Shown piece by piece: positions 1 through 64,000 of a stretch of 64,000 nt of DNA (positions within the stretch are counted from its first letter, which is position 1; each line of letters starts with the position of its first letter). This DNA is from Ignavibacteriota bacterium (GTDB lineage Bacteria > Bacteroidota > Ignavibacteria > UBA10030). The notes below the pieces were generated by a model, which worked only from the letters and a program-made list of their open reading frames with translations, did no database searches and was not told where the DNA came from. The translations under genes and the position numbers were made by a program. Location: positions 107,312 to 171,311 of the forward strand of contig CAVYML010000004.1 of assembly GCA_963769605.1 (NCBI GenBank). The letters are read 5' to 3'.

Positions 1-771
1 ATTATTTCCAGAACAGACCCGCAATTCCTTTTGCGTTTGTTCGAAATCGAAATTCCGGAAATTTACGACGGTATTATTGAACTCAAGAGAATTGCCCGCG
101 AACCGGGCGACCGTGCAAAGGTTGCCGTAATTTCGCATGACGAACGCATTGATGCGGTAGGAGCATGTGTAGGCATGAAAGGCGTGCGTATTCATGCAAT
201 TGTGCGGGAACTGAATAATGAAAATATCGATGTTATTAACTATACGGAAGATCCTACAGCGTTCATTCAAAGAGCATTAGCGCCGGCGAAGCTGAAAAAC
301 ATTCAAGTCGATGTAGAAAACAAGAAAGCGGTCATCATCGTTTCGGCCGATCAGGTGTCGCTGGCAATCGGAAAAGGCGGGCAAAATGTTCGTCTCGCTT
401 CAAAGCTGGCCGGATATGATATCCTCGTGCAGAAAGAAGGCGTGGAAGAAGAAGAATACGATATGGATCTTTCGGAATTTCGTGAAGAACTCGGCGATGT
501 TCTGTTCCATAAGTTCTTCGACGAGAATTTCCAATCTGTTCGCGATGTTCTTCAAAAATCGAAGGAAGAGTTGGTCAGTACGCTCGATATCGAACCGGAT
601 AAGGTTGAAGAAATTATTGCTATGCTGAAGAACGGCCTCGAAGAAGCGGAGGTCGAAAGCGAAGAAGAAGCGGAAGAGTTGATCGCAGAAGCCAACGCTT
701 CGCTCAAAGGAGAGAAAACATCCGCAGAACCAGAATCAACCGATCCGGTCGAAAAAAAAGAACGAACTTGA
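1..771 (+). CDS. nusA: Transcription termination/antitermination factor NusA, C-terminal part (5' end lies outside the window)
   Basis: Frame 1 is open from base 1. The translation shows LFEIEIPEIYDG, tandem KH motifs (VGACVGMKGVRI, LAIGKGGQNVRLA) and an acidic tail. It sits in the conserved nusA-infB order. Confidence 0.9.
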   Translation: MISRTDPQFLLRLFEIEIPEIYDGIIELKRIAREPGDRAKVAVISHDERIDAVGACVGMKGVRIHAIVRELNNENIDVINYTEDPTAFIQRALAPAKLKNIQVDVENKKAVIIVSADQVSLAIGKGGQNVRLASKLAGYDILVQKEGVEEEEYDMDLSEFREELGDVLFHKFFDENFQSVRDVLQKSKEELVSTLDIEPDKVEEIIAMLKNGLEEAEVESEEEAEELIAEANASLKGEKTSAEPESTDPVEKKERT

Positions 772-804
772 TCAATCAACGTGCAGTGATTACAGAAGAG
801 AACA

Positions 805-3508
805 ATGGCAGAAGCTGGTTCCAAAAGAATAAAAGTCTATAACCTCGCGAAGGAATTGAACCTTTCGAGCGAGACGCTGATTGAATTCCTGAAGAAAAAA
901 GGATTCGAAGCCAAGACGCATATGTCTATCGTCGATGAGCAAATGATCTCGGTCGTTCACGCTCATTTCAAAAAAGACAAGGACGTTGCAGACCGGCATC
1001 AGAGGAAAATGCAGGAATTTCGATCAACTCGGAAAAAAGAAACAGCTGAAAAACCGCAAAAAGAAGAAAAAGAAGATCGGAAACCGGGCGGAGAAACGGC
1101 GGTAAGCGCAGAGGAAACTTTTATCACGCCCGTCATTCCCGCACAGTCCCCCGCGATAAAAGAGGATCCCGTCGTTCAGGAAAAGACTCCAGCCGTACTT
1201 CCGCGGTTTGAAACCGTCGCTCCGGAGACCGTTGCTCCACAGCCCCAAGCGGAAGCCGTGATCCCGCCGGAAATACCTGTGGAAAAAACCGGAATTGAAA
1301 ATGCTGTCCTGGAAAAAACCGAAAAGTCTTCAAAAGAAAAAAAATCGCAAAAACCGGAACGTAAGGCCGTTCAGTCTCCTTTAGAAGCCCTCGTTGCCCG
1401 TCCTCAGAGGGGATTGACGATTAAGGGGAAAATTGATCTTTCAGTACCTGCGGTCGAAGACCGGAAGGAGGATGACGCAAAAAGAAAGAAAAAGAAAAAG
1501 AAAAAGATCAAAGAAGAGGTCAAAAAAGCTAAATCCGAACCGGCGCGTGCGGCTGACGAAGAAGGACACACGAGGAAGAAAAAACGAACACGAAAAGCCG
1601 AAGTCGATGATGAGGAAGTGCAGCGGGCAATTCGCGAAACTCTTGAAAAAGGAATTGATGAAGGTGCGGTTGCACGTGCTGCGATCAGGCGCAAGAAAAA
1701 GGAAAAACGGGAAGAGGAGCAGCAGCGCATTCTTGATGAAATAGAGCGCGGGAAAACGCATCTGACGGTAACGGAATTTGTGACGGTAGGAGAACTGGCA
1801 AACTTGATGCGTGTTTCCGTTGCTGAAGTGATACAAAAAGTTATGGGCCTCGGTATGATGGTATCCATCAATCAGAGACTTGAAAAAGATACCATTACGC
1901 TGGTTGCCGATGAATTTGGATTTCAGGTCGGTTTTGAAAATGCATTCAGCGACGAATTCCTCGGCGATACGGAGGATGCTGAAGAATCGTTAAAGACACG
2001 TCCCGCCGTAGTTACTATTATGGGGCATGTCGACCATGGAAAAACATCTCTTCTCGATTATATCCGTAATTCACATGTAGTAGCAGGTGAATCCGGCGGC
2101 ATTACGCAGCATATCGGCGCGTATGAGGTTACAGTCGCAGGAAACAAGCGGATTACATTTCTCGATACTCCGGGTCACGAAGCCTTTACGGCGATGCGGG
2201 CACGCGGCGCACAGGTCACCGATATTGTCGTGCTGGTTATAGCAGCCGATGACAGTGTTATGCCGCAGACATTAGAAGCCATGAGCCATGCACAAGCGGC
2301 AAGTGTTCCGATTATCGTAGCGTTGAATAAAATCGATAAACCGGAGGCGAATCCGGAACGCATTAAGCAGCAGCTGGCGGAACGGGGTTTGCTTGTGGAA
2401 GAGTACGGCGGTAAATCGCAGGTCGTAGAGCTCTCTGCGAAGACAGGAAAAAATGTTCGATCTGCTTTTGGAGAAAATTGTTCTTGAAGCAGAGGTGCTG
2501 GATTTAAAAGCCAATCCCGACTGTTTGGCGCGCGGCGCTGTTGTCGAAGCGGAATTAGATAAAGGCAAAGGAATTACGGCAACCGTGCTCATACAGAAAG
2601 GAACACTCCATGTCGGCGATTCCTTCGTATGCGGAGTCTGGAGCGGGCGTGTCCGTGCAATGTTCGATGAGCGCGGCCAGCGTGTAGATGCAGCAGGACC
2701 CTCCCAGCCAGTGCAAATGACCGGCTTTGACGGTATTCCGCAGGCAGGAGACGATTTGATTGTTCTGCAGGAAGAACGTGAAGCCCGTACGATCAGCATA
2801 CGGCGGCAGCAGCTTAAACGGGAGCAGGATTTCCGGCAGACACGTAGAGTGACGCTGGACGATATTTCTATGCAAATAAAAGAAGGGCAGGTGCGCGACC
2901 TTCCCGTTATAGTTAAAACAGACGTGGATGGATCTGCGGAAGCATTATCCGATTCTTTGATGAAACTGTCCACCGAAGAAGTGGTTGTTCGCGTCATTCA
3001 TAAGGGTGTCGGCGGAATTTCAGAATCGGATGTTCTTCTGGCTCTTGCATCGAATGCAATCATTATCGGGTTCCATGTGCGCCCGAATTTGAAGGCACGC
3101 CAATTGGCGCAGCAGGAAAATCTGGATATTCGATTATATAATATAATCTACGATGCAATTAATGATGTTAAAAACGCTCTCGAAGGATTGCTTGCCCCGA
3201 CGATTTCGGAGGAAATAACCGCTACAGTCGAAGTGCGCGATATTTTTAAAATATCCAAAATCGGTACTATTGCCGGTTGTCATGTAAGAGACGGAAAAAT
3301 TACACGCAGCAGCCGGGTACGTTTGGTCCGGGACGGCGTGGAAATCTATGACGGAACGCTAGCCTCGCTTAAAAGATTTAAAGATGATGTCCGGGAAGTG
3401 GAACAGGGATTCGAATGCGGGCTTGGCCTGGAGAATTTTAACGATCTGAAAGTCGGCGATATAGTCGAAGCGTATCGAAAAGTCGAGACAAAACGGAAAT
3501 TGGACTGA
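805..3508 (+). pseudogene. infB: Translation initiation factor IF-2, split into two ORFs (805-2487 frame 1, 2453-3508 frame 2) by a +1 frame disruption
   Basis: ORF 1 carries a Lys/Glu-rich N-terminus and the GTPase motifs [13 protein letters not shown] and NKID, ending ...[20 protein letters not shown] 2 continues with [21 protein letters not shown] and IF2 domains II to C2. Removing one base near the A6 run 2448-2453 or c2458 restores ...[15 protein letters not shown]. Confidence 0.9.
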
Positions 3509-3555
3509 GCTGGATTGGATGAAGTTATATTAAGTTTCAGTAAGAGAGGAATTTC

Positions 3556-3936
3556 GTGTCCGTACGAACGGAAAAAGTAGCATCGCTTTTTAAAGAAGAA
3601 TTGGGAAATTATTTTCAAAAAAATTTTCCATTGGAACGATATGGATTGATGACCGTTACGGAAGTGCGCATGAGTCCCGATCTTCGAAATGCAAAGGTTT
3701 TTGTCAGTATCTTCGGCGACGGGGAGAGAAAAAAGAAATCTCTTGCACAACTGGAATCGCATAAGCCGGAGATTCGTTCGGCCATGGGAAAGCTTATCCG
3801 GCTGCGCTATACGCCCGCTCTTCTGTTCGTCCTGGACGAATCGATCGATCGGGCGATGAATCTTGAAAAGATATTCAAGCAGATTCATCAGGAACGTGAC
3901 GAACAAGGGAGCGAGAACTCAGGTTCGGAACGATGA
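3556..3936 (+). CDS. rbfA: Ribosome-binding factor A
   Basis: GTG start. RbfA-like translation (VTEVRMSPDLRNAKVFVSIFG ... RLRYTPALLFVLDESIDRA). Located between infB and truB. Confidence 0.88.
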   Translation: MSVRTEKVASLFKEELGNYFQKNFPLERYGLMTVTEVRMSPDLRNAKVFVSIFGDGERKKKSLAQLESHKPEIRSAMGKLIRLRYTPALLFVLDESIDRAMNLEKIFKQIHQERDEQGSENSGSER

Positions 3937-4634
3937 ATGAAATGCATATTCAGGATACGACTTCGCTCAAACAAGAGGGAAGCGTTTTGTTCATTGATAA
4001 ACCGTTGGACTGGACATCATTCGATGTCGTTAAGAAAATCCGTTCGGCAACGCACGAACGGAAAGTAGGGCATGCGGGCACGCTCGACCCTCAAGCAACG
4101 GGGCTTCTTATTGTCTGCATCGGAAAAATGACGAAATCGATCGACCGCTTCGTTGGGCTGGAAAAAGAATATTGCGGATCTTTCGAACTGGGCATACGGA
4201 CGCCGAGTTTCGATTCGGAAACAGATGTTAGCGAAAGGCGCGATTGGTCGGGTATAACGGCAGAACGCATTACTGCACTGGCAAAGGAATTTACCGGGGC
4301 ACAGCTTCAAGTTCCGCCCATGTACAGCGCCCTGAAATACGGCGGAAAACCGCTCTATGAATTTGCACGTGCAGGAAAAGTAGTGGAACGGGCAGAAAGG
4401 GAAATTATTATTTCCGAATTTTCTGTCGACGCTCTACGACTTCCTTTTGTGGACTTTGGCGTGGTCTGTTCGAAAGGAACATACATACGTTCGCTGGTTG
4501 ATGAATTCGGACAGCGCTTAGGATGCGGTGCCGTGCTTCGATCGCTGCGCCGTACACGAATCGGACAGTATAACGTCCGGGATGCATGGACAATCGAGAA
4601 AATGTCGGCAGAATTAAAAATAGAAACCAAATAA
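3933..4634 (+). CDS. truB: tRNA pseudouridine(55) synthase TruB
   Basis: Catalytic motif GHAGTLDPQATGLL. ATGA overlap with the rbfA stop. Conserved synteny. Confidence 0.9.
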   Translation: MNEMHIQDTTSLKQEGSVLFIDKPLDWTSFDVVKKIRSATHERKVGHAGTLDPQATGLLIVCIGKMTKSIDRFVGLEKEYCGSFELGIRTPSFDSETDVSERRDWSGITAERITALAKEFTGAQLQVPPMYSALKYGGKPLYEFARAGKVVERAEREIIISEFSVDALRLPFVDFGVVCSKGTYIRSLVDEFGQRLGCGAVLRSLRRTRIGQYNVRDAWTIEKMSAELKIETK

Positions 4635-4683
4635 CCAAATAACTAAGAAACTAAGTAACCAAGCAACTAAGCAACCAACAAAC
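4625..4683. repeat. Tandem octamer array AAC[CT]AA[ACG]N, about 7 units
   Basis: Read directly: aaccaaat aaccaaat aactaaga aactaagt aaccaagc aactaagc aaccaaca. It overlaps the truB stop codon. Confidence 0.85.
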
Positions 4684-4692
4684 TTCTCACAC

Positions 4693-5646
4693 ATGGAAGT
4701 CGTTCATTCATTATCCGGAATTTCTTTGAATCCGAATTCATGCGTCACTGTCGGTACGTATGACGGTGTTCATATTGCGCATCAGGAGATTCTTCGAAAA
4801 TTGGTCGCTGCGGCCCGGCGACGAAACGGAAGGAGCGTCGTCCTGACGTTCGATCCGCATCCGCGCGAGGTTCTTTCAAAAAAGAATGAACCGTTTGAAA
4901 TTCTGACAACGCTCTCCGAACGTATGGATCTTTTTAAAGAGTTCGGCATCGATATCGCCGTTGTTGTGAAATTCGATGAAGAGTTTGCCCGGCAGAGCTT
5001 TGAAGATTTTTATAAAAAATATATCATCGACGGAATCGGCGCAGCAGAGGTTTATGAAGGGCCGGATCATCGTTTCGGCCGGGATCGGGAAGGAGATATT
5101 GAAACACTAAAAATGCTCGGCATGCAATATCATTTTTCCGTTCATCTGCTCGAACCTGTTGCAGTCAACGGTCTTTTAGTCGGCAGTTCCCGTCTGCGGA
5201 GCATTTTGCATTTGGGTGAAGTCGATGCAGCATCAAAACTGCTTGGCCGGCCGTATGCAATAAGCGGAATTGTGGTGGAAGGAGACAAGCGCGGACATGC
5301 GCTGGGATACCCGACGGCGAATCTTTTGCCGGATTCGGCCAGGAAACTGATACCGGCGGATGGAATTTATTTAACAAAGGCGGTCATCGGCAGCAGGCTC
5401 TTTTACGGTTTGACCAGTATCGGGGTACGTCCGACGTTTTATACTGCGGGAAAACGTCTCGTTGAAACGCATATTTTAAATTTTGACGAGAATCTTTACG
5501 GTGCATCTATGACAGTACGGATGCTTCAACGTCTTCGTGATGAGATGAAATTTTATAACGTCAACGATTTGATAGAACAAATGAATCGAGATAAAAAGAA
5601 AAGTCAGGAATTAATTAAGGAATTAGAAACAGAGACACATGTCTGA
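4693..5646 (+). CDS. ribF: Bifunctional riboflavin kinase / FMN adenylyltransferase
   Basis: 317 aa. N-terminal FAD synthetase motif (VTVGTYDGVHIAHQ) and C-terminal riboflavin kinase motifs (GYPTANL, ETHILNFDENLYG). Confidence 0.9.
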   Translation: MEVVHSLSGISLNPNSCVTVGTYDGVHIAHQEILRKLVAAARRRNGRSVVLTFDPHPREVLSKKNEPFEILTTLSERMDLFKEFGIDIAVVVKFDEEFARQSFEDFYKKYIIDGIGAAEVYEGPDHRFGRDREGDIETLKMLGMQYHFSVHLLEPVAVNGLLVGSSRLRSILHLGEVDAASKLLGRPYAISGIVVEGDKRGHALGYPTANLLPDSARKLIPADGIYLTKAVIGSRLFYGLTSIGVRPTFYTAGKRLVETHILNFDENLYGASMTVRMLQRLRDEMKFYNVNDLIEQMNRDKKKSQELIKELETETHV

Positions 5647-5664
5647 AATTTGAGAGGAGTAGAT

Positions 5665-5934
5665 ATGCCAATAACAAAAGAACAAAAACTCGCATACATC
5701 GCAAAATACGGCAAGAATGATAAAGATACCGGTTCTCCGGAAGTGCAAATTGCAATTCTGACCGCCGATATCAACGCGCTTTCACCGCATCTGGAGTCGA
5801 ACAAGGGCGATCATCATTCGCGCCTCGGATTGTTGAAGAATGTCGGAAAGCGGCGGAGGCTGCTCGATTATTTAATGAAGAAGGATATCAATCGATATCG
5901 AAAAATTATTCAGGAACTTGAGATTCGCAAATAA
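5665..5934 (+). CDS. rpsO: 30S ribosomal protein S15
   Basis: MPITKEQK...[11 protein letters not shown]...[29 protein letters not shown]. The ATG at 5665 is preceded by gagagga, so the TTG at 5650 in the ORF track is probably an over-extension. Confidence 0.9.
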
Positions 5935-5982
5935 GCGAAATCATCAGTCATTTTATTTGTCACAAAGAAAGACAGCAGGAAT

Positions 5983-8151
5983 ATGATACGAACAAAAGAG
6001 GTTGTTTTCGGCGGCAAAACGTTTTCATTTGAAACCGGCCGATTCGCCAAACAGGCGGACGGTGCGGTTATGGTACGTTATGCGGATACGATGGTACTCG
6101 CCACGGTTGTAAGCGCAAAAGAATCGAAAGAGAGTCAGGATTTTTTCCCGCTCCAGGTGGAGTATCGGGAAAAGATGGGTGCGGCGGGAAAAATTCCGGG
6201 CGGTTTCTTCAAACGCGAAGGGAAGCCGTCGGAAAAAGAAGTCCTCTCATCGCGGCTCATCGACCGGCCGATTCGACCCATGTTCTCAAAGGATTATAAG
6301 AACGAGACACAGATTCTCGTTACGGTGTATTCCTCAGATAAGGAACATGACGGCGATGTGCTCGGAGCATGCGCTGCCTCGGCATCGTTGATGGTATCCG
6401 ATATCCCATTCGACGGACCGATTGCAGAAGTTCGTGTGGGAAGAATCGATGGACAGTTCCTTATTAACCCGACTTATTCTGAGCTTGAAAAAAGCGACAT
6501 GGATGTGACAGTGGCCGGAACCGTGGAATCCATAGCAATGGTGGAAGGGGAAGCCAACGAAATTTCCGAACAGGACATGTTGAATGCTCTACGGTTCGGA
6601 CATGAAGCGATTAAAAAACTTTGTCAGGTTCAAGTTGATCTGGCAACTGAGGTGCGTAAGGAAAAACGGACGATTGCAGCCGTTGAAGTTCCCGATGGCT
6701 TAATGGAAGAAATCCGAACGCTGGCAGAGACACGCCTTCGTGAATTGAGTAAAACCATTCTTGCAAAGGAAGAACGGTCAAAAGCGAACGATGCAATGTA
6801 TGATGAAGTTCAGAAAACACTTGCGGAAAAATATCCTGAAAAAGAAATGCTCATCCACGATCTTTTACATGATATCGAACGCGATGCCATGCGCTCGACC
6901 ATCTTAGCTGAAGGCAAGCGTCTGGACGGTAGAACACCCATACAGATTCGTCCGATCACGAGCGAAATCGGACTTCTACCTCGCACGCACGGATCGGCTC
7001 TTTTTACACGCGGCGAAACGCAAAGTCTGACCACCGCAACGCTCGGTACAAAAATGGATGAACAAATTCTGGACGGTTTGCTTCCAGAAACGACCAAGAG
7101 ATTTATGCTGCATTATAATTTTCCGCCGTTCAGCGTAGGTGAAGTCGGACGTATTGGAAACGTCGGACGCCGCGAAATCGGCCACGGGAATCTTGCAGAA
7201 CGCGCTTTGAAAATTCTCATACCTCCGGAAAAAGAATTTCCGTATACGATTCGCGTCGTTTCCGATATTCTTGAGTCCAACGGTTCTTCTTCAATGGCAA
7301 CCGTCTGCGCAGGTTCTCTTGCATTATTCGATGCCGGTGTGCCTATGGCGCGGCCTGTTGCAGGCATTGCGATGGGACTCGTCAAAGAAGGAGATAAAGT
7401 AGCTATCCTCAGCGATATACTCGGGAATGAAGATCACCTCGGAGATATGGATTTTAAAGTTGCCGGATCGAAAAAAGGTATCACTGCTTTTCAGATGGAT
7501 ATTAAAATAAAAGGAATATCTTTCGAAATTCTTGAAAAAGCCCTCGAACAGGCGAAGGACGGACGTTTTCATATACTGTCCAAGATGGCGGAAACTATTG
7601 AAGAACCGCGAAAGGAGCTTTCGCAATATGCGCCTCGCCTGCAAACAATTAAGGTTCCGGTCGATATGATCGGTGCTATCATCGGACCGGGCGGAAAGAA
7701 TATTCGCTCCATCGTACAGGAAAGCGGTGCGGAAATCAATATTGACGATGATGGAACTGTAACGATTGCCGCTGTAGAGAAAGAGTCGTCCGATATCGCC
7801 ATGCGCCGCATTCTCGGAATGACGGAAATGCCGGAAATCGGCAAGGTCTATAATGCTACGGTGAAAAAAATAACAGATTTCGGCGCCTTTGTAGAAATTC
7901 TTCCCGGCAAAGAAGGTCTGATTCACGTTTCACAACTCGATGTTAAACGTGTTGAAAACGTCGGAGATTTCTTAAAGCTCGGCGATAAGATCGATGTCAA
8001 ACTGATGCATGTCGATGCGGATGGAAAAATGAGCCTGAGCCATAAAGCGCTTCTTCCCGGAGGCGAAAACGCCGAAGAAGAAATTCGGCGAACGCAGGAA
8101 CGAAAAAGGAACGCACCTCCGCGCGATCGGGGCAGCAGGCATCATAGCTAA
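5983..8151 (+). CDS. pnp: Polyribonucleotide nucleotidyltransferase (PNPase)
   Basis: 722 aa with two RNase PH domains, KH (IGAIIGPGGKNIRSI) and S1 (GKVYNATVKKITDFGAFVEI). Classical rpsO-pnp pair. Confidence 0.93.
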   Translation: MIRTKEVVFGGKTFSFETGRFAKQADGAVMVRYADTMVLATVVSAKESKESQDFFPLQVEYREKMGAAGKIPGGFFKREGKPSEKEVLSSRLIDRPIRPMFSKDYKNETQILVTVYSSDKEHDGDVLGACAASASLMVSDIPFDGPIAEVRVGRIDGQFLINPTYSELEKSDMDVTVAGTVESIAMVEGEANEISEQDMLNALRFGHEAIKKLCQVQVDLATEVRKEKRTIAAVEVPDGLMEEIRTLAETRLRELSKTILAKEERSKANDAMYDEVQKTLAEKYPEKEMLIHDLLHDIERDAMRSTILAEGKRLDGRTPIQIRPITSEIGLLPRTHGSALFTRGETQSLTTATLGTKMDEQILDGLLPETTKRFMLHYNFPPFSVGEVGRIGNVGRREIGHGNLAERALKILIPPEKEFPYTIRVVSDILESNGSSSMATVCAGSLALFDAGVPMARPVAGIAMGLVKEGDKVAILSDILGNEDHLGDMDFKVAGSKKGITAFQMDIKIKGISFEILEKALEQAKDGRFHILSKMAETIEEPRKELSQYAPRLQTIKVPVDMIGAIIGPGGKNIRSIVQESGAEINIDDDGTVTIAAVEKESSDIAMRRILGMTEMPEIGKVYNATVKKITDFGAFVEILPGKEGLIHVSQLDVKRVENVGDFLKLGDKIDVKLMHVDADGKMSLSHKALLPGGENAEEEIRRTQERKRNAPPRDRGSRHHS

Positions 8152-8166
8152 AATCTCTGTTTTTTG

Positions 8167-8216
8167 AAAAATCCTCACCGCGCGTTATGAAATATTTACG
8201 TTGTGAGGATTTTTTA
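8167..8216 (+). terminator. Rho-independent terminator-like hairpin after pnp
   Basis: aaaaatcctcac (8167-8178) pairs with gtgaggattttt (8204-8215), followed by a T run. The loop is long (about 25 nt). Confidence 0.6.
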
Positions 8217-8288
8217 ATTACTCAGCGTGATATTGAAAGAAATAAAAAAAATCTCCCTCTTTTTCAGAGAATGAGGCTGTCCAAAAAG

Positions 8289-8329
8289 CAGGAATTTTGG
8301 TAGGAAAAACATTCCTGTTTGTCGTTTTT
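8289..8329 (+). terminator. Second hairpin plus T-rich tail about 80 nt upstream of aroA (terminator or leader structure)
   Basis: caggaat (8289-8295) pairs with attcctg (8311-8317), followed by tttgtcgttttt. Confidence 0.35.
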
Positions 8330-8410
8330 CATCAATGGAGGACAAGAATACCTATCCTACCGTCAGACGATCTTTTTATCTTGGCACCTTGCGAAGGAGG
8401 CTAATGCTGG

Positions 8411-9712
8411 ATGTCTCAAAAGGATGGATTTACAAATTATATGAATATCGAAATTCCAATATCTCGAGGTTTGAACGGGCAGTATAGCGTCCCCGGAGAT
8501 AAATCTATTTCGCACCGGGCATTGATGATAGCTGCGATAGCCGATGGCATGAGTACTATCGAAGGATGTTCGTCCGCCGCCGATCCCCGTAGTACACGCC
8601 GTTGTCTCGAGTCGCTCGGGGTAAAATTCGATTTGGCTGCATCGCAGTATCGTGTTGAAGGACGAGGACTGCGCGGGCTTTCCGGATCGCGGGCGCCTTT
8701 AGATGCGGGTAATTCCGGAACAACTATTCGACTCATGTCGGGCATTCTTGCCGGACAGCAATTCTCATCTGAAATTATAGGAGATGCCTCGCTCAGCCGG
8801 CGGCCTATGCTCAGGGTATTCGAACCGCTTCGTCTCATGGGAGCGCATATACATGGAACGGAAAATAATACTGCACCAATATTGATTGAAACAGTTCCGG
8901 GTTTGCATGGAATCGAATATGCGATGCCGGTTTCGAGTGCACAGGTAAAATCCGCCGTTCTTTTCGCCGGCGCTTTTGCCGAGGGCATAACAACCGTCCG
9001 GGAAAAAATTCAGACCCGCGATCATACGGAACGTATGCTTGGCCTGAAGACTACAGTTCATGAAGGAGTTTGGAAGACTTCCATTGAAGGAGGCAGAACA
9101 ATACCGGCTCAAAGTTTTTTCATTCCCGGAGACATCTCTGCGGCCGCGTTTTTAATCGTTGCAGGTTTGATCGTTCCTCATTCATCCATTTGTATACTCA
9201 ATGTAGGCCTTAATCCGACAAGGACGGAACTCTTGCATGTGCTGAAGGGATTGGGCGCTTCCATTGAAATTCAAAATGAACGCCTTGAGTCAGGCGAACG
9301 AATCGGCGACGTTCATGTTTTGACCTCGGATCTGCAAGGAGATATGATTTTGCAAGGGGAAACGGTCGCCAGAGTAATCGATGAAATTCCTATTTTGGCG
9401 ATAGCGGCCTTATTTTCGAAAGGCGCATTCCATCTCAGAAATGCAGAAGAACTGCGCAGAAAAGAGTCCGATAGAATAACTTCGATGGTGGCTAACCTTC
9501 ACACACTCGGTGTGGATGCAGAAGAGTATCCGGACGGTTTTGGTTTTGAGTCAAGCGGTAATTTGCAGGGGGGGATCATCGAAAGTTTCGACGATCATCG
9601 CATTGCAATGGCATTCGGCATAGCCGGACTAAGAATTCCCGCCATCACGATAAAACATGCAGAATGCGTAGATATCTCTTTCCCGGGGTTCTGGGGTTTC
9701 TTTCTTTGGTAA
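8411..9712 (+). CDS. aroA: 3-phosphoshikimate 1-carboxyvinyltransferase (EPSP synthase)
   Basis: 433 aa with motifs VPGDKSISHRALM and GNSGTTIRLMSGILAGQ, plus a C-terminal DHRIAMAF. Confidence 0.9.
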   Translation: MSQKDGFTNYMNIEIPISRGLNGQYSVPGDKSISHRALMIAAIADGMSTIEGCSSAADPRSTRRCLESLGVKFDLAASQYRVEGRGLRGLSGSRAPLDAGNSGTTIRLMSGILAGQQFSSEIIGDASLSRRPMLRVFEPLRLMGAHIHGTENNTAPILIETVPGLHGIEYAMPVSSAQVKSAVLFAGAFAEGITTVREKIQTRDHTERMLGLKTTVHEGVWKTSIEGGRTIPAQSFFIPGDISAAAFLIVAGLIVPHSSICILNVGLNPTRTELLHVLKGLGASIEIQNERLESGERIGDVHVLTSDLQGDMILQGETVARVIDEIPILAIAALFSKGAFHLRNAEELRRKESDRITSMVANLHTLGVDAEEYPDGFGFESSGNLQGGIIESFDDHRIAMAFGIAGLRIPAITIKHAECVDISFPGFWGFFLW

Positions 9713-9727
9713 AAGTGTATTTGTGCA

Positions 9728-9837
9728 TAGTTCGTAGTTCTTAGTTGGTTTGTAGTTCAATCTTGGTCAGCTCTTAACCACTCACAACGAACTAAGAACT
9801 ACGAACCAAGAACTACGAACTAAGAACCACGAACTAA
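9728..9837. repeat. Inverted pair of heptamer arrays: (TAGTTCN)n arm 9728-9759 and (GAAC[TC]A[AC])7 arm 9789-9837
   Basis: Read directly. tagttcgtagttctt in the left arm is the exact complement of aagaactacgaacta in the right arm. It lies between convergent aroA and bshC, so a bidirectional terminator-like hairpin is plausible. Confidence 0.85.
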
Positions 9838-9840
9838 TTC

Positions 9841-11487
9841 TTACCCGCTTATAAAAACCACCTGATGTTTGAACTTATTTATTTCTATTTCTTGATGCAG
9901 CCACCGCACAAATTCCAGACCGTATTTATTTAAGAAATAGATCAAATTAATTTTCCGTTCCTGCAGGCTGGAGAGCGGAAAAATACAGTCGGAAACGCGA
10001 TCTATTTGACGCAGAGCTGTCTGGTTCTGACGTGCCTGAGCCGCGACGGTTTTTTCCTTCAGGACGGAAAGATTTCCGGCCATTTTTGATAGTGTATTTT
10101 CAAGTGCCGGAATTAACGTTGGATCGATTTTTTCCAGACCGCTCCGTAAACTATTGAGCGATTCTTCGATTGTACCGGCAGTGTCGGTAAAGAGCGGCTC
10201 TATCTTGAAATCTGAAATCTGTTCGACTATATACTGCTTAACCAATTCTTTTTCTTGAAAGATCTGCAAAAAATTCAAATCGAATTTATCGATGATCTTT
10301 TGAACTCGTTCTTCAATGATGGTTAGGCTCGCACGCGGATAGATAAGAGGTTCCGGAATGTCAAAATATTCGTACAGAAGCTTGAACTGTGCGAAATATG
10401 CTATCTCTGCAGGTCCTGCAACATATGAAATTGTCGGCAAAAGGAAGTCCTGGCAAATCGGCCGCAAGACGACATTGGGACTAAAAGCTTCGGGAGATTG
10501 TTCCAAAAGATTGAGAATTTCTTCCGTTGTAAAATACTGACGCGCGCCTTTCAAGGCAAATCCATCGGGATGAGGCTCTATGCCGAAACGGCCTCCGGGT
10601 TGATGGAGAAAAAGATTGACCGAACGCGGCTTGACCTGAGCATGGTATTTTTGTTCAAGCCGCTCACTCTCGGAAATAACGAGCCGGCAGCTTTTCGAAA
10701 TGTTCGTCAATTCCCGCTTAAAGATGGGAGAAAGAAGCTGCTTTATTTCGGGCGTGTTCGGATCCAGAAAAATCAGGCCGGAATTTTCGAGAAGAACATT
10801 TAAAAGAGAAACAAAAGCTCTGCTGAGCGTTGTACCGGGGCGGTATGCAGAACGGAAGAGTTCAAGAACCCCCGATGTAAACTCAGTCGGCAATAATTCG
10901 GATTGGAGATGCTGAAATACTTGCTCGATGGACTCCGTTAACGGAAGATGTCCCACTGATCCGAGATTACGTGAAACATTTTTTACTTCTTCTTCATATG
11001 TCAGTGTCACGATATCGTTGGAAGCATTGAGAATATTTATCGATGCTATTTCTTCAAAGTCGTGATCTTCTGTCTCTAACCAGAATACCGGAACGAAGCG
11101 ATATTCTGGGAAATCAACAGAAAGCTTCGCTGCCAGTTTGAGAGCCGCAATAGCTTTATAAATGGTATAGAGAGGGCCGCTGAAAAGTCCTACCTGTTGA
11201 CCGGTTACAACTGCAAAGGTGTTGTCGTTCATCAGCATATCGATATTCGCAAGCGTCTGAACGCCGCATTGAAAATCCCTGTTCTGGCGGGAGAGAATCT
11301 GTACAAGTTTCGATCGATCATGACTGTGCGCGCTAACCCGCTGGATTGCTGCATTCCAGTCTTTCCGTTCCTGAAAATTACCGCTGAAAAAAGTTTGCAG
11401 CGAAGCAAAATTCGTGATATAATCGAGAAAAAGCTTCGAAAATCCTGCTTCTTCTGATGAAAAATCGTCAAAGGGAATCCAATTCAT
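9841..11487 (-). CDS. bshC: Bacillithiol biosynthesis cysteine-adding enzyme BshC-like
   Basis: 548 aa, the size of the BshC family. N-terminus F..LFLDYI, internal YVAGPAEIAYFAQ and a C-terminal coiled region resemble BshC as I recall it. No database check was possible. Confidence 0.65.
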   Translation of the reverse strand: MNWIPFDDFSSEEAGFSKLFLDYITNFASLQTFFSGNFQERKDWNAAIQRVSAHSHDRSKLVQILSRQNRDFQCGVQTLANIDMLMNDNTFAVVTGQQVGLFSGPLYTIYKAIAALKLAAKLSVDFPEYRFVPVFWLETEDHDFEEIASINILNASNDIVTLTYEEEVKNVSRNLGSVGHLPLTESIEQVFQHLQSELLPTEFTSGVLELFRSAYRPGTTLSRAFVSLLNVLLENSGLIFLDPNTPEIKQLLSPIFKRELTNISKSCRLVISESERLEQKYHAQVKPRSVNLFLHQPGGRFGIEPHPDGFALKGARQYFTTEEILNLLEQSPEAFSPNVVLRPICQDFLLPTISYVAGPAEIAYFAQFKLLYEYFDIPEPLIYPRASLTIIEERVQKIIDKFDLNFLQIFQEKELVKQYIVEQISDFKIEPLFTDTAGTIEESLNSLRSGLEKIDPTLIPALENTLSKMAGNLSVLKEKTVAAQARQNQTALRQIDRVSDCIFPLSSLQERKINLIYFLNKYGLEFVRWLHQEIEINKFKHQVVFISG

Positions 11488-11499
11488 TAGTTTCTCAAA

Positions 11500-12330
11500 T
11501 TATGGAAGAGAAGTTAAAATAGCTTTCATTAATAAAACAAATTTTTCTTCAATACGGTTCGCGGTTTCCGTCACTTCGTTGTGGGATAATTTCAATTGCG
11601 AAATTCCGGTTGCGAGATTGGATATGAGCGAGATCGCGGCAGTCTTCATTCCAAGCTGTCGTGCGGATAAAATCTCCGGAACAGTCGACATGCCGACAGC
11701 ATCAGCGCCAAGAGTCTTGAGCATTTGGATTTCGGCAGCCGTTTCATAAGAGGGCCCCTTAAGCCAGCAGTATATGCCTTCTTGCAAGTGGATGCCGGAA
11801 TTGAAAGCGCATCGGCGAACGATGCTTTGCAAACCTGCATCAAAAAAATCAGGAGACGCAGCAGCATAAATATCCCGGATTTCAATGCGGGAGATAATTC
11901 GGAGAAAGGCAAGATTGATTGTATCACGAATCAACATAAGATCACCGTTCTTAAAATTTCTATTGATACCTCCGGCTGCATTAGTAACAAAGAGAGAGCG
12001 CACGCCAATTTTCCGGGCAAGATGAACAGGAAAGATGACCTTGTTGATGTCGCCGGATTCGTAAAAATGATTGCGCCCTTTGAAAATAAGCAGTGGAGGA
12101 GAGGTCTTTTCACCGTTTTGAAGAAATCCAAAAATGAGATCTCCTGCATGACCCGGGACAGATGAAACGGGATAATATGGAATATCATCTGCCGAGAGAA
12201 CGATTTCCGGCTGCATACAATCCGCCAGATTTCCGAGACCGGAGCCAAGAATAACGGCAACCGAAGGTCGAAAGGATGTTCGTGCCCGGATAAAATCGAC
12301 TGCAGACTGTAGTTCCTGATTGTTAATCAT
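11500..12330 (-). CDS. punA: Purine nucleoside phosphorylase (PunA/PNP-I type)
   Basis: Motifs VILGSGLG, GRNHFYE, TNAAGGIN and GPSYETAAEI..LGADAVGMSTVPE. The ORF-track start at 12390 reads through a palindromic repeat, so I prefer the ATG at 12330 (MINNQELQ). Confidence 0.85.
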   Translation of the reverse strand: MINNQELQSAVDFIRARTSFRPSVAVILGSGLGNLADCMQPEIVLSADDIPYYPVSSVPGHAGDLIFGFLQNGEKTSPPLLIFKGRNHFYESGDINKVIFPVHLARKIGVRSLFVTNAAGGINRNFKNGDLMLIRDTINLAFLRIISRIEIRDIYAAASPDFFDAGLQSIVRRCAFNSGIHLQEGIYCWLKGPSYETAAEIQMLKTLGADAVGMSTVPEILSARQLGMKTAAISLISNLATGISQLKLSHNEVTETANRIEEKFVLLMKAILTSLP

Positions 12331-12421
12331 ACCTTTTTTATTCTCTTCTGTAGCCGACACCGGTGGTGTCGGATGTGCTTCCGCGGTCACCGTCCGTGGC
12401 TACCATGCAATGTCGTACTCT

Positions 12422-12480
12422 CTACGACGACCTCCCGATAATATTTAACAATATTCTCGGGACAAGCTGTCGCGGCTACA
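12422..12480 (-). repeat. 59-bp palindromic element, family R1 (reverse orientation)
   Basis: The reverse complement matches the copies at 29424, 30745, 30822 and 35796: TGTAGCCGCGAC..CCCGAGAATATTG.TAAATATTATCGGGAGGTCGTCG. Confidence 0.85.
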
Positions 12481-12532
12481 ATTTTAACCTGATATAATTC
12501 TGAAAATGAAATTACACGACAGCGCACATAAA

Positions 12533-12566
12533 AACTACGAACCACGAACGAAGAACTACGAACTTA
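12533..12566. repeat. Heptamer array GAAC[TC]A[AC]-type, single arm
   Basis: aactac gaaccac gaacgaa gaactac gaactta, read directly. Confidence 0.8.
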
Positions 12567-12579
12567 TATCGTCGTTTTT

Positions 12580-13167
12580 TTATTCTTTCGGTGGTTGATG
12601 GCATTTACGGCACCGAGCCTCATAAATATCCTTAGCTCCGACAACTACACGATCTTGTGATGCACTTTTTCGTTGTGTTCTATCGGCCGGATTGCCGCAA
12701 ATAACGCAAATAGCGAGTGTTTTCGTAATATACTCCGCAATAGCTAAAAGCTGAGGCATCGGATCGAACGGCTTGCCGCGATAATCCTGATCAAGTCCGG
12801 CTACAATCACTCTTTTGCCCTGAAAAGCGAGCTTTTCGCAGACTTCAACAAGGTTTTGCTTAAAGAACTGTCCCTCATCAATGCCGATAACCTGGGCATC
12901 ATCCATAAAAGAAAAAATCTCTTCCGCGTCTTCAATAACCTTTGCCATAAGCGATTGGTCGCTGTGCGTGACAATATTAACTGAACTGTAACGATTGTCG
13001 ACTTTTGGCTTAAAGACGGCGACTTTTTGTTTCGCTATCTGTGCACGCCGCAGGCGCCTGATAAGCTCTTCAGTCTTCCCGCTGAACATGCAACCGCAAA
13101 CAACTTCAATCCAACCTGTATTAAGGGGAACATGATGCAATGAGGAAGTATCCATAAAAAATTTCAA
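12580..13167 (-). CDS. tdk: Thymidine kinase
   Basis: P-loop [14 protein letters not shown] and a C-terminal zinc ribbon (CVICGNPA...CRKCH). Confidence 0.9.
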
Positions 13168-13249
13168 ATTTCAGATTGAAAATTGCAGATTTCCGTTTAT
13201 TGTCATTTTGTTATTGAGTTATAGAGTCGTTCTATTCGCATTTCACACT

Positions 13250-13675
13250 TTAATGTTCAAGATTTACTATCGAAAAAGCTAATGGTAAAAGCAATTTAAG
13301 TTTGGTTGTTTTGATCTTATCCATAGAATCGATCATGATGCAGTCGATATTTCCAGTTATATCCATAAGAACCTGCCTGCACGCACCGCAGGGAGGAGTA
13401 AAACCTGGTCCATCGGAAGCAACGGCAATTGCTAAAAAGGATCTTTCCCCTTCCGAGACTGCTTTAAAAAGGGCTGTTCTTTCCGCACAGATGGTCAGAC
13501 TATAAGAGCTGCTCTCAACATTACATCCTGTAAATATTTTTCCGGACTTCGTCAAAAGAGCAGATCCGACACCAAATTTCGAATACGGCGCGTAAGCATT
13601 CAAACGGGCTTCCCGTGCCTTCAAGGCCAATTCGCGATAGATTTGTTTCATAAATATAGTTCTATTCTTGATCAA
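13250..13675 (-). CDS. cdd: Cytidine deaminase
   Basis: Zinc motifs CAERTALFKAV and PCGACRQVLMD. The true start may be the internal Met at 13651. Confidence 0.88.
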   Translation of the reverse strand: MIKNRTIFMKQIYRELALKAREARLNAYAPYSKFGVGSALLTKSGKIFTGCNVESSSYSLTICAERTALFKAVSEGERSFLAIAVASDGPGFTPPCGACRQVLMDITGNIDCIMIDSMDKIKTTKLKLLLPLAFSIVNLEH

Positions 13676-13730
13676 GACAATATAGATAAGTTTATAGCTA
13701 TAAGCAATTTAGCAGTAAATAGTAAAAAAA

Positions 13731-13840
13731 TTCTTAGTGTGTAGTTAGTGCGTAGTGCGGAGTTCGTGGTTCGTGGTTAAAGAACTAAGAACCAAAAACC
13801 AAGAACCAAGAACCAAGAACTACAAACTAAGAACTAAGAA
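13731..13840. repeat. Inverted heptamer arrays (ttcttag/tgtgtag... arm and gaactaa/gaaccaa... arm)
   Basis: Left arm 13731-13788, right arm 13789-13840. ttcttagtgtgtagtt is a near-complement of aactacaaactaagaa. Confidence 0.85.
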
Positions 13841-15490
13841 TTAACCCTCGACCCAGAACGGATTTGTCAGGCAAAAATGCGATTTTTTATCGCACGAGTC
13901 CAGCGAATCTGTCCAAACTTCTGCTCGAATATATGAACTGCGATCCGCTGAAAACTCAAAATTTTTCTTAAAACTGTATTCGTTCGCTGAATTAGTAGAG
14001 AAAATTACCTTTTCGAAATCATTGCCTATCGCACCGGCCAGAATTGTAATATTCTTAAGCCTTCCATATTCAGAGGTGGAAACAGCCGTCAATGAAAAAT
14101 TCTTCATTTCGCCGGGGAAGCTAAATCCGATAATTGACGTTTCGCTGTTTTCTTTCGTAAGATTTGCAGCCGGACCGTCTGTGGCAATTGAATGGCCGTT
14201 TTTCAAAGCTGTGAGTATAGCTTTTTGAGTGAATTCGGTCGTGTAAATGCCTGTTCTCATCTTTCCAAAAAGCTGATCTCCATGTTCACGGATCAGGAAA
14301 AAGGGAATTCCAATTTGACGAAATCTATTGAAATTTCCATGGGCATCATTTCCGGCACACAAAAACATCTTCTTACCGGAGAGAAGCTGCTCTTTCCAAA
14401 ACGTATATCCTTCGTGGAATCCATGCGTTAGCGCCCCATTGATAAATTGAATTCCTTCTAATCGGTCATCTTCAAAATCGTTTTTTCCCCATCTCCCGCG
14501 TCTAAGAAGAAGTCTTTGAAGCATAGAGATCGGTTCAAAAGGGTGAGCTGCTATCGATACGCTCTCTGCCTCTTTTATGTCAAGAACATCGCTAATAGAA
14601 TGTTCGCTTCTTGTTTTAAGCCATCGTTCGGCGCTGTCTCCGCTTCCCTGAAGGAACCGTTCGTTGTTGAGAAGAAGGAAATGCACGTTTTGGCCCAAGC
14701 GGTTCCGGCAGCTTACTTCTTCCCCTTTAATTATAATGAATTCTCCGGTCTGTTCATTCAGATGTTTAACCTCGTCATCGAGCGCTTTCCATTTCGGGAA
14801 AGTGCCGTCAAACTCCAAATAATTGTCTAACGAATCGTCTAAATCGTAGGAATGATCGGTCACACAGAAAAAAGAGAGTCCCATTGCTTTGCCTAACTCG
14901 ATAGAAGCTCCCAGCGGTGAGCCGTATTCTACCTGATCACTTGTGTAATTCGAATGTGAATGAATTTCCCCCAAAAAGAGATTGTCAAATTGTGGAAGTT
15001 TTTTGTCCGAGATATAGGTACAAAGCGGTTTATGGCTGGAAGTGCGATAATTGTCGTTATGATATTTTTTAAACTTTCCGTTCCGGCGAATGGTAAACTC
15101 AACATCGCTTTCTAAAAAGCCGTGGAAACCTATCACCGGGACGCGGTATATCCGCCACCAAAACCTATCCGTCAGAGAAAACACGCCGGAAAAAAGGACG
15201 ATTCGTTCAGATGAAAAATCGTCTCGCAGCGTAATGGCAATTTCCGTCAGTTCACACGGATAGCGATCTGCGTCCTTTACAAAAAACAGAATCGGAAGAG
15301 AGTCGTGCGGATCGAGCCTGTGCGGCGCATCGGTAATAATTTCAGGTTCCCGCTTGTTCAGAAAACTGAAGAAGTATTTAAAACGATAATGGGTTTCGGC
15401 GTAAAGAACTATGGGAAGAAAAATAAATCCCAGAAATTTCACTAAAAATCGCAACGTTCCGAAGATCGTTAAAAAGTGCGTCCCTTCCAT
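13841..15490 (-). CDS. Membrane-anchored PHP-domain (polymerase/histidinol-phosphatase fold) metallo-phosphoesterase, function unknown
   Basis: 549 aa with a hydrophobic N-terminus and PHP metal motifs (GEIHSHSNYTSD, FCVTDHSYD, AGNDAHG). Last gene of the GT2 operon, overlapping the upstream gene by 22 nt. Confidence 0.65.
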   Translation of the reverse strand: MEGTHFLTIFGTLRFLVKFLGFIFLPIVLYAETHYRFKYFFSFLNKREPEIITDAPHRLDPHDSLPILFFVKDADRYPCELTEIAITLRDDFSSERIVLFSGVFSLTDRFWWRIYRVPVIGFHGFLESDVEFTIRRNGKFKKYHNDNYRTSSHKPLCTYISDKKLPQFDNLFLGEIHSHSNYTSDQVEYGSPLGASIELGKAMGLSFFCVTDHSYDLDDSLDNYLEFDGTFPKWKALDDEVKHLNEQTGEFIIIKGEEVSCRNRLGQNVHFLLLNNERFLQGSGDSAERWLKTRSEHSISDVLDIKEAESVSIAAHPFEPISMLQRLLLRRGRWGKNDFEDDRLEGIQFINGALTHGFHEGYTFWKEQLLSGKKMFLCAGNDAHGNFNRFRQIGIPFFLIREHGDQLFGKMRTGIYTTEFTQKAILTALKNGHSIATDGPAANLTKENSETSIIGFSFPGEMKNFSLTAVSTSEYGRLKNITILAGAIGNDFEKVIFSTNSANEYSFKKNFEFSADRSSYIRAEVWTDSLDSCDKKSHFCLTNPFWVEG

Positions 15491-16560
15491 TGAACCTTTC
15501 CGCCGAAAAAAACGAGAAATGGGAGAAGAATGACATAGAGTATAAAATAAATCTCAAAATAGTAAAACCATTTCAGCTCGGAAATGCGTTCCACACGTTT
15601 CAGAAAGCGATAGAGGAAAATGTAATCGAAAATAAATTTAACCAAAAGCATGGAAGCGGAAAGAACAACACTACCCCAGTACAGCATAACAAACGGAGAA
15701 ACATGCATGCAAAATCCGATGACCATAATAAAAAAGCCGGAAATTTTCATATCGAGAGCGCCTTTTCCCCAGCGCTGTTTTTGACGGAGAAGTGTTTTCC
15801 AATCGGAACATGGTTTGCTTTCCACCATCGTTTTCGGATCGATGGGATAAATATAATCCCATCGGCAGGAATCAATAATAGCCTGAACGATCGTATAATC
15901 CTCCGTGACACTGAACTTCAGTTTTCGGTAGCCGCCCACATGGTCGTATGCTTTTCTTTTAAACGAGAGATTGTTTCCGATACTGCCGTGCTGATGGCCG
16001 AGACCTGCAGTCGAAGCCGCCATGCCGAGAATAAATGCCCAGTCTAAAGATTGCATGCCTTCAAACCAGTTGGCATTTCTTTGCAGCGTAATTCCGCCGA
16101 TCAGTCCGATATTTCCTTCATAATGCTGAGCAGTGCATTCGATCCAAGTGGATGGCACCGTGCAATCGGCATCTGTAATAAGAATCACCTCACCGTGCGA
16201 GGCCTCGATGCCGCAGGCCAGGGCATTCGGTTTGCCGGGCAGATTTGGATTTTCGGGCGCGGCAATGCAGAGAAGGTTAGGAAACCGCTCCATAAATGCT
16301 TTGCAAATATCCGCAGTGTTATCCGTGGAATTATCGTCGACAACAATCACTTCAAAAAGGTTCGACGGGTACGTTTGCCTAAGGACAGAAGTAAGGCAAT
16401 TCGCGATATTATTTTCTTCATCGCGTGCGGCAATAATGACGGAAACGAAAGGAGATGCATGGCCGGCACGATCCCGTGTCCGGGTCAATCCGTACAAGAA
16501 CAGGAGCACAAGACAGCCATAGCAAATCGTTGCGATAATGAGAAAAAGTTCAAAATTCAT
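15469..16560 (-). CDS. Family 2 glycosyltransferase, integral-membrane processive-synthase type
   Basis: N-terminal TM helix, VSVIIAARDEE, DDNSTDNT, ITDADC, a Q(K)QRW-type motif (LRQKQRWGKG) and C-terminal TM helices. Confidence 0.8.
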   Translation of the reverse strand: MNFELFLIIATICYGCLVLLFLYGLTRTRDRAGHASPFVSVIIAARDEENNIANCLTSVLRQTYPSNLFEVIVVDDNSTDNTADICKAFMERFPNLLCIAAPENPNLPGKPNALACGIEASHGEVILITDADCTVPSTWIECTAQHYEGNIGLIGGITLQRNANWFEGMQSLDWAFILGMAASTAGLGHQHGSIGNNLSFKRKAYDHVGGYRKLKFSVTEDYTIVQAIIDSCRWDYIYPIDPKTMVESKPCSDWKTLLRQKQRWGKGALDMKISGFFIMVIGFCMHVSPFVMLYWGSVVLSASMLLVKFIFDYIFLYRFLKRVERISELKWFYYFEIYFILYVILLPFLVFFGGKVQWKGRTF

Positions 16561-16580
16561 ATTCCAAATCCCATCCGTTA

Positions 16581-16686
16581 TCCTTCATCCTTCATCCTTC
16601 ATCCTTCCCCCCTCCTCCTATCATTCATCCTTCATCATTCATCCTTCATCCTTCATCATTCATCATTCATAATGTTTCATCCTTCT
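16581..16686. repeat. Heptamer array TCATCCT/TCATCAT inside the operon (minus-strand reading ATGAAGG/ATGAATG)
   Basis: Read directly. It fills the gap between the deacetylase stop (16677) and the GT2 start (16560). A CT-rich core (ccccctcctcc) lies in the middle. Confidence 0.85.
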
Positions 16687-17420
16687 AAAGTCGCAAATGT
16701 ATAATGACGTTTTAAAAGCGAATCGAGAAGAGTACGAAGCGTCTGTTCTGCAGATCCGGAAGTAGATTTATTGTCGTGAAAAAGGAGGATGTCTCCTCCT
16801 TTAAAAGTCCGCCCGGCAAGAGATCGATCGAACGTATTTTTCCGGTGAAGATAATCTTTGGAATCAAACGACCAGAGTACCGGCTTTAAAGAACATTGCG
16901 CGGCAATCTTAAGCGTCTCAATGCGAAAATAACCGTACGGCGGCCGAAAAAATTTCGGCGTCGTGAGAGTATATTTTATAATCGCATCATTTGTTTTCAA
17001 TAATTCGTCGTGGGTAACAGCCGCACTGCACCAGAAGAGATTTCTATGCATAAATCCGTGATTTTCCGCGGAATGTCCTTCTTCGGCAATGCGGCGCGCA
17101 AGTTCAGGATATCGTTCGATATGTTCGCCGTTGAGAAAAAAAGCAGCTTTAATACCATACTGCCTGAGTATATCCAGAACAGCAGGAGTCGCTGCAGGAT
17201 GAGGCCCGTCGTCGAATGTCAGATGAATGCTCGGCGATTGCGTTCTGCAAAGAATCGATGGAAACAATCGCTCTATCACTGAAATAGGATATTTCAAGGT
17301 AAATGCCAATGTGTTATTAAATGCCCAGTCTGCATTGTAGCCGCAACCGTTAGTCGATTTAGCGGGAGGTGGTGCGGATCCTCCGACACCACCAAAACGC
17401 CGCCGGCTGCAGAAAAACAA
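16677..17420 (-). CDS. Polysaccharide deacetylase (NodB homology domain, CE4)
   Basis: HLTFDDGPH, then HSAENHGFMH and RPPYGY, which are NodB motifs. The N-terminal start is uncertain. Confidence 0.82.
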   Translation of the reverse strand: MFFCSRRRFGGVGGSAPPPAKSTNGCGYNADWAFNNTLAFTLKYPISVIERLFPSILCRTQSPSIHLTFDDGPHPAATPAVLDILRQYGIKAAFFLNGEHIERYPELARRIAEEGHSAENHGFMHRNLFWCSAAVTHDELLKTNDAIIKYTLTTPKFFRPPYGYFRIETLKIAAQCSLKPVLWSFDSKDYLHRKNTFDRSLAGRTFKGGDILLFHDNKSTSGSAEQTLRTLLDSLLKRHYTFATLEG

Positions 17421-17466
17421 TTTCTGTGATAATCACTCAAAACTCTGTCATACCATGCGAAGAAAT

Positions 17467-18684
17467 TCATTTCACGACTGTATCGTTACGTCCTCTCCAG
17501 CGAAGCGGTGCCAGCTGCCCGATAGCTGCCGCAATGAGAATATACGGAACATGCAGAAGCTCTGCAATGAAAAAATGGAAGACCGGGATGCGCTGTTCCC
17601 AGAGCTTTGCGCCTATGCGCAGGGTCAGGAAATCGACCGCAATTTTTCCTGCATAACCGACCGCGAGAGGCAGCCAGAGCTGCGGTGACCAAAACAGAAG
17701 CGCAGCACAGAACGCCGTACTCAGGAAAAAAAGATACAAACAAAAAAGTTCCAGAAGTATAGTCCAATCGGAATAATGTCCTTTCTTAGCTGCCCAGCGC
17801 AGGCGCTGGCGGAAAAAAGAAGCGGGATCATTGTTCGATTTTGTCGAGACGACGGCCGGATATTCCCATGCAAAATCAATGGAGCCGATATGCCGGCTCA
17901 CCATGATGTTCATCAGCATTTCATCGTCGTTTGCCGCACTGCCGGAACCAAAACCGCCTGCAATAAAAAAAGCATCGCGCCTGTATGCAAGATTGGCGCC
18001 GTTGCAAATAATGGGTCGTTTCGATCCGATCAGTCCCGCTCCGACGCAAATGAGGCCGAGAAATTCGAGTTTTTCCATTTTAGAAAAAAACGACGATCCG
18101 CCTGTTTCCAAAACCGGACCTGCAACCATAACCACGCCTTTTGTAAAATGACGCACCATAGTCAAAGTCCAGTTATTCGAGACCGTGCAATCTGCATCGG
18201 TGGTAAGTATAATTTCGCCTTTTGCTTCTTCGATTCCGCGTGCAAGAGCCGCAGGTTTGCCGCTCCGGTCTGCATCCGCAGAAAGAATTTTAAGATTCCG
18301 AAAAGATTTGCTTAACTCTGAAAGTTTTTGAAATGTTCCGTCCGTCGAATGGTCGTCGATAACGATCACTTCAAAGCGATTCTTCTGATAATTTTGCAGC
18401 AGCAGGGAATGAAGGCACCTGCCGATGTTCCGTTCTTCATTCCGCGCCGCTACGACGATGCTCGCAAAGGGAATTTTTTCTTCAAGAGGCTGCCGGATTA
18501 ATTTTGCGAAGCCAAGCTGAACGCGGGCGAGGAAGAAAAGATAATACAGCGTAAAAAAACAAAGACAGATAAGAGCGATAGTTTCACACACAAAAATATC
18601 CGTTACGGTTGTTTGTTGAATAGTTGACGTGAAGCGCTGAAAAAAGCCGAAAAGTCCATCGACCGGATAAATGGAATGCCGCAA
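17467..18684 (-). CDS. Family 2 glycosyltransferase, integral-membrane processive-synthase type (paralog 2)
   Basis: ASIVVAARNEE, DDHSTDGT, TTDADC, QRLRW and C-terminal TM helices. An alternative GTG start at 18591 would remove the 82-nt overlap with the upstream gene. Confidence 0.8.
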   Translation of the reverse strand: MRHSIYPVDGLFGFFQRFTSTIQQTTVTDIFVCETIALICLCFFTLYYLFFLARVQLGFAKLIRQPLEEKIPFASIVVAARNEERNIGRCLHSLLLQNYQKNRFEVIVIDDHSTDGTFQKLSELSKSFRNLKILSADADRSGKPAALARGIEEAKGEIILTTDADCTVSNNWTLTMVRHFTKGVVMVAGPVLETGGSSFFSKMEKLEFLGLICVGAGLIGSKRPIICNGANLAYRRDAFFIAGGFGSGSAANDDEMLMNIMVSRHIGSIDFAWEYPAVVSTKSNNDPASFFRQRLRWAAKKGHYSDWTILLELFCLYLFFLSTAFCAALLFWSPQLWLPLAVGYAGKIAVDFLTLRIGAKLWEQRIPVFHFFIAELLHVPYILIAAAIGQLAPLRWRGRNDTVVK

Positions 18685-19604
18685 AGCGCCGGCAGAAAAA
18701 CATTGGCAAAGAAAATCAGCAGGGAAACATTGACGGAAGCGTCGTAAGAAACGGCAAAATGGGAAAAAACATACACGGAAGTCAGTTCCCGTACGCCAAG
18801 ATCGCCGATGGAGAACGGCACGAATGATTTAAGAAACAAAACCAGGGATGTTCCCATAAACGCGGCGCCGGGAGATACGGGAACAAATGCATTGAAGAAA
18901 AAATACATCTGCAAACATATTGCGCCCCAGAACAGGAACGCAAAGAGAAGGGAAAACATTTGCCGCCGGCGATTGATGCTGAACATGCCGGCGACGATGC
19001 GTTCAAGCATCGGAAAACGGGAAATATATCTGGAAAAAATAAAACGGGAATTGCCGAAAATCGCAAAAGCGAAAAGGCTCAGGAGCAAAAGGAGAAAAGA
19101 AAGCGCTGCCGCAGCCGTACTGCCGGGGAATAACACAGGCGCCAGACACAGAGCGCCGGTCATGCAAAAAACCAGAAGCGTCTGAATACGATCGAGGAAT
19201 GTCAATCCGATGACCATGGATTTTTTTGTCTCGGTCAGGTGCAGCGTGCGGCCTGCAAAATCGCCGATTTCTGCCGGAGTGAACGATCCGATTGTAATAC
19301 CGAGCATAACGGATCGGATGGTCTCAAGCCACGATGGGTGTTCCTTTATCGAACGGAGCAGAATGTTCCATCGGATGATGCGGATACCGAGATTAACCGG
19401 AACAAGAGCAAATCCGGCGAGAAGAAACCGGATATCGGCAGCAGCAAAAAGACGAACGATGGAATGCACATCGACAAGCCTAAAAACAAAATACAATGCT
19501 ATAGCAGCAAAAAATAATTTGCTCGCAAATACAATCCACGGATGTGTTATAAAGCTCCGGCACCGTTCTGTAAATGCTGAAATTTTCATTTTGATGCTTT
19601 CCAT
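18603..19604 (-). CDS. UPF0104 / lysylphosphatidylglycerol-synthase-TM-like (flippase-like) membrane protein
   Basis: 333 aa, polytopic and hydrophobic, with the family-typical N-proximal R..RW..LL motif (RIIRWNILLRS). Confidence 0.6.
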   Translation of the reverse strand: MESIKMKISAFTERCRSFITHPWIVFASKLFFAAIALYFVFRLVDVHSIVRLFAAADIRFLLAGFALVPVNLGIRIIRWNILLRSIKEHPSWLETIRSVMLGITIGSFTPAEIGDFAGRTLHLTETKKSMVIGLTFLDRIQTLLVFCMTGALCLAPVLFPGSTAAAALSFLLLLLSLFAFAIFGNSRFIFSRYISRFPMLERIVAGMFSINRRRQMFSLLFAFLFWGAICLQMYFFFNAFVPVSPGAAFMGTSLVLFLKSFVPFSIGDLGVRELTSVYVFSHFAVSYDASVNVSLLIFFANVFLPALCGIPFIRSMDFSAFFSASRQLFNKQP

Positions 19605-20752
19605 TCGAACGAAAAAATAAGGCCGAGCGGACCGATGCAGACGTTATACAGAAGATATAAAATCTCCATCCAGACGAATTTTGGAATCATGCCGTCGACT
19701 TCAAATTTCCCGGAACATAGTCCGATCAACATGGCGTCTGAAGCGAATTTCAGGCCGAAACAAATGATAAAAAAAACGGCATGTTCCGGAACAAGAAATA
19801 CCGCCGGCAAAGCGCACAGTAATGCAAGGTTGGAAAAATGATATGCCGCAAAAAATAGTTTCATAGGAATCGTGAAAAATTGCGCTGCGGAGAAGTGACG
19901 TTTGCGCTGTTCCACGAATTGCCGGAAACTCTGCGGAGGAAGAGTGGGAACATGGGATTCGCGGTTCACGAGGTATTGAATTTTCCATTGCGTTGTACGG
20001 CGAACATGCTGGAGAAACAGATCGTCATCGCCGCTTATCGAGCGCTTAATCGATTCAAAACCTCCGGCTTCTTTGTAAACGGAAGCGCGATAAGCCAGAT
20101 TACGCCCTGTGCAGAGCCAGCCGAGTTTCCAGCCGATGGAACCGCCCGCCCATATCCCTGCGCGGAATTCTTCGTAAGCGATAAATGAATAAAAGAGACG
20201 ATTCCATCCGCTGGAGCCGCAAGGAATTTCATACGGAGAGAAGCCTGCTGTAAGGCCTATTTCCGGCTCAAATGATAAAACGATATTACGTAGCCATCTG
20301 GGCGGTGGAAAGCTGTCTGCATCGGTGAAACAAAGAATTTCCCCTTTTGCTTCCCGGATACCGGAAGCCAATGCGTTTTTTTTTGCCGGCATATCGGAAG
20401 GAACTTCGGTTATCGTAAGAATCCTGAGTTTTGGCCATCTGCCGGCAAAAGCATTAGCTTTTTCAAGCGTCCGGTCTGTCGATCGGTCGTTGACAAGAAT
20501 AATTTCGAAATTATTGTAATCCTGCACCAATAAACAATTCAGAAGCCGGTCGATATTTTTTTCTTCATTGCGTGCTGCCACAATAACGGACACAAAGGGT
20601 TTATCCTTGGACAGATGCAGAGGCAGGCGGAAGACACCGAGCATCAAAGCGCAATGAACGCCAGCATAAAAAATACCGGAGAGAAGCAGAATAAATGTGA
20701 ATGCTGTGACCATTATATGCTCAAAGATGTCAAATAATCGATCGGAATGCAA
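19586..20752 (-). CDS. Family 2 glycosyltransferase, integral-membrane type (paralog 3, degenerate QxxRW = QRKRH)
   Basis: VSVIVAARNEE, NDRSTDRT, FTDADS and C-terminal TM helices. First gene of the minus-strand operon. Confidence 0.78.
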   Translation of the reverse strand: MHSDRLFDIFEHIMVTAFTFILLLSGIFYAGVHCALMLGVFRLPLHLSKDKPFVSVIVAARNEEKNIDRLLNCLLVQDYNNFEIILVNDRSTDRTLEKANAFAGRWPKLRILTITEVPSDMPAKKNALASGIREAKGEILCFTDADSFPPPRWLRNIVLSFEPEIGLTAGFSPYEIPCGSSGWNRLFYSFIAYEEFRAGIWAGGSIGWKLGWLCTGRNLAYRASVYKEAGGFESIKRSISGDDDLFLQHVRRTTQWKIQYLVNRESHVPTLPPQSFRQFVEQRKRHFSAAQFFTIPMKLFFAAYHFSNLALLCALPAVFLVPEHAVFFIICFGLKFASDAMLIGLCSGKFEVDGMIPKFVWMEILYLLYNVCIGPLGLIFSFEWKASK

Positions 20753-20763
20753 TCTCTTTTAAA

Positions 20764-20910
20764 TTGTAAACTGTGAATTGTGAACAGTAAACTGATGAAC
20801 TAAATAACCTAATAACTGACGAACTAAACAACGTTGCACCTCCGCACGGTAGCACCGCTGAATAGCAACACCTTTTTTGCAGTTCACAGTTCGCAGTTTT
20901 CAGTTTGCAG
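20764..20910. repeat. Inverted heptamer arrays (TGTAAAC/TGTGAAC arm and CAGTTCA/CAGTTCG arm) around a GC-rich core
   Basis: Left arm 20764-20832. Core gttgcacctccgcacggtagcaccgctgaatagcaacacc. Right arm 20879-20910. Located in the divergent promoter region between the GT2 operon and the M16 peptidase. Confidence 0.8.
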
Positions 20911-21005
20911 CTTTATCGCTCATTGCTTCTCTTCCAAAAATCCGGTATCTTTCCAATAAGTGGTGAAAATCATTGCCAAAAACGCAGTATTTATCCTGAG
21001 GACTC

Positions 21006-22313
21006 TTGAAAAGATTAAAAAGCCATACGCTTTCGAAGCTGTTTATTCCCGAAACCGATAAAGCCGTTTCGAGTTCATATAAGAAGACTGTCATGCCCAA
21101 CGGTGTGAGGATTGTTTCTGAATATTTGCCGCATGTCCGTTCCGTCTCTCTTGGCATCTGGGTGGATATCGGATCGCGCTATGAAACTTCCCTTGACAAT
21201 GGAATCACGCATTTTATCGAACACATGGTTTTCAAAGGAACCAGGAGGCGGAGCACGCTGGCAATTGCCCAGAGCTTAGAGATGGTAGGAGGCTACCTGA
21301 ATGCTTTTACGGGCAAGGAACATACATGTTTTTATGCAAGGGTTCTCGATGAGCATGTGGAACTTGCTATGGATGTCCTGTCGGATATGATCGTCAATCC
21401 GACATTTCCTTCCAAAGAAATCATCAAAGAAAAGAACGTTGTTATCGAAGAATTGCACGAGACGGAAGACGATCCGGACGATGTCATACACGATTATTTC
21501 GAAAAGGTTTTATTCGGCACGCATCCTTTAGCTCTGCCGATAATCGGGACGGAAAAGAGCATCCGCGCTTTTACTCGAAAACAGTTGTCAATCTTTCGCC
21601 GGACCCATTATGCGGCAGATAGGTTAGTCGTGGCGGCGGCAGGGAATGTCACACACGAAGAAGTTGTCCGGCTAAGTCATCGCTATCTGGGCGATTTAAA
21701 GCCTTCCGGGAGGATGGAACAGACGCCGGCTGCTGCCATTCCGTCTCCATCGCACGGGCGATTTGAATATAAAAGACATATTACACAATCGCATATTTGC
21801 ATGGGTACAGTCGGATTCGATATACGGCACAAAAAGCGGTTTCCGCTGCAGGTCCTGAGCACGCTCATGGGCGATGGAATGAGTTCGCGCCTTTTCCAGA
21901 ATATCCGGGAAAAGTACGGCTTTGCGTATGCGGTGTACAGCTTCAACAATCATCTTTCGGATACCGGTTCCTTCGGCGCCTATATCGGTACCGACGATCA
22001 GCATGTCGACCGCTGCATCGACCTGCTCTGGAAGGAATTCAAAAATTTACAATCGGTTTCCATTAAGAAAAAAGAAATAGATCGTGCAAAATCGCAGCTC
22101 AAAGGAAGTTTAATGCTCGGCCTGGAAAGCACATCCAACCGCATGATCAGGCTGGGAAGCTCGGAATTGTACTTCGGGGAATTGACATCCCAGGACGCAA
22201 TTCTTAAAATGATTGACGATGTCACAATAGATCAAGTGGAAGAAGTTGCACAAGAATTGTTTCACGATTCGAGATTTATTACGATTATTTTTAGACCGGA
22301 AGAGAAGAAGTAA
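21006..22313 (+). CDS. M16-family zinc peptidase (pitrilysin/insulinase-like)
   Basis: Inverted zinc motif HFIEHMVFKG with a downstream E. About 430 aa with two M16 halves. The start could be TTG 21006 or ATG 21090. Confidence 0.85.
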   Translation: MKRLKSHTLSKLFIPETDKAVSSSYKKTVMPNGVRIVSEYLPHVRSVSLGIWVDIGSRYETSLDNGITHFIEHMVFKGTRRRSTLAIAQSLEMVGGYLNAFTGKEHTCFYARVLDEHVELAMDVLSDMIVNPTFPSKEIIKEKNVVIEELHETEDDPDDVIHDYFEKVLFGTHPLALPIIGTEKSIRAFTRKQLSIFRRTHYAADRLVVAAAGNVTHEEVVRLSHRYLGDLKPSGRMEQTPAAAIPSPSHGRFEYKRHITQSHICMGTVGFDIRHKKRFPLQVLSTLMGDGMSSRLFQNIREKYGFAYAVYSFNNHLSDTGSFGAYIGTDDQHVDRCIDLLWKEFKNLQSVSIKKKEIDRAKSQLKGSLMLGLESTSNRMIRLGSSELYFGELTSQDAILKMIDDVTIDQVEEVAQELFHDSRFITIIFRPEEKK

Positions 22314-22328
22314 CTGTGGAAAAGAAAT

Positions 22329-22365
22329 CGCGAATCGCAGATTGTCAATTGTAAACTGCTGATAT
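22329..22365. repeat. Short degenerate heptamer array (cgcgaat cgcagat tgtcaat tgtaaac tgctgat)
   Basis: Read directly. Confidence 0.6.
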
Positions 22366-22398
22366 AGATTTTTTTAAATTCATTCACAAGGAAATACC

Positions 22399-23622
22399 AT
22401 GAGTGATTCATCGATAAAAACAAATAAAGTCTCCATTTCAAAACGCGCAAGAGAAATACAGGGTTCGCCTATACGCAAACTTGCTTTTAGCGCCGAAGCA
22501 AGAAAAAAAGAAGGTATAAAAGTTTTCCATTTGAATATCGGTCAGCCCGATTTGCCGTCGCCGATTGCAGTACGGGATTTTATGCATTCATTTTCGGAAA
22601 AAACCATCGAATACGCACCGTCGAACGGGCTGCCGCAGGTTTTGAATGCATGGAAAAATTACTTTTTCCATTGCGGCATACATTATCACGAAAATGAAAT
22701 GGTCGTTACAACCGGAGGTTCGGAGGCGCTGATCTTTGCACTTTGCGCTGTCTGTGATCCGGGAGATAATGTCATCGTCTTCGAGCCTTTCTATACGAAT
22801 TATGCGGGATTTGCTTCGATCGCCAATGCAAATTTGACGCCGATTCCGTTGCGCATACAGGACAGTTTTCAATTGCCTTCGAAAGAGGAAATAGAAAAAC
22901 ATATCACGCCGAGAACAAAGGCAATTCTGTTTTGCAATCCTTCCAACCCCACCGGAAAAGTGTACCGCAAAGAAGAACTGCGTGAACTGGTAGATCTGGC
23001 GCTTGAATATAATCTTTTCCTTATATCCGATGAAGTATACAGGGAATTTGCCTACGAAAAAAAACCTATCAGCATCGCGAATATTCCGGAAGTTTTCGAA
23101 CAGGCTATTTTGGTCGATAGCTGTTCAAAACGGTTCAATATGTGCGGAGCAAGAGTGGGTGTTCTGGCGACGAAGAACAGGGAAGTTCTCGATGCGGTTT
23201 TAAAATTCGGAATGGCAAGATTATCGGTGGCAACGATGGAACAACTTTCTATGGTTCCGATGTTAAATAATCCGAATACCTTCGTCAAGCCGATGGTGGA
23301 AGAATTCCGCAGGCGGCGCGATGCAGTATATGAGAGTTTGACGAAAATTCCGGATGTGACATATTACAAACCGGAAGGAGCATTTTATATTGTCGTCGGA
23401 CTGCCGGTGAACGATGCGGAGCACTTTGCAAAATGGATGATAGAAGAATTCGACGATAAGAACGAGACCGTTTTAGTAGCTCCGGCACAAGGATTTTATG
23501 CAACGCCGGGAAAAGGAAAAAACGAGGTTCGTTTGGCCTTTATGCTGAACGTCCCGGATTTGCAGCGTTCGCTCGAGATTATAGAAAAAGCCCTCAATGT
23601 CTATAGAGGACAGTTTATTTAA
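22399..23622 (+). CDS. Class I/II PLP-dependent aminotransferase (aspartate/aromatic type)
   Basis: 407 aa with NPSNPTG, then SCSKRFNMCGARVG (PLP lysine context). Confidence 0.82.
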   Translation: MSDSSIKTNKVSISKRAREIQGSPIRKLAFSAEARKKEGIKVFHLNIGQPDLPSPIAVRDFMHSFSEKTIEYAPSNGLPQVLNAWKNYFFHCGIHYHENEMVVTTGGSEALIFALCAVCDPGDNVIVFEPFYTNYAGFASIANANLTPIPLRIQDSFQLPSKEEIEKHITPRTKAILFCNPSNPTGKVYRKEELRELVDLALEYNLFLISDEVYREFAYEKKPISIANIPEVFEQAILVDSCSKRFNMCGARVGVLATKNREVLDAVLKFGMARLSVATMEQLSMVPMLNNPNTFVKPMVEEFRRRRDAVYESLTKIPDVTYYKPEGAFYIVVGLPVNDAEHFAKWMIEEFDDKNETVLVAPAQGFYATPGKGKNEVRLAFMLNVPDLQRSLEIIEKALNVYRGQFI

Positions 23623-23631
23623 GAGCAGTAA

Positions 23632-23702
23632 ATAGTTCTTAGTTCGTTGTTCTTAGTTCGTAGCTAAAAAGAACTACGCACCAAGCACTAAGCACTACGA
23701 AC
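23632..23702. repeat. Inverted heptamer arms forming a hairpin (tagttct tagttcg ... / gaactac gcaccaa gcactaa gcactac)
   Basis: Read directly. Loop ctaaaaa. Lies between the aminotransferase stop and the nuoG start. Confidence 0.8.
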
Positions 23703-23719
23703 ATCTTCATAGTTTTGAT

Positions 23720-25375
23720 ATGATTAAAATCAACATAGACGGCAAAGAATTCCAGGTAGACCCGAAAAGCACCATTATCGAAGCGGCTGCTCTGAATGGA
23801 ATAGAGATTCCGCATTTTTGCTGGCATCCGAAACTTACCGTTTCCGGAAACTGCCGGATGTGCCTTGTCGAAGTAGAAAAAATGCCGAAGCTTGTTATCG
23901 CATGCGCCACACAGGTTGCCGAAGGGATGGCCGTAAAAACACGGAGCGAAAAAGTTATCAAGGCGCGGAATGCCGTTATGGAATTCCTGCTCATCAACCA
24001 TCCTCTCGATTGCCCGATTTGCGATGAAGCAGGGGAATGCAAACTTCAGGATTACGCGTATAAGTACAGCTCAGGAATCAGCAGGTTCCGGGAAGATAAG
24101 GTTCACAAGCCCAAACGGATCGAACTGGGTCCGAATGTTTTACTGGACGATGAACGCTGCATTATGTGTTCGCGCTGCATTCGTTTTTCTGAAGAAATTG
24201 CCGGTCAAAAAGTTCTGACCTTTACCGAACGGGGCACACATGTCGTTCTCAGGACATTCCCCGGAACGCAATTGGATAATCCATACTCGATGAATGTTAT
24301 AGAGATCTGTCCCGTAGGCGCGCTTACAAGCAAAAATTTTCGTTTCAAATCGCGCGTGTGGGAAATGTCCTCGACGGAAAGCATTTGCACAGTCTGTGCC
24401 CGCGGCTGCAACGCAAATGTATGGGTCAGGAATAATGAAGTACTCCGATTGACACCGCGCGTGAATGCAGAAGTAAACGATATGTGGATGTGCGACGAGG
24501 GGCGGCTGAAATCCGTGGAACAGACCAAAGGGGGGAGGGTCTTGAATGGATGTCTTCAAAGAAAAGAAGGTATGCAGGCGGAAGTCGACTGGGACGAAGA
24601 ACTTGCGAGGCTTATTTCCGATCTCAGGACTTATAAGAAAAATGAAATCGCCGGCATTGCTTCTCCTTACGCTTCCAACGAAGATAACTATGTTTTTCTC
24701 AGGCTCATGCGCGATATTATAGGAACGAAGAATTTATTTTTTCTTTCCCATGCCGGCAGCGGAAAAGACGACAATTTGTTAATTCGCGCAGATAGGACAC
24801 CGAACCGGAACGGCGCGCTTCTTCTGGGGCTGCAATCGGGAGATGAAAATGAAAATCGGGAAAAGTTGATTGCAAATATCGTTAAACGGTCGATTAAAGT
24901 TCTTTATGTAATGGAAGATAATATTGCACTCGACCCGAAATTGCTTAAGGTACTGCCGAATCTGGAACTGCTTATCGTTCATGCTGCGGAACGCAGCCAA
25001 ACGACGGCTCTGGCCGATCATGTAATTTCCGTCTCGAATGCAATGGAAAAACATGGAACGATGATAAATTTCCAGAAGAGAATTCAACGTTTGCGGCCTG
25101 CTCTCGTGACGGTAGAACAGGAACGTGCGCAGGAAAATTTATCCATGAGCCGGTGGGATGCATTTGCCGCGCCGAATGATAGATGGGGCAAAGGACCAAG
25201 ACGGGATGCACGTCCATCATGGCGTGTTCTTCAGGCAGTGGCAAACGGACTGGGCGGTAAAATGAAATTCACATCTGCAGAAGACGTTTTTAAAGAAATG
25301 GCAGAAAAAATTCCGGAGTTTAAAGGACTGAATTATTTGAAGATAGGAGCGAAAGGAGTAGCTTTAAAGCGGTGA
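23720..25375 (+). CDS. nuoG: NADH-quinone oxidoreductase subunit G-like (short form)
   Basis: N-terminal 2Fe-2S and 4Fe-4S cysteine clusters (CWHPKLTVSGNCRMCLVE, HPLDCPICDEAGECKLQD, CIMCSRCIRF, CPVGAL), then a molybdopterin-like domain. Confidence 0.85.
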   Translation: MIKINIDGKEFQVDPKSTIIEAAALNGIEIPHFCWHPKLTVSGNCRMCLVEVEKMPKLVIACATQVAEGMAVKTRSEKVIKARNAVMEFLLINHPLDCPICDEAGECKLQDYAYKYSSGISRFREDKVHKPKRIELGPNVLLDDERCIMCSRCIRFSEEIAGQKVLTFTERGTHVVLRTFPGTQLDNPYSMNVIEICPVGALTSKNFRFKSRVWEMSSTESICTVCARGCNANVWVRNNEVLRLTPRVNAEVNDMWMCDEGRLKSVEQTKGGRVLNGCLQRKEGMQAEVDWDEELARLISDLRTYKKNEIAGIASPYASNEDNYVFLRLMRDIIGTKNLFFLSHAGSGKDDNLLIRADRTPNRNGALLLGLQSGDENENREKLIANIVKRSIKVLYVMEDNIALDPKLLKVLPNLELLIVHAAERSQTTALADHVISVSNAMEKHGTMINFQKRIQRLRPALVTVEQERAQENLSMSRWDAFAAPNDRWGKGPRRDARPSWRVLQAVANGLGGKMKFTSAEDVFKEMAEKIPEFKGLNYLKIGAKGVALKR

Positions 25376-25512
25376 ACTGTGAACTGTGAACGTAAACAGC
25401 AAACTGTGAACTGTAGCCGCGACGGGTCGTCGCGGAAGAATTTTCAATTGACAATTGCCGATTGAAAATTCTTAACCATTTACTATTCACCATTTACTAT
25501 TTACCATTCACC
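25373..25512. repeat. Composite repeat block: TGAACTG heptamers, a REP hairpin (25413-25435), CAATTGA heptamers and CCATTTA/CTATTCA heptamers
   Basis: Read directly. gtagccgcgacgggtcgtcgcgg is a perfect-stem palindrome. The ORF-track N-terminus of nuoH (25462-25518) is just the translated heptamer array. Confidence 0.85.
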
Positions 25513-25518
25513 GCATAT

Positions 25519-26545
25519 ATGATTATCATACTTTTAAAAATCTTTTTTATCGTTTTTTTCGTTCTTGTTCTTGGCGCTGCTCTTACAGTCTGGGCGGAAC
25601 GGAGAGTGAGTGCGATTATTCAAAACCGCATAGGCCCGAACCGTGTTGGGCTTTTCGGTTTGTTTCAGCCGTTTGCAGATGTTGTAAAGTTAACGATGAA
25701 AGAAGATATCGTTCCCCGGAATGCATACCGCTTCATTCATGATCTAGCGCCGCTTATTTCAATTACTGTAGCGCTGAGCACTTTTGCCATTATTCCTTTC
25801 GGCAATACCATCCTCATTTTCGGGCAGACAATTACACTTAATCATTGCGGATGTGGATATCGGAATTCTGTATGTGCTGGCGCTGACATCCATCGGTGTG
25901 TACGGCATCAGTCTGGCAGGCTGGTCGTCCAGCAGCAAATATTCGCTCTTAGGCGGAGTAAGGTCTTCGGCACAGCTTATAAGTTATGAGCTTTCAATGG
26001 GATTATCCATCATTGGCGTTTTGATGATCTCCGGATCTCTCCGGCTTCAGGATATCGTTTTAAAACAAACTGAATACCTATGGATATTGCCCAAATGGAA
26101 CATCTTATTGCAGCCGCTCGGGTTTATTACATTCTTTGTTGCCGCATTCGCAGAAACGAACCGATTACCATTCGATCTGCCGGAAGCAGAACCGGAACTT
26201 GTCGGCGGTTATAATACGGAATATACCGGAATGAAATTCGGACTATTTTTCCTGGCGGAATATGCAAACGTCATAACGTCGAGTGCTATAATTGCAACAT
26301 TATTTTTGGGCGGATGGAGCGTTCCCTATATTGAATATCTCAATATTTCGCCCTTTGCAGTCAGCCTTCTTCAGATTGCTGCATTCTTTGCAAAAGTAAT
26401 TCTCCTTGTGCTGTTTTTTATTATCGTCCGCTGGACGATTCCGAGATTCAAATATAACCAGCTCATGCAATTGGGATGGAAAGTGATGCTTCCAGTTGCA
26501 ATTATAAATTTATTGCTGACAGCGATGGTGCTTTTGTTTATGTGA
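25519..26545 (+). pseudogene. nuoH: NADH-quinone oxidoreductase subunit H, +1 frame disruption near 25837-25843
   Basis: Frame 1 gives MIIILL...WAERRVSAIIQNRIGPNRVG...[19 protein letters not shown]. Frame 2 continues [50 protein letters not shown]. Dropping one a from cttaatc restores TLIIADVD. Confidence 0.88.
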
Positions 26546-26549
26546 GATA

Positions 26550-26645
26550 GAAGTTCGTAGTTCATAGTTCGTAGTGCGTGGTTCGTATTTTTGAATGCAA
26601 AGCTATGAACAAACTAAGAACCACGAACCACGAACGAAGAACTAA
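26550..26645. repeat. Inverted heptamer arms (gttcgta/gttcata... and gaaccac/gaacgaa...)
   Basis: Left arm 26550-26587, right arm 26603-26645. The ORF-track N-terminus of nuoI translates this repeat. Confidence 0.85.
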
Positions 26646-26676
26646 TCCCCGGAAAGAATCGATATCCTTGTTGATT

Positions 26677-27171
26677 ATGCATAATAGAATAATTAGAAAA
26701 ACAGATCTTACGTTTTTGCAGAAACTTTACATCCCGGAGATTCTCAAAGGATTAAGACTGACGATTGCGCAAATGTTCAGACCGAAATTTACGCAGCAAT
26801 TTCCGGAAGAGCGTTTTATCCCGTCTGCTTCTTTCCGCGGGCGTCCCGTACTCGTAACGGAAAACGGCGTGGAACGGTGTGTAGCGTGCGGGTTGTGTTC
26901 GAGAGTGTGTCCCTCGCTTGCCATTGAGGTTCAGGCTTCAGAAACGGAATCCATAAAAGAACGATATCCGATAAAATTTGAAATCAATATGCTGCGCTGT
27001 ATTTACTGCGGATTTTGCGAGGAAGTCTGCCCGGAAGAAGCCATAGTCATGAGCAACGAATATTTGCTGGCATTTTCAAGTCAGGAAGAAGCTGTTTTTG
27101 GGAAAGATAAACTGGTTAAATCGACTGCTGAACTCCGTGATCGATTGGAGTGGCTGAGAAAGAATCGTTGA
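26677..27171 (+). CDS. nuoI: NADH-quinone oxidoreductase subunit I (2x[4Fe-4S] ferredoxin)
   Basis: CVACGLCSRVCP and CIYCGFCEEVCP. The ATG at 26677 lies downstream of the repeat block. Confidence 0.85.
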   Translation: MHNRIIRKTDLTFLQKLYIPEILKGLRLTIAQMFRPKFTQQFPEERFIPSASFRGRPVLVTENGVERCVACGLCSRVCPSLAIEVQASETESIKERYPIKFEINMLRCIYCGFCEEVCPEEAIVMSNEYLLAFSSQEEAVFGKDKLVKSTAELRDRLEWLRKNR

Positions 27172-27269
27172 AGCAGTAAATGGTTAAGGATGAATAAGAG
27201 AATATTTTTTTGAGAACTTAAGAATATCAAGGGGATAAAGGGATGATAAACGAGAGACCGCACAAATAA

Positions 27270-27608
27270 TTGGAGGTATGGCAGAAAAGTATCGAATTCG
27301 TAAAATCGATATATGAACAAACGAGTAGACTACCAAGGGAAGAAGATTTCGGGCTAAGATCTCAAGTAAGAAGAGCTTCCGTTTCCATCCCATCAAATAT
27401 TGCAGAGGGATTGTTCAGATCATCGTATAAAGATAAAATCCACTTCTTAAACATAGCACAAGCCTCGATAAGTGAAGTAGACACTCAGATAGAGATATGC
27501 CGTACATTGGGTTATATCCCTGAAGAGAACTATATACAAATAGAGACAGACATGCTTCACCTGGCAAAATTACTATCTGGCTTAACACGAAAGCTGAAGG
27601 AATCATAG
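27270..27608 (+). CDS. Four-helix-bundle protein (23S rRNA intervening-sequence protein / Avd-like family)
   Basis: VWQKSIEFVKSIY...LRSQVRRASVSIPSNIAEG...ISEVDTQIEI is typical of this family. TTG start. Looks N-terminally short. Confidence 0.75.
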   Translation: MEVWQKSIEFVKSIYEQTSRLPREEDFGLRSQVRRASVSIPSNIAEGLFRSSYKDKIHFLNIAQASISEVDTQIEICRTLGYIPEENYIQIETDMLHLAKLLSGLTRKLKES

Positions 27609-27612
27609 GTTT

Positions 27613-27850
27613 CCATTCACCATTCACCATTCAATATTCACCATTTACCATTCACTATTCACCATTCACCATTCACCATTTACCATTCACCCTTTACCCT
27701 ATTAGGCTATTTGCAATTAAAAATAAAAGCATTACATTTCTCTCCACTACATTTGAGAGGGATAAAAAGCCTGAAAAATCTTTAAACCATTTACCATTTA
27801 CTATTCACCATTTACCATTGACTATTCACCATTTACCATTGACCATTCAC
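27613..27850. repeat. Largest heptamer block: CCATT[CT]A arrays 27613-27699 and 27786-27850 flanking about 85 nt of unique sequence
   Basis: ccattca ccattca ccattca atattca ccattta ccattca ctattca ... read directly. Immediately upstream of yifB. Confidence 0.9.
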
Positions 27851-27872
27851 ATCTTTTGGGGGAATAAAGAAC

Positions 27873-29414
27873 ATGTTTTCAAAGATACAAAGTGCATCCA
27901 CCTTCGGTGTTCACGCCACTCAAGTTCAAGTAGAAACCCAGCTCGATCAGGGGCTGCCGAGATTTTTTATCGTGGGTCTGCCCGACAATGCTGTCAAAGA
28001 AAGCATGCATCGCGTTATTGCCGCTGTAAAGAATTCCGGTTTTAAATTTCCCAATAGACGCGTCACCATAAATCTCGCGCCGGCGGACGAAAAGAAAGAA
28101 GGATCGGCATACGATTTACCCATTGCGCTGGGAATACTTTTTTCCTCGGAGCAAATAAAATCTGCTGTCATGCAGGATTTCATCATTCTCGGAGAATTAG
28201 CCTTAGACGGCTCACTTCGTCCCGTCCATGGTTCATTAGTGATTGCATGTGAAGCAAAAAAATACGGAATACGAAAAATGATCGTCCCGGAAGAGAACGC
28301 TGCTGAAGCCGCAATGGTCGAGGGCGTTGAAGTTTATCCTGTACGAACATTGCGGGAATGCATAGACCTGCTTTCAGGCGAACATTCCATGCTCAGTCCG
28401 ATGAAGGTCAATTTAAAAGAAGTTTTCGAAAAAGAGCAAAGGTTCGCAACCGATTTTTCCGATGTCAAAGGGCAGGAAAGCGTTAAAAGAGCGCTGGAAG
28501 TTGCGGCTGCCGGAGGGCATAATGCATTGCTCATAGGTCCTCCCGGTTCCGGAAAAACTATGCTGGCAAAACGTCTTCCGAGTATTTTGCCTCCCATGAC
28601 GTTTGATGAGGCGCTGGAAACGACAAAGATACATTCCGTTGCAGGCATGCTGCCGCCGAATACTGCGCTTGTCGCAACGCGACCGTTCCGCTCTCCGCAT
28701 CATACTATTTCTGATTCCGCACTTGTTGGAGGCGGATCGATCCCGCGGCCGGGAGAAATATCGCTGGCGCATCATGGAGTCTTATTTCTTGACGAACTGC
28801 CTGAATTTGCGAGAAATGTTCTGGAGGTCATGCGTCAGCCGCTGGAGGACAGTAAGGTTACCGTCAGCAGGTCTAAAATGTCGATTGATTTTCCCGCGAA
28901 CTTCATGCTTGTATGCGCCATGAATCCATGTCCCTGCGGCAATTACGGCAATCCAAATCAGGAATGCACATGCAATATGAACCAGATACAAAAATATGTC
29001 GGCAAGATATCGGGACCGTTGTTGGACAGGATAGACATACATGTGGAAGTTCCCGCGGTAAAATACAATGAACTGGCATCGAAGAGGGAAGGTGAAACAT
29101 CGGAACAAATACGCCGCCGGGTTATCGAAGCAAGAGAAGTGCAATCCAGGCGATTTAAAGATATGCCGGGAATGTACAGCAATGCGGATATGCAGTCCAA
29201 CGATATAAAACAATTTTGCCGCATAGATTCCACAGGAGCGGAATTACTGAAAATGGCAATGGATAAATTAGGATTTTCTGCCCGTGCGTACGATCGGATA
29301 TTAAAAGTCAGCAGAACCATAGCCGATCTTGCCGGAAGCGAAAACATCCGTCCGGAGCACTTGAGCGAAGCCATACAATACAGAAGTCTCGATAGAAATT
29401 TTTATGTGATATAA
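27873..29414 (+). CDS. yifB: YifB/ComM-family Mg-chelatase-like AAA+ ATPase
   Basis: 513 aa with an N-terminal Lon-protease-like domain, Walker [20 protein letters not shown] and the zinc-ribbon-like [15 protein letters not shown]. Confidence 0.88.
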
Positions 29415-29423
29415 AAAGTGATT

Positions 29424-29555
29424 TGTAGCCGCGACAGCTGTCTCCGAGAATATTGCTAAATATTATCGGGAGGTCGTCTCGGATGATTATGATATCACAG
29501 CCCCGACACCACCCGCCTAATGCCTGCCGCAGCGGCAGGGCGGTGTCGGCTACAC
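29424..29555 (+). repeat. R1 palindromic element (29424-29482) plus R3 GC-rich hairpin module (29503-29555)
   Basis: tgtagccgcgacagctgtctccgagaatattgctaaatattatcgggaggtcgtctcgg, then ccgacaccacccgcc...ggcggtgtcgg. Confidence 0.85.
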
Positions 29556-29730
29556 TGGGGCGTTGCGGAAGGCCTTCATCTTCGATTTCGGCAAACTGGC
29601 GACATTCTTCATTATTTGATCGTTGCTGCTAAAATGCCTATATTTATTAATAATGGAACTGATCAGTGCGTTAAAAGTCTCTGCTAAACATTGGATCAGT
29701 GATATAAAGCAGACACAATATTATTATTTT

Positions 29731-30006
29731 ATGACAGAACAAAGCAAAGAAATAAAGCGGTTTATTAAAAACCACAGCAGTTTATTCTGGTATATAAAGG
29801 AAGATGCAAAGGAAAGCATAAGTATGGAGTTTTTGGTGGAAACCATATTAAATTATGGCGAGTTGAAGGATGTGAAAAAATTGCTGGCATTACTTGGAAC
29901 GAAAAGGACCGCTGAAATATTTTTCAAACAAACCCACAACAAGCGATGTAATTATTTTCCCAAAGTAAAATATTATTTTACTCTTTATTTTAATCGGCAT
30001 GCATAA
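29731..30006 (+). CDS. Small helical protein, putative antitoxin/partner of the downstream AbiEii-like nucleotidyltransferase (paralog of 32087-32470)
   Basis: Shares an N-terminal ..K.IFW.. segment and a helical G..K...LL core with the 32087 ORF. Overlaps the downstream gene by 8 nt. Start chosen at ATG 29731. Confidence 0.5.
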   Translation: MTEQSKEIKRFIKNHSSLFWYIKEDAKESISMEFLVETILNYGELKDVKKLLALLGTKRTAEIFFKQTHNKRCNYFPKVKYYFTLYFNRHA

Positions 30007-30619
30007 GGAAATATTGACTTCATCTCAAAATGAGTTGCTTCCTTTTGTGAAAATGTTCCGGAAGGATTTTTATTTAGTCGGCGGGACAGCTATCGCCTTG
30101 CAGATCGGACATCGCAGGTCGATTGATTTCGATCTATTCACAAATGCAGAATTTCTAAATATACAAAAAATAAAAGCCCGATATAAAGAAGCTCAGTTCC
30201 AGAGGAAACGGATTATCTACGAAGCATTCGATCAGCTCCATATAATGATCAATGACGTCAAAATTACTTTTTTCGCATTTCCATATCCTGTAAAGGCAAC
30301 AGTATCATTTGACTCTTTTTGTGTAATGCCTAACCTGTTGACACTTGCCGCGATGAAAGTTTATGCATTGGGGGGAAGAGCAAAGTGGAAAGATTACGTT
30401 GATCTATTCTATATTTTGAAATCTTATCACAGTCTTGATCAAGTATCCCGCAAGGCAGAAAAGGTTTTTCGGGAGATGTTTTCAGCCAAATTGCTCCTCC
30501 AGCAATTGTCATACTTTGAAGATATTGACTACTCAGAAGAAATTGAATTTATTAGACACGAAGTTCCCAAAGATGAAATTAAGAAATTCCTTATAAGTAT
30601 TGCAACAGAAAGAATCTGA
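29999..30619 (+). CDS. AbiEii/AbiGii-family nucleotidyltransferase toxin-like protein
   Basis: FYLVGGTAIALQIGHRRSIDFDLF is the G-x-n-D-x-D NTase signature typical of the AbiEii family. Confidence 0.65.
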   Translation: MHKEILTSSQNELLPFVKMFRKDFYLVGGTAIALQIGHRRSIDFDLFTNAEFLNIQKIKARYKEAQFQRKRIIYEAFDQLHIMINDVKITFFAFPYPVKATVSFDSFCVMPNLLTLAAMKVYALGGRAKWKDYVDLFYILKSYHSLDQVSRKAEKVFREMFSAKLLLQQLSYFEDIDYSEEIEFIRHEVPKDEIKKFLISIATERI

Positions 30620-30744
30620 TTTGATCTGATTGTGAAAGGAATTTATTTTGTTACGATGGGATATTATTCGGCTATATCCAACTCCAAATCAAAAACTATC
30701 TTAAATCACAATTCAGCATCTTCTTGATCTGCTGTCTAATATTT

Positions 30745-31075
30745 TGTATCCGCAACAACTTGTCCCGAAAATATTGTTAAATATTATCGGTAGGTCGTCA
30801 CAGAGAGCACCAATATGACTTTGTAGCCGCAACAGCTTCTCCCGAGAATATTGCTAAATATTATCGGGAGGTCGTCGCGGAAGGCACTGACACCACCCGC
30901 CTGAATGACTGTGTCAACAGTCGGGCAGGCCGATGTCGGATACAGAGGGCAATCGTGGGAGGACACTAACATAACCTTGTAGTCACGACGGTAATTGCCC
31001 ATCGAAAACATCCGCAACGAACCGTCGCGGCTACAGAAACGAACCAATTAAGAGTTCACAGTTCGCAGTCAAAGA
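30745..31075 (+). repeat. Repeat cluster: two tandem R1 elements (30745-30803, 30822-30880), an R3 module (30887-30945), an interrupted REP hairpin (about 30970-31038) and CAGTTCA heptamers
   Basis: Read directly. Its 3' part, gctacagaaacgaaccaattaagag, recurs at 35898-35922. Confidence 0.85.
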
Positions 31076-31141
31076 TTTTAGCCACATTGAACGTTTCCGC
31101 AAAAATATTTATATTTACATTAATATTTTATTTATTATCCG

Positions 31142-31582
31142 GTGGACAGCAAAGAGAAAATGGTTTTCACATATATACAAAAACGCGAGATAGAAGCTCG
31201 TCTTGTAGAGTTTGGAAAAAGTCATGAAGAGATTCTTGCATTGTATATCTTTGGCTCTTTTTTGACTTCCCGTGCACCTGAAGATATCGATATTGCTCTG
31301 CTTTTACACTCAGAACCCGACAACGATGTTTTCAAAACACGGGCAAGATTTTCTCAATCTCTCTTTGGATATACTGCAATAGATGATATCGATTTACTCT
31401 TTTTACAAACTGCAGATCCAATCATCCGAATGCAGGTGCTTCGACACGGGAAACTTCTTTTTTCACACGATGAACGATATCTTCAACAATTCATCATACA
31501 AACGCTCGGCGCTTACTATGACCTCAAGCAAATCAGAAAGCCGATAGAACAAGCTATTTTAAATGGGAGAATTTATGCTTGA
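31142..31582 (+). CDS. mntA: MntA-type minimal nucleotidyltransferase (type VII antitoxin)
   Basis: LYIFGSFLTSRAPEDIDIALLL is the GS-x-n-DxD motif. Overlaps the downstream HepT gene. Alternative ATG at 31160. Confidence 0.75.
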   Translation: MDSKEKMVFTYIQKREIEARLVEFGKSHEEILALYIFGSFLTSRAPEDIDIALLLHSEPDNDVFKTRARFSQSLFGYTAIDDIDLLFLQTADPIIRMQVLRHGKLLFSHDERYLQQFIIQTLGAYYDLKQIRKPIEQAILNGRIYA

Positions 31583-32003
31583 TACCGATGTCGTGTACGG
31601 AAAAGTTGACATTATCCAGCGCTGTTTACGGCGGATTAAAGACGTGACCGGATTAAATCCCACGTTATTGGAAGATATCGACAAGCAGGATATTTTTGTT
31701 CTAAATTTACAACGCGCTATACAGGCCGTCTTGGATCTTGCGGCTCATGTTATCGCTGCAGGCGGACTTGGATTGCCAAGAGATTTAAAAGAGCAATTTC
31801 ACATTCTCCATGCCAAGGGAATTATCACAGAAGATCTATCCCTGCATCTGGAACAAATGGCGGGATTCAGAAATATAGCCATGCATGAATACCAAATCAT
31901 CAATCTTGATATTTTGAAGAAAATACTTCAGGAACGTTTACCAGATCTGGAAGCATTCTATACGGTGATTATAACTTACTACCGATTGGACAAAGAAGGA
32001 TAA
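31563..32003 (+). CDS. hepT: HepT-type (DUF86) RNase toxin
   Basis: Carries the R-x4-H-x-Y motif (FRNIAMHEY). 146 aa. Paired with MntA. Confidence 0.78.
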   Translation: MGEFMLDTDVVYGKVDIIQRCLRRIKDVTGLNPTLLEDIDKQDIFVLNLQRAIQAVLDLAAHVIAAGGLGLPRDLKEQFHILHAKGIITEDLSLHLEQMAGFRNIAMHEYQIINLDILKKILQERLPDLEAFYTVIITYYRLDKEG

Positions 32004-32009
32004 GAACTA

Positions 32010-32078
32010 TTTACAGTTCACAGTTTACAGTTTACAGTTATCAGTTTACGGTTCACAGTTTACAGTTCACAGTTTACC
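32010..32078. repeat. Heptamer array CAGTT[CT]A, about 10 units
   Basis: cagttca cagttta cagttta cagttat cagttta cggttca cagttta cagttca cagttta, read directly. Confidence 0.9.
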
Positions 32079-32086
32079 GCTCTTAG

Positions 32087-32470
32087 ATGACCACTGAAGA
32101 AAAACAAAATACATTAAAAAAAATATTCTGGGATTACTCTTTTTCCGGACATGAACTGTATTCAATTCATGAAAAGAAAAAAGATACGGAATCTATTACG
32201 CAAGAAAAAATATTTATAAGAATGTTGGAACGACTCGGATGGCATGCTGTTCTCGATATTCTCGGGGTCGAAAAAGTAAAATTATTATTGAAAAAAGAAA
32301 CTATCGCCAATATACGCCAGAAAGAATTGCGTGAACGGTATGAATTCATACAAAAAATATTATTCGAAGAAACTGTATTCTTTACAGGATGGGGTGATGA
32401 GTATTATCAAAGAATTAAACACACCCTTTTTTCTAACCGGTGGTACTGCTCTAAGCAGGCATTACTTTAA
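32087..32470 (+). CDS. Small helical protein, putative partner of the AbiEii-like NTase (paralog of 29731-30006)
   Basis: LKKIFWDYSF... resembles the 29731 ORF. The 3' end overlaps the NTase ORF by about 140 nt, so the true stop is uncertain. Confidence 0.45.
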   Translation: MTTEEKQNTLKKIFWDYSFSGHELYSIHEKKKDTESITQEKIFIRMLERLGWHAVLDILGVEKVKLLLKKETIANIRQKELRERYEFIQKILFEETVFFTGWGDEYYQRIKHTLFSNRWYCSKQALL

Positions 32471-33049
32471 CCACCGCTACTCAGATGATCTTGATCTCTT
32501 CGTTATCTCTGATCCGGAATTTCAGGATTGGATTGAAAGAGTGTTGGAGGGTTTATATGAAGCCGAAAATGGAACGAATTCGTGATGGAACGACAGACGA
32601 TAAGAAGATTAAAAGATTTTGTTCAAATATTTGTACATTTGCCTGAAGAACAAACAAACAGCTTGAAAATTGATTTTGTGAATGATGTTGCCGCGCATTA
32701 TGGTTCTTTTGAAGAGCATGAGCGTCTTGGAAGAATCGATAGCTGGAGGAATATTTTATCGAATAACATAAGCGCGTTGTTCCGTTTTGAACCGAAAGAT
32801 ATTGTCGATATCTGGATGCTGTCAAAGAAGAGAGCATTCCAATGGCAAACGATTCTTGAAGAAGCAAAAAGCAAAGAAGCCGGTGTTAAGCCGGAAATTA
32901 TCTATAATATTCTAAGGTCTTTTCCTGGCGAAAAATTAGATAGCATTCGATGGATCCGGAAACCGGAGTATGTCAGAGTAAAAAGCGACATAGAAACGAT
33001 TGCTGACGATCTTTTCTATGGAAGAGAAAATTCGTTGGTAGAAAAATAA
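32331..33049 (+). pseudogene. AbiEii-like nucleotidyltransferase, disrupted (ORFs 32331-32585 frame 3 and 32582-33049 frame 2)
   Basis: The N-terminal part has FFLTGGTALSRHYFNHRYSDDLDLF. The rest of the domain continues in another frame. The frames overlap only at 32561-32585. Confidence 0.65.
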
Positions 33050-33176
33050 TTGTAGTCCCATGAGATTTATGACGTCACCCTGCCCGACATGTTTCACCTT
33101 GTGGCAGTCGGTGTCAACTACAATACCAAACAATGAACCGCCGCATTTCCGCACCGCTGCACGGCAACACCTTTAA

Positions 33177-33216
33177 CTATTTACCATTCACCATTCTATT
33201 CACTGATTTACAATCA
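33177..33216. repeat. Degenerate CCATTCA-type heptamers
   Basis: aactatt taccatt caccatt ctattca ctgattt, read directly. Confidence 0.6.
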
Positions 33217-33389
33217 TCGATTGGATTGTTTTTTGGCGAGATAGGTCAAAAGGACCAGATGCCTGGAATTTTTTTGACTTTTTTGTGAATCTCACGACAA
33301 AAAAGAGTACCTTTACCATGTAAATAGTAATTGATTCGATTTAAAATTCCGAGCGTATGCACAACCTACCAACGGAATTAATTTTTTAT

Positions 33390-33599
33390 ATGAAAAAGAC
33401 AATAAGAATCATAAAACAATCTGACGAACCGGCAGCGGATGCGGAGTATTGGAGAAGCAAGACTTCCGATGAGCGCATAAGCACGGTGCAGATTTTGCGA
33501 GAGCAATATATTACGCTGTTCCATAAGGAACGAGAGTATCGTGAAAGTAGAAAAGGATTACGAAGATTTTATTCGGTTGTTAAACTCTCAGAGCGTTGA
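33390..33599 (+). CDS. Small protein upstream of an NTase-fold gene (putative antitoxin/partner)
   Basis: About 69 aa from ATG 33390. Overlaps the downstream gene. Its position is analogous to 35228-35458. Confidence 0.4.
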   Translation: MKKTIRIIKQSDEPAADAEYWRSKTSDERISTVQILREQYITLFHKEREYRESRKGLRRFYSVVKLSER

Positions 33600-34014
33600 G
33601 TACCTGCTTGTCGGAGCGTATGCGGTGGCACACTATGCCGAACCGCGCAATACGGGCGATATAGATTTCTTGATAAATCCGACAAATAAAAATGCGAAAA
33701 AGGTGCTGGCTGTACTGAAGAAATTCGGTTTTGAGAAGCTCGATATTTCAGAGAATGATCTTCTCAATCCTGATATGGTGATTCAATTGGGATTTCCCCC
33801 CGTACGAATAGATTTGATCACTTCATTGGGTACGGCGAACTTCAAAGACATGTACAAAAAGAAATCAATGATCAGAATGGGAAAAGAAAACACAAACGTT
33901 ATATCATACGAACATCTTATTACTTCGAAGAAAGCAGCAGGACGGCCAAAAGACAAATCCGATCTGGCGGCGCTCAAAAGATCGAGAGGAATACATTCAA
34001 AAGCTGTGAGGTAG
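33541..34014 (+). CDS. Nucleotidyltransferase-fold protein of uncharacterised family
   Basis: LLVGAYAVAHYAEPRNTGDIDFLI is a G-x12-DxD signature. C-terminal ...GRPKDKSDLAAL. GTG start. Confidence 0.5.
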   Translation: MKVEKDYEDFIRLLNSQSVEYLLVGAYAVAHYAEPRNTGDIDFLINPTNKNAKKVLAVLKKFGFEKLDISENDLLNPDMVIQLGFPPVRIDLITSLGTANFKDMYKKKSMIRMGKENTNVISYEHLITSKKAAGRPKDKSDLAALKRSRGIHSKAVR

Positions 34015-34078
34015 GATAAGTCGATAGAAGGAATCATAATAATGAACTGAACATTGAACGTCGAACGGCAACACTGCA

Positions 34079-34113
34079 GCCTGCCCGATTGTTCACACAG
34101 TCATTCAGGCGGG
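34079..34113 (-). repeat. R3 module, reverse orientation
   Basis: gcctgcccgattgttcacacagtcattcaggcggg is a near-exact reverse complement of 30897-30931. Confidence 0.8.
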
Positions 34114-34126
34114 CACCTTTAACCAC

Positions 34127-34300
34127 GCACTAAGAACTTCATTCATCCGCAATAAACTGTTTTTTAATTGGCAATTGACAATTTGCAATTCGCGATTTCC
34201 CCACCGTTCACCATTTACTGTCTACAATTTTTCAATTCGCAATTTTCTCCTCCATTCACTATCCACTGATTTATAAACCTCCGCACCTCAGCACTGCAGC
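34127..34300. repeat. Mosaic of degenerate heptamers (CAATTG[AC], CCATTTA, CCATTCA types)
   Basis: aattggcaattgacaatttgcaattcgcgatttcc ... gttcaccatttactg ... ttcaattcgcaatttt ... ccattcactatccactg. Confidence 0.65.
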
Positions 34301-34352
34301 ACGTTGCGTCGTTGAACCTTATTCCATTCACACCTTGCAATTTTTGAACATT

Positions 34353-34376
34353 TAGTATATATTAAATAGTATATAT
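34353..34376 (+). promoter_or_regulatory. Direct repeat TAGTATATAT x2 (14-bp spacing), putative vapBC operator/promoter
   Basis: Copies at 34353-34362 and 34367-34376, ending 12 nt before the vapB ATG. ttgcaa at 34336 is -35-like. Confidence 0.4.
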
Positions 34377-34388
34377 AAATAGGATACT

Positions 34389-34619
34389 ATGCAAACCGTA
34401 AAAATTATTAAAAATGGCGGCAGCCAGGCTATCCGGTTACCTCGATTATACCGGATTAAAGGGAAAGAAGCGTATGTCAAAAGGGTGCCGGAAGGGATTT
34501 TAGTGATAGAAAAAAATGATCTCTGGACAGCGTTTGAAAAGTGCCTGGAAGATTTTCCTCCGGATTTTCTCAAAAAAAGAAGAAAGCCTATAAATCACAA
34601 AAGACGGATTTTTGAATGA
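34389..34619 (+). CDS. vapB: AbrB/SpoVT-fold antitoxin VapB
   Basis: MQTVKIIKNGGSQAIRLP is the swapped-hairpin AbrB motif. 4-nt overlap with vapC. Confidence 0.8.
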   Translation: MQTVKIIKNGGSQAIRLPRLYRIKGKEAYVKRVPEGILVIEKNDLWTAFEKCLEDFPPDFLKKRRKPINHKRRIFE

Positions 34620-35014
34620 TATATTTGCTCGATACTGATATTTGCTCATATATCATTCGCAAACGACCCCGAAACCTTATTGATAAGTTTAAAAGTATTC
34701 CTCTTGGGGAAATTGGACTTTCTGTAGTGACAATATGTGAATTTGAATCGGGAATTCCAGGCAGTTCTCATCCGGAGAAGCTAAGGTCAGCAATCAATGC
34801 ATTTCTATCACCATTTAGTATTATTGACTTCCAACAAACCAACGCTGTTTCATTCGGAATTATTGATTCCTACCTGCACGCTAAAGGAACACAGATTGGG
34901 GATATGGATACAATGATTGCTTCCCAAGCTCTTTCCCGTGGACTAATATTAGTGACCAATAATATTAAGCATTATTCGCGAGTACCCCATTTAAAATATG
35001 AATCGTGGAAATAA
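34616..35014 (+). CDS. vapC: PIN-domain toxin VapC
   Basis: MIYLLDTDICSYI (first acidic PIN residue), later GDMDTMIASQAL and LVTNN. Confidence 0.85.
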   Translation: MIYLLDTDICSYIIRKRPRNLIDKFKSIPLGEIGLSVVTICEFESGIPGSSHPEKLRSAINAFLSPFSIIDFQQTNAVSFGIIDSYLHAKGTQIGDMDTMIASQALSRGLILVTNNIKHYSRVPHLKYESWK

Positions 35015-35048
35015 ACAGTTGTCAGTTCACAGATATCAAGATAACCTT

Positions 35049-35192
35049 GTAGCCGCAACGGTTCGTCGCGGAAGGGATGACTGAATATTGAACCTCGAAC
35101 GGCAGCACTTCCGCACTTTATCAGAGCCATTCACCATTCACCATTCAATTTACCATTTACAGTTCACAGTTTTTAACCACATTGAACGTTTC
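35049..35192. repeat. REP hairpin (35049-35071), TGAAC-type units, CCATTCA/CAGTTCA heptamers and the shared CCACATTGAACGTTTC box (35177-35192)
   Basis: Read directly. The 16-nt box also occurs at 31082-31097, upstream of mntA. Confidence 0.8.
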
Positions 35193-35227
35193 TACGAAAT
35201 TGCATATATTCCTATCAATATCAATCT

Positions 35228-35458
35228 ATGGTCAGGCAAACAGAAGAGACCGCAGAGGAAATGGAAACACAAACGGATCAATACCAAAGAGAAGTCTACC
35301 GCGCTATGACGCCGCAGCAGAAATATGAAGTGATGCAATCACTTATCGATTCGGCACGGACAATGAAATACGCCTATTTCCGCTCGATACATTCTGATTG
35401 GACTGACCAACAAATACAACAAGCATTGTGCGAATGGTTTCTGTATGCCCGCTCTTGA
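35228..35458 (+). CDS. Small protein upstream of an NTase-fold gene (putative antitoxin/partner)
   Basis: 76 aa, acidic N-terminus. Overlaps the downstream ORF by 14 nt. Confidence 0.4.
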   Translation: MVRQTEETAEEMETQTDQYQREVYRAMTPQQKYEVMQSLIDSARTMKYAYFRSIHSDWTDQQIQQALCEWFLYARS

Positions 35459-35786
35459 TCTTATTTCAATCTTTATCATTCCGCTTAATTGCACAGGAAT
35501 AGATTATATGGTAACCGGGTCAGTTGCACCGATGTTGTATGGCGAGCCGCGCATGACGCACGATATCGATTTGATCGTGGATCTGCATACGGAGCGTATT
35601 CCAGCTCTGCTGAATGCTTTTCCGGAAACAGAATACTATCGTCCGCCGGAGGAAATTATCGGCGTCGAAATTGCCAGAGTGCAGCGAGGGCATTTCATTA
35701 TTATTCATCATGCAACAGTATACAAAGCGGATGTTTCCCGAGGTCATCCGCGACCACCGGTCGCGGCTACAGAAAGATGGTCGTAA
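35445..35786 (+). pseudogene. NTase-fold protein, C-terminally truncated by a REP element
   Basis: YMVTGSVAPMLYGEPRMTHDIDLIV signature. From about 35745 the ORF reads through ccgcgaccaccggtcgcggctac, giving the nonsense tail RGHPRPPVAATERWS. Confidence 0.5.
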
Positions 35787-35935
35787 GCGCCCCTATGTTA
35801 TCCGCAACAGGCTTGTCCCGAGAATATTGCCAATTATTATAGGGAGGTTGTCGCGGAAAGACACCGACATAACCTTGTAGCCGCAACGGGTCGTCGCGGC
35901 TACAGAAACAAACCAATTAAGAGGTCATAGTTTAC
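35748..35935 (+). repeat. Repeat cluster: REP (35748-35770), R1 (35796-35856), REP (35877-35903) and the conserved tail gctacagaaacaaaccaattaagag
   Basis: Read directly. It marks the distal edge of the TA array. Confidence 0.85.
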
Positions 35936-36123
35936 AATTCTCAGTTCCGACTAAGCACCATCTTTTATCCTTGAATTTTTCTCAAAAAATTGCTAACTTA
36001 TTATGATTATTTTGATAATATTGTTGGAATATCGTTCTATCATATATTTTGACTCAACTAAGCAGACGCAGGGTTGAAAATATTCGATTTTCTTAAATAG
36101 GGCACAATTAGAAAGTGATTACC

Positions 36124-39004
36124 ATGTTAAAGCGCGTATACCCATATTCACCGGAAATTTTAAAAATTTTAGGCAAAAAAGTAATTTTTTTTGCAAAAAT
36201 ATGCATTTCCGGGTTTATGATCACTTTCCTAATGAATGGGCTTCTCATCGCTCCGGCATATTCGCAGAGCGCCGCCCAGGTCGAAGAAGCAAAAGCAAAA
36301 CTCGGTACAATGACTCCGGATGAAATCCAGGCTGCAGTTGCAAAATATGGAATGACAATGGATGAAGCCGAAGCCAAAGCGAGCTCCGTCGGAATCGATT
36401 TGCAGAGTTATCTTAAAGGGCGTGCTGCTGATTCAACACCTGCAGCGCCGCCGCAAACACAGGTCAACATACAACTTACACCCAATTCAAATGGTGTCAC
36501 AGGCCAACCTGGCGCCGCAGCGCCTGGTATTCAGACCCCTGGCCTTCCAATGAATGATACCTCACACAATATCGGTCCAGCAACTCTCATTACGAAGCCT
36601 ACAGTTCCCGCTATAGATACATCGAAAGCGACGAAAGAGGCAGCACCTATATTAGGACCCGGCGGTATTCCATATTTTGGTTATAATCTTTTTAAAGGAC
36701 GCACATCAGATTTTGATAATAATCCTAATCTGACAGACAATTCCTATATCATCGGAAAAGGGGATGTTCTCCGTATTTCACTTTGGGGAGATACTCAAAG
36801 CATGAATGATTATACGGTAGATGATGAGGGAAGAATTGTCATGCAGCCGGTAGGCGCAATACTTGTTGCAGGATATACACTCGATCAGGCAAAAAAAATG
36901 GTTCTTCATACGCTTGCCCGATCAATTGCCGGGCTTACTGGAAGACCTCCAACGACTATGCTGGATCTAACCATCTCCCGATTACGTCCTTTGCATGCTT
37001 ACGTCATGGGAGAAGTGGCTAATCCCGGCGCTTATTCCATGAATCCTTTTTCAACTGTGTTCAATGCGCTCTTTACTGTGGGCGGTCCGCTTATTCAAGG
37101 CGGAATGAGAGAAATCCGACTTGTACGGAACGGTAAAACCGCAGTAAAAGTCGATTTATATGATTATTTGATCGGAACAGAAAAGACAAACGATATCCGA
37201 ATAAATGAAAACGATATGATATTTGTCCCATTGCGCGGAAGAACAGTGGGCATCAGGGGCGCCGTACCTCGTTCTGCCTATTATGAACTTCTTCCAAATG
37301 AAAATTTAAGGCGATTATTAGAATTTTCCGGAGGGGATTCGCAATACATTTTATCTTCAAAGAATTCAAATAGATCGAATTGTTCCATTTGCGGAACGTA
37401 AGCCCGGTGAACTCGAAAGACAAATCTTCGATATCGATTTTACAGATATTTTACTCCACAACAAAGATTATAAATTAGAAGATGGGGATATTGTTACAAT
37501 CTATCCCATTCAGGATGAAAAAGAAAATTATGTGCAAATAGGCGGCGCCGTTTGGAGACCGGGTACATATCAGCTCGAGAAAGTTCCAAGAATCAAGGAT
37601 CTTATTCAAGAAGCGGATAGTTTAGATCCGGAAGCATACCTGGATCGCGCTAAATTGGTACGAACGTATGAAGATAAGCGTACGGATGTATTTTATATCG
37701 ATCTCAATCGGGCGATGGCAGGTGATACACTTAATAACTTAGAATTAGAATCCTGGGATAGTTTGTATGTTTATACCTGGCAGGAAATCCTTGCTAACAC
37801 CGATAGTGTTAGAGTCGAGGGAATAGCAAAACATCCCGGCACATATCCACTTTATGGGAATTTTACGTTGTATAATTTGGTCAAAGATGCCGTAGGATTA
37901 TCCGATACACTTTTCAGGCAGCAAATTTATCTGCAGCGAGCTGATTTGGTACGTTTGAACAAAGATCGCTACACTTCCCGTATTATTACATTTAATCTCT
38001 GGGATCTTTATCAGGATCATTTTAAAGATACAATTCTCTTACCGGGAGATCGTATTATCATCTATCCGATCAATGCCGTCCAATTTACGGATAGATATGT
38101 CGATATTGGCGGGAGTGTAAAAACACCGGGCAGGTATAAATTGGCAGAGAATATGACGGTGCTTGATCTCTTGATTGAAGCAGGAGGGTACACAGAAGAC
38201 GCATCTGCAGATCAGGCGGAAGTCTCCAGAATTGAACGAAGCGGAATTGGCCGTGATTCATTAACAAGAATTCTATATGTTCCCATACCCGATTTTTTCG
38301 ATCCGAATACTCTCTCTCAAGAAAAAGTCGTCCAATATCGCGCAACAAGCTTCAAGCTGCAGCATCGCGACCAGGTTTTTGTTAGACCGGATCCAAAATA
38401 TATTTTCCAGAAAAACGTAACAATTTTTGGAGAAGTAAATCATCCGGGAACTTATGTGTTGAGCAAATTGAACGAACATCTATCGGATATTATCAGACGT
38501 GCAGGTGGAATAAAAAATGGAGGATACGCAGAGGGGGGGAAGGTTGTTCGCGGTGGGATGAGAATGAGAATCAATGTTCGTTATGCATTAGAGGATCCGG
38601 AAGGTGACGACGATATTATTGTGCAAGCAAATGATACCCTTACGATTCCAAAAGAACCCTCTGCTGTGTTGGTATCCGGAGAAGTCAATAATCCGGGTTT
38701 ATTTTCCTATGTTGACGGCAACTCCGCATCATACTACATTAAAGGATCGGGTGGCGTCACAGACAGTGCGGATTTTATATTGATTACTTTTCCAACGGGA
38801 ATTAGCAAGCAAGTAGGAACGCACTGGTGGTCTTCAAACCCGAAAATACCGGATGGATCGAGTATCTTTGTAGCAAAGGAAAAACCGGAACCACCTGAGA
38901 TCGTACCCAAAGATAAGCAGACAACGACGTTCGATTTTGTAAAAGACATGCTGGCAATAGTTGTCTCGTCTGTAACAATTATAGTACTTGCAGCTAAATT
39001 ATAG
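36124..39004 (+). pseudogene. wza: Large polysaccharide export protein (Wza/Poly_export plus multiple SLBB domains), +1 frame disruption at G4 run 37333-37336
   Basis: ORF 36115-37401 carries the Poly_export motif (YIIGKGDVLRISLWGD...DDEGRIVMQPVG). After LLEFSGG the sequence continues in frame 2 (IRNTFYLQRIQIDRIVPF...EDGDIVTIYP...) into ORF 37532-39004. That ORF has repeated SLBB-like V.I.G.V..PG.Y units and a C-terminal TM helix. Confidence 0.8.
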
Positions 39005-39063
39005 AAGATTGATCCATCATATTTTAAAATCTGAAATATATATTGTACTACTGATCTAATATT

Positions 39064-39086
39064 GTAGCCGCGACCGTTGGTCGCGG
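39064..39086. repeat. REP hairpin (gtagccgcgaccgttggtcgcgg)
   Basis: Same family as 25413, 35049 and 35877. This is the last copy in the window. Confidence 0.8.
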
Positions 39087-39250
39087 ATGGTCTCAGACAT
39101 CAATAATTCGCCGTAAGAGGTTGACGTTGGCTGCACGACAGAAAGAATATGAAAAGATCTGATTAAAAATAGACCAATCGATCAGAAGGTTGAAGATGGG
39201 AAAAATGTAAGAGATAAGCGTATTATTCGTATGAAAAAGAAACAGAAAAA

Positions 39251-39553
39251 ATGCAGCAACGTACTATGAGACTTAAAGAAAACATGAGAGACTTTTTCGC
39301 TCGTTATGTAAAAGAAAAATTTCCGGGTGCTAAAGTATATTTATTCGGTTCCAGGATAGATGACAATGCAAAAGGTGGAGATATAGATATCCTGATTATT
39401 TCAAACGAAAAATTAAGTTTTATGGACATCTCCCAAATGCGAATACGTTTTTATAAAATGTTTGGTGAACAAAAAGTAGACATTGTAAATTTTGCATACA
39501 ATGAAGAGGATCCTTTTAAGAATATTGCTTTAAACAATGCGATAGAGTTATGA
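39251..39553 (+). CDS. Minimal nucleotidyltransferase (MNT-like), apparently orphan
   Basis: VYLFGSRIDDNAKGGDIDILII motif. A 44-codon ORF (39550-39681) follows with an ATGA overlap, and reading frames then break down. Confidence 0.65.
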   Translation: MQQRTMRLKENMRDFFARYVKEKFPGAKVYLFGSRIDDNAKGGDIDILIISNEKLSFMDISQMRIRFYKMFGEQKVDIVNFAYNEEDPFKNIALNNAIEL

Positions 39554-39838
39554 CACACAGCGATCAAGATCTATTAACGGAATTACAAAGAGATTTTAAT
39601 GATTTAGCAAGCGCCGCTGAAAATATGGCGTTATCTTATAAAAAATGCAAAAACATAGGAATCAAAGGACGGCATGATTAAAGAACATATTGAACAGTTG
39701 TGCTAATCCTTCAAAAATAGCCGCTCGAAATATAGCGATCGAGCGCCTGACAATTTTGTCTACAGACTTTGTGCTGCGACGGTCAAGATGTCCGAAAATG
39801 AAAGCATTTTTCACAAACATTTTTAAAAAGTATAAATT

Positions 39839-40912
39839 ATGAAAGATGATAGAGAAGAAATATCGGAGCAAAAAAAAGAACCATGGGATAAGCGGCTTCA
39901 AGATTTTTTAAACACACTACAGCCGTATATTTTACGTGTGCAGGAAAAACGTAAAAAGTGGCTCATTGCTAATGCCATAGGTGCAGTTGTTATCATTTTA
40001 GGAATGCTAATTTTTGCAAAACCATACTATGATGTCTCAGTTGATATTTTACCTGATTATGGAAACAAAACAGTTCTATCAAGCGGATTAGGTGGATTGG
40101 CATCAATGGCTAGTTCATTGGGTGGTATTTCCCTAAAGGCAGATCCAAATGAACTATACGAGAATGTACTTCAAAGTGAATGCGTACTTGACCCAGTTGT
40201 TCTGAATAAGTATTTAACGGAAAAATTTAACGATTCAATAAATTTAGTAGATTATTTTGAAATTACACCTGACAACAGTGCTCCTCCATCTCTTCAAGAA
40301 AGAAGTCGTCTATTAAAATTATTAGATAAATTTAGAAAAGTAAGGATGCAGACTGACGTCGCTCGTACAACAAAAATATTGACCGTTAGTATAAGAATGC
40401 CGGAATCAAAGCTTGCTGCTGATGTTGTTAATCGACTTGTTGAATCGCTTGATCTATATGTTCGAACACAACGAAAATCGAATGCATCTTACCAGAGGGC
40501 ATACATTGAAAAGAGAATCAAAGAAGTATCAGATTCCTTAGTTGTGGCTGAAGAAAGATTTAGAGGTTTTAAAGAGGGAAATATTGCGAGTGGGGCTAAT
40601 CCGAGATTAATGCTTGAGGAAAGTAGGTTGAGCAGAGATATTGATCTACTGCAAACTGTCTATTCAGATTTAATACGACAATTAGAATTAGTAAAACTTG
40701 AGGAGATAAAAGATGTTCCGATATTGAATATACAAGAATTAGTCGGAGATCCAGTTATTAAAACAGGACCATCTCGTATAAAATGGTCAATTGCACTGAT
40801 GTTTTTTTATGCAAGTATTGTAACCATTTCTTTTGCAAAATTTCCTGAAATTCGAAAAGGGTGGTTTATCATAAAAACTTTTTTTATGAATTTCGGTAAA
40901 AAAAACATTTAA
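39839..40912 (+). CDS. wzz: Wzz-like polysaccharide chain-length determinant (no kinase domain)
   Basis: 357 aa. Topology is N-terminal TM, a long coiled periplasmic segment, then a C-terminal TM. Located next to wza. Confidence 0.6.
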   Translation: MKDDREEISEQKKEPWDKRLQDFLNTLQPYILRVQEKRKKWLIANAIGAVVIILGMLIFAKPYYDVSVDILPDYGNKTVLSSGLGGLASMASSLGGISLKADPNELYENVLQSECVLDPVVLNKYLTEKFNDSINLVDYFEITPDNSAPPSLQERSRLLKLLDKFRKVRMQTDVARTTKILTVSIRMPESKLAADVVNRLVESLDLYVRTQRKSNASYQRAYIEKRIKEVSDSLVVAEERFRGFKEGNIASGANPRLMLEESRLSRDIDLLQTVYSDLIRQLELVKLEEIKDVPILNIQELVGDPVIKTGPSRIKWSIALMFFYASIVTISFAKFPEIRKGWFIIKTFFMNFGKKNI

Positions 40913-41053
40913 TGATTTCCTCCAAGTATATCTGCTAATTGCTTAAAAATAATAGAGAATCTATCAGATGATATTAGACAGATTGAATTGATTATTATCA
41001 TATTCTTTACAAACATTCTCCCTATTGTAGATAGCTTCAATCTTCGTTATTTC

Positions 41054-42594
41054 GTAACTGCTCAGCGTAATTGAGGAACCGGAGACAAAGGATTTCCTGC
41101 AAAGATGCTTGAAAGAGCAGAGAGAATATTGACACCTTGTTTTTTCATTGTGGAAATGTATCCACGAATGCGACAATAAGAGAGCGCACCATGATGACTA
41201 CGGAAGGTGCCGGATATCTTATGTTTAACTTTCACCATGCGCAAGTCTCGTTCGGCCAGATTGTTTGTAAATGGCACCGTTGGATCAAAGAGAAATGCCA
41301 ATACCTCATCACGGTGCTCGTGAAGACGATTCAAGAGATTTCTGGTTTTCGATTGTTTGACTCTTCCGCGTTTGTGCGGAGACCCTCGATTGAGACGGTT
41401 CAGACGAAATCCGGATTGTAAAAGAGTATCATAACGGTGAACCGAACGTGTAACAAAGTTCTTTGATATAGGTTTTGTCTGGATCTTCTCTTTGATGTGG
41501 AATAACAGATCGATCAGTTTCTGAGCCCAGGCTTGATGATAGTCCTCATAAACAGAGCGTAATTCCCTCACAATATGGGCATTACAATACGCATGAGTCA
41601 AGTGGTCGTAGCGTGCGTAGGATTCCCAGAAATCGTGGATGATTCTTCCTGTGGTTTTAGGAAGGATACCGATTTTATCCATTGCTTCTTTTCCGCGCTT
41701 GGAGTCAATGCCATAATGCGTATAGATATCGGTAGAAGCAGTATGGATCCAGTGTAATTTGTTCTCGCAGAACATCCCGGTCTCATCAACATGCAGAATC
41801 GGAGCTTGCTGCAACTGTTCTTTGATCTGTTCTTCAGTTTGTGCCAGATGTCGATAGGCTTCTGCAATCCAGTTCTTGAGTGTGCCTTCGGAGAGTGCGC
41901 ATCCAAAGATGTCTTGCAAAAACTCTGTTGTTCTCTCAAAAGGAATGATCTGGTGTTGCATCATATATAGAACGATACTCTTGATAGTAGAACCGAATTG
42001 TGTTGCTTTGGTGATATCCTGAGGAAATATGCCGGATGTCTTCGTATGACAACACGGGCATTGTTTCACCTCGGAACGATGTTCTGTGACTTCCATCTTC
42101 ACCTCCGGAAGATCGAAGACTTGACGGGTCTGAACAGCTTGGACGGGAACGTGTTCTAACGAAGAACCACAACCGATGCAGGTACGGGCAGGATGAATAA
42201 CAACATGATCGATGTTAGTAGACTTTCGCAAGGTTGTTCCCGGGTGGCCTGTTTGACCGCCTGTCGGACGTTGTTTTTTGTTCTTTACTGTGCCACTTTG
42301 TATATTGCGTCTATACCCATCACTGAAAGGAGATTTATGGCTGTTCTGACTATTTTTGTTAAGTGCGATTTCCAATTCGATGACTCGTGCGTCTAACTTG
42401 TCTATTCGATCAAGAAGCAGCAAGATAAGATCTGCTGCCGCTTCCGGTTGAGTTTTGCAGAGATGTATTAATCCTTCTCGTGTGTATTTTTGCTTTTCCA
42501 TACACACAAGATATAAAGTGATTTCTAAAAGTACAAGCCCTAACTCTATATTTATTGAATATATTTTATCTCACATTTTTCGCTGAGCAGTTAC
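41054..42594 (-). mobile_element. IS66-family insertion sequence (single-ORF type) with 14-bp terminal inverted repeats and an 8-bp target duplication
   Basis: Ends are GTAACTGCTCAGCG (41054-41067) and CGCTGAGCAGTTAC (42581-42594). The direct repeat GTTATTTC sits at 41046-41053 and 42595-42602. Confidence 0.9.
41062..42507 (-). CDS. IS66-family transposase
   Basis: N-terminal leucine zipper, zinc-finger region (CIGCGS...CPCCHT), HVDETG, CNAHIVRE and PFTNNLAERDLR. Confidence 0.88.
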   Translation of the reverse strand: MCMEKQKYTREGLIHLCKTQPEAAADLILLLLDRIDKLDARVIELEIALNKNSQNSHKSPFSDGYRRNIQSGTVKNKKQRPTGGQTGHPGTTLRKSTNIDHVVIHPARTCIGCGSSLEHVPVQAVQTRQVFDLPEVKMEVTEHRSEVKQCPCCHTKTSGIFPQDITKATQFGSTIKSIVLYMMQHQIIPFERTTEFLQDIFGCALSEGTLKNWIAEAYRHLAQTEEQIKEQLQQAPILHVDETGMFCENKLHWIHTASTDIYTHYGIDSKRGKEAMDKIGILPKTTGRIIHDFWESYARYDHLTHAYCNAHIVRELRSVYEDYHQAWAQKLIDLLFHIKEKIQTKPISKNFVTRSVHRYDTLLQSGFRLNRLNRGSPHKRGRVKQSKTRNLLNRLHEHRDEVLAFLFDPTVPFTNNLAERDLRMVKVKHKISGTFRSHHGALSYCRIRGYISTMKKQGVNILSALSSIFAGNPLSPVPQLR

Positions 42595-42769
42595 GTTATT
42601 TCAAAAAATCACTTTTCACTTTCATTTAAAAGATATATAGATACTATGCCAGATTTTAATGTCATTTTACACGCCGATAGAATAATTTGTATTGAGCACT
42701 CAGGGATACCCCAAAAGTGCAGAGTAGAAAAAGTTGGAATAAGGAATTGAAATGAAGATTATTGTTTTA

Positions 42770-44214
42770 AACCTGAATCCTGCGTGAATATTGATACAAA
42801 AGTTGAAAATACATAATAAAAACAGTATAATTTCACAAGAAAGTCAAAAGTATTCAACCTACCTTTTAGTTAGGTTCATTACCGATGCGCCGAGGGCCCA
42901 AAAATCTCGATATTTCATTCACCGGGAAAAATCTTACACATTTCGGTGGAGTATATCTTATTTCTCTCTTCCTTCGCTGCATCAAGTTCAAGACTGTGTT
43001 ATACAAGTCGCTTTCCTTGACCCAACGCAACAATCATTACTCAATTACCGAAAGCATTTTGGCTGTGATGTATCCGAGTATGCTCGGGATTGGTCGTATC
43101 GAAACGACAGATCTTCTCAAACACAACGGAGTGTTTCAATATCTTGTTGGTCTTCCCGCATATCCGGATCCAACTACTCTACGACGATTCTTGCAACGCC
43201 TTTCACCCGATGGAGTAACGAAGCTTCGCTCTGTACATTCACAATTTTTAAAGATGATGTTACAGAAGCCTCATCCAGCCAAGAACATGATTCTCGATAT
43301 GGACTCCACCGTTCTGACTCTCTATGGAAAACAGGAGCTTGCTCTTGTTGGATACAATCCGACCAAACATGGACGTCCGTCATATCATCCGCTCTTATGC
43401 TTCGATGGCATCACCAAAGATTGTATTCATGGAGAACTCCGAGCCGGCAACGTGTATACATCAGCCGGAACGACCAACTTACTCGACGCATCCTTTGCCA
43501 AAATACCACCAACCGTAAAACGTGTTTTTATCCGCGCAGACAAAGGGTTTTACGATCACAAGATTGTCGAAAAAATCGAAACCGTGCCTTCGCGCATGTT
43601 TGCCATCGCCGCAAAATTAACTGCTCCTATCAAGAGACGGCTTTCATCTCTTCGGTATCACAGCCCAACACCGGGGATCGAAACAGCCAATTTCACCTAT
43701 CAACCAAACGGATGGAAACATCGCTATCGGTTTGTGATCATTCGACGACCGATACCCGAAGATCCAACAGAACAACTTTCTCTATTTTCCATGGGCAAAT
43801 TCAGTTACCAAGTCATTGTGACCAATATGAAACTCAAGCCTCTCAATATCTGGCGCTTCTACAATGGCCGTGCTGCGATAGAGCTTATTATCAAAGAACT
43901 CAAGAACGATTACCCATTAGCAAAGATTCCAACAAAACATTTTGCGGCGAACGAGTCATATTTCCACATTCTCTTGTTTTCATACAATATTATCAATTGG
44001 TTCAAACGTCTATGTCTCCCAGAAAAGTATCATACAATGACTCTCAGTTCACTCAGAGCACGTCTCTTGCTTATTCCCGGAGAACTGGTGCATTCAGGCA
44101 ATCGACCGATACTCAAATTGCCGGAACATTTTCGTGACAAAGATGCTGTTAGATTCGCCTTACATAATACTTCCAAATTGAAATTATGACCATTTTTCAC
44201 GCAGGTTTCAGGTT
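42770..44214 (+). mobile_element. IS1380-family (IS4-like DDE) insertion sequence
   Basis: Terminal inverted repeats aacctgaatcctgcgtgaa (42770-42788) and ttcacgcaggtttcaggtt (44196-44214) match at 18 of 19 positions. The flanks read taa on both sides, and the exact ends are uncertain by 1-2 nt. Confidence 0.8.
42885..44189 (+). CDS. IS1380-family DDE transposase
   Basis: 434 aa. The N-terminal FTGKNLTHFGGVYLI, ILDMDSTV, IRADKGFY and YNGRAAIELIIKELK blocks resemble IS1380-type transposases. Confidence 0.8.
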   Translation: MRRGPKNLDISFTGKNLTHFGGVYLISLFLRCIKFKTVLYKSLSLTQRNNHYSITESILAVMYPSMLGIGRIETTDLLKHNGVFQYLVGLPAYPDPTTLRRFLQRLSPDGVTKLRSVHSQFLKMMLQKPHPAKNMILDMDSTVLTLYGKQELALVGYNPTKHGRPSYHPLLCFDGITKDCIHGELRAGNVYTSAGTTNLLDASFAKIPPTVKRVFIRADKGFYDHKIVEKIETVPSRMFAIAAKLTAPIKRRLSSLRYHSPTPGIETANFTYQPNGWKHRYRFVIIRRPIPEDPTEQLSLFSMGKFSYQVIVTNMKLKPLNIWRFYNGRAAIELIIKELKNDYPLAKIPTKHFAANESYFHILLFSYNIINWFKRLCLPEKYHTMTLSSLRARLLLIPGELVHSGNRPILKLPEHFRDKDAVRFALHNTSKLKL

Positions 44215-44330
44215 AACATGTGAAATGGGGCACACAAAAGTATGGAAATTACACTTAAGCGGAAAATATTTAATTTATAGATGCTTGTGAAAGATTTAAA
44301 GTAGATAAAAATTACAAATGAAATTATAGA

Positions 44331-45879
44331 ATGCCAAACGAAAATACAAAACGAATAGCAAAAAATACATTGATGCTTTATTCTCGCATGCTAATTATTA
44401 TGGCGGTAAGTCTTTATACTTCACGTATTGTTCTGAATACGTTGGGGATAAATGACTATGGTATCTATAATATTGTAGGAGGCATAGTAATTTTATTTTC
44501 CTTCCTTAATGACGCGATGACGAGTGCAACTAAGAAGATTCTTGAATTATGAACTGGGGAGAAATGATCATGAACAACTGAAAAAAGTATTTAGTACAAG
44601 CATGATGGTACATGTAAGCATAGCTGTGATTGCATTATTATTATTGGAAAGTATAGGCCTTTGGTTTGTGAATACTCAACTTAACGTACCTTTCGAAAGA
44701 ATGGACGCTATAAATTGGGTTTATCAATTCACCATCATAACATTTACGATAAGTATTTTGCAGGTTCCATACAATGCATCCATCATTGCTCATGAACAAA
44801 TGTCGTTTTACGCGTATCTTAGTATTTTTGAAGTGATATTGAAACTGATAGTTGTGTATACATTGCAATATTTAGGTTCAGACAAACTTAAGCTTTATGC
44901 TATTTTAATGTGCGCTCTTTCATTCATAGTATTTGTTATTCATAAAAAATATTGTACGAACAAATTTCTTTCTTGTCATTTCTATTTTATTTGGGATGTG
45001 TCTCTCTTCAAGCAGTTGTTAAATTTTTCAGGATGGAGTTTGTTCGGAAGTGTAGCAAATATAGGAAAAACTCAGGTAATTAATGTCTTATTGAATATAT
45101 TCAGAGGGGTTTCTGTAAATGCTGCTATGGGCGTTGCAAATCAAGTAAGCACTGCTCTAAATAATTTTGTTTCAAATTTTCAACTAGCCTTTAATCCGCA
45201 AATTGTAAAAGCATACGCTGCAAACGAAAGAGATTATCTTATGCAGTTGATTTTTCGGACTTCAAAGTTTTCCTATTTCTTATTGTTTTTCTTGTCTCTC
45301 CCAATTTTGATAAACATGGATTTAATCCTAATTTTATGGTTAAAGATGGTACCAGATTATACGACAATGTTTTGTCGATTGACGATTCTCTATCTTTTGG
45401 TCGAAACAATATCAGGTCCTCTATGGATGACTGTTCAAGCAACAGGACAAATTAAAAAGTACCAAATAGTTATAAGTAGCGTTCTTTTGCTAAATGTACC
45501 GTTTTCTTATCTCTTACTGAAAATTGGATATGCTCCTTATTATGTTTTATGGGTTAATGTTGGAATTGGTATATTCGCATTTATAACAAGGATTGCATTT
45601 TTAAAATCTTTAATTAATTTACCTGTAATGCGATTTTGTAAAAACGTATTGTTAAATATTTTAATTGTGACTGCCTTCTCACTTCCTATTCCTCTATTAT
45701 TAAGCGATTATACACACGGACTCTTGAGGTTAGTCACAACTTCAGTAGTTGCTTTTATATCTGTAGGAATAACTGTATATTACATTGGATTAAATAAACA
45801 TGAACGAAGATATGTTAACGATAAGGTACTTACAATAATTAAAAAAGTGATCTTGGGGATAGCGAATATTTATGAATAA
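44331..45879 (+). pseudogene. wzx: Wzx-type (MOP superfamily) polysaccharide flippase, +1 frame disruption between 44521 and 44552
   Basis: ORF 44331-44552 ends ...NDAMTSATKKILEL. ORF 44524-45879 continues (L)RRFLNYELGRNDHEQLKKVF and about 12 TM segments. Removing one a from taagaagatt restores TSATKRFLNYELG. Confidence 0.8.
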
Positions 45880-46061
45880 TTAATAAAGTCCATATTTATT
45901 AAAGTGTAAAAAAGGGAATTATCGTTCCTACTTAATAAAATTTTGATGGAAAATAGCGTTTCATTTCTCAGTACATCTTTCAAAAAGTGGTCGTAAAAAT
46001 ATTGAATTTAATATAAATTTAATGACAAATAATTCGGCTAAGATATAGATCTAAGGATTAT

Positions 46062-47060
46062 ATGGAAATAAATATTTGGTCATCAATAACGCTAATGCCG
46101 CAAGATCTCTTAAGAACCAAAATTTCATGGTTGGCACATGATCTTGATAAAACAATAAATGCAAAAATTGATTTTAAAAGATTCAAACAGGTTGCCTTAA
46201 ATGAATCTCAAAAGTTAGAAGAATCTCTAAAAGAATGGGAATCCCGCAACTTTTTAAATGATGAACTTATTTTGTGGGCCAAAGAGGTGTTATTTGATTA
46301 TGAAACTATTTTAAATGAACGAAAAGAATGTAATACTATTAATATAAATTATTCCGAATTTTCTCCAGAAATGGTCATAAAATTAATAAAGACCAGACGC
46401 AGTATTAGACGATGGGAAAAGAGGCCTCTATCTAGAGATATAATTCTAAAGCTAATCGAAGCTGGACAATGGGCTCCATCCGCATGCAACCGCCAATCTT
46501 GTAGGTATATTGTATTGGATGATGATTCACAAAAACAATTATTAGTTAATTTAAGAGAGGAATGGCTTACATATGCCCCGGTTTTAATCTTTATAGGCAC
46601 AGATAAAAGAAATTATTTGCCAATTGAATATGATTATGTTCCCTATATGGATGCTTCTATGGCTGCTCAGAACATTCTTTTAATGGCACACGCATTGGGG
46701 TTAGGGGCAACAATTATTAAAACTTCAGCATGGGATATGATAGATGGAAAAAGCCGGAATTATTCAACGAAACTAATAGATATGTACGAAGGACTTAATA
46801 TTCCTTCCTATTTTATTCCTGTGGCAATTATCGCAGTGGGATATCCAGCAAGAATACCTAAAGAACCGAAAAGATTGCCTATTGATTCTATAATGCATTA
46901 TAATAAATGCCAAATCAATAAAGATACACAGCATGATCTAAAATATCAGGAATTACAAATAAGTGCAAATGTAAATCCAAGCAATTCCGGGAACATTAGT
47001 TCTATATCCACAAAAAAACTTATAAAAATAGTTATTAAAAGAATTATTAATAAATTTTAA
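46062..47060 (+). CDS. Nitroreductase-family protein with about 110-aa N-terminal extension
   Basis: IKTRRSIRRWEKRPLS...APSACNRQSCRYIVL is the nitroreductase signature. Confidence 0.75.
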   Translation: MEINIWSSITLMPQDLLRTKISWLAHDLDKTINAKIDFKRFKQVALNESQKLEESLKEWESRNFLNDELILWAKEVLFDYETILNERKECNTININYSEFSPEMVIKLIKTRRSIRRWEKRPLSRDIILKLIEAGQWAPSACNRQSCRYIVLDDDSQKQLLVNLREEWLTYAPVLIFIGTDKRNYLPIEYDYVPYMDASMAAQNILLMAHALGLGATIIKTSAWDMIDGKSRNYSTKLIDMYEGLNIPSYFIPVAIIAVGYPARIPKEPKRLPIDSIMHYNKCQINKDTQHDLKYQELQISANVNPSNSGNISSISTKKLIKIVIKRIINKF

Positions 47061-47085
47061 AATAAAATTCAATTTTGATACTTTA

Positions 47086-48465
47086 ATGCAAAAAAAAATA
47101 ATTCTAATAGGTGGATTTGGTTGGCAGGATATTGGCGATGAAGCAATGCCGCAGACTGTCATTATTAATCTTAAGAAAAGTATACCTGAATTAGACATTA
47201 TAATGCTTTCTCCAAACCCAGAATACACTATTGCATATCACAAGGAAAGATCAATTCCGGATATTAATATATACCTAAGGGAAGAAATATGGATTGTAAG
47301 GAAATTGAAAAGTTTTGATTTCTATCCATTTCTCCTATTAGGGAAAATCATTAATCATTTCTGTAGACGATTGATATATATTTGTCGTTGCATATATTTT
47401 ATTATTGCGGCAAAATTTGCAGGGGATAGAATATTTTTACCTATTAATAAAGATGCTAAAAGGATTATTGAGGAAATCAGATCAGCAAAACTAATATTCA
47501 ATAATGGTGGCGGCAACATTAATAGTCTTTTTCCTGATGAGATGTATAAGCAGTGTTCAATGATGTTGGCAGCGTTTGCCTTGAAGGTACCTATCGTTGT
47601 ATCCGGTCAGACAATGGGTCCGTACACCAAGACAATTCATAGATGGATTGTTAAAAAAGCTATTAATAGAACGGAAATAATTACATTCCGTGACCTTGAA
47701 GTTTCAAAAAATAGAGTTAAAGAAATTGGTGTTAAGAGACCAACATTGTTAGATACCGCAGATGATGCAATCAGTTTACCATTTTTGACTAAAGAGGATA
47801 CAATAAAAATGATTGTCGAAAATGGTGGGGAAGAATGGCTAAAAATCCCCACGGAAATGGTTTTTGTCTTGAATATGAATGGATATCGCATGGCAATGGG
47901 TAAAGCTAAACAAGATTCATTTTCTGCTGAGGTGGAACTCTTTGCCGTACTGGGGAATTATTTCATTAAAAAACACAATGCTAAAATTATCATGGTACCT
48001 ACAGATTATGCACTATCCTCTGATGATAGACCTTTGTTGGCAGAAGTAAAAAGGAGAATCGAGAATGGGAAAACAATAGTTATTGAAAAGGAATATGATG
48101 CTATACAATTAAAAAGCTTAATAGGATTTGGAGACTTCGCAATAGGATCGCGCTATCATTTCTTGGTATTTGCCGCATCGATGGCAGTTCCGTTTATCGG
48201 ATTAGCCAATGGTATATATCAAAAAACAAAGCTGAAGGGATTATTGGATCTATATGGTTTAAGTGAGTATTCTATTGAAGAAGATATGTGCAAAGTAAGT
48301 AATGAGTATATAATTATGATGATTGAAAAAATCCTTGAAAAAAAGAAAGAAATAAGGAATAAATTAATATTTAGGACAAAAAATCTTAAAGAAGCAAGTT
48401 TAGTTACAATTCAAAGATCGCAAATACTATGTGAGCGTCCTCTTGATAGAGGCATTCAAATATAA
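47086..48465 (+). CDS. Polysaccharide pyruvyl transferase family protein
   Basis: N-terminal GGFGWQDIGDEAM and C-terminal GSRYHFLVFAASMAVPFIGL are typical of the CsaB/WcaK-type PS_pyruv_trans domain. Confidence 0.75.
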   Translation: MQKKIILIGGFGWQDIGDEAMPQTVIINLKKSIPELDIIMLSPNPEYTIAYHKERSIPDINIYLREEIWIVRKLKSFDFYPFLLLGKIINHFCRRLIYICRCIYFIIAAKFAGDRIFLPINKDAKRIIEEIRSAKLIFNNGGGNINSLFPDEMYKQCSMMLAAFALKVPIVVSGQTMGPYTKTIHRWIVKKAINRTEIITFRDLEVSKNRVKEIGVKRPTLLDTADDAISLPFLTKEDTIKMIVENGGEEWLKIPTEMVFVLNMNGYRMAMGKAKQDSFSAEVELFAVLGNYFIKKHNAKIIMVPTDYALSSDDRPLLAEVKRRIENGKTIVIEKEYDAIQLKSLIGFGDFAIGSRYHFLVFAASMAVPFIGLANGIYQKTKLKGLLDLYGLSEYSIEEDMCKVSNEYIIMMIEKILEKKKEIRNKLIFRTKNLKEASLVTIQRSQILCERPLDRGIQI

Positions 48466-48861
48466 GGCATTATTATTCCTCTCGTATTCTTTAATAATGC
48501 GGCTACCGATATTCCTCAAAGGACCATATTCTTATGTCCTTCTAATAGCCTGTTCGAGTATTATTTTTTCGGAATTTCCGATATTTCACATAGACAAGTT
48601 TTGGCGCATTCTTTTTAAAAAGGTTGATAATCGGATAGACTCCTAATGCCCTTTGAAGAAATACATTTTTCATCTATGCGACAAGAATAGTATTTTAAGT
48701 CCTGGAACTATAAAATATTCGAATTAAACTTAAAGAAATTTTATAAAGTATCAGAACATTATTATTTTGTTGAAAAAGATAGAGTCTAAAAATTGCCGTT
48801 AGATAAAGATATAATGAATAGAAGGTTACACTATTTGTTTCTCTAATCCTTTAGACATAAT

Positions 48862-50014
48862 ATGCCGAAAATTATAATATTCTTTCTATTTAGATGTGGT
48901 TTATTAAGTACACTAATCTTCACAGGATATAAGCTTACAAAAAAAGATATTAATGGTAAATACAAATATGAATATTGGGCAGCTTGTATCACTTCAATAA
49001 TTACTTATACTTTAATTGAAGGTTTGCGATATGGAAGGGGAGTCGATTATAAACATTATATGAGGCTTTATAATAATGCATTAAATCTATCCCGATATTA
49101 TGATCCGTCAAAAATAGAGCCACTATTTCAGTTTATTAATAAAACATTTAATATTTTTGATATTCCATATCCATTAGTATTTTGCTTATATAGTTTTTTG
49201 TTAATATATGCAGGATGTTATCTTCTTAAGCAGCATCGTAAAATTATGCTGTGTGGATTGCCACTATTTTTTTTAGCTACTATTCCACAATCTGAGAATT
49301 TGGTAAGACAAATGATGGCACTATCCTTCATTTTATTCTCATTGAATTTTTTTCTCACAGATAAATGGCTATTATCTATCATATTTTTTGTATTAGCTTT
49401 TTTAACCCATACATCTGCGGTCATATATCTACCTTTTTTTTTAATTTTTAAATATATAAATAATCCTTTTGGAAGTATAGTTATAATACTATGTTTTTAT
49501 ATATATGCATCTTTTATATGGAAGTCTGATTATTTAAATAATCTTTCTCAGTACATCAGTCTGCTTCAACTAGATCAATATGATCAGTATTTATCTAATA
49601 GTAATTCATTCTTTGGGAAAGATGCCATGCATAAAAATTATTCATCTTCATTATATTTTATACGTTTTTTTTTATTCAATGTATGTATATTAATAATGGG
49701 CTATCATTTATGTGATAGAGTACAATGATTTTAGATTACGTTTTTATTATAATTTATTTGTAATTGGGGCTCTTACAATGCCTATTACAATGAATATAGA
49801 GCTTTTTTACCGCATTTCTTTCTCATTTTATATCTTCTGGTTTATTATCTTATCTTATATTATTTATGATGGTTTTTCAAAGAATAATAATAATCATACC
49901 ATATATTATAAAATTATTTGTTGTTTTCTTTTACTAAATGCACTTTATGATTATATCGTACCAATATTTTCTTTAAGCGAATCGAATATTTTATTTATTT
50001 GGGATAGAATCTAA
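48862..50014 (+). pseudogene. wzy: EpsG/Wzy-type polysaccharide polymerase, +1 frame disruption between 49694 and 49728
   Basis: Polytopic membrane protein with an EpsG-like GLRYGRGVDYKHY motif. ORF 48862-49728 (frame 1) and ORF 49712-50014 (frame 2) are both TM-rich and contiguous. Confidence 0.65.
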
Positions 50015-50144
50015 AATTATTGTAGATCAAATTAAACCGATTGAAAGACTATCCATTATTTATTATTGCAATTGTAGTTTTGATATAAAGAAATAATTAT
50101 TCTAATTCTATTGAATAATTATATCAACAATACTGGGACAAAAA

Positions 50145-51176
50145 ATGTTTTATTCAATAATTATTCCAACATTTAACCAATCAAACAAACTTAATCAATC
50201 CTTAGCGCATATTACAAGATTGCATTTTGACAAAACTTTATATGAAATAATTGTAGTCGATAATGGCTCAAAAGACGATACAAAGGAAATATCAGAAAAA
50301 TATTTATCACAATTCGCAAACTTTAAATATATATATTGTTCTGTTTTTGGTTTAATGGCCGCACGACATGCAGGACTATACACAGCAAAAGGAAATATTC
50401 TATGTTATCTTGATGATGACTCATTAGTTGGTGAGCATTGGCTCGAAGGGCTAAATGATTCATTTATGGATCCAGATGTCGTGCTTGTTACCGGGCCTTG
50501 TATACCTAAATATGAAATACCTCCTCCGAAATGGCTCTCATATTATAATATTCAGACTGAGTATGGTATTGTCAATTATTACTTGAGCTTGGTTAATTTC
50601 GGTGAACAAAAGAAACAAATTCCTGCTCGGTATGTTTTTGGGTGCAATTATTCTATAAGAAAAGAAGTGTTAGTCAATATCGGAGGAACTTGCCCCGATT
50701 ATCTACCGCCACAATATTCCGAGTTCATGGGCAATGGAGAAACGGGAATTGCAAATAATGTTGCTTCTTATGGGAAGGCACTTTATCATCCCTTAGTTCG
50801 CATCGATCATCTCATTCCTAAAAATAGATTGACGCCAGAATATTTTTCATGGAGAGCATTTTATAACGGAATAGGCGATTCATATACTCAAAATCGAACG
50901 CTCTTTAATTCTAAAGATGGATTTGTTTTTATTAAGAGCATTTTAAAGGGATTATGGGTTTTGCTCGGAAAGATTAAAGCCATTCTTTTACTTCTATTTG
51001 CTTCTAAAACGAAAGAATATCGTTATATTTATCTAAAGATTATTACGAATTATATGAAAGGATATTTGTTCCACAGTAAAAAATTCTATACAAATTTAAA
51101 ACTAAGAGAATGGGTGTCGAAAAAGACCTATCTTGATAATAATGGAGATGTAATAGAATTTTTAAAGGAACAATGA
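50145..51176 (+). CDS. Family 2 glycosyltransferase (soluble type)
   Basis: YSIIIPTFNQ ... EIIVVDNGSKDDT ... YLDDDS. Confidence 0.82.
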   Translation: MFYSIIIPTFNQSNKLNQSLAHITRLHFDKTLYEIIVVDNGSKDDTKEISEKYLSQFANFKYIYCSVFGLMAARHAGLYTAKGNILCYLDDDSLVGEHWLEGLNDSFMDPDVVLVTGPCIPKYEIPPPKWLSYYNIQTEYGIVNYYLSLVNFGEQKKQIPARYVFGCNYSIRKEVLVNIGGTCPDYLPPQYSEFMGNGETGIANNVASYGKALYHPLVRIDHLIPKNRLTPEYFSWRAFYNGIGDSYTQNRTLFNSKDGFVFIKSILKGLWVLLGKIKAILLLLFASKTKEYRYIYLKIITNYMKGYLFHSKKFYTNLKLREWVSKKTYLDNNGDVIEFLKEQ

Positions 51177-51529
51177 TATAAAAGCATACTTCATTGTTCT
51201 TGGAAAGGTGGCTGAGAAATTCAAAGACATGGCCCATGAGAACAATCCGCGATCTTTTAAAAATAATCAGAGCTGTGTAGGATTGTCAGAGATAAAATGG
51301 GTAGTGTCTCAGTTTGAAAACCAACTAAAAATTACACAAAATATTAAACTTTTGAAAGGAATATATTATGATAGTGAAGATATTCGACGACCATAATTTG
51401 GGAATATGGAGCTATGGCATTGAAGGTGGAATCTTGACTGGATTTACATCGAAGACATATCTTGACAATGGCATTCAAGATAAAATCCTTGAACACCTCC
51501 ATCTTGCTTTAAAACAAGCTGAAGAAGAA

Positions 51530-51793
51530 TTATCTTTTAAGAACGTTAATCGAATATTGAATGTTGGCAGTACCACCTGCTAAATCAATAACTATATTCC
51601 ACCAGCCTGAACTTGGGACGGCAATTTTAGCGGGGAACATTTTGAAAAATCCACCGTGATAATGGAATTGTCCACCGGATTGATAATTAGAGAAGTTTGA
51701 ATCATCTAAAAGCATGATATTGCATTGATGTGAGCATTTCACAACTACAATATCGCCGTGATTAAGATTTTCTCGCGAATGAATAAAGTCCAT
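51530..51793 (-). CDS. Small beta-rich protein, DUF1883-like
   Basis: 87 aa. GDIVVVKCSHQCNIMLLDDSNFSNYQSGGQFHYHGG...VPSSGWWNIVIDL resembles my recollection of DUF1883. Not verified. Confidence 0.45.
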   Translation of the reverse strand: MDFIHSRENLNHGDIVVVKCSHQCNIMLLDDSNFSNYQSGGQFHYHGGFFKMFPAKIAVPSSGWWNIVIDLAGGTANIQYSINVLKR

Positions 51794-51817
51794 AATGCCT
51801 CCGTATAGTAAGGGAAT

Positions 51818-52645
51818 TTAGTCTTCAAGCAATCTCGCTAAATCTTCAATAGACCAAAGCTTATTAGTAATTCCTGCCGCCATTGCCGGTGTAACACGAA
51901 GCGTTTTATGAATGCGTACAAAATTGTAATACATGAAATGCAATGCTATTGCATGAGCATGATTTTCAACTTTTTTTGAGAATGCGTTTGTAAGTCTTGT
52001 AAATCTACGGAGAGACATTCTCATAGTCAAGTTCTGCCGTTCAATGTAGGACGTTGAAACGTGTTTCATTTTTGGGTCTCCAGTAACGACCGTTTTCTTA
52101 GCTCCGGTGCAATCTGCCGGGCTATATCTGTGTTCACCTTCAAGGGAATTGCCGTATAGCTTCACAAGCTGAGCATAGTCGATGTCAATTCCAAAGGTTT
52201 GATCAACTGCTTCCAAATATGCTTTTAATCCGTCTGTAGTCATTTGCACGCGATTCTTTAAGCGAGAGGCAACATCTTCCATGAATATCTTTGCATATTC
52301 CGCGTCTCGGTTCCCGACAAGGTAGGAAATCATTAACTTTGAATCTGCATCGATTGCCGTCCAAGTCCAGACACTTCCAATACCGTATTTTCCTTGAAGC
52401 TTTTCGGGAAGGTTTTTGTCTTTCGCATAAACGAAACTCCATATTTCATCGCATTGCACACGCTTTGAAGCTACATTCCGGACGTGTTCATCGTGGTACT
52501 TTTGACAGGCCGTTCCTAAGTCAACGAGAAGCTTTGTAACCGTATTAATGGAAACATTCGCGAGGCGGGAAATAGAACGAAGACTATTTCCTTCGACAAG
52601 CATTCCGATTATCTGAGTTTGTTTTTCTATTGGAAGTCTGTTCAT
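51818..52645 (-). CDS. IS1-family transposase (single-ORF form)
   Basis: N-terminal HTH (QIIGMLVEGNSLRSISRLANVSINTV), DDE region (CDEIWSF..., WTWTAIDADSK, MTTDGLKAY) and YIERQNLTMRMSLRRFTRLTNAFSKKVENH. Start chosen at ATG 52645. Element ends were not identified. Confidence 0.75.
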   Translation of the reverse strand: MNRLPIEKQTQIIGMLVEGNSLRSISRLANVSINTVTKLLVDLGTACQKYHDEHVRNVASKRVQCDEIWSFVYAKDKNLPEKLQGKYGIGSVWTWTAIDADSKLMISYLVGNRDAEYAKIFMEDVASRLKNRVQMTTDGLKAYLEAVDQTFGIDIDYAQLVKLYGNSLEGEHRYSPADCTGAKKTVVTGDPKMKHVSTSYIERQNLTMRMSLRRFTRLTNAFSKKVENHAHAIALHFMYYNFVRIHKTLRVTPAMAAGITNKLWSIEDLARLLED

Positions 52646-52794
52646 TGTAAGTGCCCTTCTTTGCTCACTTACAATATAAGACTTTATTCTTGAGCTGTCA
52701 AGCATAAAGTTCAATTTCTTTAAAAATTAATATTATTCGTGTCAAACGACAAATAACCCTGAAAAAGAAAATTAAGGGGATTATTTAGCCAAGT

Positions 52795-53889
52795 TTATTG
52801 ATGATTGTTCGTTCCGGTCTTTATGCTATGGACAACGGAAAGAACTCTTAACGGTGTTGCCGCTGATGGATTGTATTTTTTATATTCTTCATCATCAAGA
52901 TAAAGAAGCGATTTAAGCTCATCATCAGAGTATTCGTATTCTTTAATATATATATTAACAAGTTCCTGCAAAAGAGTAGGAGGTTCTATCGGGACATCTA
53001 TTGGTTCGTGAAGTCTATACCCCATCTTTGACATTTGCATCCATAAGTAACGCTGTTGATTATAAGTTATTTTATTAAGCCGATATGCACGCGTTAAAAT
53101 TGCCTGCATTGAAACCTTCCAATAGCGTTTTAAATTCGCAAGCGTTTCCAAATTTAAATCCGAAAGATATGAACGAATTTCTTTTTCAGGCATAAGAAAT
53201 TCGCTTGCGAAATCATTTGCCTCATCTTCAACTTTGTCATGAGGAATACGATGCATGATAATATGTCCGCACTCATGCGCAAGGCTGTATCTTATCCTGT
53301 CGCCGGACATTAAAGAGTTTACAAATATTACATATCTTCCCGACTGTGTCGCAAAACTTACAGCATCAAAAAATCGTGTTTTGAATTTTGAAAATATTAC
53401 CAATATGCCCGCATCTTCAAGCACTTTCACAAGGTTCTCTATTCTTCCGACAGGCAAACCCCATGCAAATCGGATAGCCCTCGCAATATCTGCGGGTGTT
53501 TTATATTTATCCTGATTTGATTCCAAGTCAATATATGGGATGTTATCTCTTGTTATTTTGGCTGCCTTTAAGAGTTTATCAATGCGAATACTGTCAATAT
53601 TAATTTCTGCATTGATCACAGAAAGTATCTTTTGAGGAATACCTTTTGCTTTCCGATATAGATGTATTCCAAAGGGATAAATATTGGCTGGTTCACTAAA
53701 GAATTTACCAGGAACACCTAATGCCGTAGATATTTTCTTTAGCATTTCTTCTGATACTGGAGATAACCCAGATTCGATTTTTGATATAATCGGAGGTGAA
53801 ACGTCAATTTTTTCAGCAAGTTCCTTTTGCGTCATTCCGCGAAATTCTCTTGCCAAAACAACCATATTGGGATTTATTGCTTCAATCAT
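52795..53889 (-). CDS. Fusion of an XRE-family HTH and an ImmA/IrrE (COG2856) zinc metallopeptidase
   Basis: N-terminal LAREFRGMTQKELAEKIDVSPPIISKIESG and a central HEXXH (LAHECGHIIMH). Confidence 0.82.
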   Translation of the reverse strand: MIEAINPNMVVLAREFRGMTQKELAEKIDVSPPIISKIESGLSPVSEEMLKKISTALGVPGKFFSEPANIYPFGIHLYRKAKGIPQKILSVINAEINIDSIRIDKLLKAAKITRDNIPYIDLESNQDKYKTPADIARAIRFAWGLPVGRIENLVKVLEDAGILVIFSKFKTRFFDAVSFATQSGRYVIFVNSLMSGDRIRYSLAHECGHIIMHRIPHDKVEDEANDFASEFLMPEKEIRSYLSDLNLETLANLKRYWKVSMQAILTRAYRLNKITYNQQRYLWMQMSKMGYRLHEPIDVPIEPPTLLQELVNIYIKEYEYSDDELKSLLYLDDEEYKKYNPSAATPLRVLSVVHSIKTGTNNHQ

Positions 53890-54532
53890 TAGTTAACCTT
53901 GTTTGGATTCGTTTTTTTTCTGCTGGAATTTCTTTTATTGTCGGCTCCACACGCTTTCCATCAAGCTCCGGAGAAATAGGCGGTATTTCAATTGTTTCCT
54001 CCGCAAGCAATCCATACTGTTCTTCTTCCCCTACTTGAAATTTCCACGCAATCGTTGTCCTGCCGTTTGGACAAGTAATCCAGACTTCAATTGAATTCCA
54101 TGTCTCATCAAACTTATAACCCGCATTCAAATTCATTAGATTTATTGTTTCGGGAAGAGAACTAAAAAAAGACAATTGTGTCGTAAATTTTTCGTTTCGT
54201 GCTGACACATGATTGTATGTTTGATACTTCTTGCCAAGTTTTTTGAAGCGAAGGAATATTTTAAAATTCTCTTCTTCAGAAGAAAGAATTGTTATAATTG
54301 TACCATGACCATTTGGGTTGATTTGTATATTTGGCTTTCCATCAAAAGCTATTTTTGCGTTTGCAACAACAAGATTGTTCATGATTATTGCACGTCCAAG
54401 AGGCTGAAGCTTTTTCCCAATGGATTCATCGCATGATTTATGATATTCATTCCATGCGTCTACAATAATCTCTCTAAAAATTGCCAAGTATGGTTCCAAG
54501 AACTTTCTTACTTTCTCTTCATAATAATCCAT
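53882..54532 (-). CDS. Hypothetical protein (216 aa) translationally coupled to the HTH-ImmA gene
   Basis: 8-nt overlap with the downstream ImmA gene. I recognise no motif. Confidence 0.55.
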   Translation of the reverse strand: MDYYEEKVRKFLEPYLAIFREIIVDAWNEYHKSCDESIGKKLQPLGRAIIMNNLVVANAKIAFDGKPNIQINPNGHGTIITILSSEEENFKIFLRFKKLGKKYQTYNHVSARNEKFTTQLSFFSSLPETINLMNLNAGYKFDETWNSIEVWITCPNGRTTIAWKFQVGEEEQYGLLAEETIEIPPISPELDGKRVEPTIKEIPAEKKRIQTRLTND

Positions 54533-54665
54533 TTCTTTCTCCGAAATTTATATTTATTGGATATATTATAAGGAAGGAATTTGCAATTGTCAAGGAAATA
54601 ATAACTGATAAAATAACGAATTGTATAAAGCGGCTGTTTTTGATAAAAATAGCAGATTATAAATA

Positions 54666-54902
54666 CTATTTTTTTCTTTTCCACCTTGCTTTTGCGGCGT
54701 TTTGTGCTATCTTTGATCTCTTGGACTTGGAAAGAGATTTAGCACGGGCGATACCGCCTTTTAGTCCCCCCAGCCGTCCAAGTGCAACGGCGGCGGGGTT
54801 TCGTGTATCTTCAATGACGGGTTCAGTGGTTTGCCCGGTTGCAAGGTCAACAATGGACTTTGCAAGCTGGTTTGCATCTCTTGGTCTTTTTGGCTTTTCC
54901 AT
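54666..54902 (-). CDS. Small basic protein (78 aa) with an NPAAVALGRLGGLKGG..ARA...AA.ARW motif
   Basis: Lys/Arg-rich. The motif recurs in many small bacterial hypothetical proteins as I recall. Same strand as, and upstream of, the 216-aa gene. Confidence 0.5.
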   Translation of the reverse strand: MEKPKRPRDANQLAKSIVDLATGQTTEPVIEDTRNPAAVALGRLGGLKGGIARAKSLSKSKRSKIAQNAAKARWKRKK

Positions 54903-55232
54903 GACTCAAATATACAAAGGCTTTCTTATCCGGTCAAGCATAATCGGGAAGGGGGAAATTCAAACTGAGACACTACCATAAAATGGATTAAGATCCGATT
55001 TTAATTGATTTTACGTAAATTAATAATCATTTAAGTAAAATTGTCATACCGCATTACTGTAATGCAGTTTGTACTATCATCTAACACTCGGTAGAGCGAG
55101 ATTTTACATTTTATCAAGATTCCCAACTTGAATCCCATGAGAATGATAGTTCTTTTTGCTAATATCGTTATTAAATATTTTGAATATTAATATTGTCATA
55201 TTTTTATCATAATATACTATGGAGATTTTATT

Positions 55233-55649
55233 ATGGTCAAAAGGTTTATACACGAAGGACAATTAATCGCTATTATTATCCCTGCAAATTATTATAGCGA
55301 AGGAATAAAATTTTTTACCCCGGGAGATTTTTCGCAACAGTTAGCATATATGAATCGATCGAAAGGCTATTATATTGAACCACATATTCATAAAAAAGTA
55401 GAACGTGCAATACATTATACACTTGAAACGTTATTTATTCGAAAAGGGAAAGTCAAAGTCGATTTTTATACAAAGGATAAAGTTTTTTTTGAAAGTACCA
55501 TTGTGGAGTCAGGTGATGTATTACTGCTTGCATCCGGAGGACATGGATTTACGATGCTAGAGCCAACCGAGATGATAGAAGTTAAGCAAGGTCCTTATGC
55601 AGGCGAGGAAGATAAAGAACGATTTAAAGGAATCGAACAAAATGAGTGA
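55233..55649 (+). CDS. Cupin-fold sugar-nucleotide-modifying protein (WxcM/FdtA- or WbuC-like)
   Basis: 138 aa, HIH motif (IEPHIHKK), beta-rich. Overlaps the DegT aminotransferase start (ATGAGTGA). Confidence 0.5.
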   Translation: MVKRFIHEGQLIAIIIPANYYSEGIKFFTPGDFSQQLAYMNRSKGYYIEPHIHKKVERAIHYTLETLFIRKGKVKVDFYTKDKVFFESTIVESGDVLLLASGGHGFTMLEPTEMIEVKQGPYAGEEDKERFKGIEQNE

Positions 55650-56766
55650 GTTTATTCCCGTTTGTGAGCCATTCCTTAATGGGAATGAAAAGAAGTATGT
55701 ATTAGATGCAATTGAAACAGGATGGATATCATCGGCTGGGAAATACATTCCTGCATTTGAAAAAGCATTTTCAGAATATTGTGGTGTGAAAGAAGGTATT
55801 GCCGTTTGTAATGGTACAGTTGCATTACATTTAGCGCTTATTGCCTGCGGTATTGGCAAAGGGGATGAAGTGATCATTCCGGACTTTACAATGATAGCAA
55901 GCGCTTTTGCAATATGCTACACTGGAGCGATACCTGTATTTGTTGATTGCGAGTATGAGACATGGAATATTGATCCATCGAAAATTGAAGAAAAAATTAA
56001 TTCAAAAACAAAAGCCATTATGCCCGTCCATATATATGGTCATCCATGCGAAATGGAGCATATTAGGGAACTTGCTGATAGATATAAGTTGTTGATTGTT
56101 GAAGATGCTGCAGAAGTGCATGGTGCTGAATATGATGGGAAACGATGCGGTTCACTTGGCGATATTGCTGCATTTAGTTTTTTTGCAAATAAGATTGCGA
56201 CAACCGGCGAAGGTGGAATGGTAGTAACAAATAATGAAGATTTCGCGCGAAAATGTCGTTACTTTAAAAATCTTTGCTTTCCACTTGAGGGATCGCGCAA
56301 TTATAGACACGATCATATTGGATTTAATTATAGAATGTCTAATCTTCATGCTGCCATTGGACTTGCCCAGGTCGAAAAACTTTCTGAGTATGTTGAGGCA
56401 AGACGTCAAGTACATCAATGGTATTTTGAATATTTACAGGGTGTGCCAGGAATTACATTACAGCCGGAACGTGCAAATGCCAAAAATGTCTATTGGATGC
56501 ATGGCGTAGTTGTAGATCCAAAGGAATATGGCATTAGTCGTGATGTATTGATTACAAAACTAAGAGAATGTGGAATAGATACACGTTTATTTTTTATTGG
56601 AATGCATCGACAAAAATCACTACGAGACTATGGATGCGATTGTTCTGGCAAATATCCATATACTGATTGGCTTGCCGAAAACGGATTCTACTTACCATCA
56701 AGTTCTGGTTTGAAGAAAATTGAAGCCATAAAAATATGTGAAATTATTAGAAATCTACATCAATGA
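55642..56766 (+). CDS. DegT/DnrJ/EryC1/StrS-family sugar aminotransferase
   Basis: FIPVCEPFLNGNEKKYV..., CNGTVALHLAL, FSFFANKIATTGEGGMV (PLP lysine) and NYRMSNLHAAIGLAQ. Confidence 0.88.
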   Translation: MSEFIPVCEPFLNGNEKKYVLDAIETGWISSAGKYIPAFEKAFSEYCGVKEGIAVCNGTVALHLALIACGIGKGDEVIIPDFTMIASAFAICYTGAIPVFVDCEYETWNIDPSKIEEKINSKTKAIMPVHIYGHPCEMEHIRELADRYKLLIVEDAAEVHGAEYDGKRCGSLGDIAAFSFFANKIATTGEGGMVVTNNEDFARKCRYFKNLCFPLEGSRNYRHDHIGFNYRMSNLHAAIGLAQVEKLSEYVEARRQVHQWYFEYLQGVPGITLQPERANAKNVYWMHGVVVDPKEYGISRDVLITKLRECGIDTRLFFIGMHRQKSLRDYGCDCSGKYPYTDWLAENGFYLPSSSGLKKIEAIKICEIIRNLHQ

Positions 56767-57995
56767 GAAATTTTGATAGAATTGCGATTTTTCAAGCATT
56801 TCATCCTTTACAAGTACATACATTGAATATGGCAATATCGTTATCTGAAGCTGGATATAATATTGATTTATTTTTATTTAAATGTGATTCAAAATATATA
56901 AAAGGAAAAGAACAAAATATACATATTTATGATTTTTCCGGACTATCGAAATCATGGAATACTAACGACCGATTATATCAAAAAATTTTAAGTGCAGCCA
57001 GATTTTTTTTTATTGAACCAATTTTTCTTTCAAAAAACAAGTTATTTCCTAAAAGATTGATAAAAAGATCAGAAGAAATTATTTCAGCGAATGAATATAA
57101 ATGCTTTATAGGTGTGGAAAAGATGGGATTAGTCTGGTCAGGAATATTAGCTATCGAATTTAATATTCCATTTCTTTACTATAGCTTGGAATTGTACGAT
57201 TTGGCATTTGCTTTTCATTTGAGGGGGAAATTACCCCTATTAAAGGCGATCAGATATATCCGGGAAAAATTGTTGGAGAGTAAATACCATCGCAAAGCAA
57301 CGGCGACAATAATCCAGGATGAAAACCGGGCTAAAGAAATAATGTGTTATAATAAAGTACCCTCGATGAAGAGTATCTACTTACCGGTCTCTCTACCTGG
57401 AAAGCCAATCTATAATAAATCTAATTTCTTAAGAGATAAGATGAGTATTCTAAATGACAAATTAATAATTCTTCAGTTTGGATTAATAGAAAAAAATCGT
57501 CTTGTTCTTGAAATTGCCAAAGAAGCACAGAATTTCCCCGATGATTGGATGTTGGTGTTCCATGGACCGATCATCGATTATAAGATTTTAAATGAAATAA
57601 AAAAAGTGGATAATAGAAAGAGAATTGTTATTTCAGAAATTTTGCTTCCGGTTGATAAGATAAATGAGTTAGTCAGTTCGGCGGATATTGGTTTTTGTTT
57701 TTATGGAAATAAGTCAGCTAACGATCTGCATGCTGGGTTTTCCTCTGAAAAATTAGCTCGATATCTTCAAAATGGAATTCCCATTGTAGCCTTTAATTAT
57801 CCTACATTTGAAGATTCTATTGGCAGGACGAATTCTGGAGTCTGCATATCGGATTTGTCACAATTAGCTGCCGCTATTAGGAAAATTCAAAATAATTATT
57901 TTGAATATCGCAGGAATGCATTTATTGCATTCTCAAGATATTTCGAATATTCCAATCAATTTCATAAAGTCCAAGAATATATTGAAGCTCTGTAA
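56763..57995 (+). CDS. Putative GT-B-fold glycosyltransferase (divergent)
   Basis: 410 aa. The C-terminal half has a GT-B-like FSSEKLARYLQNGIPIVA segment. Weak call. Confidence 0.4.
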   Translation: MRNFDRIAIFQAFHPLQVHTLNMAISLSEAGYNIDLFLFKCDSKYIKGKEQNIHIYDFSGLSKSWNTNDRLYQKILSAARFFFIEPIFLSKNKLFPKRLIKRSEEIISANEYKCFIGVEKMGLVWSGILAIEFNIPFLYYSLELYDLAFAFHLRGKLPLLKAIRYIREKLLESKYHRKATATIIQDENRAKEIMCYNKVPSMKSIYLPVSLPGKPIYNKSNFLRDKMSILNDKLIILQFGLIEKNRLVLEIAKEAQNFPDDWMLVFHGPIIDYKILNEIKKVDNRKRIVISEILLPVDKINELVSSADIGFCFYGNKSANDLHAGFSSEKLARYLQNGIPIVAFNYPTFEDSIGRTNSGVCISDLSQLAAAIRKIQNNYFEYRRNAFIAFSRYFEYSNQFHKVQEYIEAL

Positions 57996-58091
57996 TTATA
58001 TATACTTTAAAATTATTCTTAATTACCGCCATAATCTCATTCTAAACTCAGATCATTATCATAAAAAGCTTTAAAAGGAAGAGAAAATATA

Positions 58092-59162
58092 ATGTATTCT
58101 TTTTTGATTATCTCGAATATGTATCCTTCTAAAGAGCAACCAGAATTTGCCCCATTTATGAAAAATATTGAAGATGGATTGTCTAGTTGTGGTTTAAAAG
58201 TAGATAAAATTATTATTGAAGGAAGAGGAAAAACATCATTTTCAAAATTGAAAAAGTATATTTTATTTTATTATCAAATATTCAAATGTGATTTGACCAG
58301 ATATAATTTTATCCAAGTAAGTTATCCATCTCATTCATATTTACCATTATTTTTCAAATCGCTAAAACATTCTAAGTTATTAATAAGATTACATGGTGAA
58401 GATTTAATTCCTAGTGAACAGCAAGAATCATTAATGCTTAAATTTGGAAGGATGGTGTTTACAAGAATAAGCATTCTTAAGGCTGACCTAGTGATTGTTC
58501 CCTCTTTCTATTTTTTGGAAGTAATTAAAAATAAATATAATCCTAAAAATGTATATGTCTATCCAAGCGGTGGAGTTGATATAAAAAAATTCTATTCTAA
58601 AACAGTTCCTAAAAATATATTTACTATTGGATATGTTGGAAGATTAGCTCAAGGCAAGGGGGTAGATATTTTATTGAATGCTCTAAAATCTATTGCTTTT
58701 GATTTCAAAATGATAATAGTTGGAGCTGGACAGCAAGAAAGTCAGCTCAAAGAATTAGCCTCCAAATTAGGGATTATAAATCGAGTAGAATTCGTCGGCA
58801 GTGTCCGGAATGATTTATTGATTGATTATTATAATAAATTTGATATTTTTTGTTTCCCAACATTAAGAAAAGCCGAATCATTCGGTAATGTTGCCATCGA
58901 AGCGATGGCATGTAAAATTCCAGTCATTGGTTCTGAAATCAGCGGTCTAAAGGATTATATAAAAGAATCATACAATGGATATTTTTTTGAAGCAGGAAAT
59001 ATACTGATGCTAGCAGAAAAGTTAACGAAATATCATTCTTTGCCAGAAACTGTTAAGGAAGTAATGAAAAATAATGCTTATCAAACAGCTATGAAATATG
59101 AGCGTTCTTATTTGACGAATAATTTTGTGGATCATATAATTAAAATATTTCGAAATAGATAA
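58092..59162 (+). CDS. Family 4 (GT-B) glycosyltransferase
   Basis: GRLAQGKGVD..., ESFGNVAIEAMACKIPVIGSEISGLKDYI (E-x7-E region). Confidence 0.82.
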   Translation: MYSFLIISNMYPSKEQPEFAPFMKNIEDGLSSCGLKVDKIIIEGRGKTSFSKLKKYILFYYQIFKCDLTRYNFIQVSYPSHSYLPLFFKSLKHSKLLIRLHGEDLIPSEQQESLMLKFGRMVFTRISILKADLVIVPSFYFLEVIKNKYNPKNVYVYPSGGVDIKKFYSKTVPKNIFTIGYVGRLAQGKGVDILLNALKSIAFDFKMIIVGAGQQESQLKELASKLGIINRVEFVGSVRNDLLIDYYNKFDIFCFPTLRKAESFGNVAIEAMACKIPVIGSEISGLKDYIKESYNGYFFEAGNILMLAEKLTKYHSLPETVKEVMKNNAYQTAMKYERSYLTNNFVDHIIKIFRNR

Positions 59163-59264
59163 CTTAAAATCATGTAATTAGAATAATTAGCTTTACTTCA
59201 TAAACTTTGTGAGCGGTTAAATTATTTTTATATTTTTATATCATTTGGAAGGGAGATAACCGCA

Positions 59265-61292
59265 ATGATCACCACGTATAGATTAATCGTAATAATCAAT
59301 TTCGCGATGTATTCCATATTGACAGCTCAAGAAAATAGGGCATCAATTACGGTAGACTTTAATGACGTTCTGGGTAATGTTAATCCAATGATATTTGGTA
59401 ATAATGTTCTAGCATATCAAAAAGGAATGTTCCGTTCCGCCGCACCTGAATATTGGGATTGAGGAGCCGGAATTTGGGATCCTGATGCAAATTGTACAGT
59501 TCCGGAAATGGTAGCATTGGCTAAAATAGCTGGAATAAATGTAGTTCGTTATCCTGGTGCATTGAATTATTATGATTGGAAAAAAACAATAGGCCCCGTC
59601 TCGGAACGACCGAATCAAAAATTTGGATTACCTGAATTTCTACAATTTTGTTCTGAAATTAAGGCTATTCCTCTGATTACTATCCCAGCATTTTTTGGTA
59701 CTTCTCAGGATGCTGCTGATCTTGTGGAATATTTAGATGCTCCTGCTGATGAAAAACATCCATGGGCAATGCTTCGAATGAAAGATGGACATTCAAAACC
59801 TTGGAAAATCAAGTGGTTTGAATTTGGGAACGAAGTAGATCAGACTAAAGATATAAAAAGATTGCAATCGGATGAGTACGCTCAAAAGTATTTGGAATAT
59901 CAAAAACTTATGAAATCCGTCGATACTCTTATAAATTTAGGATTAATTGTGGAAACTAACTTTTCTGATCTTGAAGATTGGCTACATCCTGTTATTAGTA
60001 TTGTAGGGAAAAATGTCGATTTTGTGATACATCATTCATACATCCCTTCTTATAATAGAAATGATAATATTCCTGCTTCAGATGATCTTTTTAAAATCAG
60101 TCTGGCGAGTGAATCGCAAATACAATTTCATTATAACCAGATGAATGAAAAGCTTCTTAACTTGACAGGAAAACATATTCCAATTGCTGTTACGGAATAC
60201 AATGGTTTATTCGTGCAAGAAAAACCGATTCCTTATCGCCATACTTTGGGTAATGCACTTTTAAATGCTAAAATGATAAAAGTGTTTTTAGCTCCACAGA
60301 ATAATATTCTCATGGCAAATTCATGGGAATTTTTTAATGAGTATTGGGGTGCTATCAAAGGATATAAATATAAAAATGAGACTATTTTAAAACGGCCTTT
60401 ATTCTATATGTTTCAGTTATATCATGAACATCTCGGGAAGCAACTCATAAAAGCAAATGTGAAATGTGACTCATATGAGACAGATGGAGGCTATAATGTC
60501 ATGGCTGCAAAAGGTAATGGACAAGAATTTCGATTGTTGTCTGATTCAATTGAATTATCCACAAATTGGCATTTTTTGCCGGGCATAAATATTTCCCAGC
60601 GGATCGAAAATGACAATCTAATTGTTGAATTTACAGGAAAAGATGAAAACTATTATCATGCAGAAAAATTATTTAGGGCAGACGCTACATTTGGATATCG
60701 TGGATCAGCATGGATCAGAACAGAAGGATTGACTTCTGGACAAGGTGTCTGCATTGAACTTTTAGATGCAAGAGGATGGAATGCCACAAGATCGGCCAAT
60801 ACAAGTCGCGATCTTATTGGTACAAATGCTTGGCAGAAAGTACAAGTGGATTATATTCCATTAGCAGATACCAAAGAAATAATATTTCGCGCTAGGAGGA
60901 TCGGAGGAAGCGGACCAATTGAAGGATGGGCATATTTTCGCGACATTTCGGTGCAAAAATTTATTCCACAGATATTCCCATCAGTGCCTTATCTGTCAGT
61001 GAATGCAAGCCGTACTATTGTATCTGGAAAAGACAATATACTAAAAAAAGATATGGTATATTTGATGATTGTTAACTCAAATCTAACGACAACAATTTCG
61101 ACACAAATTAATCTAATAGGGTTAGTACCGAATAAAGCAAAAGCATGGTTTCTCAAAGGTCCGTCGGTGGATGCTACTAATGAAGAAAATTCGGACAATG
61201 TCAAGATTAGTGAGTATGATTATGGAAAGGTGAAGAATGGATTTACTGTGGAGTTTCCTCCTCATTCATTGACTACGTTGGAGATAGAATAA
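59265..61292 (+). pseudogene. Secreted clan GH-A-like glycoside hydrolase interrupted by a single in-frame TGA (59460-59462)
   Basis: ORFs 59265-59462 and 59508-61292 are in the same frame. Signal-peptide-like N-terminus, FGNN..., ...WFEFGNEVD (NE acid/base context), later VTEYN. Read-through gives EYWD*GAGIWDP. Confidence 0.65.
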
Positions 61293-61331
61293 TTATTGTT
61301 TTTAGAAATTTGATAAAATAGAAAGGGAAAA

Positions 61332-62462
61332 ATGGATCTATCAGTAATTTTGACTTATCGATGCGATTCGCGATGTTCTATGTGCTATATATGGAAGAAT
61401 CCGACTCATCCTGACTATGAAGTAGATATTAAAACGTTGGAAAAGCTTCCCGGCGGATTTGATTATTTGAATATTACCGGCGGTGAACCTACCTTGCGAA
61501 AAGATTTGATGGAAATATGCGAAGTCCTGAATCCTAAAACGAAGAAATTAGAAATCAGCACGAATGGCCTGCATATAGAAGTTCTTGAACCGATCGTCAA
61601 GAAATATCCTGATATAAAGATCCGAATCAGTATCGAAGGATTTGAACAAACGAATGATAAAATCCGCGGCGAAAAGGACGGGTATAAAAAGAAACTGGAT
61701 GCAATGAACCGGTTGGTTGCAGCCGGTGGCACCGATCTTGGTTTTGCGACAACCTTTCAAGATGAAAATATTGAAGAAGTTGTTGATCTGTACAGGTTGT
61801 CGAAGAAATTAAAAATCGAGTTTGCAACATCAGCTATACACAATGCTTTCCAATTTCATAAAAATGATAATTATATGTACGATCGTTTACGTGTTGCAAA
61901 AGGAGTTGAGAATATTATTTCCGATATGCTGAATGCATGGTCGGTAAAAGCCTGGTTTAGAGCGTATATGAATCTTGGATTGATTTCAAAAATACTTGGA
62001 CACGATAGGTTGCATCCGTGCACCCAGGGCACAGATAGTGTTTTTATTGACCCGTGGGCAGACGCTTATGCCTGCAATGTGAGGAATGATTTGTTGATGG
62101 GGAATCTGAGAGAACAATCCTGGGATGATATTTATAATGGAGAAGTTGCGAAAATAGTTCGTCAAAAAGTTGCTTCATGCCCACAAAACTGCTGGATGGT
62201 CTCTTCAGCAAAAACAGCAATACGAAACAAGCACTTTGCTCATTTGCCAAAGTTGAGCGTACTGCAATGGGTCGTTATTAACAAATTAAAGAATATTTTC
62301 GGAATGCCGATAGATTTTTCAAAGTATGTTGATTACAATAATATTCACTCTGATAATCAAGTTGCACAACGAAAATCTTATCTCAATGAGCCGGAGAAAA
62401 AAGTCCTTCAACCTGAAAAAAGCAGGCGCTATAAGCAAATCGGAGAATTCTTTAATAGATAA
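61332..62462 (+). CDS. Radical SAM enzyme with a C-terminal Cys-rich (SPASM/twitch-like) region
   Basis: CDSRCSMCYIW is the CxxxCxxC motif, with GGEPTL. C-terminal cysteines C..GTDS...YACNV...CPQNCW. Confidence 0.8.
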   Translation: MDLSVILTYRCDSRCSMCYIWKNPTHPDYEVDIKTLEKLPGGFDYLNITGGEPTLRKDLMEICEVLNPKTKKLEISTNGLHIEVLEPIVKKYPDIKIRISIEGFEQTNDKIRGEKDGYKKKLDAMNRLVAAGGTDLGFATTFQDENIEEVVDLYRLSKKLKIEFATSAIHNAFQFHKNDNYMYDRLRVAKGVENIISDMLNAWSVKAWFRAYMNLGLISKILGHDRLHPCTQGTDSVFIDPWADAYACNVRNDLLMGNLREQSWDDIYNGEVAKIVRQKVASCPQNCWMVSSAKTAIRNKHFAHLPKLSVLQWVVINKLKNIFGMPIDFSKYVDYNNIHSDNQVAQRKSYLNEPEKKVLQPEKSRRYKQIGEFFNR

Positions 62463-62494
62463 TATTAGAATATTGTTCAGTATATTTCATTCCT

Positions 62495-63604
62495 ATGAAA
62501 ATTGCTTTCCTTGGTATTAAAAAATTACCGGCAGTAGGAGGAGCGGATCGGGTCGTCGAAAAACTTCTTGAAAATTTCCCAGACGATCATGAATATATTG
62601 TCTATCTACGGCAGGATGCCTATAAGCAAATTCCACCTAAAAAGAATATAAGATATATCTATATTCCATCAGTGAAGGGAAAACATCTTGGTCCGTTTAT
62701 ATATTTTTTCCTGTGTTCACTGCACTGTCTGCTCTATGCTCGTTACGATCTAATCCACATCCACAATTCTGACTTCGGCTTTTTTTCTGTGATGATTCGA
62801 TTAAGGTACGGGGGAAAAATCATAGGTACATTCCACGGAAATCCTTATCAGCGGGGAAAATGGAATCGTTTTGCAAAAATATTTTTATTATTTTCAGAAT
62901 ATTGTTTTGTAACATGTTGTAATACATTAACATCCGTTTCAAAAAGAGACTCTGCTAATGGGAAAATTGTTCATTATATCCCAAATGGAACAATAAAATG
63001 TAATACGCTCGAACCAGATTTGTTTAATTATAAATCTCATGGAATCCAGAAAGGAGATTACTTCCTTTTTGCCTGCGGCCGTCTCGATTCAACTAAGGGA
63101 CTTCACCATCTTATTCCAGCATTTAAAGCAGGAAGATTCCAACAGAAGCTATTTATTATTGGTGATTTTACTCATGATCCAGGTTATTCGGCTTATATTG
63201 AAAACCAAGCGAACGGGAATTCGAACATACTTCTGTACGAAGAATTGGTATCGGAAAGATTGTTACGAGAGATTATGAAAAATTGTGCTTTATTTATTTT
63301 CCCGTCTGAAATTGAAGCAATGTCGATGATTCTTTTAGAAGCAATTGCCGCAGGTTGTACTGTTATTTGTTCAGATATTAAAGAGAATGTGGATATTGTT
63401 GGATCTGAATATCCATTGTTATTCAGTTCGAAGAATCCATCTCATCTTTATGAAAAAATTCAGATTGCACTTGATATGAAAGAGATGAAAAATCTTCCTG
63501 AAAAATTGTTAGAGAAAATATCAAGCAGGTTCGATTGGTCGGTCATAGCGGTGCAGTACTTTGATTTATATATGGAGACATTGCAAAAGAGTAAAGTATG
63601 GTGA
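62495..63604 (+). CDS. Family 4 (GT-B) glycosyltransferase
   Basis: MKIAFLGIKKLPAVGGADRVVE..., C-terminal FPSEIEAMSMILLEAIAAGCTVICSD. Confidence 0.8.
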   Translation: MKIAFLGIKKLPAVGGADRVVEKLLENFPDDHEYIVYLRQDAYKQIPPKKNIRYIYIPSVKGKHLGPFIYFFLCSLHCLLYARYDLIHIHNSDFGFFSVMIRLRYGGKIIGTFHGNPYQRGKWNRFAKIFLLFSEYCFVTCCNTLTSVSKRDSANGKIVHYIPNGTIKCNTLEPDLFNYKSHGIQKGDYFLFACGRLDSTKGLHHLIPAFKAGRFQQKLFIIGDFTHDPGYSAYIENQANGNSNILLYEELVSERLLREIMKNCALFIFPSEIEAMSMILLEAIAAGCTVICSDIKENVDIVGSEYPLLFSSKNPSHLYEKIQIALDMKEMKNLPEKLLEKISSRFDWSVIAVQYFDLYMETLQKSKVW

Positions 63605-63608
63605 TTGT

Positions 63609-64000
63609 GTGTGGAATAAAACAAATTTAAATAATGAATCTATTATTTTACCAGTTTTATTTTTAATAGTTTATTCTGTCACCTTGGCTCAAAGTACGGA
63701 TAATAAGGTCGGAGGTATTTGTTTCAGGGTTGATGATAATCATTTAATCTATCAATATGAACAATATATGTCGGTATTTGATAAATACGGCTATAAATCT
63801 GGATTCGCAATGAATCTTGGACTCGCTTTTTCAAATGACACCTTGCTTCAAATGATAAGAAATATGCAATTGAGGGGATATGAATTTATGGATCATACTC
63901 CAAATCATGCTACGCAATTCTTTACGACAAATGATACTTCTCAATATAGCGGTAAAAGGGGTGTTGACCATATCGCCGGTAATAAAGTATGTCTATCTTA
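63609..64000 (+). CDS. Partial ORF running off the window: secreted polysaccharide-deacetylase-like protein
   Basis: Not in the ORF track because it has no stop. My translation from GTG 63609: signal-like ILPVLFLIVYSVTLAQS, then GGICFRVDDNH...FAMNLG...FMDHTPNH. Confidence 0.4.
   Translation, partial: MWNKTNLNNESIILPVLFLIVYSVTLAQSTDNKVGGICFRVDDNHLIYQYEQYMSVFDKYGYKSGFAMNLGLAFSNDTLLQMIRNMQLRGYEFMDHTPNHATQFFTTNDTSQYSGKRGVDHIAGNKVCLS

Follow-up and report, generated by a model that had tools for sequence, protein, structure and literature searches.

Gene content and layout of the locus

Within the 64,000-nt stretch of Ignavibacteriota DNA that we analysed (the window), six co-directional ORFs occupy positions 13841-20752, all on the minus strand. 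Three of them code for membrane GT2 glycosyltransferases (GT2A, GT2B, and GT2C); the others specify a flippase-like UPF0104/PplT protein, a deacetylase of the CE4 family, and a metallohydrolase of the PHP superfamily. The first-pass annotation is upheld in its gene list, its operon assignment, and the motifs that it quotes (QRKRH, QRLRW, and QKQRW). Pfam and NCBIfam support the families, and the six genes form a real operon with conserved linkage.

GT2A (19586..20752, motif QRKRH) has 388 aa when read from TTG 20752, or 375 aa if translation begins at the in-frame ATG 13 codons further on. The polytopic membrane protein that follows (UPF0104/PplT/LPG_synthase_TM, 18603..19604, 333 aa) could alternatively begin at Met6; its ATG would then overlap the GT2A stop as ATGA, which is probably the actual form of this junction. 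GT2B (17467..18591, motif QRLRW) has 374 aa from GTG 18591, in line with homologues of 375-376 aa. We moved its start there because the N-terminal extension implied by the upstream start TTG 18684, now rejected, is interrupted by a stop codon in the allelic copy on contig C7. The CE4 (NodB-homology) de-N-acetylase (16677..17297) has 206 aa from the corrected start TTG 17297, which fits homologue lengths of 206-207 aa. GT2C (15469..16560, 363 aa) carries TED and QKQRW motifs, and the last gene (13841..15490) encodes a 549-aa metallohydrolase of the CehA/McbA family.

The description of these genes as tightly packed or overlapping applies to the GT2A/UPF0104 overlap, to the 11-nt UPF0104/GT2B spacer, and to the 22-nt overlap of GT2C and PHP, but not to the GT2B/CE4 and CE4/GT2C junctions, which in relatives are 4-nt overlaps. 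The first of these is here a non-coding spacer of 169 nt (17298..17466) specific to this lineage, and differs in the C7 allele, where it measures ~290 nt and includes a repeat that recurs in other parts of the genome. The second, of 116 nt, is occupied by a tandem array (16572..16670, TRF score 114) of 14 copies of the heptamer AAGGATG (sense strand), shared with the C7 allele and absent from relatives. Purifying selection is evident from dN/dS ratios of 0.09-0.26 between the assembly's two alleles.

Conservation and variant loci

The first-pass annotation had proposed examining the co-occurrence of the six families in other genomes, and the linkage proves strongly conserved. Among 48 related loci whose flank upstream of PHP is 7.5 kb or longer, a glycosyltransferase gene lies directly upstream of PHP in 46, in most cases GT2C; UPF0104 is present in 37, after GT2A, and CE4 in 38. 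The identical six-gene order, shared with relatives at ~50% identity, occurs in 15 of the 48, and in one more with a split gene. Such recurrence in dozens of genomes at ~40-55% protein identity is more than chance would produce, and indicates that the operon is conserved in uncultured Ignavibacteria-type bacteria. The cluster is nevertheless lineage-restricted, being found in 3 families among 301 genomes of the phylum, and in KSB1 and Calditrichota.

The variants range from a minimal GT-PHP pair to GT2A-UPF0104-GT2C-PHP, which lacks the GT2B-CE4 pair, and some loci lack CE4. In 14 loci a GT28-like GT-B is added beside PHP; to our knowledge, the characterised GT28 enzymes (MurG, MGD1, UgtP) all use lipid acceptors. 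This modular variation behaves as if sugar-adding steps had been gained and lost. In KSB1 variants there are genes for Wzi, an outer-membrane protein of capsule assembly, and for a GxGYxYP glycoside hydrolase; radical SAM genes occur in KSB1 and some Ignavibacteria variants. A few loci have the PHP enzyme without adjacent glycosyltransferases; at one of them (L075) the stand-alone PHP gene is flanked by two GT9 genes. At another locus (L001), LPS-core genes (two GT9, Wzy_C, and MsbA-like) lie near the cluster.

The three glycosyltransferases

All three GT2 proteins match PF00535 (E 1e-23 for GT2A, 5e-28 for GT2B, and 4e-28 for GT2C), and GT2C also matches PF13506 (GT21, E 1e-9). GT2A has hydrophobic segments at its N-terminus and in residues 303-382, and GT2B conserves DAD and QRxRW. 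The missing Trp of GT2A had been taken as a hint of a non-catalytic role, which the comparison argues against: DAD, GDDD, and QRxR[H/Y] are kept across 54 GT2A sequences (the window and 53 orthologues) that form one clade, and dN/dS against the C7 allele is 0.16. The catalytic motifs are intact in all of the enzymes, the "W-less" GT2A included.

Among solved structures, ceramide glucosyltransferase (GT21; PDB 26qf and related entries) alone matches the GT2C orthologue profile over nearly its full length, with profile positions 13-330 corresponding to residues 17-338 of the enzyme (E 8e-15). The two have in common a TM helix at the N-terminus, a GT-A fold, (Q/R)xxRW, and C-terminal membrane helices, and ceramide glucosyltransferase itself adds one sugar to its membrane-lipid acceptor. 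Nevertheless, its similarity to GT2C is low (58 bits), and it is a eukaryotic enzyme whose acceptor is ceramide. BcsA and HAS align with the profile over ~115 residues only, the nucleotide-binding fold. The earlier description of the trio as processive-type synthases is therefore not borne out, since the full-length solved relative is non-processive, and the GT2s are three catalytically intact membrane enzymes of the GT21-like, ceramide-glucosyltransferase architecture.

We considered whether (semi-)processive GT2s might instead synthesise a HexNAc polymer or chito-oligomer with part of its acetyl groups removed, a PNAG-, chitosan- or Nod-factor-like product exported via their own membrane domains. 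The D,D,D,QxxRW-type motifs, the TED motif of GT2C, and the Wzi gene of the KSB1 variants are consistent with such a product, as are a CE4 protein that is NodB-sized and, like NodB, cytoplasmic, and the top NCBIfam match of the GT2s, PgaC/IcaA. These matches are far below threshold, however (58-80 bits vs a cut-off of 422 for PgaC/IcaA, 34-36 vs 550 for NodC, and 124 vs 240 for the CE4 against NodB), so that orthology to the PNAG, Nod, and Ica systems is absent, as the first-pass annotation had it. Moreover, the window contains no PgaD/IcaD, PgaA/PgaB, NodA, or outer-membrane exporter, its Wzy-type polysaccharide locus sits separately at 44-64 kb, and the cluster conserves a gene of the UPF0104 lipid-flippase family. 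Together with the full-length match to ceramide glucosyltransferase, this makes an exopolysaccharide or oligosaccharide product improbable. Of the hexosamine oligomer or glycolipid suggested earlier, the glycolipid half is the better supported.

A second set of NCBIfam matches, full-length but below threshold, links all three GT2s with CruG and GT2C with HpnI (66.8 bits over 9-363 of 363). These would fit glycosylation of an isoprenoid lipid: either a carotenoid (by CrtQ-, CruC- or CruG-like enzymes) or a hopanoid, in which HpnI adds GlcNAc and HpnK deacetylates it to BHT-glucosamine. The radical SAM genes of the variants recall HpnJ and its ring contraction. The HpnI score is far from its cut-off of 310, and the window's genome, which is 100% complete, has no match to hopene cyclase and none over the cut-off to phytoene desaturase, for which only the FAD-binding N-terminus was hit (best E 3e-9). 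The same holds for most relatives carrying the cluster. The host genome thus lacks carotenoid and hopanoid pathways, which largely refutes an isoprenoid acceptor for this genome, and we regard it as very improbable.

The deacetylase and the flippase-like protein

The CE4 protein matches PF01522 (E 3e-35) and conserves the motifs TFDDGP, HxxxH, RPP[YF]G, and LxHD; its best solved relatives are GlcNAc deacetylases (E 4e-30). No signal peptide, TM, or hydrophobic segment was found in its 206 aa, and it is therefore predicted to be cytoplasmic. The UPF0104 protein has at least six hydrophobic segments and matches PF03706 (LPG_synthase_TM; 96.4 bits vs a cut-off of 33.4) and the TIGR00374 'flippase-like domain' (46.2 vs 43.2 bits), which assigns it to the MprF-flippase family.

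A GT2, a CE4-type deacylase, and a flippase are also the elements of the Arn logic. By analogy with ArnC/ArnD/ArnEF/ArnT, Bordetella LgmABCD, and Francisella FlmF2/NaxD/FlmK, one or more GT2s could load HexNAc onto undecaprenyl phosphate, to be deacetylated by CE4, flipped by UPF0104, and transferred by a GT-C encoded elsewhere to lipid A, LPS, or protein, with PHP acting in carrier recycling or lipid A phosphate trimming. Weak matches to ArnC structures (E ~1e-9), the LPS-core genes at L001, the two GT9 genes around the stand-alone PHP gene, and the naming of COG0392 after archaeal AglD2 (PMC12713373, Table 2) point in this direction. Nevertheless, matches to ArnC, GtrB, and DPMS are confined to the N-terminal nucleotide-binding part, whereas all three GT2s have Q(R/K)xR(W/H) and several C-terminal helices, as in ceramide glucosyltransferase. 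A GT-C (ArnT-like) gene is linked at none of the loci examined, and a single-sugar carrier needs fewer than three glycosyltransferases. We consider the polyprenyl-phosphate route unlikely.

The PHP-superfamily hydrolase

The 549-aa PHP protein has no Pfam match. NCBIfam NF038032 (CehA/McbA metallohydrolase) covers residues 174-548 with 84.8 bits (cut-off 80), and the family profile matches the PHP proteins TM0559 (E 9e-7), PolX, and YcdX. The full PHP metal-ligand set, H177, H179, E188, H213, E258, H270, H316, D382, and H384, is invariant in 126 sequences. From its N-terminus the protein comprises a short hydrophobic helix, a beta-sandwich, the PHP barrel, and a C-terminal beta-sandwich (AF2 model, pLDDT 93.7); a Foldseek search gave no informative match. 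Unlike CehA/McbA and the PHP phosphoesterases, it has an N-terminal anchor and beta-sandwich (invariant Y30, E32, H34, D54, and R58), and occurs with glycosyltransferases rather than in xenobiotic catabolism or DNA repair. The TM anchoring proposed in the first-pass annotation is doubtful, the uncharged run ahead of the invariant YAExHY motif having a median of 10 residues in the family. Combined Lys and Arg counts are 0.3 before the anchor and 3.6 after it, and the catalytic part of this PHP-fold, trinuclear-site hydrolase is predicted to be cytoplasmic. That it is a phosphoesterase had been an assumption, since CehA/McbA, the nearest named family, hydrolyses carbamate esters via a PHP-like domain (PMC8292978).

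Proposed pathway and closest known systems

We think it moderately likely that the operon encodes a cytoplasmic-face, inner-membrane assembly line for a short oligoglycosyl amino-sugar membrane lipid, which is then flipped outward. We infer its acceptor, its donor sugars, and the sequence of steps, which runs roughly opposite to the gene order. The PHP enzyme would supply or mature the lipid acceptor, GT2C would add a first hexose, and GT2B a HexNAc, from which CE4 would remove the acetyl group to give a cationic HexN. A further sugar would be attached by GT2A, whose acceptor motif is altered to QRxRH, and the UPF0104 protein would then move the completed lipid into the outer leaflet. The CE4 without signal peptide or TM segment and the positive charges after the PHP anchor place all of this chemistry on the cytoplasmic side, so that a flippase would be necessary.

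The core logic matches two known systems, HexSDF of Clostridioides difficile and GpgSDF of Pseudomonas aeruginosa, which the first-pass annotation overlooked in stating that it knew of no characterised pathway of this composition. HexSDF, whose synthase HexS is of the GT28 type, likewise combines in one operon a lipid glycosyltransferase, a CE4 polysaccharide-deacetylase-family enzyme, and a stand-alone MprF-flippase-domain (PF03706) protein, and the GT28-like GT-B of the 14 variant loci is a further likeness. It makes aminohexosyl-hexosyl-diradylglycerol, a cationic product in which HexNAc is added and then de-N-acetylated (PMC10128005). HexS is annotated as an MGDG synthase/MurG-like transferase (PMC10128005), as opposed to three GT2 (GT21-like) enzymes here, the two being likened by family description. 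HexD is modelled as possibly extracellular, whereas the present CE4 has no export signal, and HexSDF is a Gram-positive system under HexRK control, whereas no linked regulator is found here.

GpgSDF, a three-step synthase-deacetylase-UPF0104 (COG0392) operon of a diderm, uses a GT4, a deacetylase, and a UPF0104 protein to make glucosaminyl-phosphatidylglycerol (GlcN-PG), and its expression in E. coli is sufficient for GlcNAc-PG and GlcN-PG (PMC12713373). Its synthase and deacetylase are likewise predicted to be cytoplasmic and to precede the flippase. It differs in having a soluble GT4 GpgS and a COG3233 GpgD, vs membrane GT2s and a PF01522 CE4, and in adding one sugar to a phospholipid, vs three glycosyltransferases here. 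Neither system has a PHP hydrolase. The operon is most likely a larger, uncharacterised variant of this scheme, proven in two other bacteria, and extends a known kind by extra GT2s and a PHP hydrolase. Against a glycolipid, HexS (GT28), GpgS (GT4), and the GT2s belong to different families, so there is no synthase orthology, the Wzi and GxGYxYP genes of KSB1 variants hint at a polysaccharide, and flippase activity is putative even for HexF and GpgF.

The weakest step of the proposed pathway is that of PHP, where we favour, by analogy, a reaction that strips a phosphate or phospho-head group off a glycerophospholipid, or off a phosphorylated intermediate, and leaves diacylglycerol; that CehA and McbA are carbamate esterases (PMC8292978) speaks against it, as do the few loci at which PHP has no neighbouring glycosyltransferase gene. 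In the minimal GT-PHP pairs the layout resembles PlcP-Agt, in which a metallophosphoesterase gene adjoins a lipid glycosyltransferase gene, and the PHP enzyme may act like PlcP. PlcP is calcineurin-like and Agt a GT4, vs a PHP fold and GT2 here. In this phosphate-stress remodelling operon of SAR11, Roseobacter, rhizobia, and Pseudomonas, the phosphoesterase frees diacylglycerol from phospholipids and Agt glycosylates it (PMC4796936). Overall, the earlier interpretation is partly supported. UPF0104/PplT domains often occur fused to glycosyltransferases, and the PGP phosphatases of E. coli are interaction partners of its PplT (bioRxiv 10.1101/2022.03.11.483950).

Gene content and organization of the operon

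Six co-directional ORFs occupy positions 13841-20752 of the window on the minus strand, encoding, from 5' to 3', a GT2 glycosyltransferase (GT2A), a flippase-like UPF0104 membrane protein, a second GT2 (GT2B), a NodB-type de-N-acetylase (CE4), a third GT2 (GT2C), and a 549-aa PHP metallohydrolase. We consider it fairly likely that these genes make a glycolipid and amount to a version of the synthase-deacetylase-flippase (S-D-F) aminoglycolipid scheme that relies on GT2 enzymes and is widely conserved, with a PHP hydrolase in addition. The families, assigned with Pfam and NCBIfam, agree with the gene list of the first-pass annotation, and the motifs quoted there, QRKRH in GT2A, QRLRW in GT2B, and QKQRW in GT2C, are found in the sequences. 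All three synthases match PF00535 and, more weakly, PF13506 (GT21). The UPF0104 protein matches PF03706 (LPG_synthase_TM, 96.4 bits, cut-off 33.4) and TIGR00374 ('flippase-like', 46.2 bits, cut-off 43.2), and CE4 matches PF01522 with an E value of 3e-35. The PHP protein has no Pfam match and barely passes NF038032 of NCBIfam ('CehA/McbA family metallohydrolase', 84.8 bits, cut-off 80).

GT2B was reassigned to a GTG start at 18591 (374 aa), because the second allele of the locus, found on another contig of the assembly (C7), has a stop within the N-terminal extension of the longer ORF and because homologues measure 375-376 aa. The start of CE4 was corrected to TTG at 17297 (206 aa). The genes had been described as all tightly packed or overlapping. 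This applies to GT2A/UPF0104, which overlap probably as ATGA, and to GT2C/PHP, which overlap by 22 nt, the PHP gene being translationally coupled to the last glycosyltransferase, but GT2B and CE4 are 169 nt apart (17298-17466) and CE4 and GT2C 116 nt apart. The latter gap holds a 14-copy heptamer array (16572-16670, sense strand AAGGATG), whose unit contains an ATG plus an overlapping TGA. Since both junctions are 4-nt overlaps in relatives, the two spacers are lineage-specific insertions. The C7 allele shares the heptamer array and has a different GT2B/CE4 spacer, of about 290 nt, with a repeat seen elsewhere in the genome. A scan of sigma-70 promoters and terminators returned background level only.

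Contig C7 (19,637 bp) is collinear along its whole length with window positions 9419-28931, and its operon genes are intact. Its identity to the window is 97.4% over bshC-punA-tdk-cdd-PHP-GT2C and just 86-89% over the stretch running from CE4 to GT2A and on into the M16 peptidase, aminotransferase, and nuoG genes upstream of the operon. This divergence step inside the operon suggests recombination. A true duplication was rejected given collinearity over the whole 19.6 kb, and C7 most likely represents a variant strain that was assembled together with the main one. Between the two alleles, dN/dS ranges from 0.09 to 0.26 for five genes, GT2B having been left out because of the stop in its extension.

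Conservation and modular architecture

Among the scored candidates, more than 1,600 homologues of the PHP protein were found at E <1e-3, the named ones belonging to Ignavibacteria and 'Bacteroidota' MAGs. An exhaustive search gave 335 PHP clusters (50% identity) at E <1e-30, nearly all of them full-length (510-560 aa). Scanning one genome per species, we found relatives in at least 493 genomes, the best 80 of which are MAGs of Ignavibacteriota, KSB1, and Calditrichota. The PHP gene is present in 25 of 301 high-quality genomes of the phylum, confined to three families, and, in a wider sample of relatives, in 18 of the 25 genomes that belong to the same family as the window. The number of species-level genomes and the near-universal presence in this family together indicate that the product is probably one of the main envelope lipids in these bacteria. 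To our knowledge, almost nothing has been described of the membrane lipids in Ignavibacteria, KSB1, and Calditrichota, since nearly all members are uncultured; a literature search for Ignavibacterium glycolipids yielded nothing relevant.

The order GT2-UPF0104-GT2-CE4-GT2-PHP is identical around two PHP homologues of about 50% identity, and the shared neighbourhood extends upstream to M16 peptidase, aminotransferase, and nuoG. We sorted 48 loci with at least 7.5 kb of flank by the genes lying upstream of PHP. The canonical six genes occur in 15 loci, plus one with a split GT2C, and a GT28-like GT-B gene adjoins PHP in 14 others. Several loci are of a KSB1 type with a radical SAM/SPASM gene and sometimes Wzi, four have just one or two GT2 genes immediately before PHP and lack all other cluster genes, and in two PHP stands alone. 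Linkage is thus conserved in other genomes, with a glycosyltransferase gene directly upstream of PHP in 46/48 loci, UPF0104 in 37/48, and CE4 in 38/48, in most of which CE4 directly follows a GT2. Some loci, such as L024, are without exactly the GT2B-CE4 pair and some, such as L040 and L047, are without CE4 alone. This pattern of absences divides the cluster into three modules, GT2A-UPF0104, GT2B-CE4, and GT2C-PHP.

In five loci from KSB1 and unclassified MAGs (L063, L073, L076, L082, and L083), a small radical SAM/SPASM gene lies between the first GT2 and UPF0104, and some of them additionally encode an outer-membrane protein of the Wzi family and a glycoside hydrolase of the GxGYxYP type. 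The CE4 of L076 is 449 aa long, with an N-terminal extension.

Synthases and deacetylase

Several features of the synthases point to lipid glycosyltransferases. The PF13506 (GT21) matches have E values from 5e-10 to 2e-9 in all three, and the predicted architecture is GT21-like, with an N-terminal TM helix, a GT-A fold, D1/D2/D3, (Q/R)xxRW, and C-terminal membrane helices. The GT2C family profile aligns over nearly its full length with ceramide glucosyltransferase alone (positions 13-330 against residues 17-338, E 8e-15), an enzyme that adds one sugar to a lipid. Its match to cellulose synthase (BcsA) and hyaluronan synthase covers no more than the initial ~115 residues of the nucleotide-binding fold. 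GT2A behaves similarly, its profile matching ceramide glucosyltransferase over positions 15-258 (E 2e-9). The extra glycosyltransferase of the 14 variant loci is GT28-like, and all characterised GT28 members that we know of (MurG, MGD1, UgtP) act on lipid acceptors.

In orthologue alignments, the NEE, DxSxD, and DAD motifs are kept in GT2A, GT2B, and GT2C, and the third acidic motif is GDDD, DD, and TED, respectively. The missing Trp of GT2A had been taken as a hint of a non-catalytic or altered role; QRxR[H/Y] is fixed across a monophyletic orthologue group of 54 sequences and does not reflect a recent loss. CE4 conserves TFDDGP, HxxxH, RPP[YF]G, and LxHD, and the solved structures nearest to it are GlcNAc deacetylases.

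A PNAG-, chitosan-, or Nod-like glycan would be a different product, and we regard it as improbable because the relevant scores fall far under their cut-offs: 58-80 bits against 422 for TIGR03937 (PgaC/IcaA), 34-36 against 550 for NodC, and 124 against 240 for NodB (NCBIfam). The operon is orthologous neither to the PNAG pathway nor to the Nod system. CE4 has no signal peptide, the cluster contains no PgaA-, PgaB-, or PgaD-like ORF, and no PgaA/B/D, IcaD, NodA, or outer-membrane exporter was found in the window; a NodA-like gene is likewise missing from the operon and the related loci. A conventional Wzy-type polysaccharide locus sits apart, at 44-64 kb of the window. Of the two products suggested in the first-pass annotation, we favor the glycolipid over the hexosamine oligomer, and a non-catalytic role of the Trp-less synthase was not borne out.

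An isoprenoid glycoside is extremely improbable, since the genome, which is 100% complete, has neither a crtI-class desaturase nor a hopene cyclase; carotenoid and hopanoid acceptors were excluded on this basis. For the hopanoid glucosamine pathway, HpnI scored 66.8 bits against a cut-off of 310, and TIGR01507 had no match in the same genome. An undecaprenyl-phosphate amino-sugar carrier of the Arn/Lgm type has in its favor the LPS-core genes near some loci, but its case is weakened by the QxxRW-type GT2 architecture and by the lack of any linked GT-C gene in the loci examined, and we judge it rather unlikely. The LPS-core type genes are two GT9 heptosyltransferases, a Wzy_C/O-antigen-ligase-like gene, and an MsbA-like ABC transporter. 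They are found a few kb from the cluster (L001, 17997-21650) or from a stand-alone PHP gene (L075, 5478-8724), a hint of some connection with the outer-membrane envelope.

The PHP protein

Nine putative metal ligands of the PHP superfamily (H177, H179, E188, H213, E258, H270, H316, D382, and H384) are invariant among 126 sequences, at least 90% of which also share D212. The metal-ligand set is complete and the trinuclear-type site intact, and a membrane-proximal motif is conserved. Invariant arginines are R331 and, in a smaller alignment, R58 and R522. The family profile matches the PHP proteins TM0559 (E 9e-7), PolX-PHP, and YcdX, and 27 family members gave weak Pfam matches to PHP (7), DUF3604 (5), and PHP_C (3). 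AlphaFold (AF2) reached a pLDDT of 93.7 with the 126-sequence alignment and 33 from the single sequence. The model has an alternating beta/alpha core and consists of a low-confidence N-terminal helix, a beta-sandwich (50-145), the PHP barrel, and a C-terminal beta-sandwich. Searches of PDB sequences by phmmer with PHP, UPF0104, and the variant GT28-like protein returned nothing useful.

The nearest named relatives, CehA and McbA, contain a PHP-like domain and hydrolyse carbamate esters (PMC8292978), so the fold does not reveal which bond is cleaved, and by analogy the substrate may be a non-phosphate ester. We favor the possibility that the enzyme supplies diacylglycerol or dephosphorylates a phospho-intermediate, in analogy with PlcP-Agt (PMC4796936).

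Proposed pathway and comparison with known systems

Each GT2 has one or two hydrophobic segments at the N-terminus and three or four at the C-terminus, and CE4 has none, which predicts a cytoplasmic location. In the PHP family, an uncharged run of just 10 residues (median) precedes the invariant YAExHY motif, with 3.6 basic residues after the anchor versus 0.3 before it, a pattern that fits a weak or monotopic anchor and a cytoplasmic catalytic part. All chemistry is thus predicted on the cytoplasmic face, which would leave a job for a flippase-family protein.

Two S-D-F systems have been described. In C. difficile, HexSDF combines an MGDG-synthase-like glycosyltransferase, a polysaccharide deacetylase, and an MprF-like flippase to make aminohexosyl-hexosyl-diradylglycerol, and the acetylated intermediate builds up when HexD is absent (PMC10128005). 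In P. aeruginosa, GpgSDF comprises a GT4, a deacetylase, and a UPF0104/COG0392 protein and makes GlcN-phosphatidylglycerol, expression in E. coli being sufficient (PMC12713373). UPF0104/PplT domains are also widely fused to GT-A and GT-B domains, and PplT of E. coli has PGP phosphatases and ClsB as interaction partners (bioRxiv 10.1101/2022.03.11.483950). Like these systems, the present operon carries a sugar de-N-acetylase gene beside a synthase gene and a stand-alone UPF0104/PF03706 gene. Unlike them, it has two further glycosyltransferases and the PHP hydrolase, and its GT2 synthases are orthologues of neither HexS (GT28) nor GpgS (GT4), a GT28-like gene occurring in the variant loci only. 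The operon thus seems to work like S-D-F while belonging to neither family.

Under the glycolipid reading, the steps would run PHP, GT2C, GT2B, CE4, GT2A, and UPF0104, roughly the gene order reversed, an order consistent with which of the modules can be missing from variant loci. A bolder proposal, which we hold only tentatively and think doubtful, makes the PHP protein the founding member of PHP-fold membrane-lipid phosphoesterases, a functional analogue of PlcP or of PA/PGP phosphatases that would be translationally coupled to a GT21-like glycosyltransferase. Together with GT2B-CE4 and GT2A-UPF0104 it would form a self-contained line from a phospholipid to a cationic, phosphorus-free oligoglycosyl lipid. 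The number of sugars on this lipid would be adjusted as modules were gained or lost in Ignavibacteria, KSB1, and Calditrichota.

If the aminoglycolipid interpretation is correct, the S-D-F principle, of which C. difficile and P. aeruginosa offer the sole proven cases so far, would reach GT2-type enzymes and multi-sugar head groups, UPF0104/PplT proteins would gain another natural substrate class, and a lipid-related role could be assigned to a PHP hydrolase family of several hundred clusters. The cationic aminoglycolipids of both characterised systems change surface charge and cationic-antimicrobial resistance.

Other features of the window

Directly downstream of the operon and on the same strand lie bshC, punA, tdk, and cdd (9841-13675), with the spaces between them packed with repeats. 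The presence of bshC, which encodes the bacillithiol cysteine-adding enzyme, shows that the organism makes bacillithiol. The Wzy-type polysaccharide locus occupies a segment of low GC content (44000-64000, 27-38% versus about 45%). Its products are a pyruvyl transferase, an EpsG-family polymerase-like protein, a GT2, a DegT aminotransferase, a GT4, a radical SAM/SPASM protein, and an arabinofuranosidase-like protein, and the segment is probably a variable island for O-antigen or EPS.

Follow-up and report, generated by a model that had tools for sequence, protein, structure and literature searches.

A strain-variable island of toxin-antitoxin-type operons between yifB and wza in a REP-rich bacterial genome

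Gene content of the yifB-wza interval

The window studied here, a 64-kb stretch of DNA from an uncultured Ignavibacteria/Bacteroidota-like bacterium, carries six small toxin-antitoxin (TA)-type operons in a strain-variable interval between the core genes yifB and wza (Table 1). This island borders a low-GC EPS locus, and its GC content is below that of the core genome. No mobile-element genes (integrase, transposase) or tRNA are visible in its interior or at its edges. The data comprise these 64 kb and short related contigs, several from error-prone or possibly chimeric assemblies, and the REP statistics given below apply to this set. The window assembly probably contains indel errors as well: infB, nuoH, and wza are each split, the last by an extra G within a G-run, and wza is whole (960 aa) in the related contig L086.

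Table 1. Features of the island, its anchors, and REP sites elsewhere in the window
Feature	Position	Strand	Basis or remark
R1-containing REP-A/REP-B dimer	12349..12480	-	Between nucleoside phosphorylase and thymidine kinase genes; z = -5.4
Short-loop REP-A (R2)	25412..25435	+	Between nuoG and nuoH; within heptamer arrays
yifB/comM-type Mg-chelatase-like AAA ATPase	27873..29414	+	Pfam Mg_chelatase, ChlI, Mg_chelatase_C; left core anchor
Head-out REP heterodimer, left edge	29424..29554	+	REP-A = earlier R1; REP-B = earlier R3
Module 1 small ORF, 91 aa, putative antitoxin	29731..30006	+	ORF call
Module 1 AbiEii-type nucleotidyltransferase (NTase), 206 aa	29999..30619	+	Pfam AbiEii, 1e-11; PADLOC AbiEii
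Degenerate R1 in tandem with second head-out REP-A/REP-B dimer	30743..30946	+	77-nt spacing; dimer 30822-30946; z = -3.95
Short-loop REP-A, reverse orientation	31012..31035	-	Repeat search
Leader common to modules 2 and 6, module 2 copy	31069..31126	+	Motif search; repeat D7; TTGAAC-17-TATATT
Module 2 MntA-type minimal NTase	31142-31582	+	Pfam Polbeta, 4.9e-15
Module 2 HepT HEPN RNase	31563-32003	+	Pfam HepT-like, 1.3e-26
Heptamer array, TTTACAG ×9.7	32010..32077	+	TRF; sole repeat of junction 2/3
Module 3 small ORF	32087-32470	+	Part of module 32087..33049
Module 3 AbiEii, first half	32331-32585	+	Pfam AbiEii, 5.6e-10
Module 3 AbiEii, second half, other frame	32582-33049	+	Weak PADLOC AbiEii match
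Degenerate head-out REP element TTGTAGTCC…CAACTACA	33052..33124	+	Sequence; weak fold, z = -2.2
Module 4 small ORF	33390-33599	+	Part of module 33390..34014
Module 4 DUF2204-type NTase	33541-34014	+	Pfam DUF2204, 8.8e-7
Fragment matching REP-B extended loop	34079..34113	+	Inverted copy of 30896-30930, 94% complementary
13-nt direct repeat upstream of vapB	34353..34386	+	TRF; overlaps promoter-like site
Module 5 VapB	34389-34619	+	NCBIfam VapB, 2.3e-20, below curated cut-off
Module 5 VapC PIN RNase	34616-35014	+	Pfam PIN, 1.2e-8
Short-loop REP-A	35048..35071	+	Repeat search
Heptamers	35127-35166		TRF; precede module 6 leader
Leader common to modules 2 and 6, module 6 copy	35164..35221	+	TTGAAC-17-TATATT
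Module 6 Rv0078B-like small ORF	35228-35458	+	Profile match
Module 6 truncated NTase	35445-35786	+	Related to module 4 NTase, E 2e-9
REP cluster, right edge	35748..35904	.	Three elements, listed below
REP-A in right-edge cluster	35748-35771	-	Repeat search
R1 with degenerate head, right-edge cluster	35796-35858		Repeat search
Fully palindromic REP-A, right-edge cluster	35876-35904		Repeat search
wza-type polysaccharide exporter	36115..39004	+	Pfam Poly_export/SLBB; right anchor
Short-loop REP-A (R2)	39063..39086	+	Downstream of wza

ORF calls and profile matches agree on six co-directional two-gene modules, lying where an earlier note on this DNA had placed them. Each is a putative small addiction or abortive-infection unit, with the AbiEii-type NTases, the DUF2204-type NTases, the HepT HEPN RNase, and the VapC PIN RNase as candidate toxins. 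The module 1 small ORF has no match in Pfam, NCBIfam, or PADLOC, and is found solitary downstream of wza in L086 and L087 at 86 to 88% amino acid identity. In module 2 the NTase and HepT ORFs overlap. Module 3 had been described as disrupted, and its AbiEii gene does lie in two frames; whether the disruption is genuine is uncertain because the assembly shows likely indel errors of the kind seen in infB, nuoH, and wza, and the frameshift could be another. Contigs L081 and L216 lack 393 nt of this module (32627-33019), and the ends of the deletion show microhomology only. The module 4 NTase, which the earlier note had taken for a novel NTase-fold protein, is a DUF2204 family member by Pfam; the module is kept in L086 to L089 at a dS of 0.10 to 0.15. 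In module 6, homology of the NTase with the 187-aa L086 version stops at 35736, and its final ~14 codons and stop come from REP sequence.

The modules had also been called promoter-poor, a description at odds with a promoter scan that put sigma-70-like sites 20 to 50 nt upstream of four of the six (1, 2, 5, and 6). The 13-nt direct repeat upstream of vapB, at which L086 homology begins, is probably an operator. An additional MntA-type NTase gene (39251-39553) lies 3' of wza and of the REP-A at 39063-39086.

REP hairpins and heptamer arrays

The palindromes that the earlier note distinguished as R1, R2, and R3 form a single family of GTAG-tagged REP hairpins, with a GTAG head, a 7-bp stem, and a loop of 5 to 40 nt. 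Most are arranged as head-out heterodimers TGTAGCCG…CGGCTACA (TGTAG-hairpinA…hairpinB-CTACA), which are BIME/REPIN-like. The hairpins fold better than shuffled sequence (z of -3.2 to -5.4), with weaker folding of the elements at 33052..33124 and 34079..34113, the latter having no significant fold by itself. In the left-edge dimer, REP-A (TGTAG+CCGCGAC…) has a 35-nt hairpin nested in its loop, absent from the L081 counterpart (a 35-nt indel), and REP-B (…GGTGTCGG+CTACA) has an extended loop; in the DNA fold the dimer is closed by the stem TGTAGCCG/CGGCTACA (z = -3.4). The R1 copies reported at both island edges are present (29422-29498 and 35796-35858), and others lie at 30743 and 30820. The repeat region 30743..30946 is shorter in L081, where 63 nt are missing at 30821 and identity drops over 30800-31000, and is therefore variable in copy number. 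The three repeats had been said to occupy every junction, which is an overstatement: junction 2/3 (32004-32086) has heptamers only, and junctions 3/4 and 4/5 have only degenerate or fragmentary REPs.

The REPs are accompanied by STRR/TAACTGA-like tandem arrays of heptamer and octamer units. The heptamers are diverse (e.g., CAGTTTA, GAACTAA, CCATTCA, and CATCCTT), and the arrays are often paired as inverted copies. They make up 21% of the intergenic DNA in window positions 1-29414, a core region of housekeeping genes, compared to 5% in the island. The L081 version of the array at 32010..32077 is 58 nt longer.

REPs occur in both orientations, and their neighbors include housekeeping genes. On 25 low-GC, REP-bearing related metagenome contigs, the 49 ORFs flanking REPs are mostly housekeeping genes, such as those for Iso_dh, fumarase, Lon, TilS, ATP synthase epsilon, and GidA. 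REP clusters are nonetheless enriched at the island junctions (4/7, versus 3/29 among junctions of similar length in the rest of the window; p≈0.016), and in contig L183 REP dimers separate MNT/HEPN-like and HicAB modules in the same pattern. Because of this enrichment and the L183 array, REPs and TA cassettes may still be functionally linked. As to whether repeats are equally dense around non-TA genes, a question raised by the earlier note, heptamers are at least as dense there, while REP clusters are enriched at the island junctions without being specific to them. In the 64-kb window and the related contigs, REP hairpins and heptamer arrays are general intergenic filler of the lineage that turns over faster than point substitution. 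REP clusters may accumulate in the island by virtue of its ample non-essential, same-strand intergenic space, where they probably have a further role as RNA 3' hairpins or as insulators separating one operon from the next.

Variation among related strains

The DNA that follows yifB differs among relatives. Some close relatives have no TA modules there at all. L082 has katG, on whose flanks 325 nt of the yifB 3' end are duplicated; L092 has a DUF6629 gene; L083 to L085 have EPS genes; and L094 and L095 (78% relatives) have dus-polX, without REPs. In L086 to L089 the modules are ordered 6-4-5, compared to 4-5-6 in the window, and the module 1 small ORF lies after wza.

Between the window and L086, dS is 0.10 to 0.28 for modules 4 to 6, compared to 0.84 to 0.98 for nuoG, nuoI, and yifB; dN/dS is 0.17 to 0.29. 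Divergence of yifB stays at a dS of 0.84 as far as the stop codon, and the IVP gene upstream of it has a dS of ~0.15, like modules 4 to 6 downstream, so that at least two separate low-divergence tracts lie around a diverged yifB. The module 4/5 spacer is wholly remodelled between flanking modules that are ~93% identical, with a full REP cluster in L086 and only fragments in the window. In L086 the 6/4 junction has no REP cluster, and module 6 occupies the first position after one. Comparison with L081 showed different REP and heptamer copy numbers, the 393-nt deletion, and scattered substitutions in modules 1 to 3, next to 100% identity from 33008 to at least 36200, with flanks at ~95 to 96%.

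The limits of homology blocks coincide with gene edges or lie within genes rather than at one fixed REP position, and none of the module breakpoints in the strain comparisons was resolved to the nucleotide level. The gain and loss of modules that the earlier note proposed to look for in the yifB-wza interval of relatives is seen, along with changes of order; taken with the repeat densities above, the outcome of the note's own refutation tests is mixed. The presence/absence and order variation and the low dS of the modules indicate that their cassette-like behavior is real.

How the modules may change

The yifB-wza interval is a recombination hotspot in a REP-rich genome, and the TA island that it holds is exchanged horizontally. 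We consider it likely that the interval is a strain-variable island of autonomous TA-type operons, that its repeats are lineage-wide intergenic filler, and that exchange proceeds by general or illegitimate recombination. Modules come and go, change their order, become truncated, and pass horizontally among diverged strains, most likely through such recombination of incoming or duplicated DNA, with dispersed repeats and shared leaders perhaps serving as short homology patches.

The cassette-like behavior suggested by the earlier note is supported, and the integron or CALIN architecture with which it compared the array is not. A sedentary chromosomal integron remnant, its palindromes being divergent attC sites and its integrase lying elsewhere in the genome, would account for small cassettes on one strand, many with TA functions, for the imperfect palindromes of 60 to 130 nt between them, and for content that differs among strains. 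However, R''/R' core sites and attC-like pairs were not found: the window has no structured RYYYAAC…GTTRRRY pairs, and core sites are no more numerous than in shuffled sequence, in line with the note's own failure to find such sites. The palindromes carry GTAG heads in both orientations, number several or none per junction, and also lie between housekeeping genes, and four modules are preceded by promoter-like sites. No integrase, as the note had observed, occurs among the ~60 window ORFs scanned, and the recombinase search that it suggested found no tyrosine recombinase in the 64 kb or within ±10 kb in relatives. This reading is largely refuted already, and we give it almost no weight; an integron-type site-specific system is unlikely. 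The junction repeats are GTAG REPs and heptamer arrays, not sites of integron recombination.

Alternatively, a RAYT/IS200-type HUH tyrosine transposase could move cassettes bounded by REPs, or REP dimers could recombine precisely. The hairpins would then resemble IS200/IS605 left and right ends, and a module would leave its place as a circle and insert beside another REP, as an integrase-independent analogue of an integron. This would neatly explain 4-5-6 versus 6-4-5, which is a cyclic permutation, and the place of L086 module 6 directly after a REP cluster; the REP enrichment at island junctions, the second REP-separated array in L183, and module dS values far below those of flanking genes also agree with it. 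In L155, a contig from a high-GC taxon, a Y1_Tnp (RAYT-like) gene is flanked by this REP core. A RAYT-type enzyme may spread the REPs, and PMC3733652 cites cleavage and rejoining of REP DNA by the E. coli RAYT in vitro. On the other hand, Y1 transposase is absent from the ~60 window ORFs and the ±10-kb flanks of relatives, and a RAYT-like query had no tblastn match in low-GC loci. Moreover, REP clusters do not move with modules (full at L086 4/5, fragments in the window, none at L086 6/4), homology blocks stop at no constant REP position, junction 2/3 has no REP, and sampled REP sites mostly adjoin ordinary genes. We regard transposase-driven or precise REP-dimer movement as improbable; repeat-mediated accretion in general may occur but is unproven. 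Breakpoints share no fixed repeat position, and modules and REP clusters do not move together. A somewhat better case, though still an unlikely one, can be made for exchange of the whole interval as one allele via the flanking core genes, in the style of a capsule locus, with internal differences reflecting decay only (deletions and repeat turnover). The adjoining low-GC EPS locus, the long identical block shared with L081, the duplicated yifB 3' segment around L082 katG, as expected from homologous integration, and the microhomology at the 32627-33019 deletion all suit it. Against it, diverged yifB sits between the low-dS IVP gene and modules 4 to 6, and the permuted order and the module 1 small ORF past wza need rearrangement within the array.

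Comparison with known systems

GTAG-tagged REPs, REP dimers, BIMEs, and REPINs have been described by Di Nocera et al. 2013 (PMC3733652), Nunvar 2010 (PMC2817692), and Bertels & Rainey (PMC3337134). The island repeats conform to GTAG-tagged REPs and REP dimers as defined in PMC3733652: an unpaired GTAG ends a GC-rich 7-bp stem-loop with loops of varied length, two stem variants form head-out dimers and tandem clusters, and the elements are extragenic, close to stop codons and sometimes providing one (module 6). They also share strain-variable copy number and, in L155, an identical core beside a Y1_Tnp gene. They differ in that no RAYT was found for the present lineage (window, flanks of relatives, and low-GC loci), in that some REP-A loops hold the nested 35-nt hairpin, itself able to duplicate (L090/L092), and in their host, an Ignavibacteria/Bacteroidota-like lineage, whereas the GTAG REPs reported in the 2013 survey were confined to Proteobacteria, Cyanobacteria, Chloroflexi, and PVC (PMC3733652).

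With integron arrays and CALINs the island has in common small co-directional cassettes, many of TA type, palindromes between them, and variable content and order. Unlike those arrays, it has no attC core sites or IntI, its modules have promoter-like sites, and its repeats are bidirectional, variable in number, found beside housekeeping genes, and not moving with cassettes.

The island also resembles TA/defense islands in variable chromosomal hotspots, in which unrelated two-gene modules (here AbiE-like, MntA/HepT, VapBC, and NTase pairs) cluster between conserved anchors, with an adjoining EPS locus, lower GC, some decayed copies, and horizontal exchange. MNT/HEPN and VapBC families are expanded in Chlorobi and cyanobacteria. 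Clustered type II TA loci were reportedly surveyed by Makarova et al. in 2009. Unlike such islands, the present one has no visible integrase, transposase, or tRNA, and its junctions are unusually dense in REP clusters and heptamers; it is otherwise an ordinary addiction-gene island, though nicely documented.

TAACTGA heptamer repeats are known from Beggiatoaceae, cyanobacteria, and a few Bacteroidetes (PMC4679880). The arrays here resemble the cyanobacterial STRR/TAACTGA repeats in being intergenic tandem 7-nt units of strain-variable copy number, often placed just before start codons or past stop codons, and differ from them in using many different units and in often forming inverted pairs.

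Organization of the island

The region between yifB and the gene for a wza-type polysaccharide exporter is a horizontally exchanged island of toxin-antitoxin-type (TA) modules. It occupies a recombination hotspot, and the genome, judged from the window, abounds in heptamer arrays and in dimers of GTAG-tagged stem-loop repeats (REPs); the island and its repeats belong to known kinds. An earlier note had described six co-directional two-gene modules here and had read them as possible integron or CALIN cassettes or as a repeat-mediated accretion. The ORF listing and profile searches bear out the modules, and the observation as a whole is largely correct but over-generalised.

Positions of the features discussed (window coordinates)
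Feature	Position	Strand	Content	Basis
yifB, left neighbour of island	27873-29414	+		
Module 1	29731-30619	+	91-aa ORF, AbiEii NTase	profile search
Module 2	31142-32003	+	MntA-type NTase, HepT	profile search
Module 3	32087-33049	+	127-aa ORF, AbiEii in two frames	profile search
Module 4	33390-34014	+	69-aa ORF, DUF2204-type NTase	profile search
Module 5	34389-35014	+	VapB, PIN VapC	profile search
Module 6	35228-35786	+	Rv0078B-like ORF, NTase fragment	profile search
wza-type exporter gene, right neighbour	36115-39004	+		
MntA-type gene after wza	39251-39553			
REP-A, consensus copies	25413, 31012(-), 35049, 35748(-), 35877, 39064			
REP-A, long-loop versions	29425, 30823			
Head-out REP dimers	29424-29554, 30822-30946, 12349-12480		last on minus strand	
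REP clusters	30743-31035, 35748-35904			
REP heads, by strand	29425, 30823, 35049	+		
REP heads, by strand	31024, 35760, 35893	-		
REPs outside island	12349-12480, 25412, 39063		nucleoside phosphorylase (pnp-like)/tdk, nuoG/nuoH, after wza	
Heptamer arrays, examples	9728-9837, 13734-13844, 16572-16670, 23633-23697, 26552-26642, 27613-27691, 27786-27850			
Octamer-like motif	33135-33165, 34062-34080, 34277-34302, 35096-35114, 20840-20880		GCAGCACTTCCGCAC/CGGCAACAC	
Shared leader	31069-31126		before MntA/HepT	
Shared leader	35164-35221		before Rv0078B-like/NTase	
23S-rRNA-IVS-type gene	27270-27608 (region 27172-27625)		between nuoI and yifB	
infB, two ORFs	805-2487, 2453-3508 (region 805-3508)			
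nuoH, shortened	25376-26545			
GGGG run in wza	37340-37360			
IS66-family transposase	41062-42507	-	EPS locus	
IS1-like DDE transposase	51818-52714	-	EPS locus	
HTH + ImmA/IrrE (M78) protein	52795-53889	-	EPS locus	

The toxin-type domains recognised are two AbiEii, one HepT, one PIN and two DUF2204-type NTases, the second truncated. This fragment, in module 6, is related to the module-4 NTase (E = 2e-9), and the DUF2204-type proteins are candidate, unproven toxins. On the antitoxin side, MntA of module 2 was recognised as Polbeta, VapB matched an NCBIfam model at 2.3e-20, under the equivalog cut-off, and the match of the Rv0078B-like ORF of module 6 lies under the Pfam cut-off. Profile searches gave no family match for the small ORFs of modules 1, 3 and 4, and comparison of the module-1 and module-3 ORFs detected no relationship. 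Partner genes within the modules overlap by 4 to 59 nt.

The GC content of the island is ~39%, compared to ~45% for the core on its left and 25-37% for the EPS locus on its right. Every gene from 21006 to 40912 lies on the + strand, so the shared orientation of the modules is not special to the island. Its right edge, as drawn in the earlier note, is not absolute, since a further MntA-type gene follows wza. An exact sequence look-up returned no database record for the window's YifB or HepT, and Rfam and tRNA scans of the window found nothing, so that there is no tRNA or known-RNA anchor.

In module 6 the coding sequence breaks off at 35736 and a reverse-oriented REP provides the final codons and the stop, an example of how REP activity can damage a module; this truncation is structural. 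The AbiEii gene of module 3, which had been called disrupted, is indeed split into two frames, but the frameshift may not be real because the assemblies of the window and of L081, a near-identical strain, carry probable indel errors, which weaken pseudogene calls in the window. Three other genes are affected: infB lies in two ORFs, nuoH is missing its 5' portion, and wza is interrupted where a GGGG run has one G more than in L086, a related locus; all three splits are probably long-read assembly indel errors.

The modules had also been described as promoter-poor, a description that is not supported for four of the six: promoter-like sites lie 20 to 50 nt 5' of modules 1, 2, 5 and 6. The total from this sigma-70 scan (28, compared to 21±5 in shuffles) is not above chance, and we used only the placement of single sites with respect to start codons. 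A leader of ~60 to 110 nt with TTGAAC-17-TATATT, a near-consensus promoter-like sequence, precedes two unrelated modules, MntA/HepT and Rv0078B-like/NTase, and is absent elsewhere in the window; motif CCACATTGAACGTTTC is found within the window only at these two leaders and in relatives at orthologous places. The leader may be a propagated promoter segment. At module 5 a 13-nt direct repeat overlaps the promoter-like site, as would be expected for an autoregulated vapBC operon. Canonical terminator-like sites in the island number 3, with 5.4 expected.

REP dimers and heptamer arrays

The palindromes named R1, R2 and R3 in the earlier note resolve into one repeat family. R2 is REP-A, which consists of TGTAG and the stem-loop CCGCRAC-N5-GTYGCGG; R1 is REP-A with a nested 35-nt hairpin in its loop, absent from the orthologous REP of L081; and R3 is the extended loop of REP-B, a second stem variant (CCGACAC…GTGTCGG). 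REP-A and REP-B are usually paired head-out, as TGTAGCCG…CGGCTACA. As is typical of REPs, these are GC-rich palindromes of 20 to 40 nt with an unpaired GTAG at one end (fold z -3.5 to -4.7), and as in BIMEs and REPINs they form inverted dimers and mosaic clusters; in ssDNA folds the elements close with a TGTAG/CTACA stem (z -3.2 to -5.4). GTAG-tagged REPs have been defined by heterodimers whose heads face outward, by loops that vary, by clustering and by overlap with the ends of ORFs (PMC3733652), and the repeats of the window fit this description. The window holds about 13 to 15 REP heads in its 64 kb, at 7 to 8 separate intergenic sites, and REP dimers are also present in related loci (L081, L082, L086, L090-L092) and in low-GC metagenome loci. 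The biological role of REPs and REPINs is still debated.

The inner hairpins of the REP loops (CCCGGGAATATTGTTAAATATTATCG…, CCCGGAAACATCGAAGATGTTTT…) are tandemly duplicated and also occur without complete REPs (L090 7560-7800, L092 2370-2640), and on these grounds they may be separate nested mini-elements.

Tandem heptamer arrays occupy most of the longer intergenic gaps between 4.6 and 28 kb of the window, including those adjoining truB/ribF, aroA/bshC, tdk, cdd, glycosyltransferase genes, nuoG/H/I and yifB; the low-GC EPS locus has none. The units are diverse (GAACTAA, CATCCTT ×14, CCATTCA ×11, ACCATTT and CAGTTTA within 4620-36000), and the arrays often come in inverted pairs, which would fold into long hairpins. 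Similar repeats are the STRR of cyanobacteria and the TAACTGA repeats described from Beggiatoaceae and Bacteroidetes (PMC4679880). The known range of GTAG-type REP dimers and of plentiful heptamer arrays is thereby extended to an Ignavibacteria/Bacteroidota-like lineage that is uncultured. At several junctions, inside the island and outside it, an octamer-like motif (GCAGCACTTCCGCAC / CGGCAACAC) lies immediately 5' of heptamer arrays; the motif is present in L086 as well.

The repeats are not specific to the island, although REPs are enriched in it. Heptamers make up 21% of the intergenic DNA in the core region and 5% in the island; REPs also lie beside housekeeping genes, both in the window and in 25 low-GC metagenome contigs with REP-A/REP-B dimers and heptamers, where most of the 49 ORFs next to REP sites are housekeeping genes and only a few are NTase, HEPN-like or RhuM genes. 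REP clusters, however, occupy 4 of the 7 island junctions and, in the rest of the window, 3 of 29 junctions of comparable length (p≈0.016), and REP heads are ~4-fold denser per intergenic kb inside the island. The statement that every junction is occupied by R1, R2 and R3 fails at junction 2/3, which holds heptamers only.

No RAYT, the Y1 HUH transposase tied to REPs, was found in the window or the related low-GC loci. A metagenome scan with the REP-A pattern or core gave 120 contigs, of which ~95 are from unrelated high-GC taxa and ~25 are usable low-GC loci; the identical core is thus common to very different organisms. A RAYT-like query, serving as a lead only, matched nothing in the low-GC loci and matched one high-GC contig (L155, 63% GC), where a 164-aa ORF at 840-1460 has an HUH motif and a Pfam Y1_Tnp match above cut-off. 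TGTAG-hairpin-hairpin-CTACA dimers with the same REP-A core as the window's flank this gene on both sides, so the locus is a textbook REPtron and the REP-A core is of RAYT type in at least one other taxon.

Comparison with related loci

Searching representative genomes with YifB was unusable for synteny, since the nearest match, at 72% identity, lies on a short contig and all others are at most 64% identical; among 80 loci from these genomes, only 2 had a REP-head-motif match, a single one each. A YifB search of a large protein collection was then used, which gave relatives at about 100, 97, 94, 91 and 78% identity; the nearest named matches (71-75%) are Ignavibacteria, Bacteroidota and Kryptonium MAGs.

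What follows yifB varies widely among these relatives. The same six modules are present in L081 (~100%). In L082 (97%) there are a REP cluster, ~0.9 kb, katG, and a second copy of the final 325 nt of yifB with a REP and the start of module 1. At 94%, L086-L089 have the module order 6-4-5 followed by wza, which is intact at 960 aa, by a REP cluster, and by the module-1 small ORF only, and L092 has a DUF6629 gene; at 91% (L083-L085) there are EPS genes and heptamers and no REPs, and at 78% (L094, L095) dus-polX and no repeats. A REP cluster lies directly 3' of the yifB stop in all strains of at least 94% identity, but the make-up of this cluster differs greatly among them.

Between the window and L086, dS (Nei-Gojobori) is 0.84-0.98 for nuoG, nuoI and yifB, 0.45 for the module-1 small ORF, 0.37 for the C-terminal half of wza, and 0.10-0.28 for modules 4, 5 and 6, whose dN/dS of 0.17-0.29 suggests that they are still under purifying selection. 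This contrast, together with the changed order, indicates that the modules are functional genes, that their shared ancestry is far more recent than that of the core genes beside them, and that they have been rearranged. The cassette-like gain and loss that had been proposed is real, as judged from gene content, order and dS, and the locus has the look of a textbook-style accessory island of addiction or abortive-infection operons, exchanged between strains far more recently than the core genes diverged.

Between the window and L081 the nested hairpin has been lost or gained. The R1 region of L081 is shorter, with a gap of 63 nt at 30821 in place of the two 77-nt copies that stand in tandem in the window, and its heptamers are longer by 58 nt. 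Module 3 has an internal deletion of 393 nt, bordered by no more than microhomology, which is structural and is shared by L081 and L216. The latter contig, found in a third sample via an identical VapC, has the order M1b-M2-M3Δ-M4-M5-M6; its left 1.8 kb (1-1805) is high-GC and joined to the array inside the AbiEii gene, and in its right part (7113-8248) the switch to unrelated small ORFs comes precisely at the end of a REP hairpin. The assembly is probably a chimera formed at repeats that fold into hairpins, and its breakpoints were left out for that reason. In L082 (region 11543-15714), the catalase-peroxidase gene katG lies directly 3' of yifB, flanked by the duplicated yifB segment, which looks like the signature of homologous, Campbell-type integration.

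Routes of module exchange

A complete integron needs IntI, attI and Pc, and a CALIN does not; attC sites are imperfect palindromes with R'' and R' cores at their ends and paired L''/L' boxes. As the earlier note had itself remarked, the window has no integrase and no attC-type sites: R''(RYYYAAC)/R'(GTTRRRY) pairs number 0 in 29401-36000 (shuffle mean 0.08), and single core sites there are at or under chance (GTTRRRY, 5 compared to 5.3±2.4 expected; RYYYAAC, 2 compared to 6.2±2.3). The nearby tyrosine or serine recombinase it had proposed to look for was not found in a profile scan of the ~60 window ORFs, which also lacked any Phage_integrase-type match, and no integrase was seen among called genes within ±10 kb in relatives; the only transposases of the window are the IS66- and IS1-type ones inside the EPS locus. 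Integron arrays have one attC in the same orientation at each cassette's 3' end and confine these sites to the array, whereas here REP heads face both ways, vary from 0 to 4 per junction (0 at junction 2/3), and also lie beside ordinary genes. Because attC-like pairs and recombinases were not found, heads point in both directions, one junction holds heptamers only, and modules have promoter-like sites of their own, the integron or CALIN reading was rejected.

A REP-based cassette mechanism is a minority hypothesis that we consider unlikely. It draws on the REP-cluster enrichment at island junctions, on the cyclic permutation of module order, and on a second REP-separated TA array in the low-GC contig L183 (1-2430), where all genes lie on one strand in the order REP-A, NTase_sub_bind (HEPN-like) and MNT, heptamers with a REP-A/REP-B dimer, HicB and HicA, REP-B. 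REP dimers and heptamer or leader segments would be portable joints of an integrase-independent system, with TA operons excised and reinserted at REP clusters through RAYT-type single-strand cleavage and joining or efficient recombination between dimers, a scheme to which we give little credence. If true, same-strand TA arrays would have been built and reshuffled at yifB-wza and in L183 by a functional integron analogue made from REPINs; if the enrichment is mechanistic, REPs and REPINs would assemble gene cassettes by a second route, independent of integrons.

The repeats may mediate the exchange, but the comparisons did not demonstrate it. The blocks of homology that the window shares with L086 end at or within gene edges: module 5 is homologous from the -10/operator region to one base beyond the stop, module 1 from 13 nt before the start to 17 nt into the AbiEii gene, and module-4 homology is lost inside the 3' end. 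The spacer between modules 4 and 5 is wholly different, with both flanking modules kept at ~93% identity, and this remodelling between conserved modules indicates that intergenic repeat turnover outpaces substitution. We therefore did not accept the ends of blastn blocks as recombination breakpoints: homology that is lost at gene edges reflects repeat turnover. REP clusters do not accompany modules, since L086 has one at 4/5 and none at 6/4, and the window has the reverse or fragments only. The most economical account is a three-part model: general or illegitimate recombination at a permissive hotspot would exchange modules horizontally and reshuffle them, homology patches would be provided by the dispersed repeats and the shared leaders, and REP clusters would accumulate where insertions are harmless, possibly with a use as 3' hairpins of the RNA between autoregulated operons on the same strand.

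Other variable loci in the window

The EPS locus (39-64 kb, GC 25-37%) includes an IS66-family transposase, an IS1-like DDE transposase and an HTH + ImmA/IrrE (M78) protein, and is itself laterally acquired or mosaic.

A four-helix-bundle gene of the 23S-rRNA-IVS type, between nuoI and yifB, is also cassette-like. Its dS relative to L086 is 0.15, compared to 0.84-0.98 for the genes on both sides, and heptamer arrays bound the low-divergence tract. In two related loci (L091 and L093) a DUF559 endonuclease-type gene replaces all but its last ~38 nt (L091 3893-4865), and brings flanking palindromes of its own, AAATCCCCCTGCAAAAAG…CCCCCTTTGCAAAGGGGGATT.
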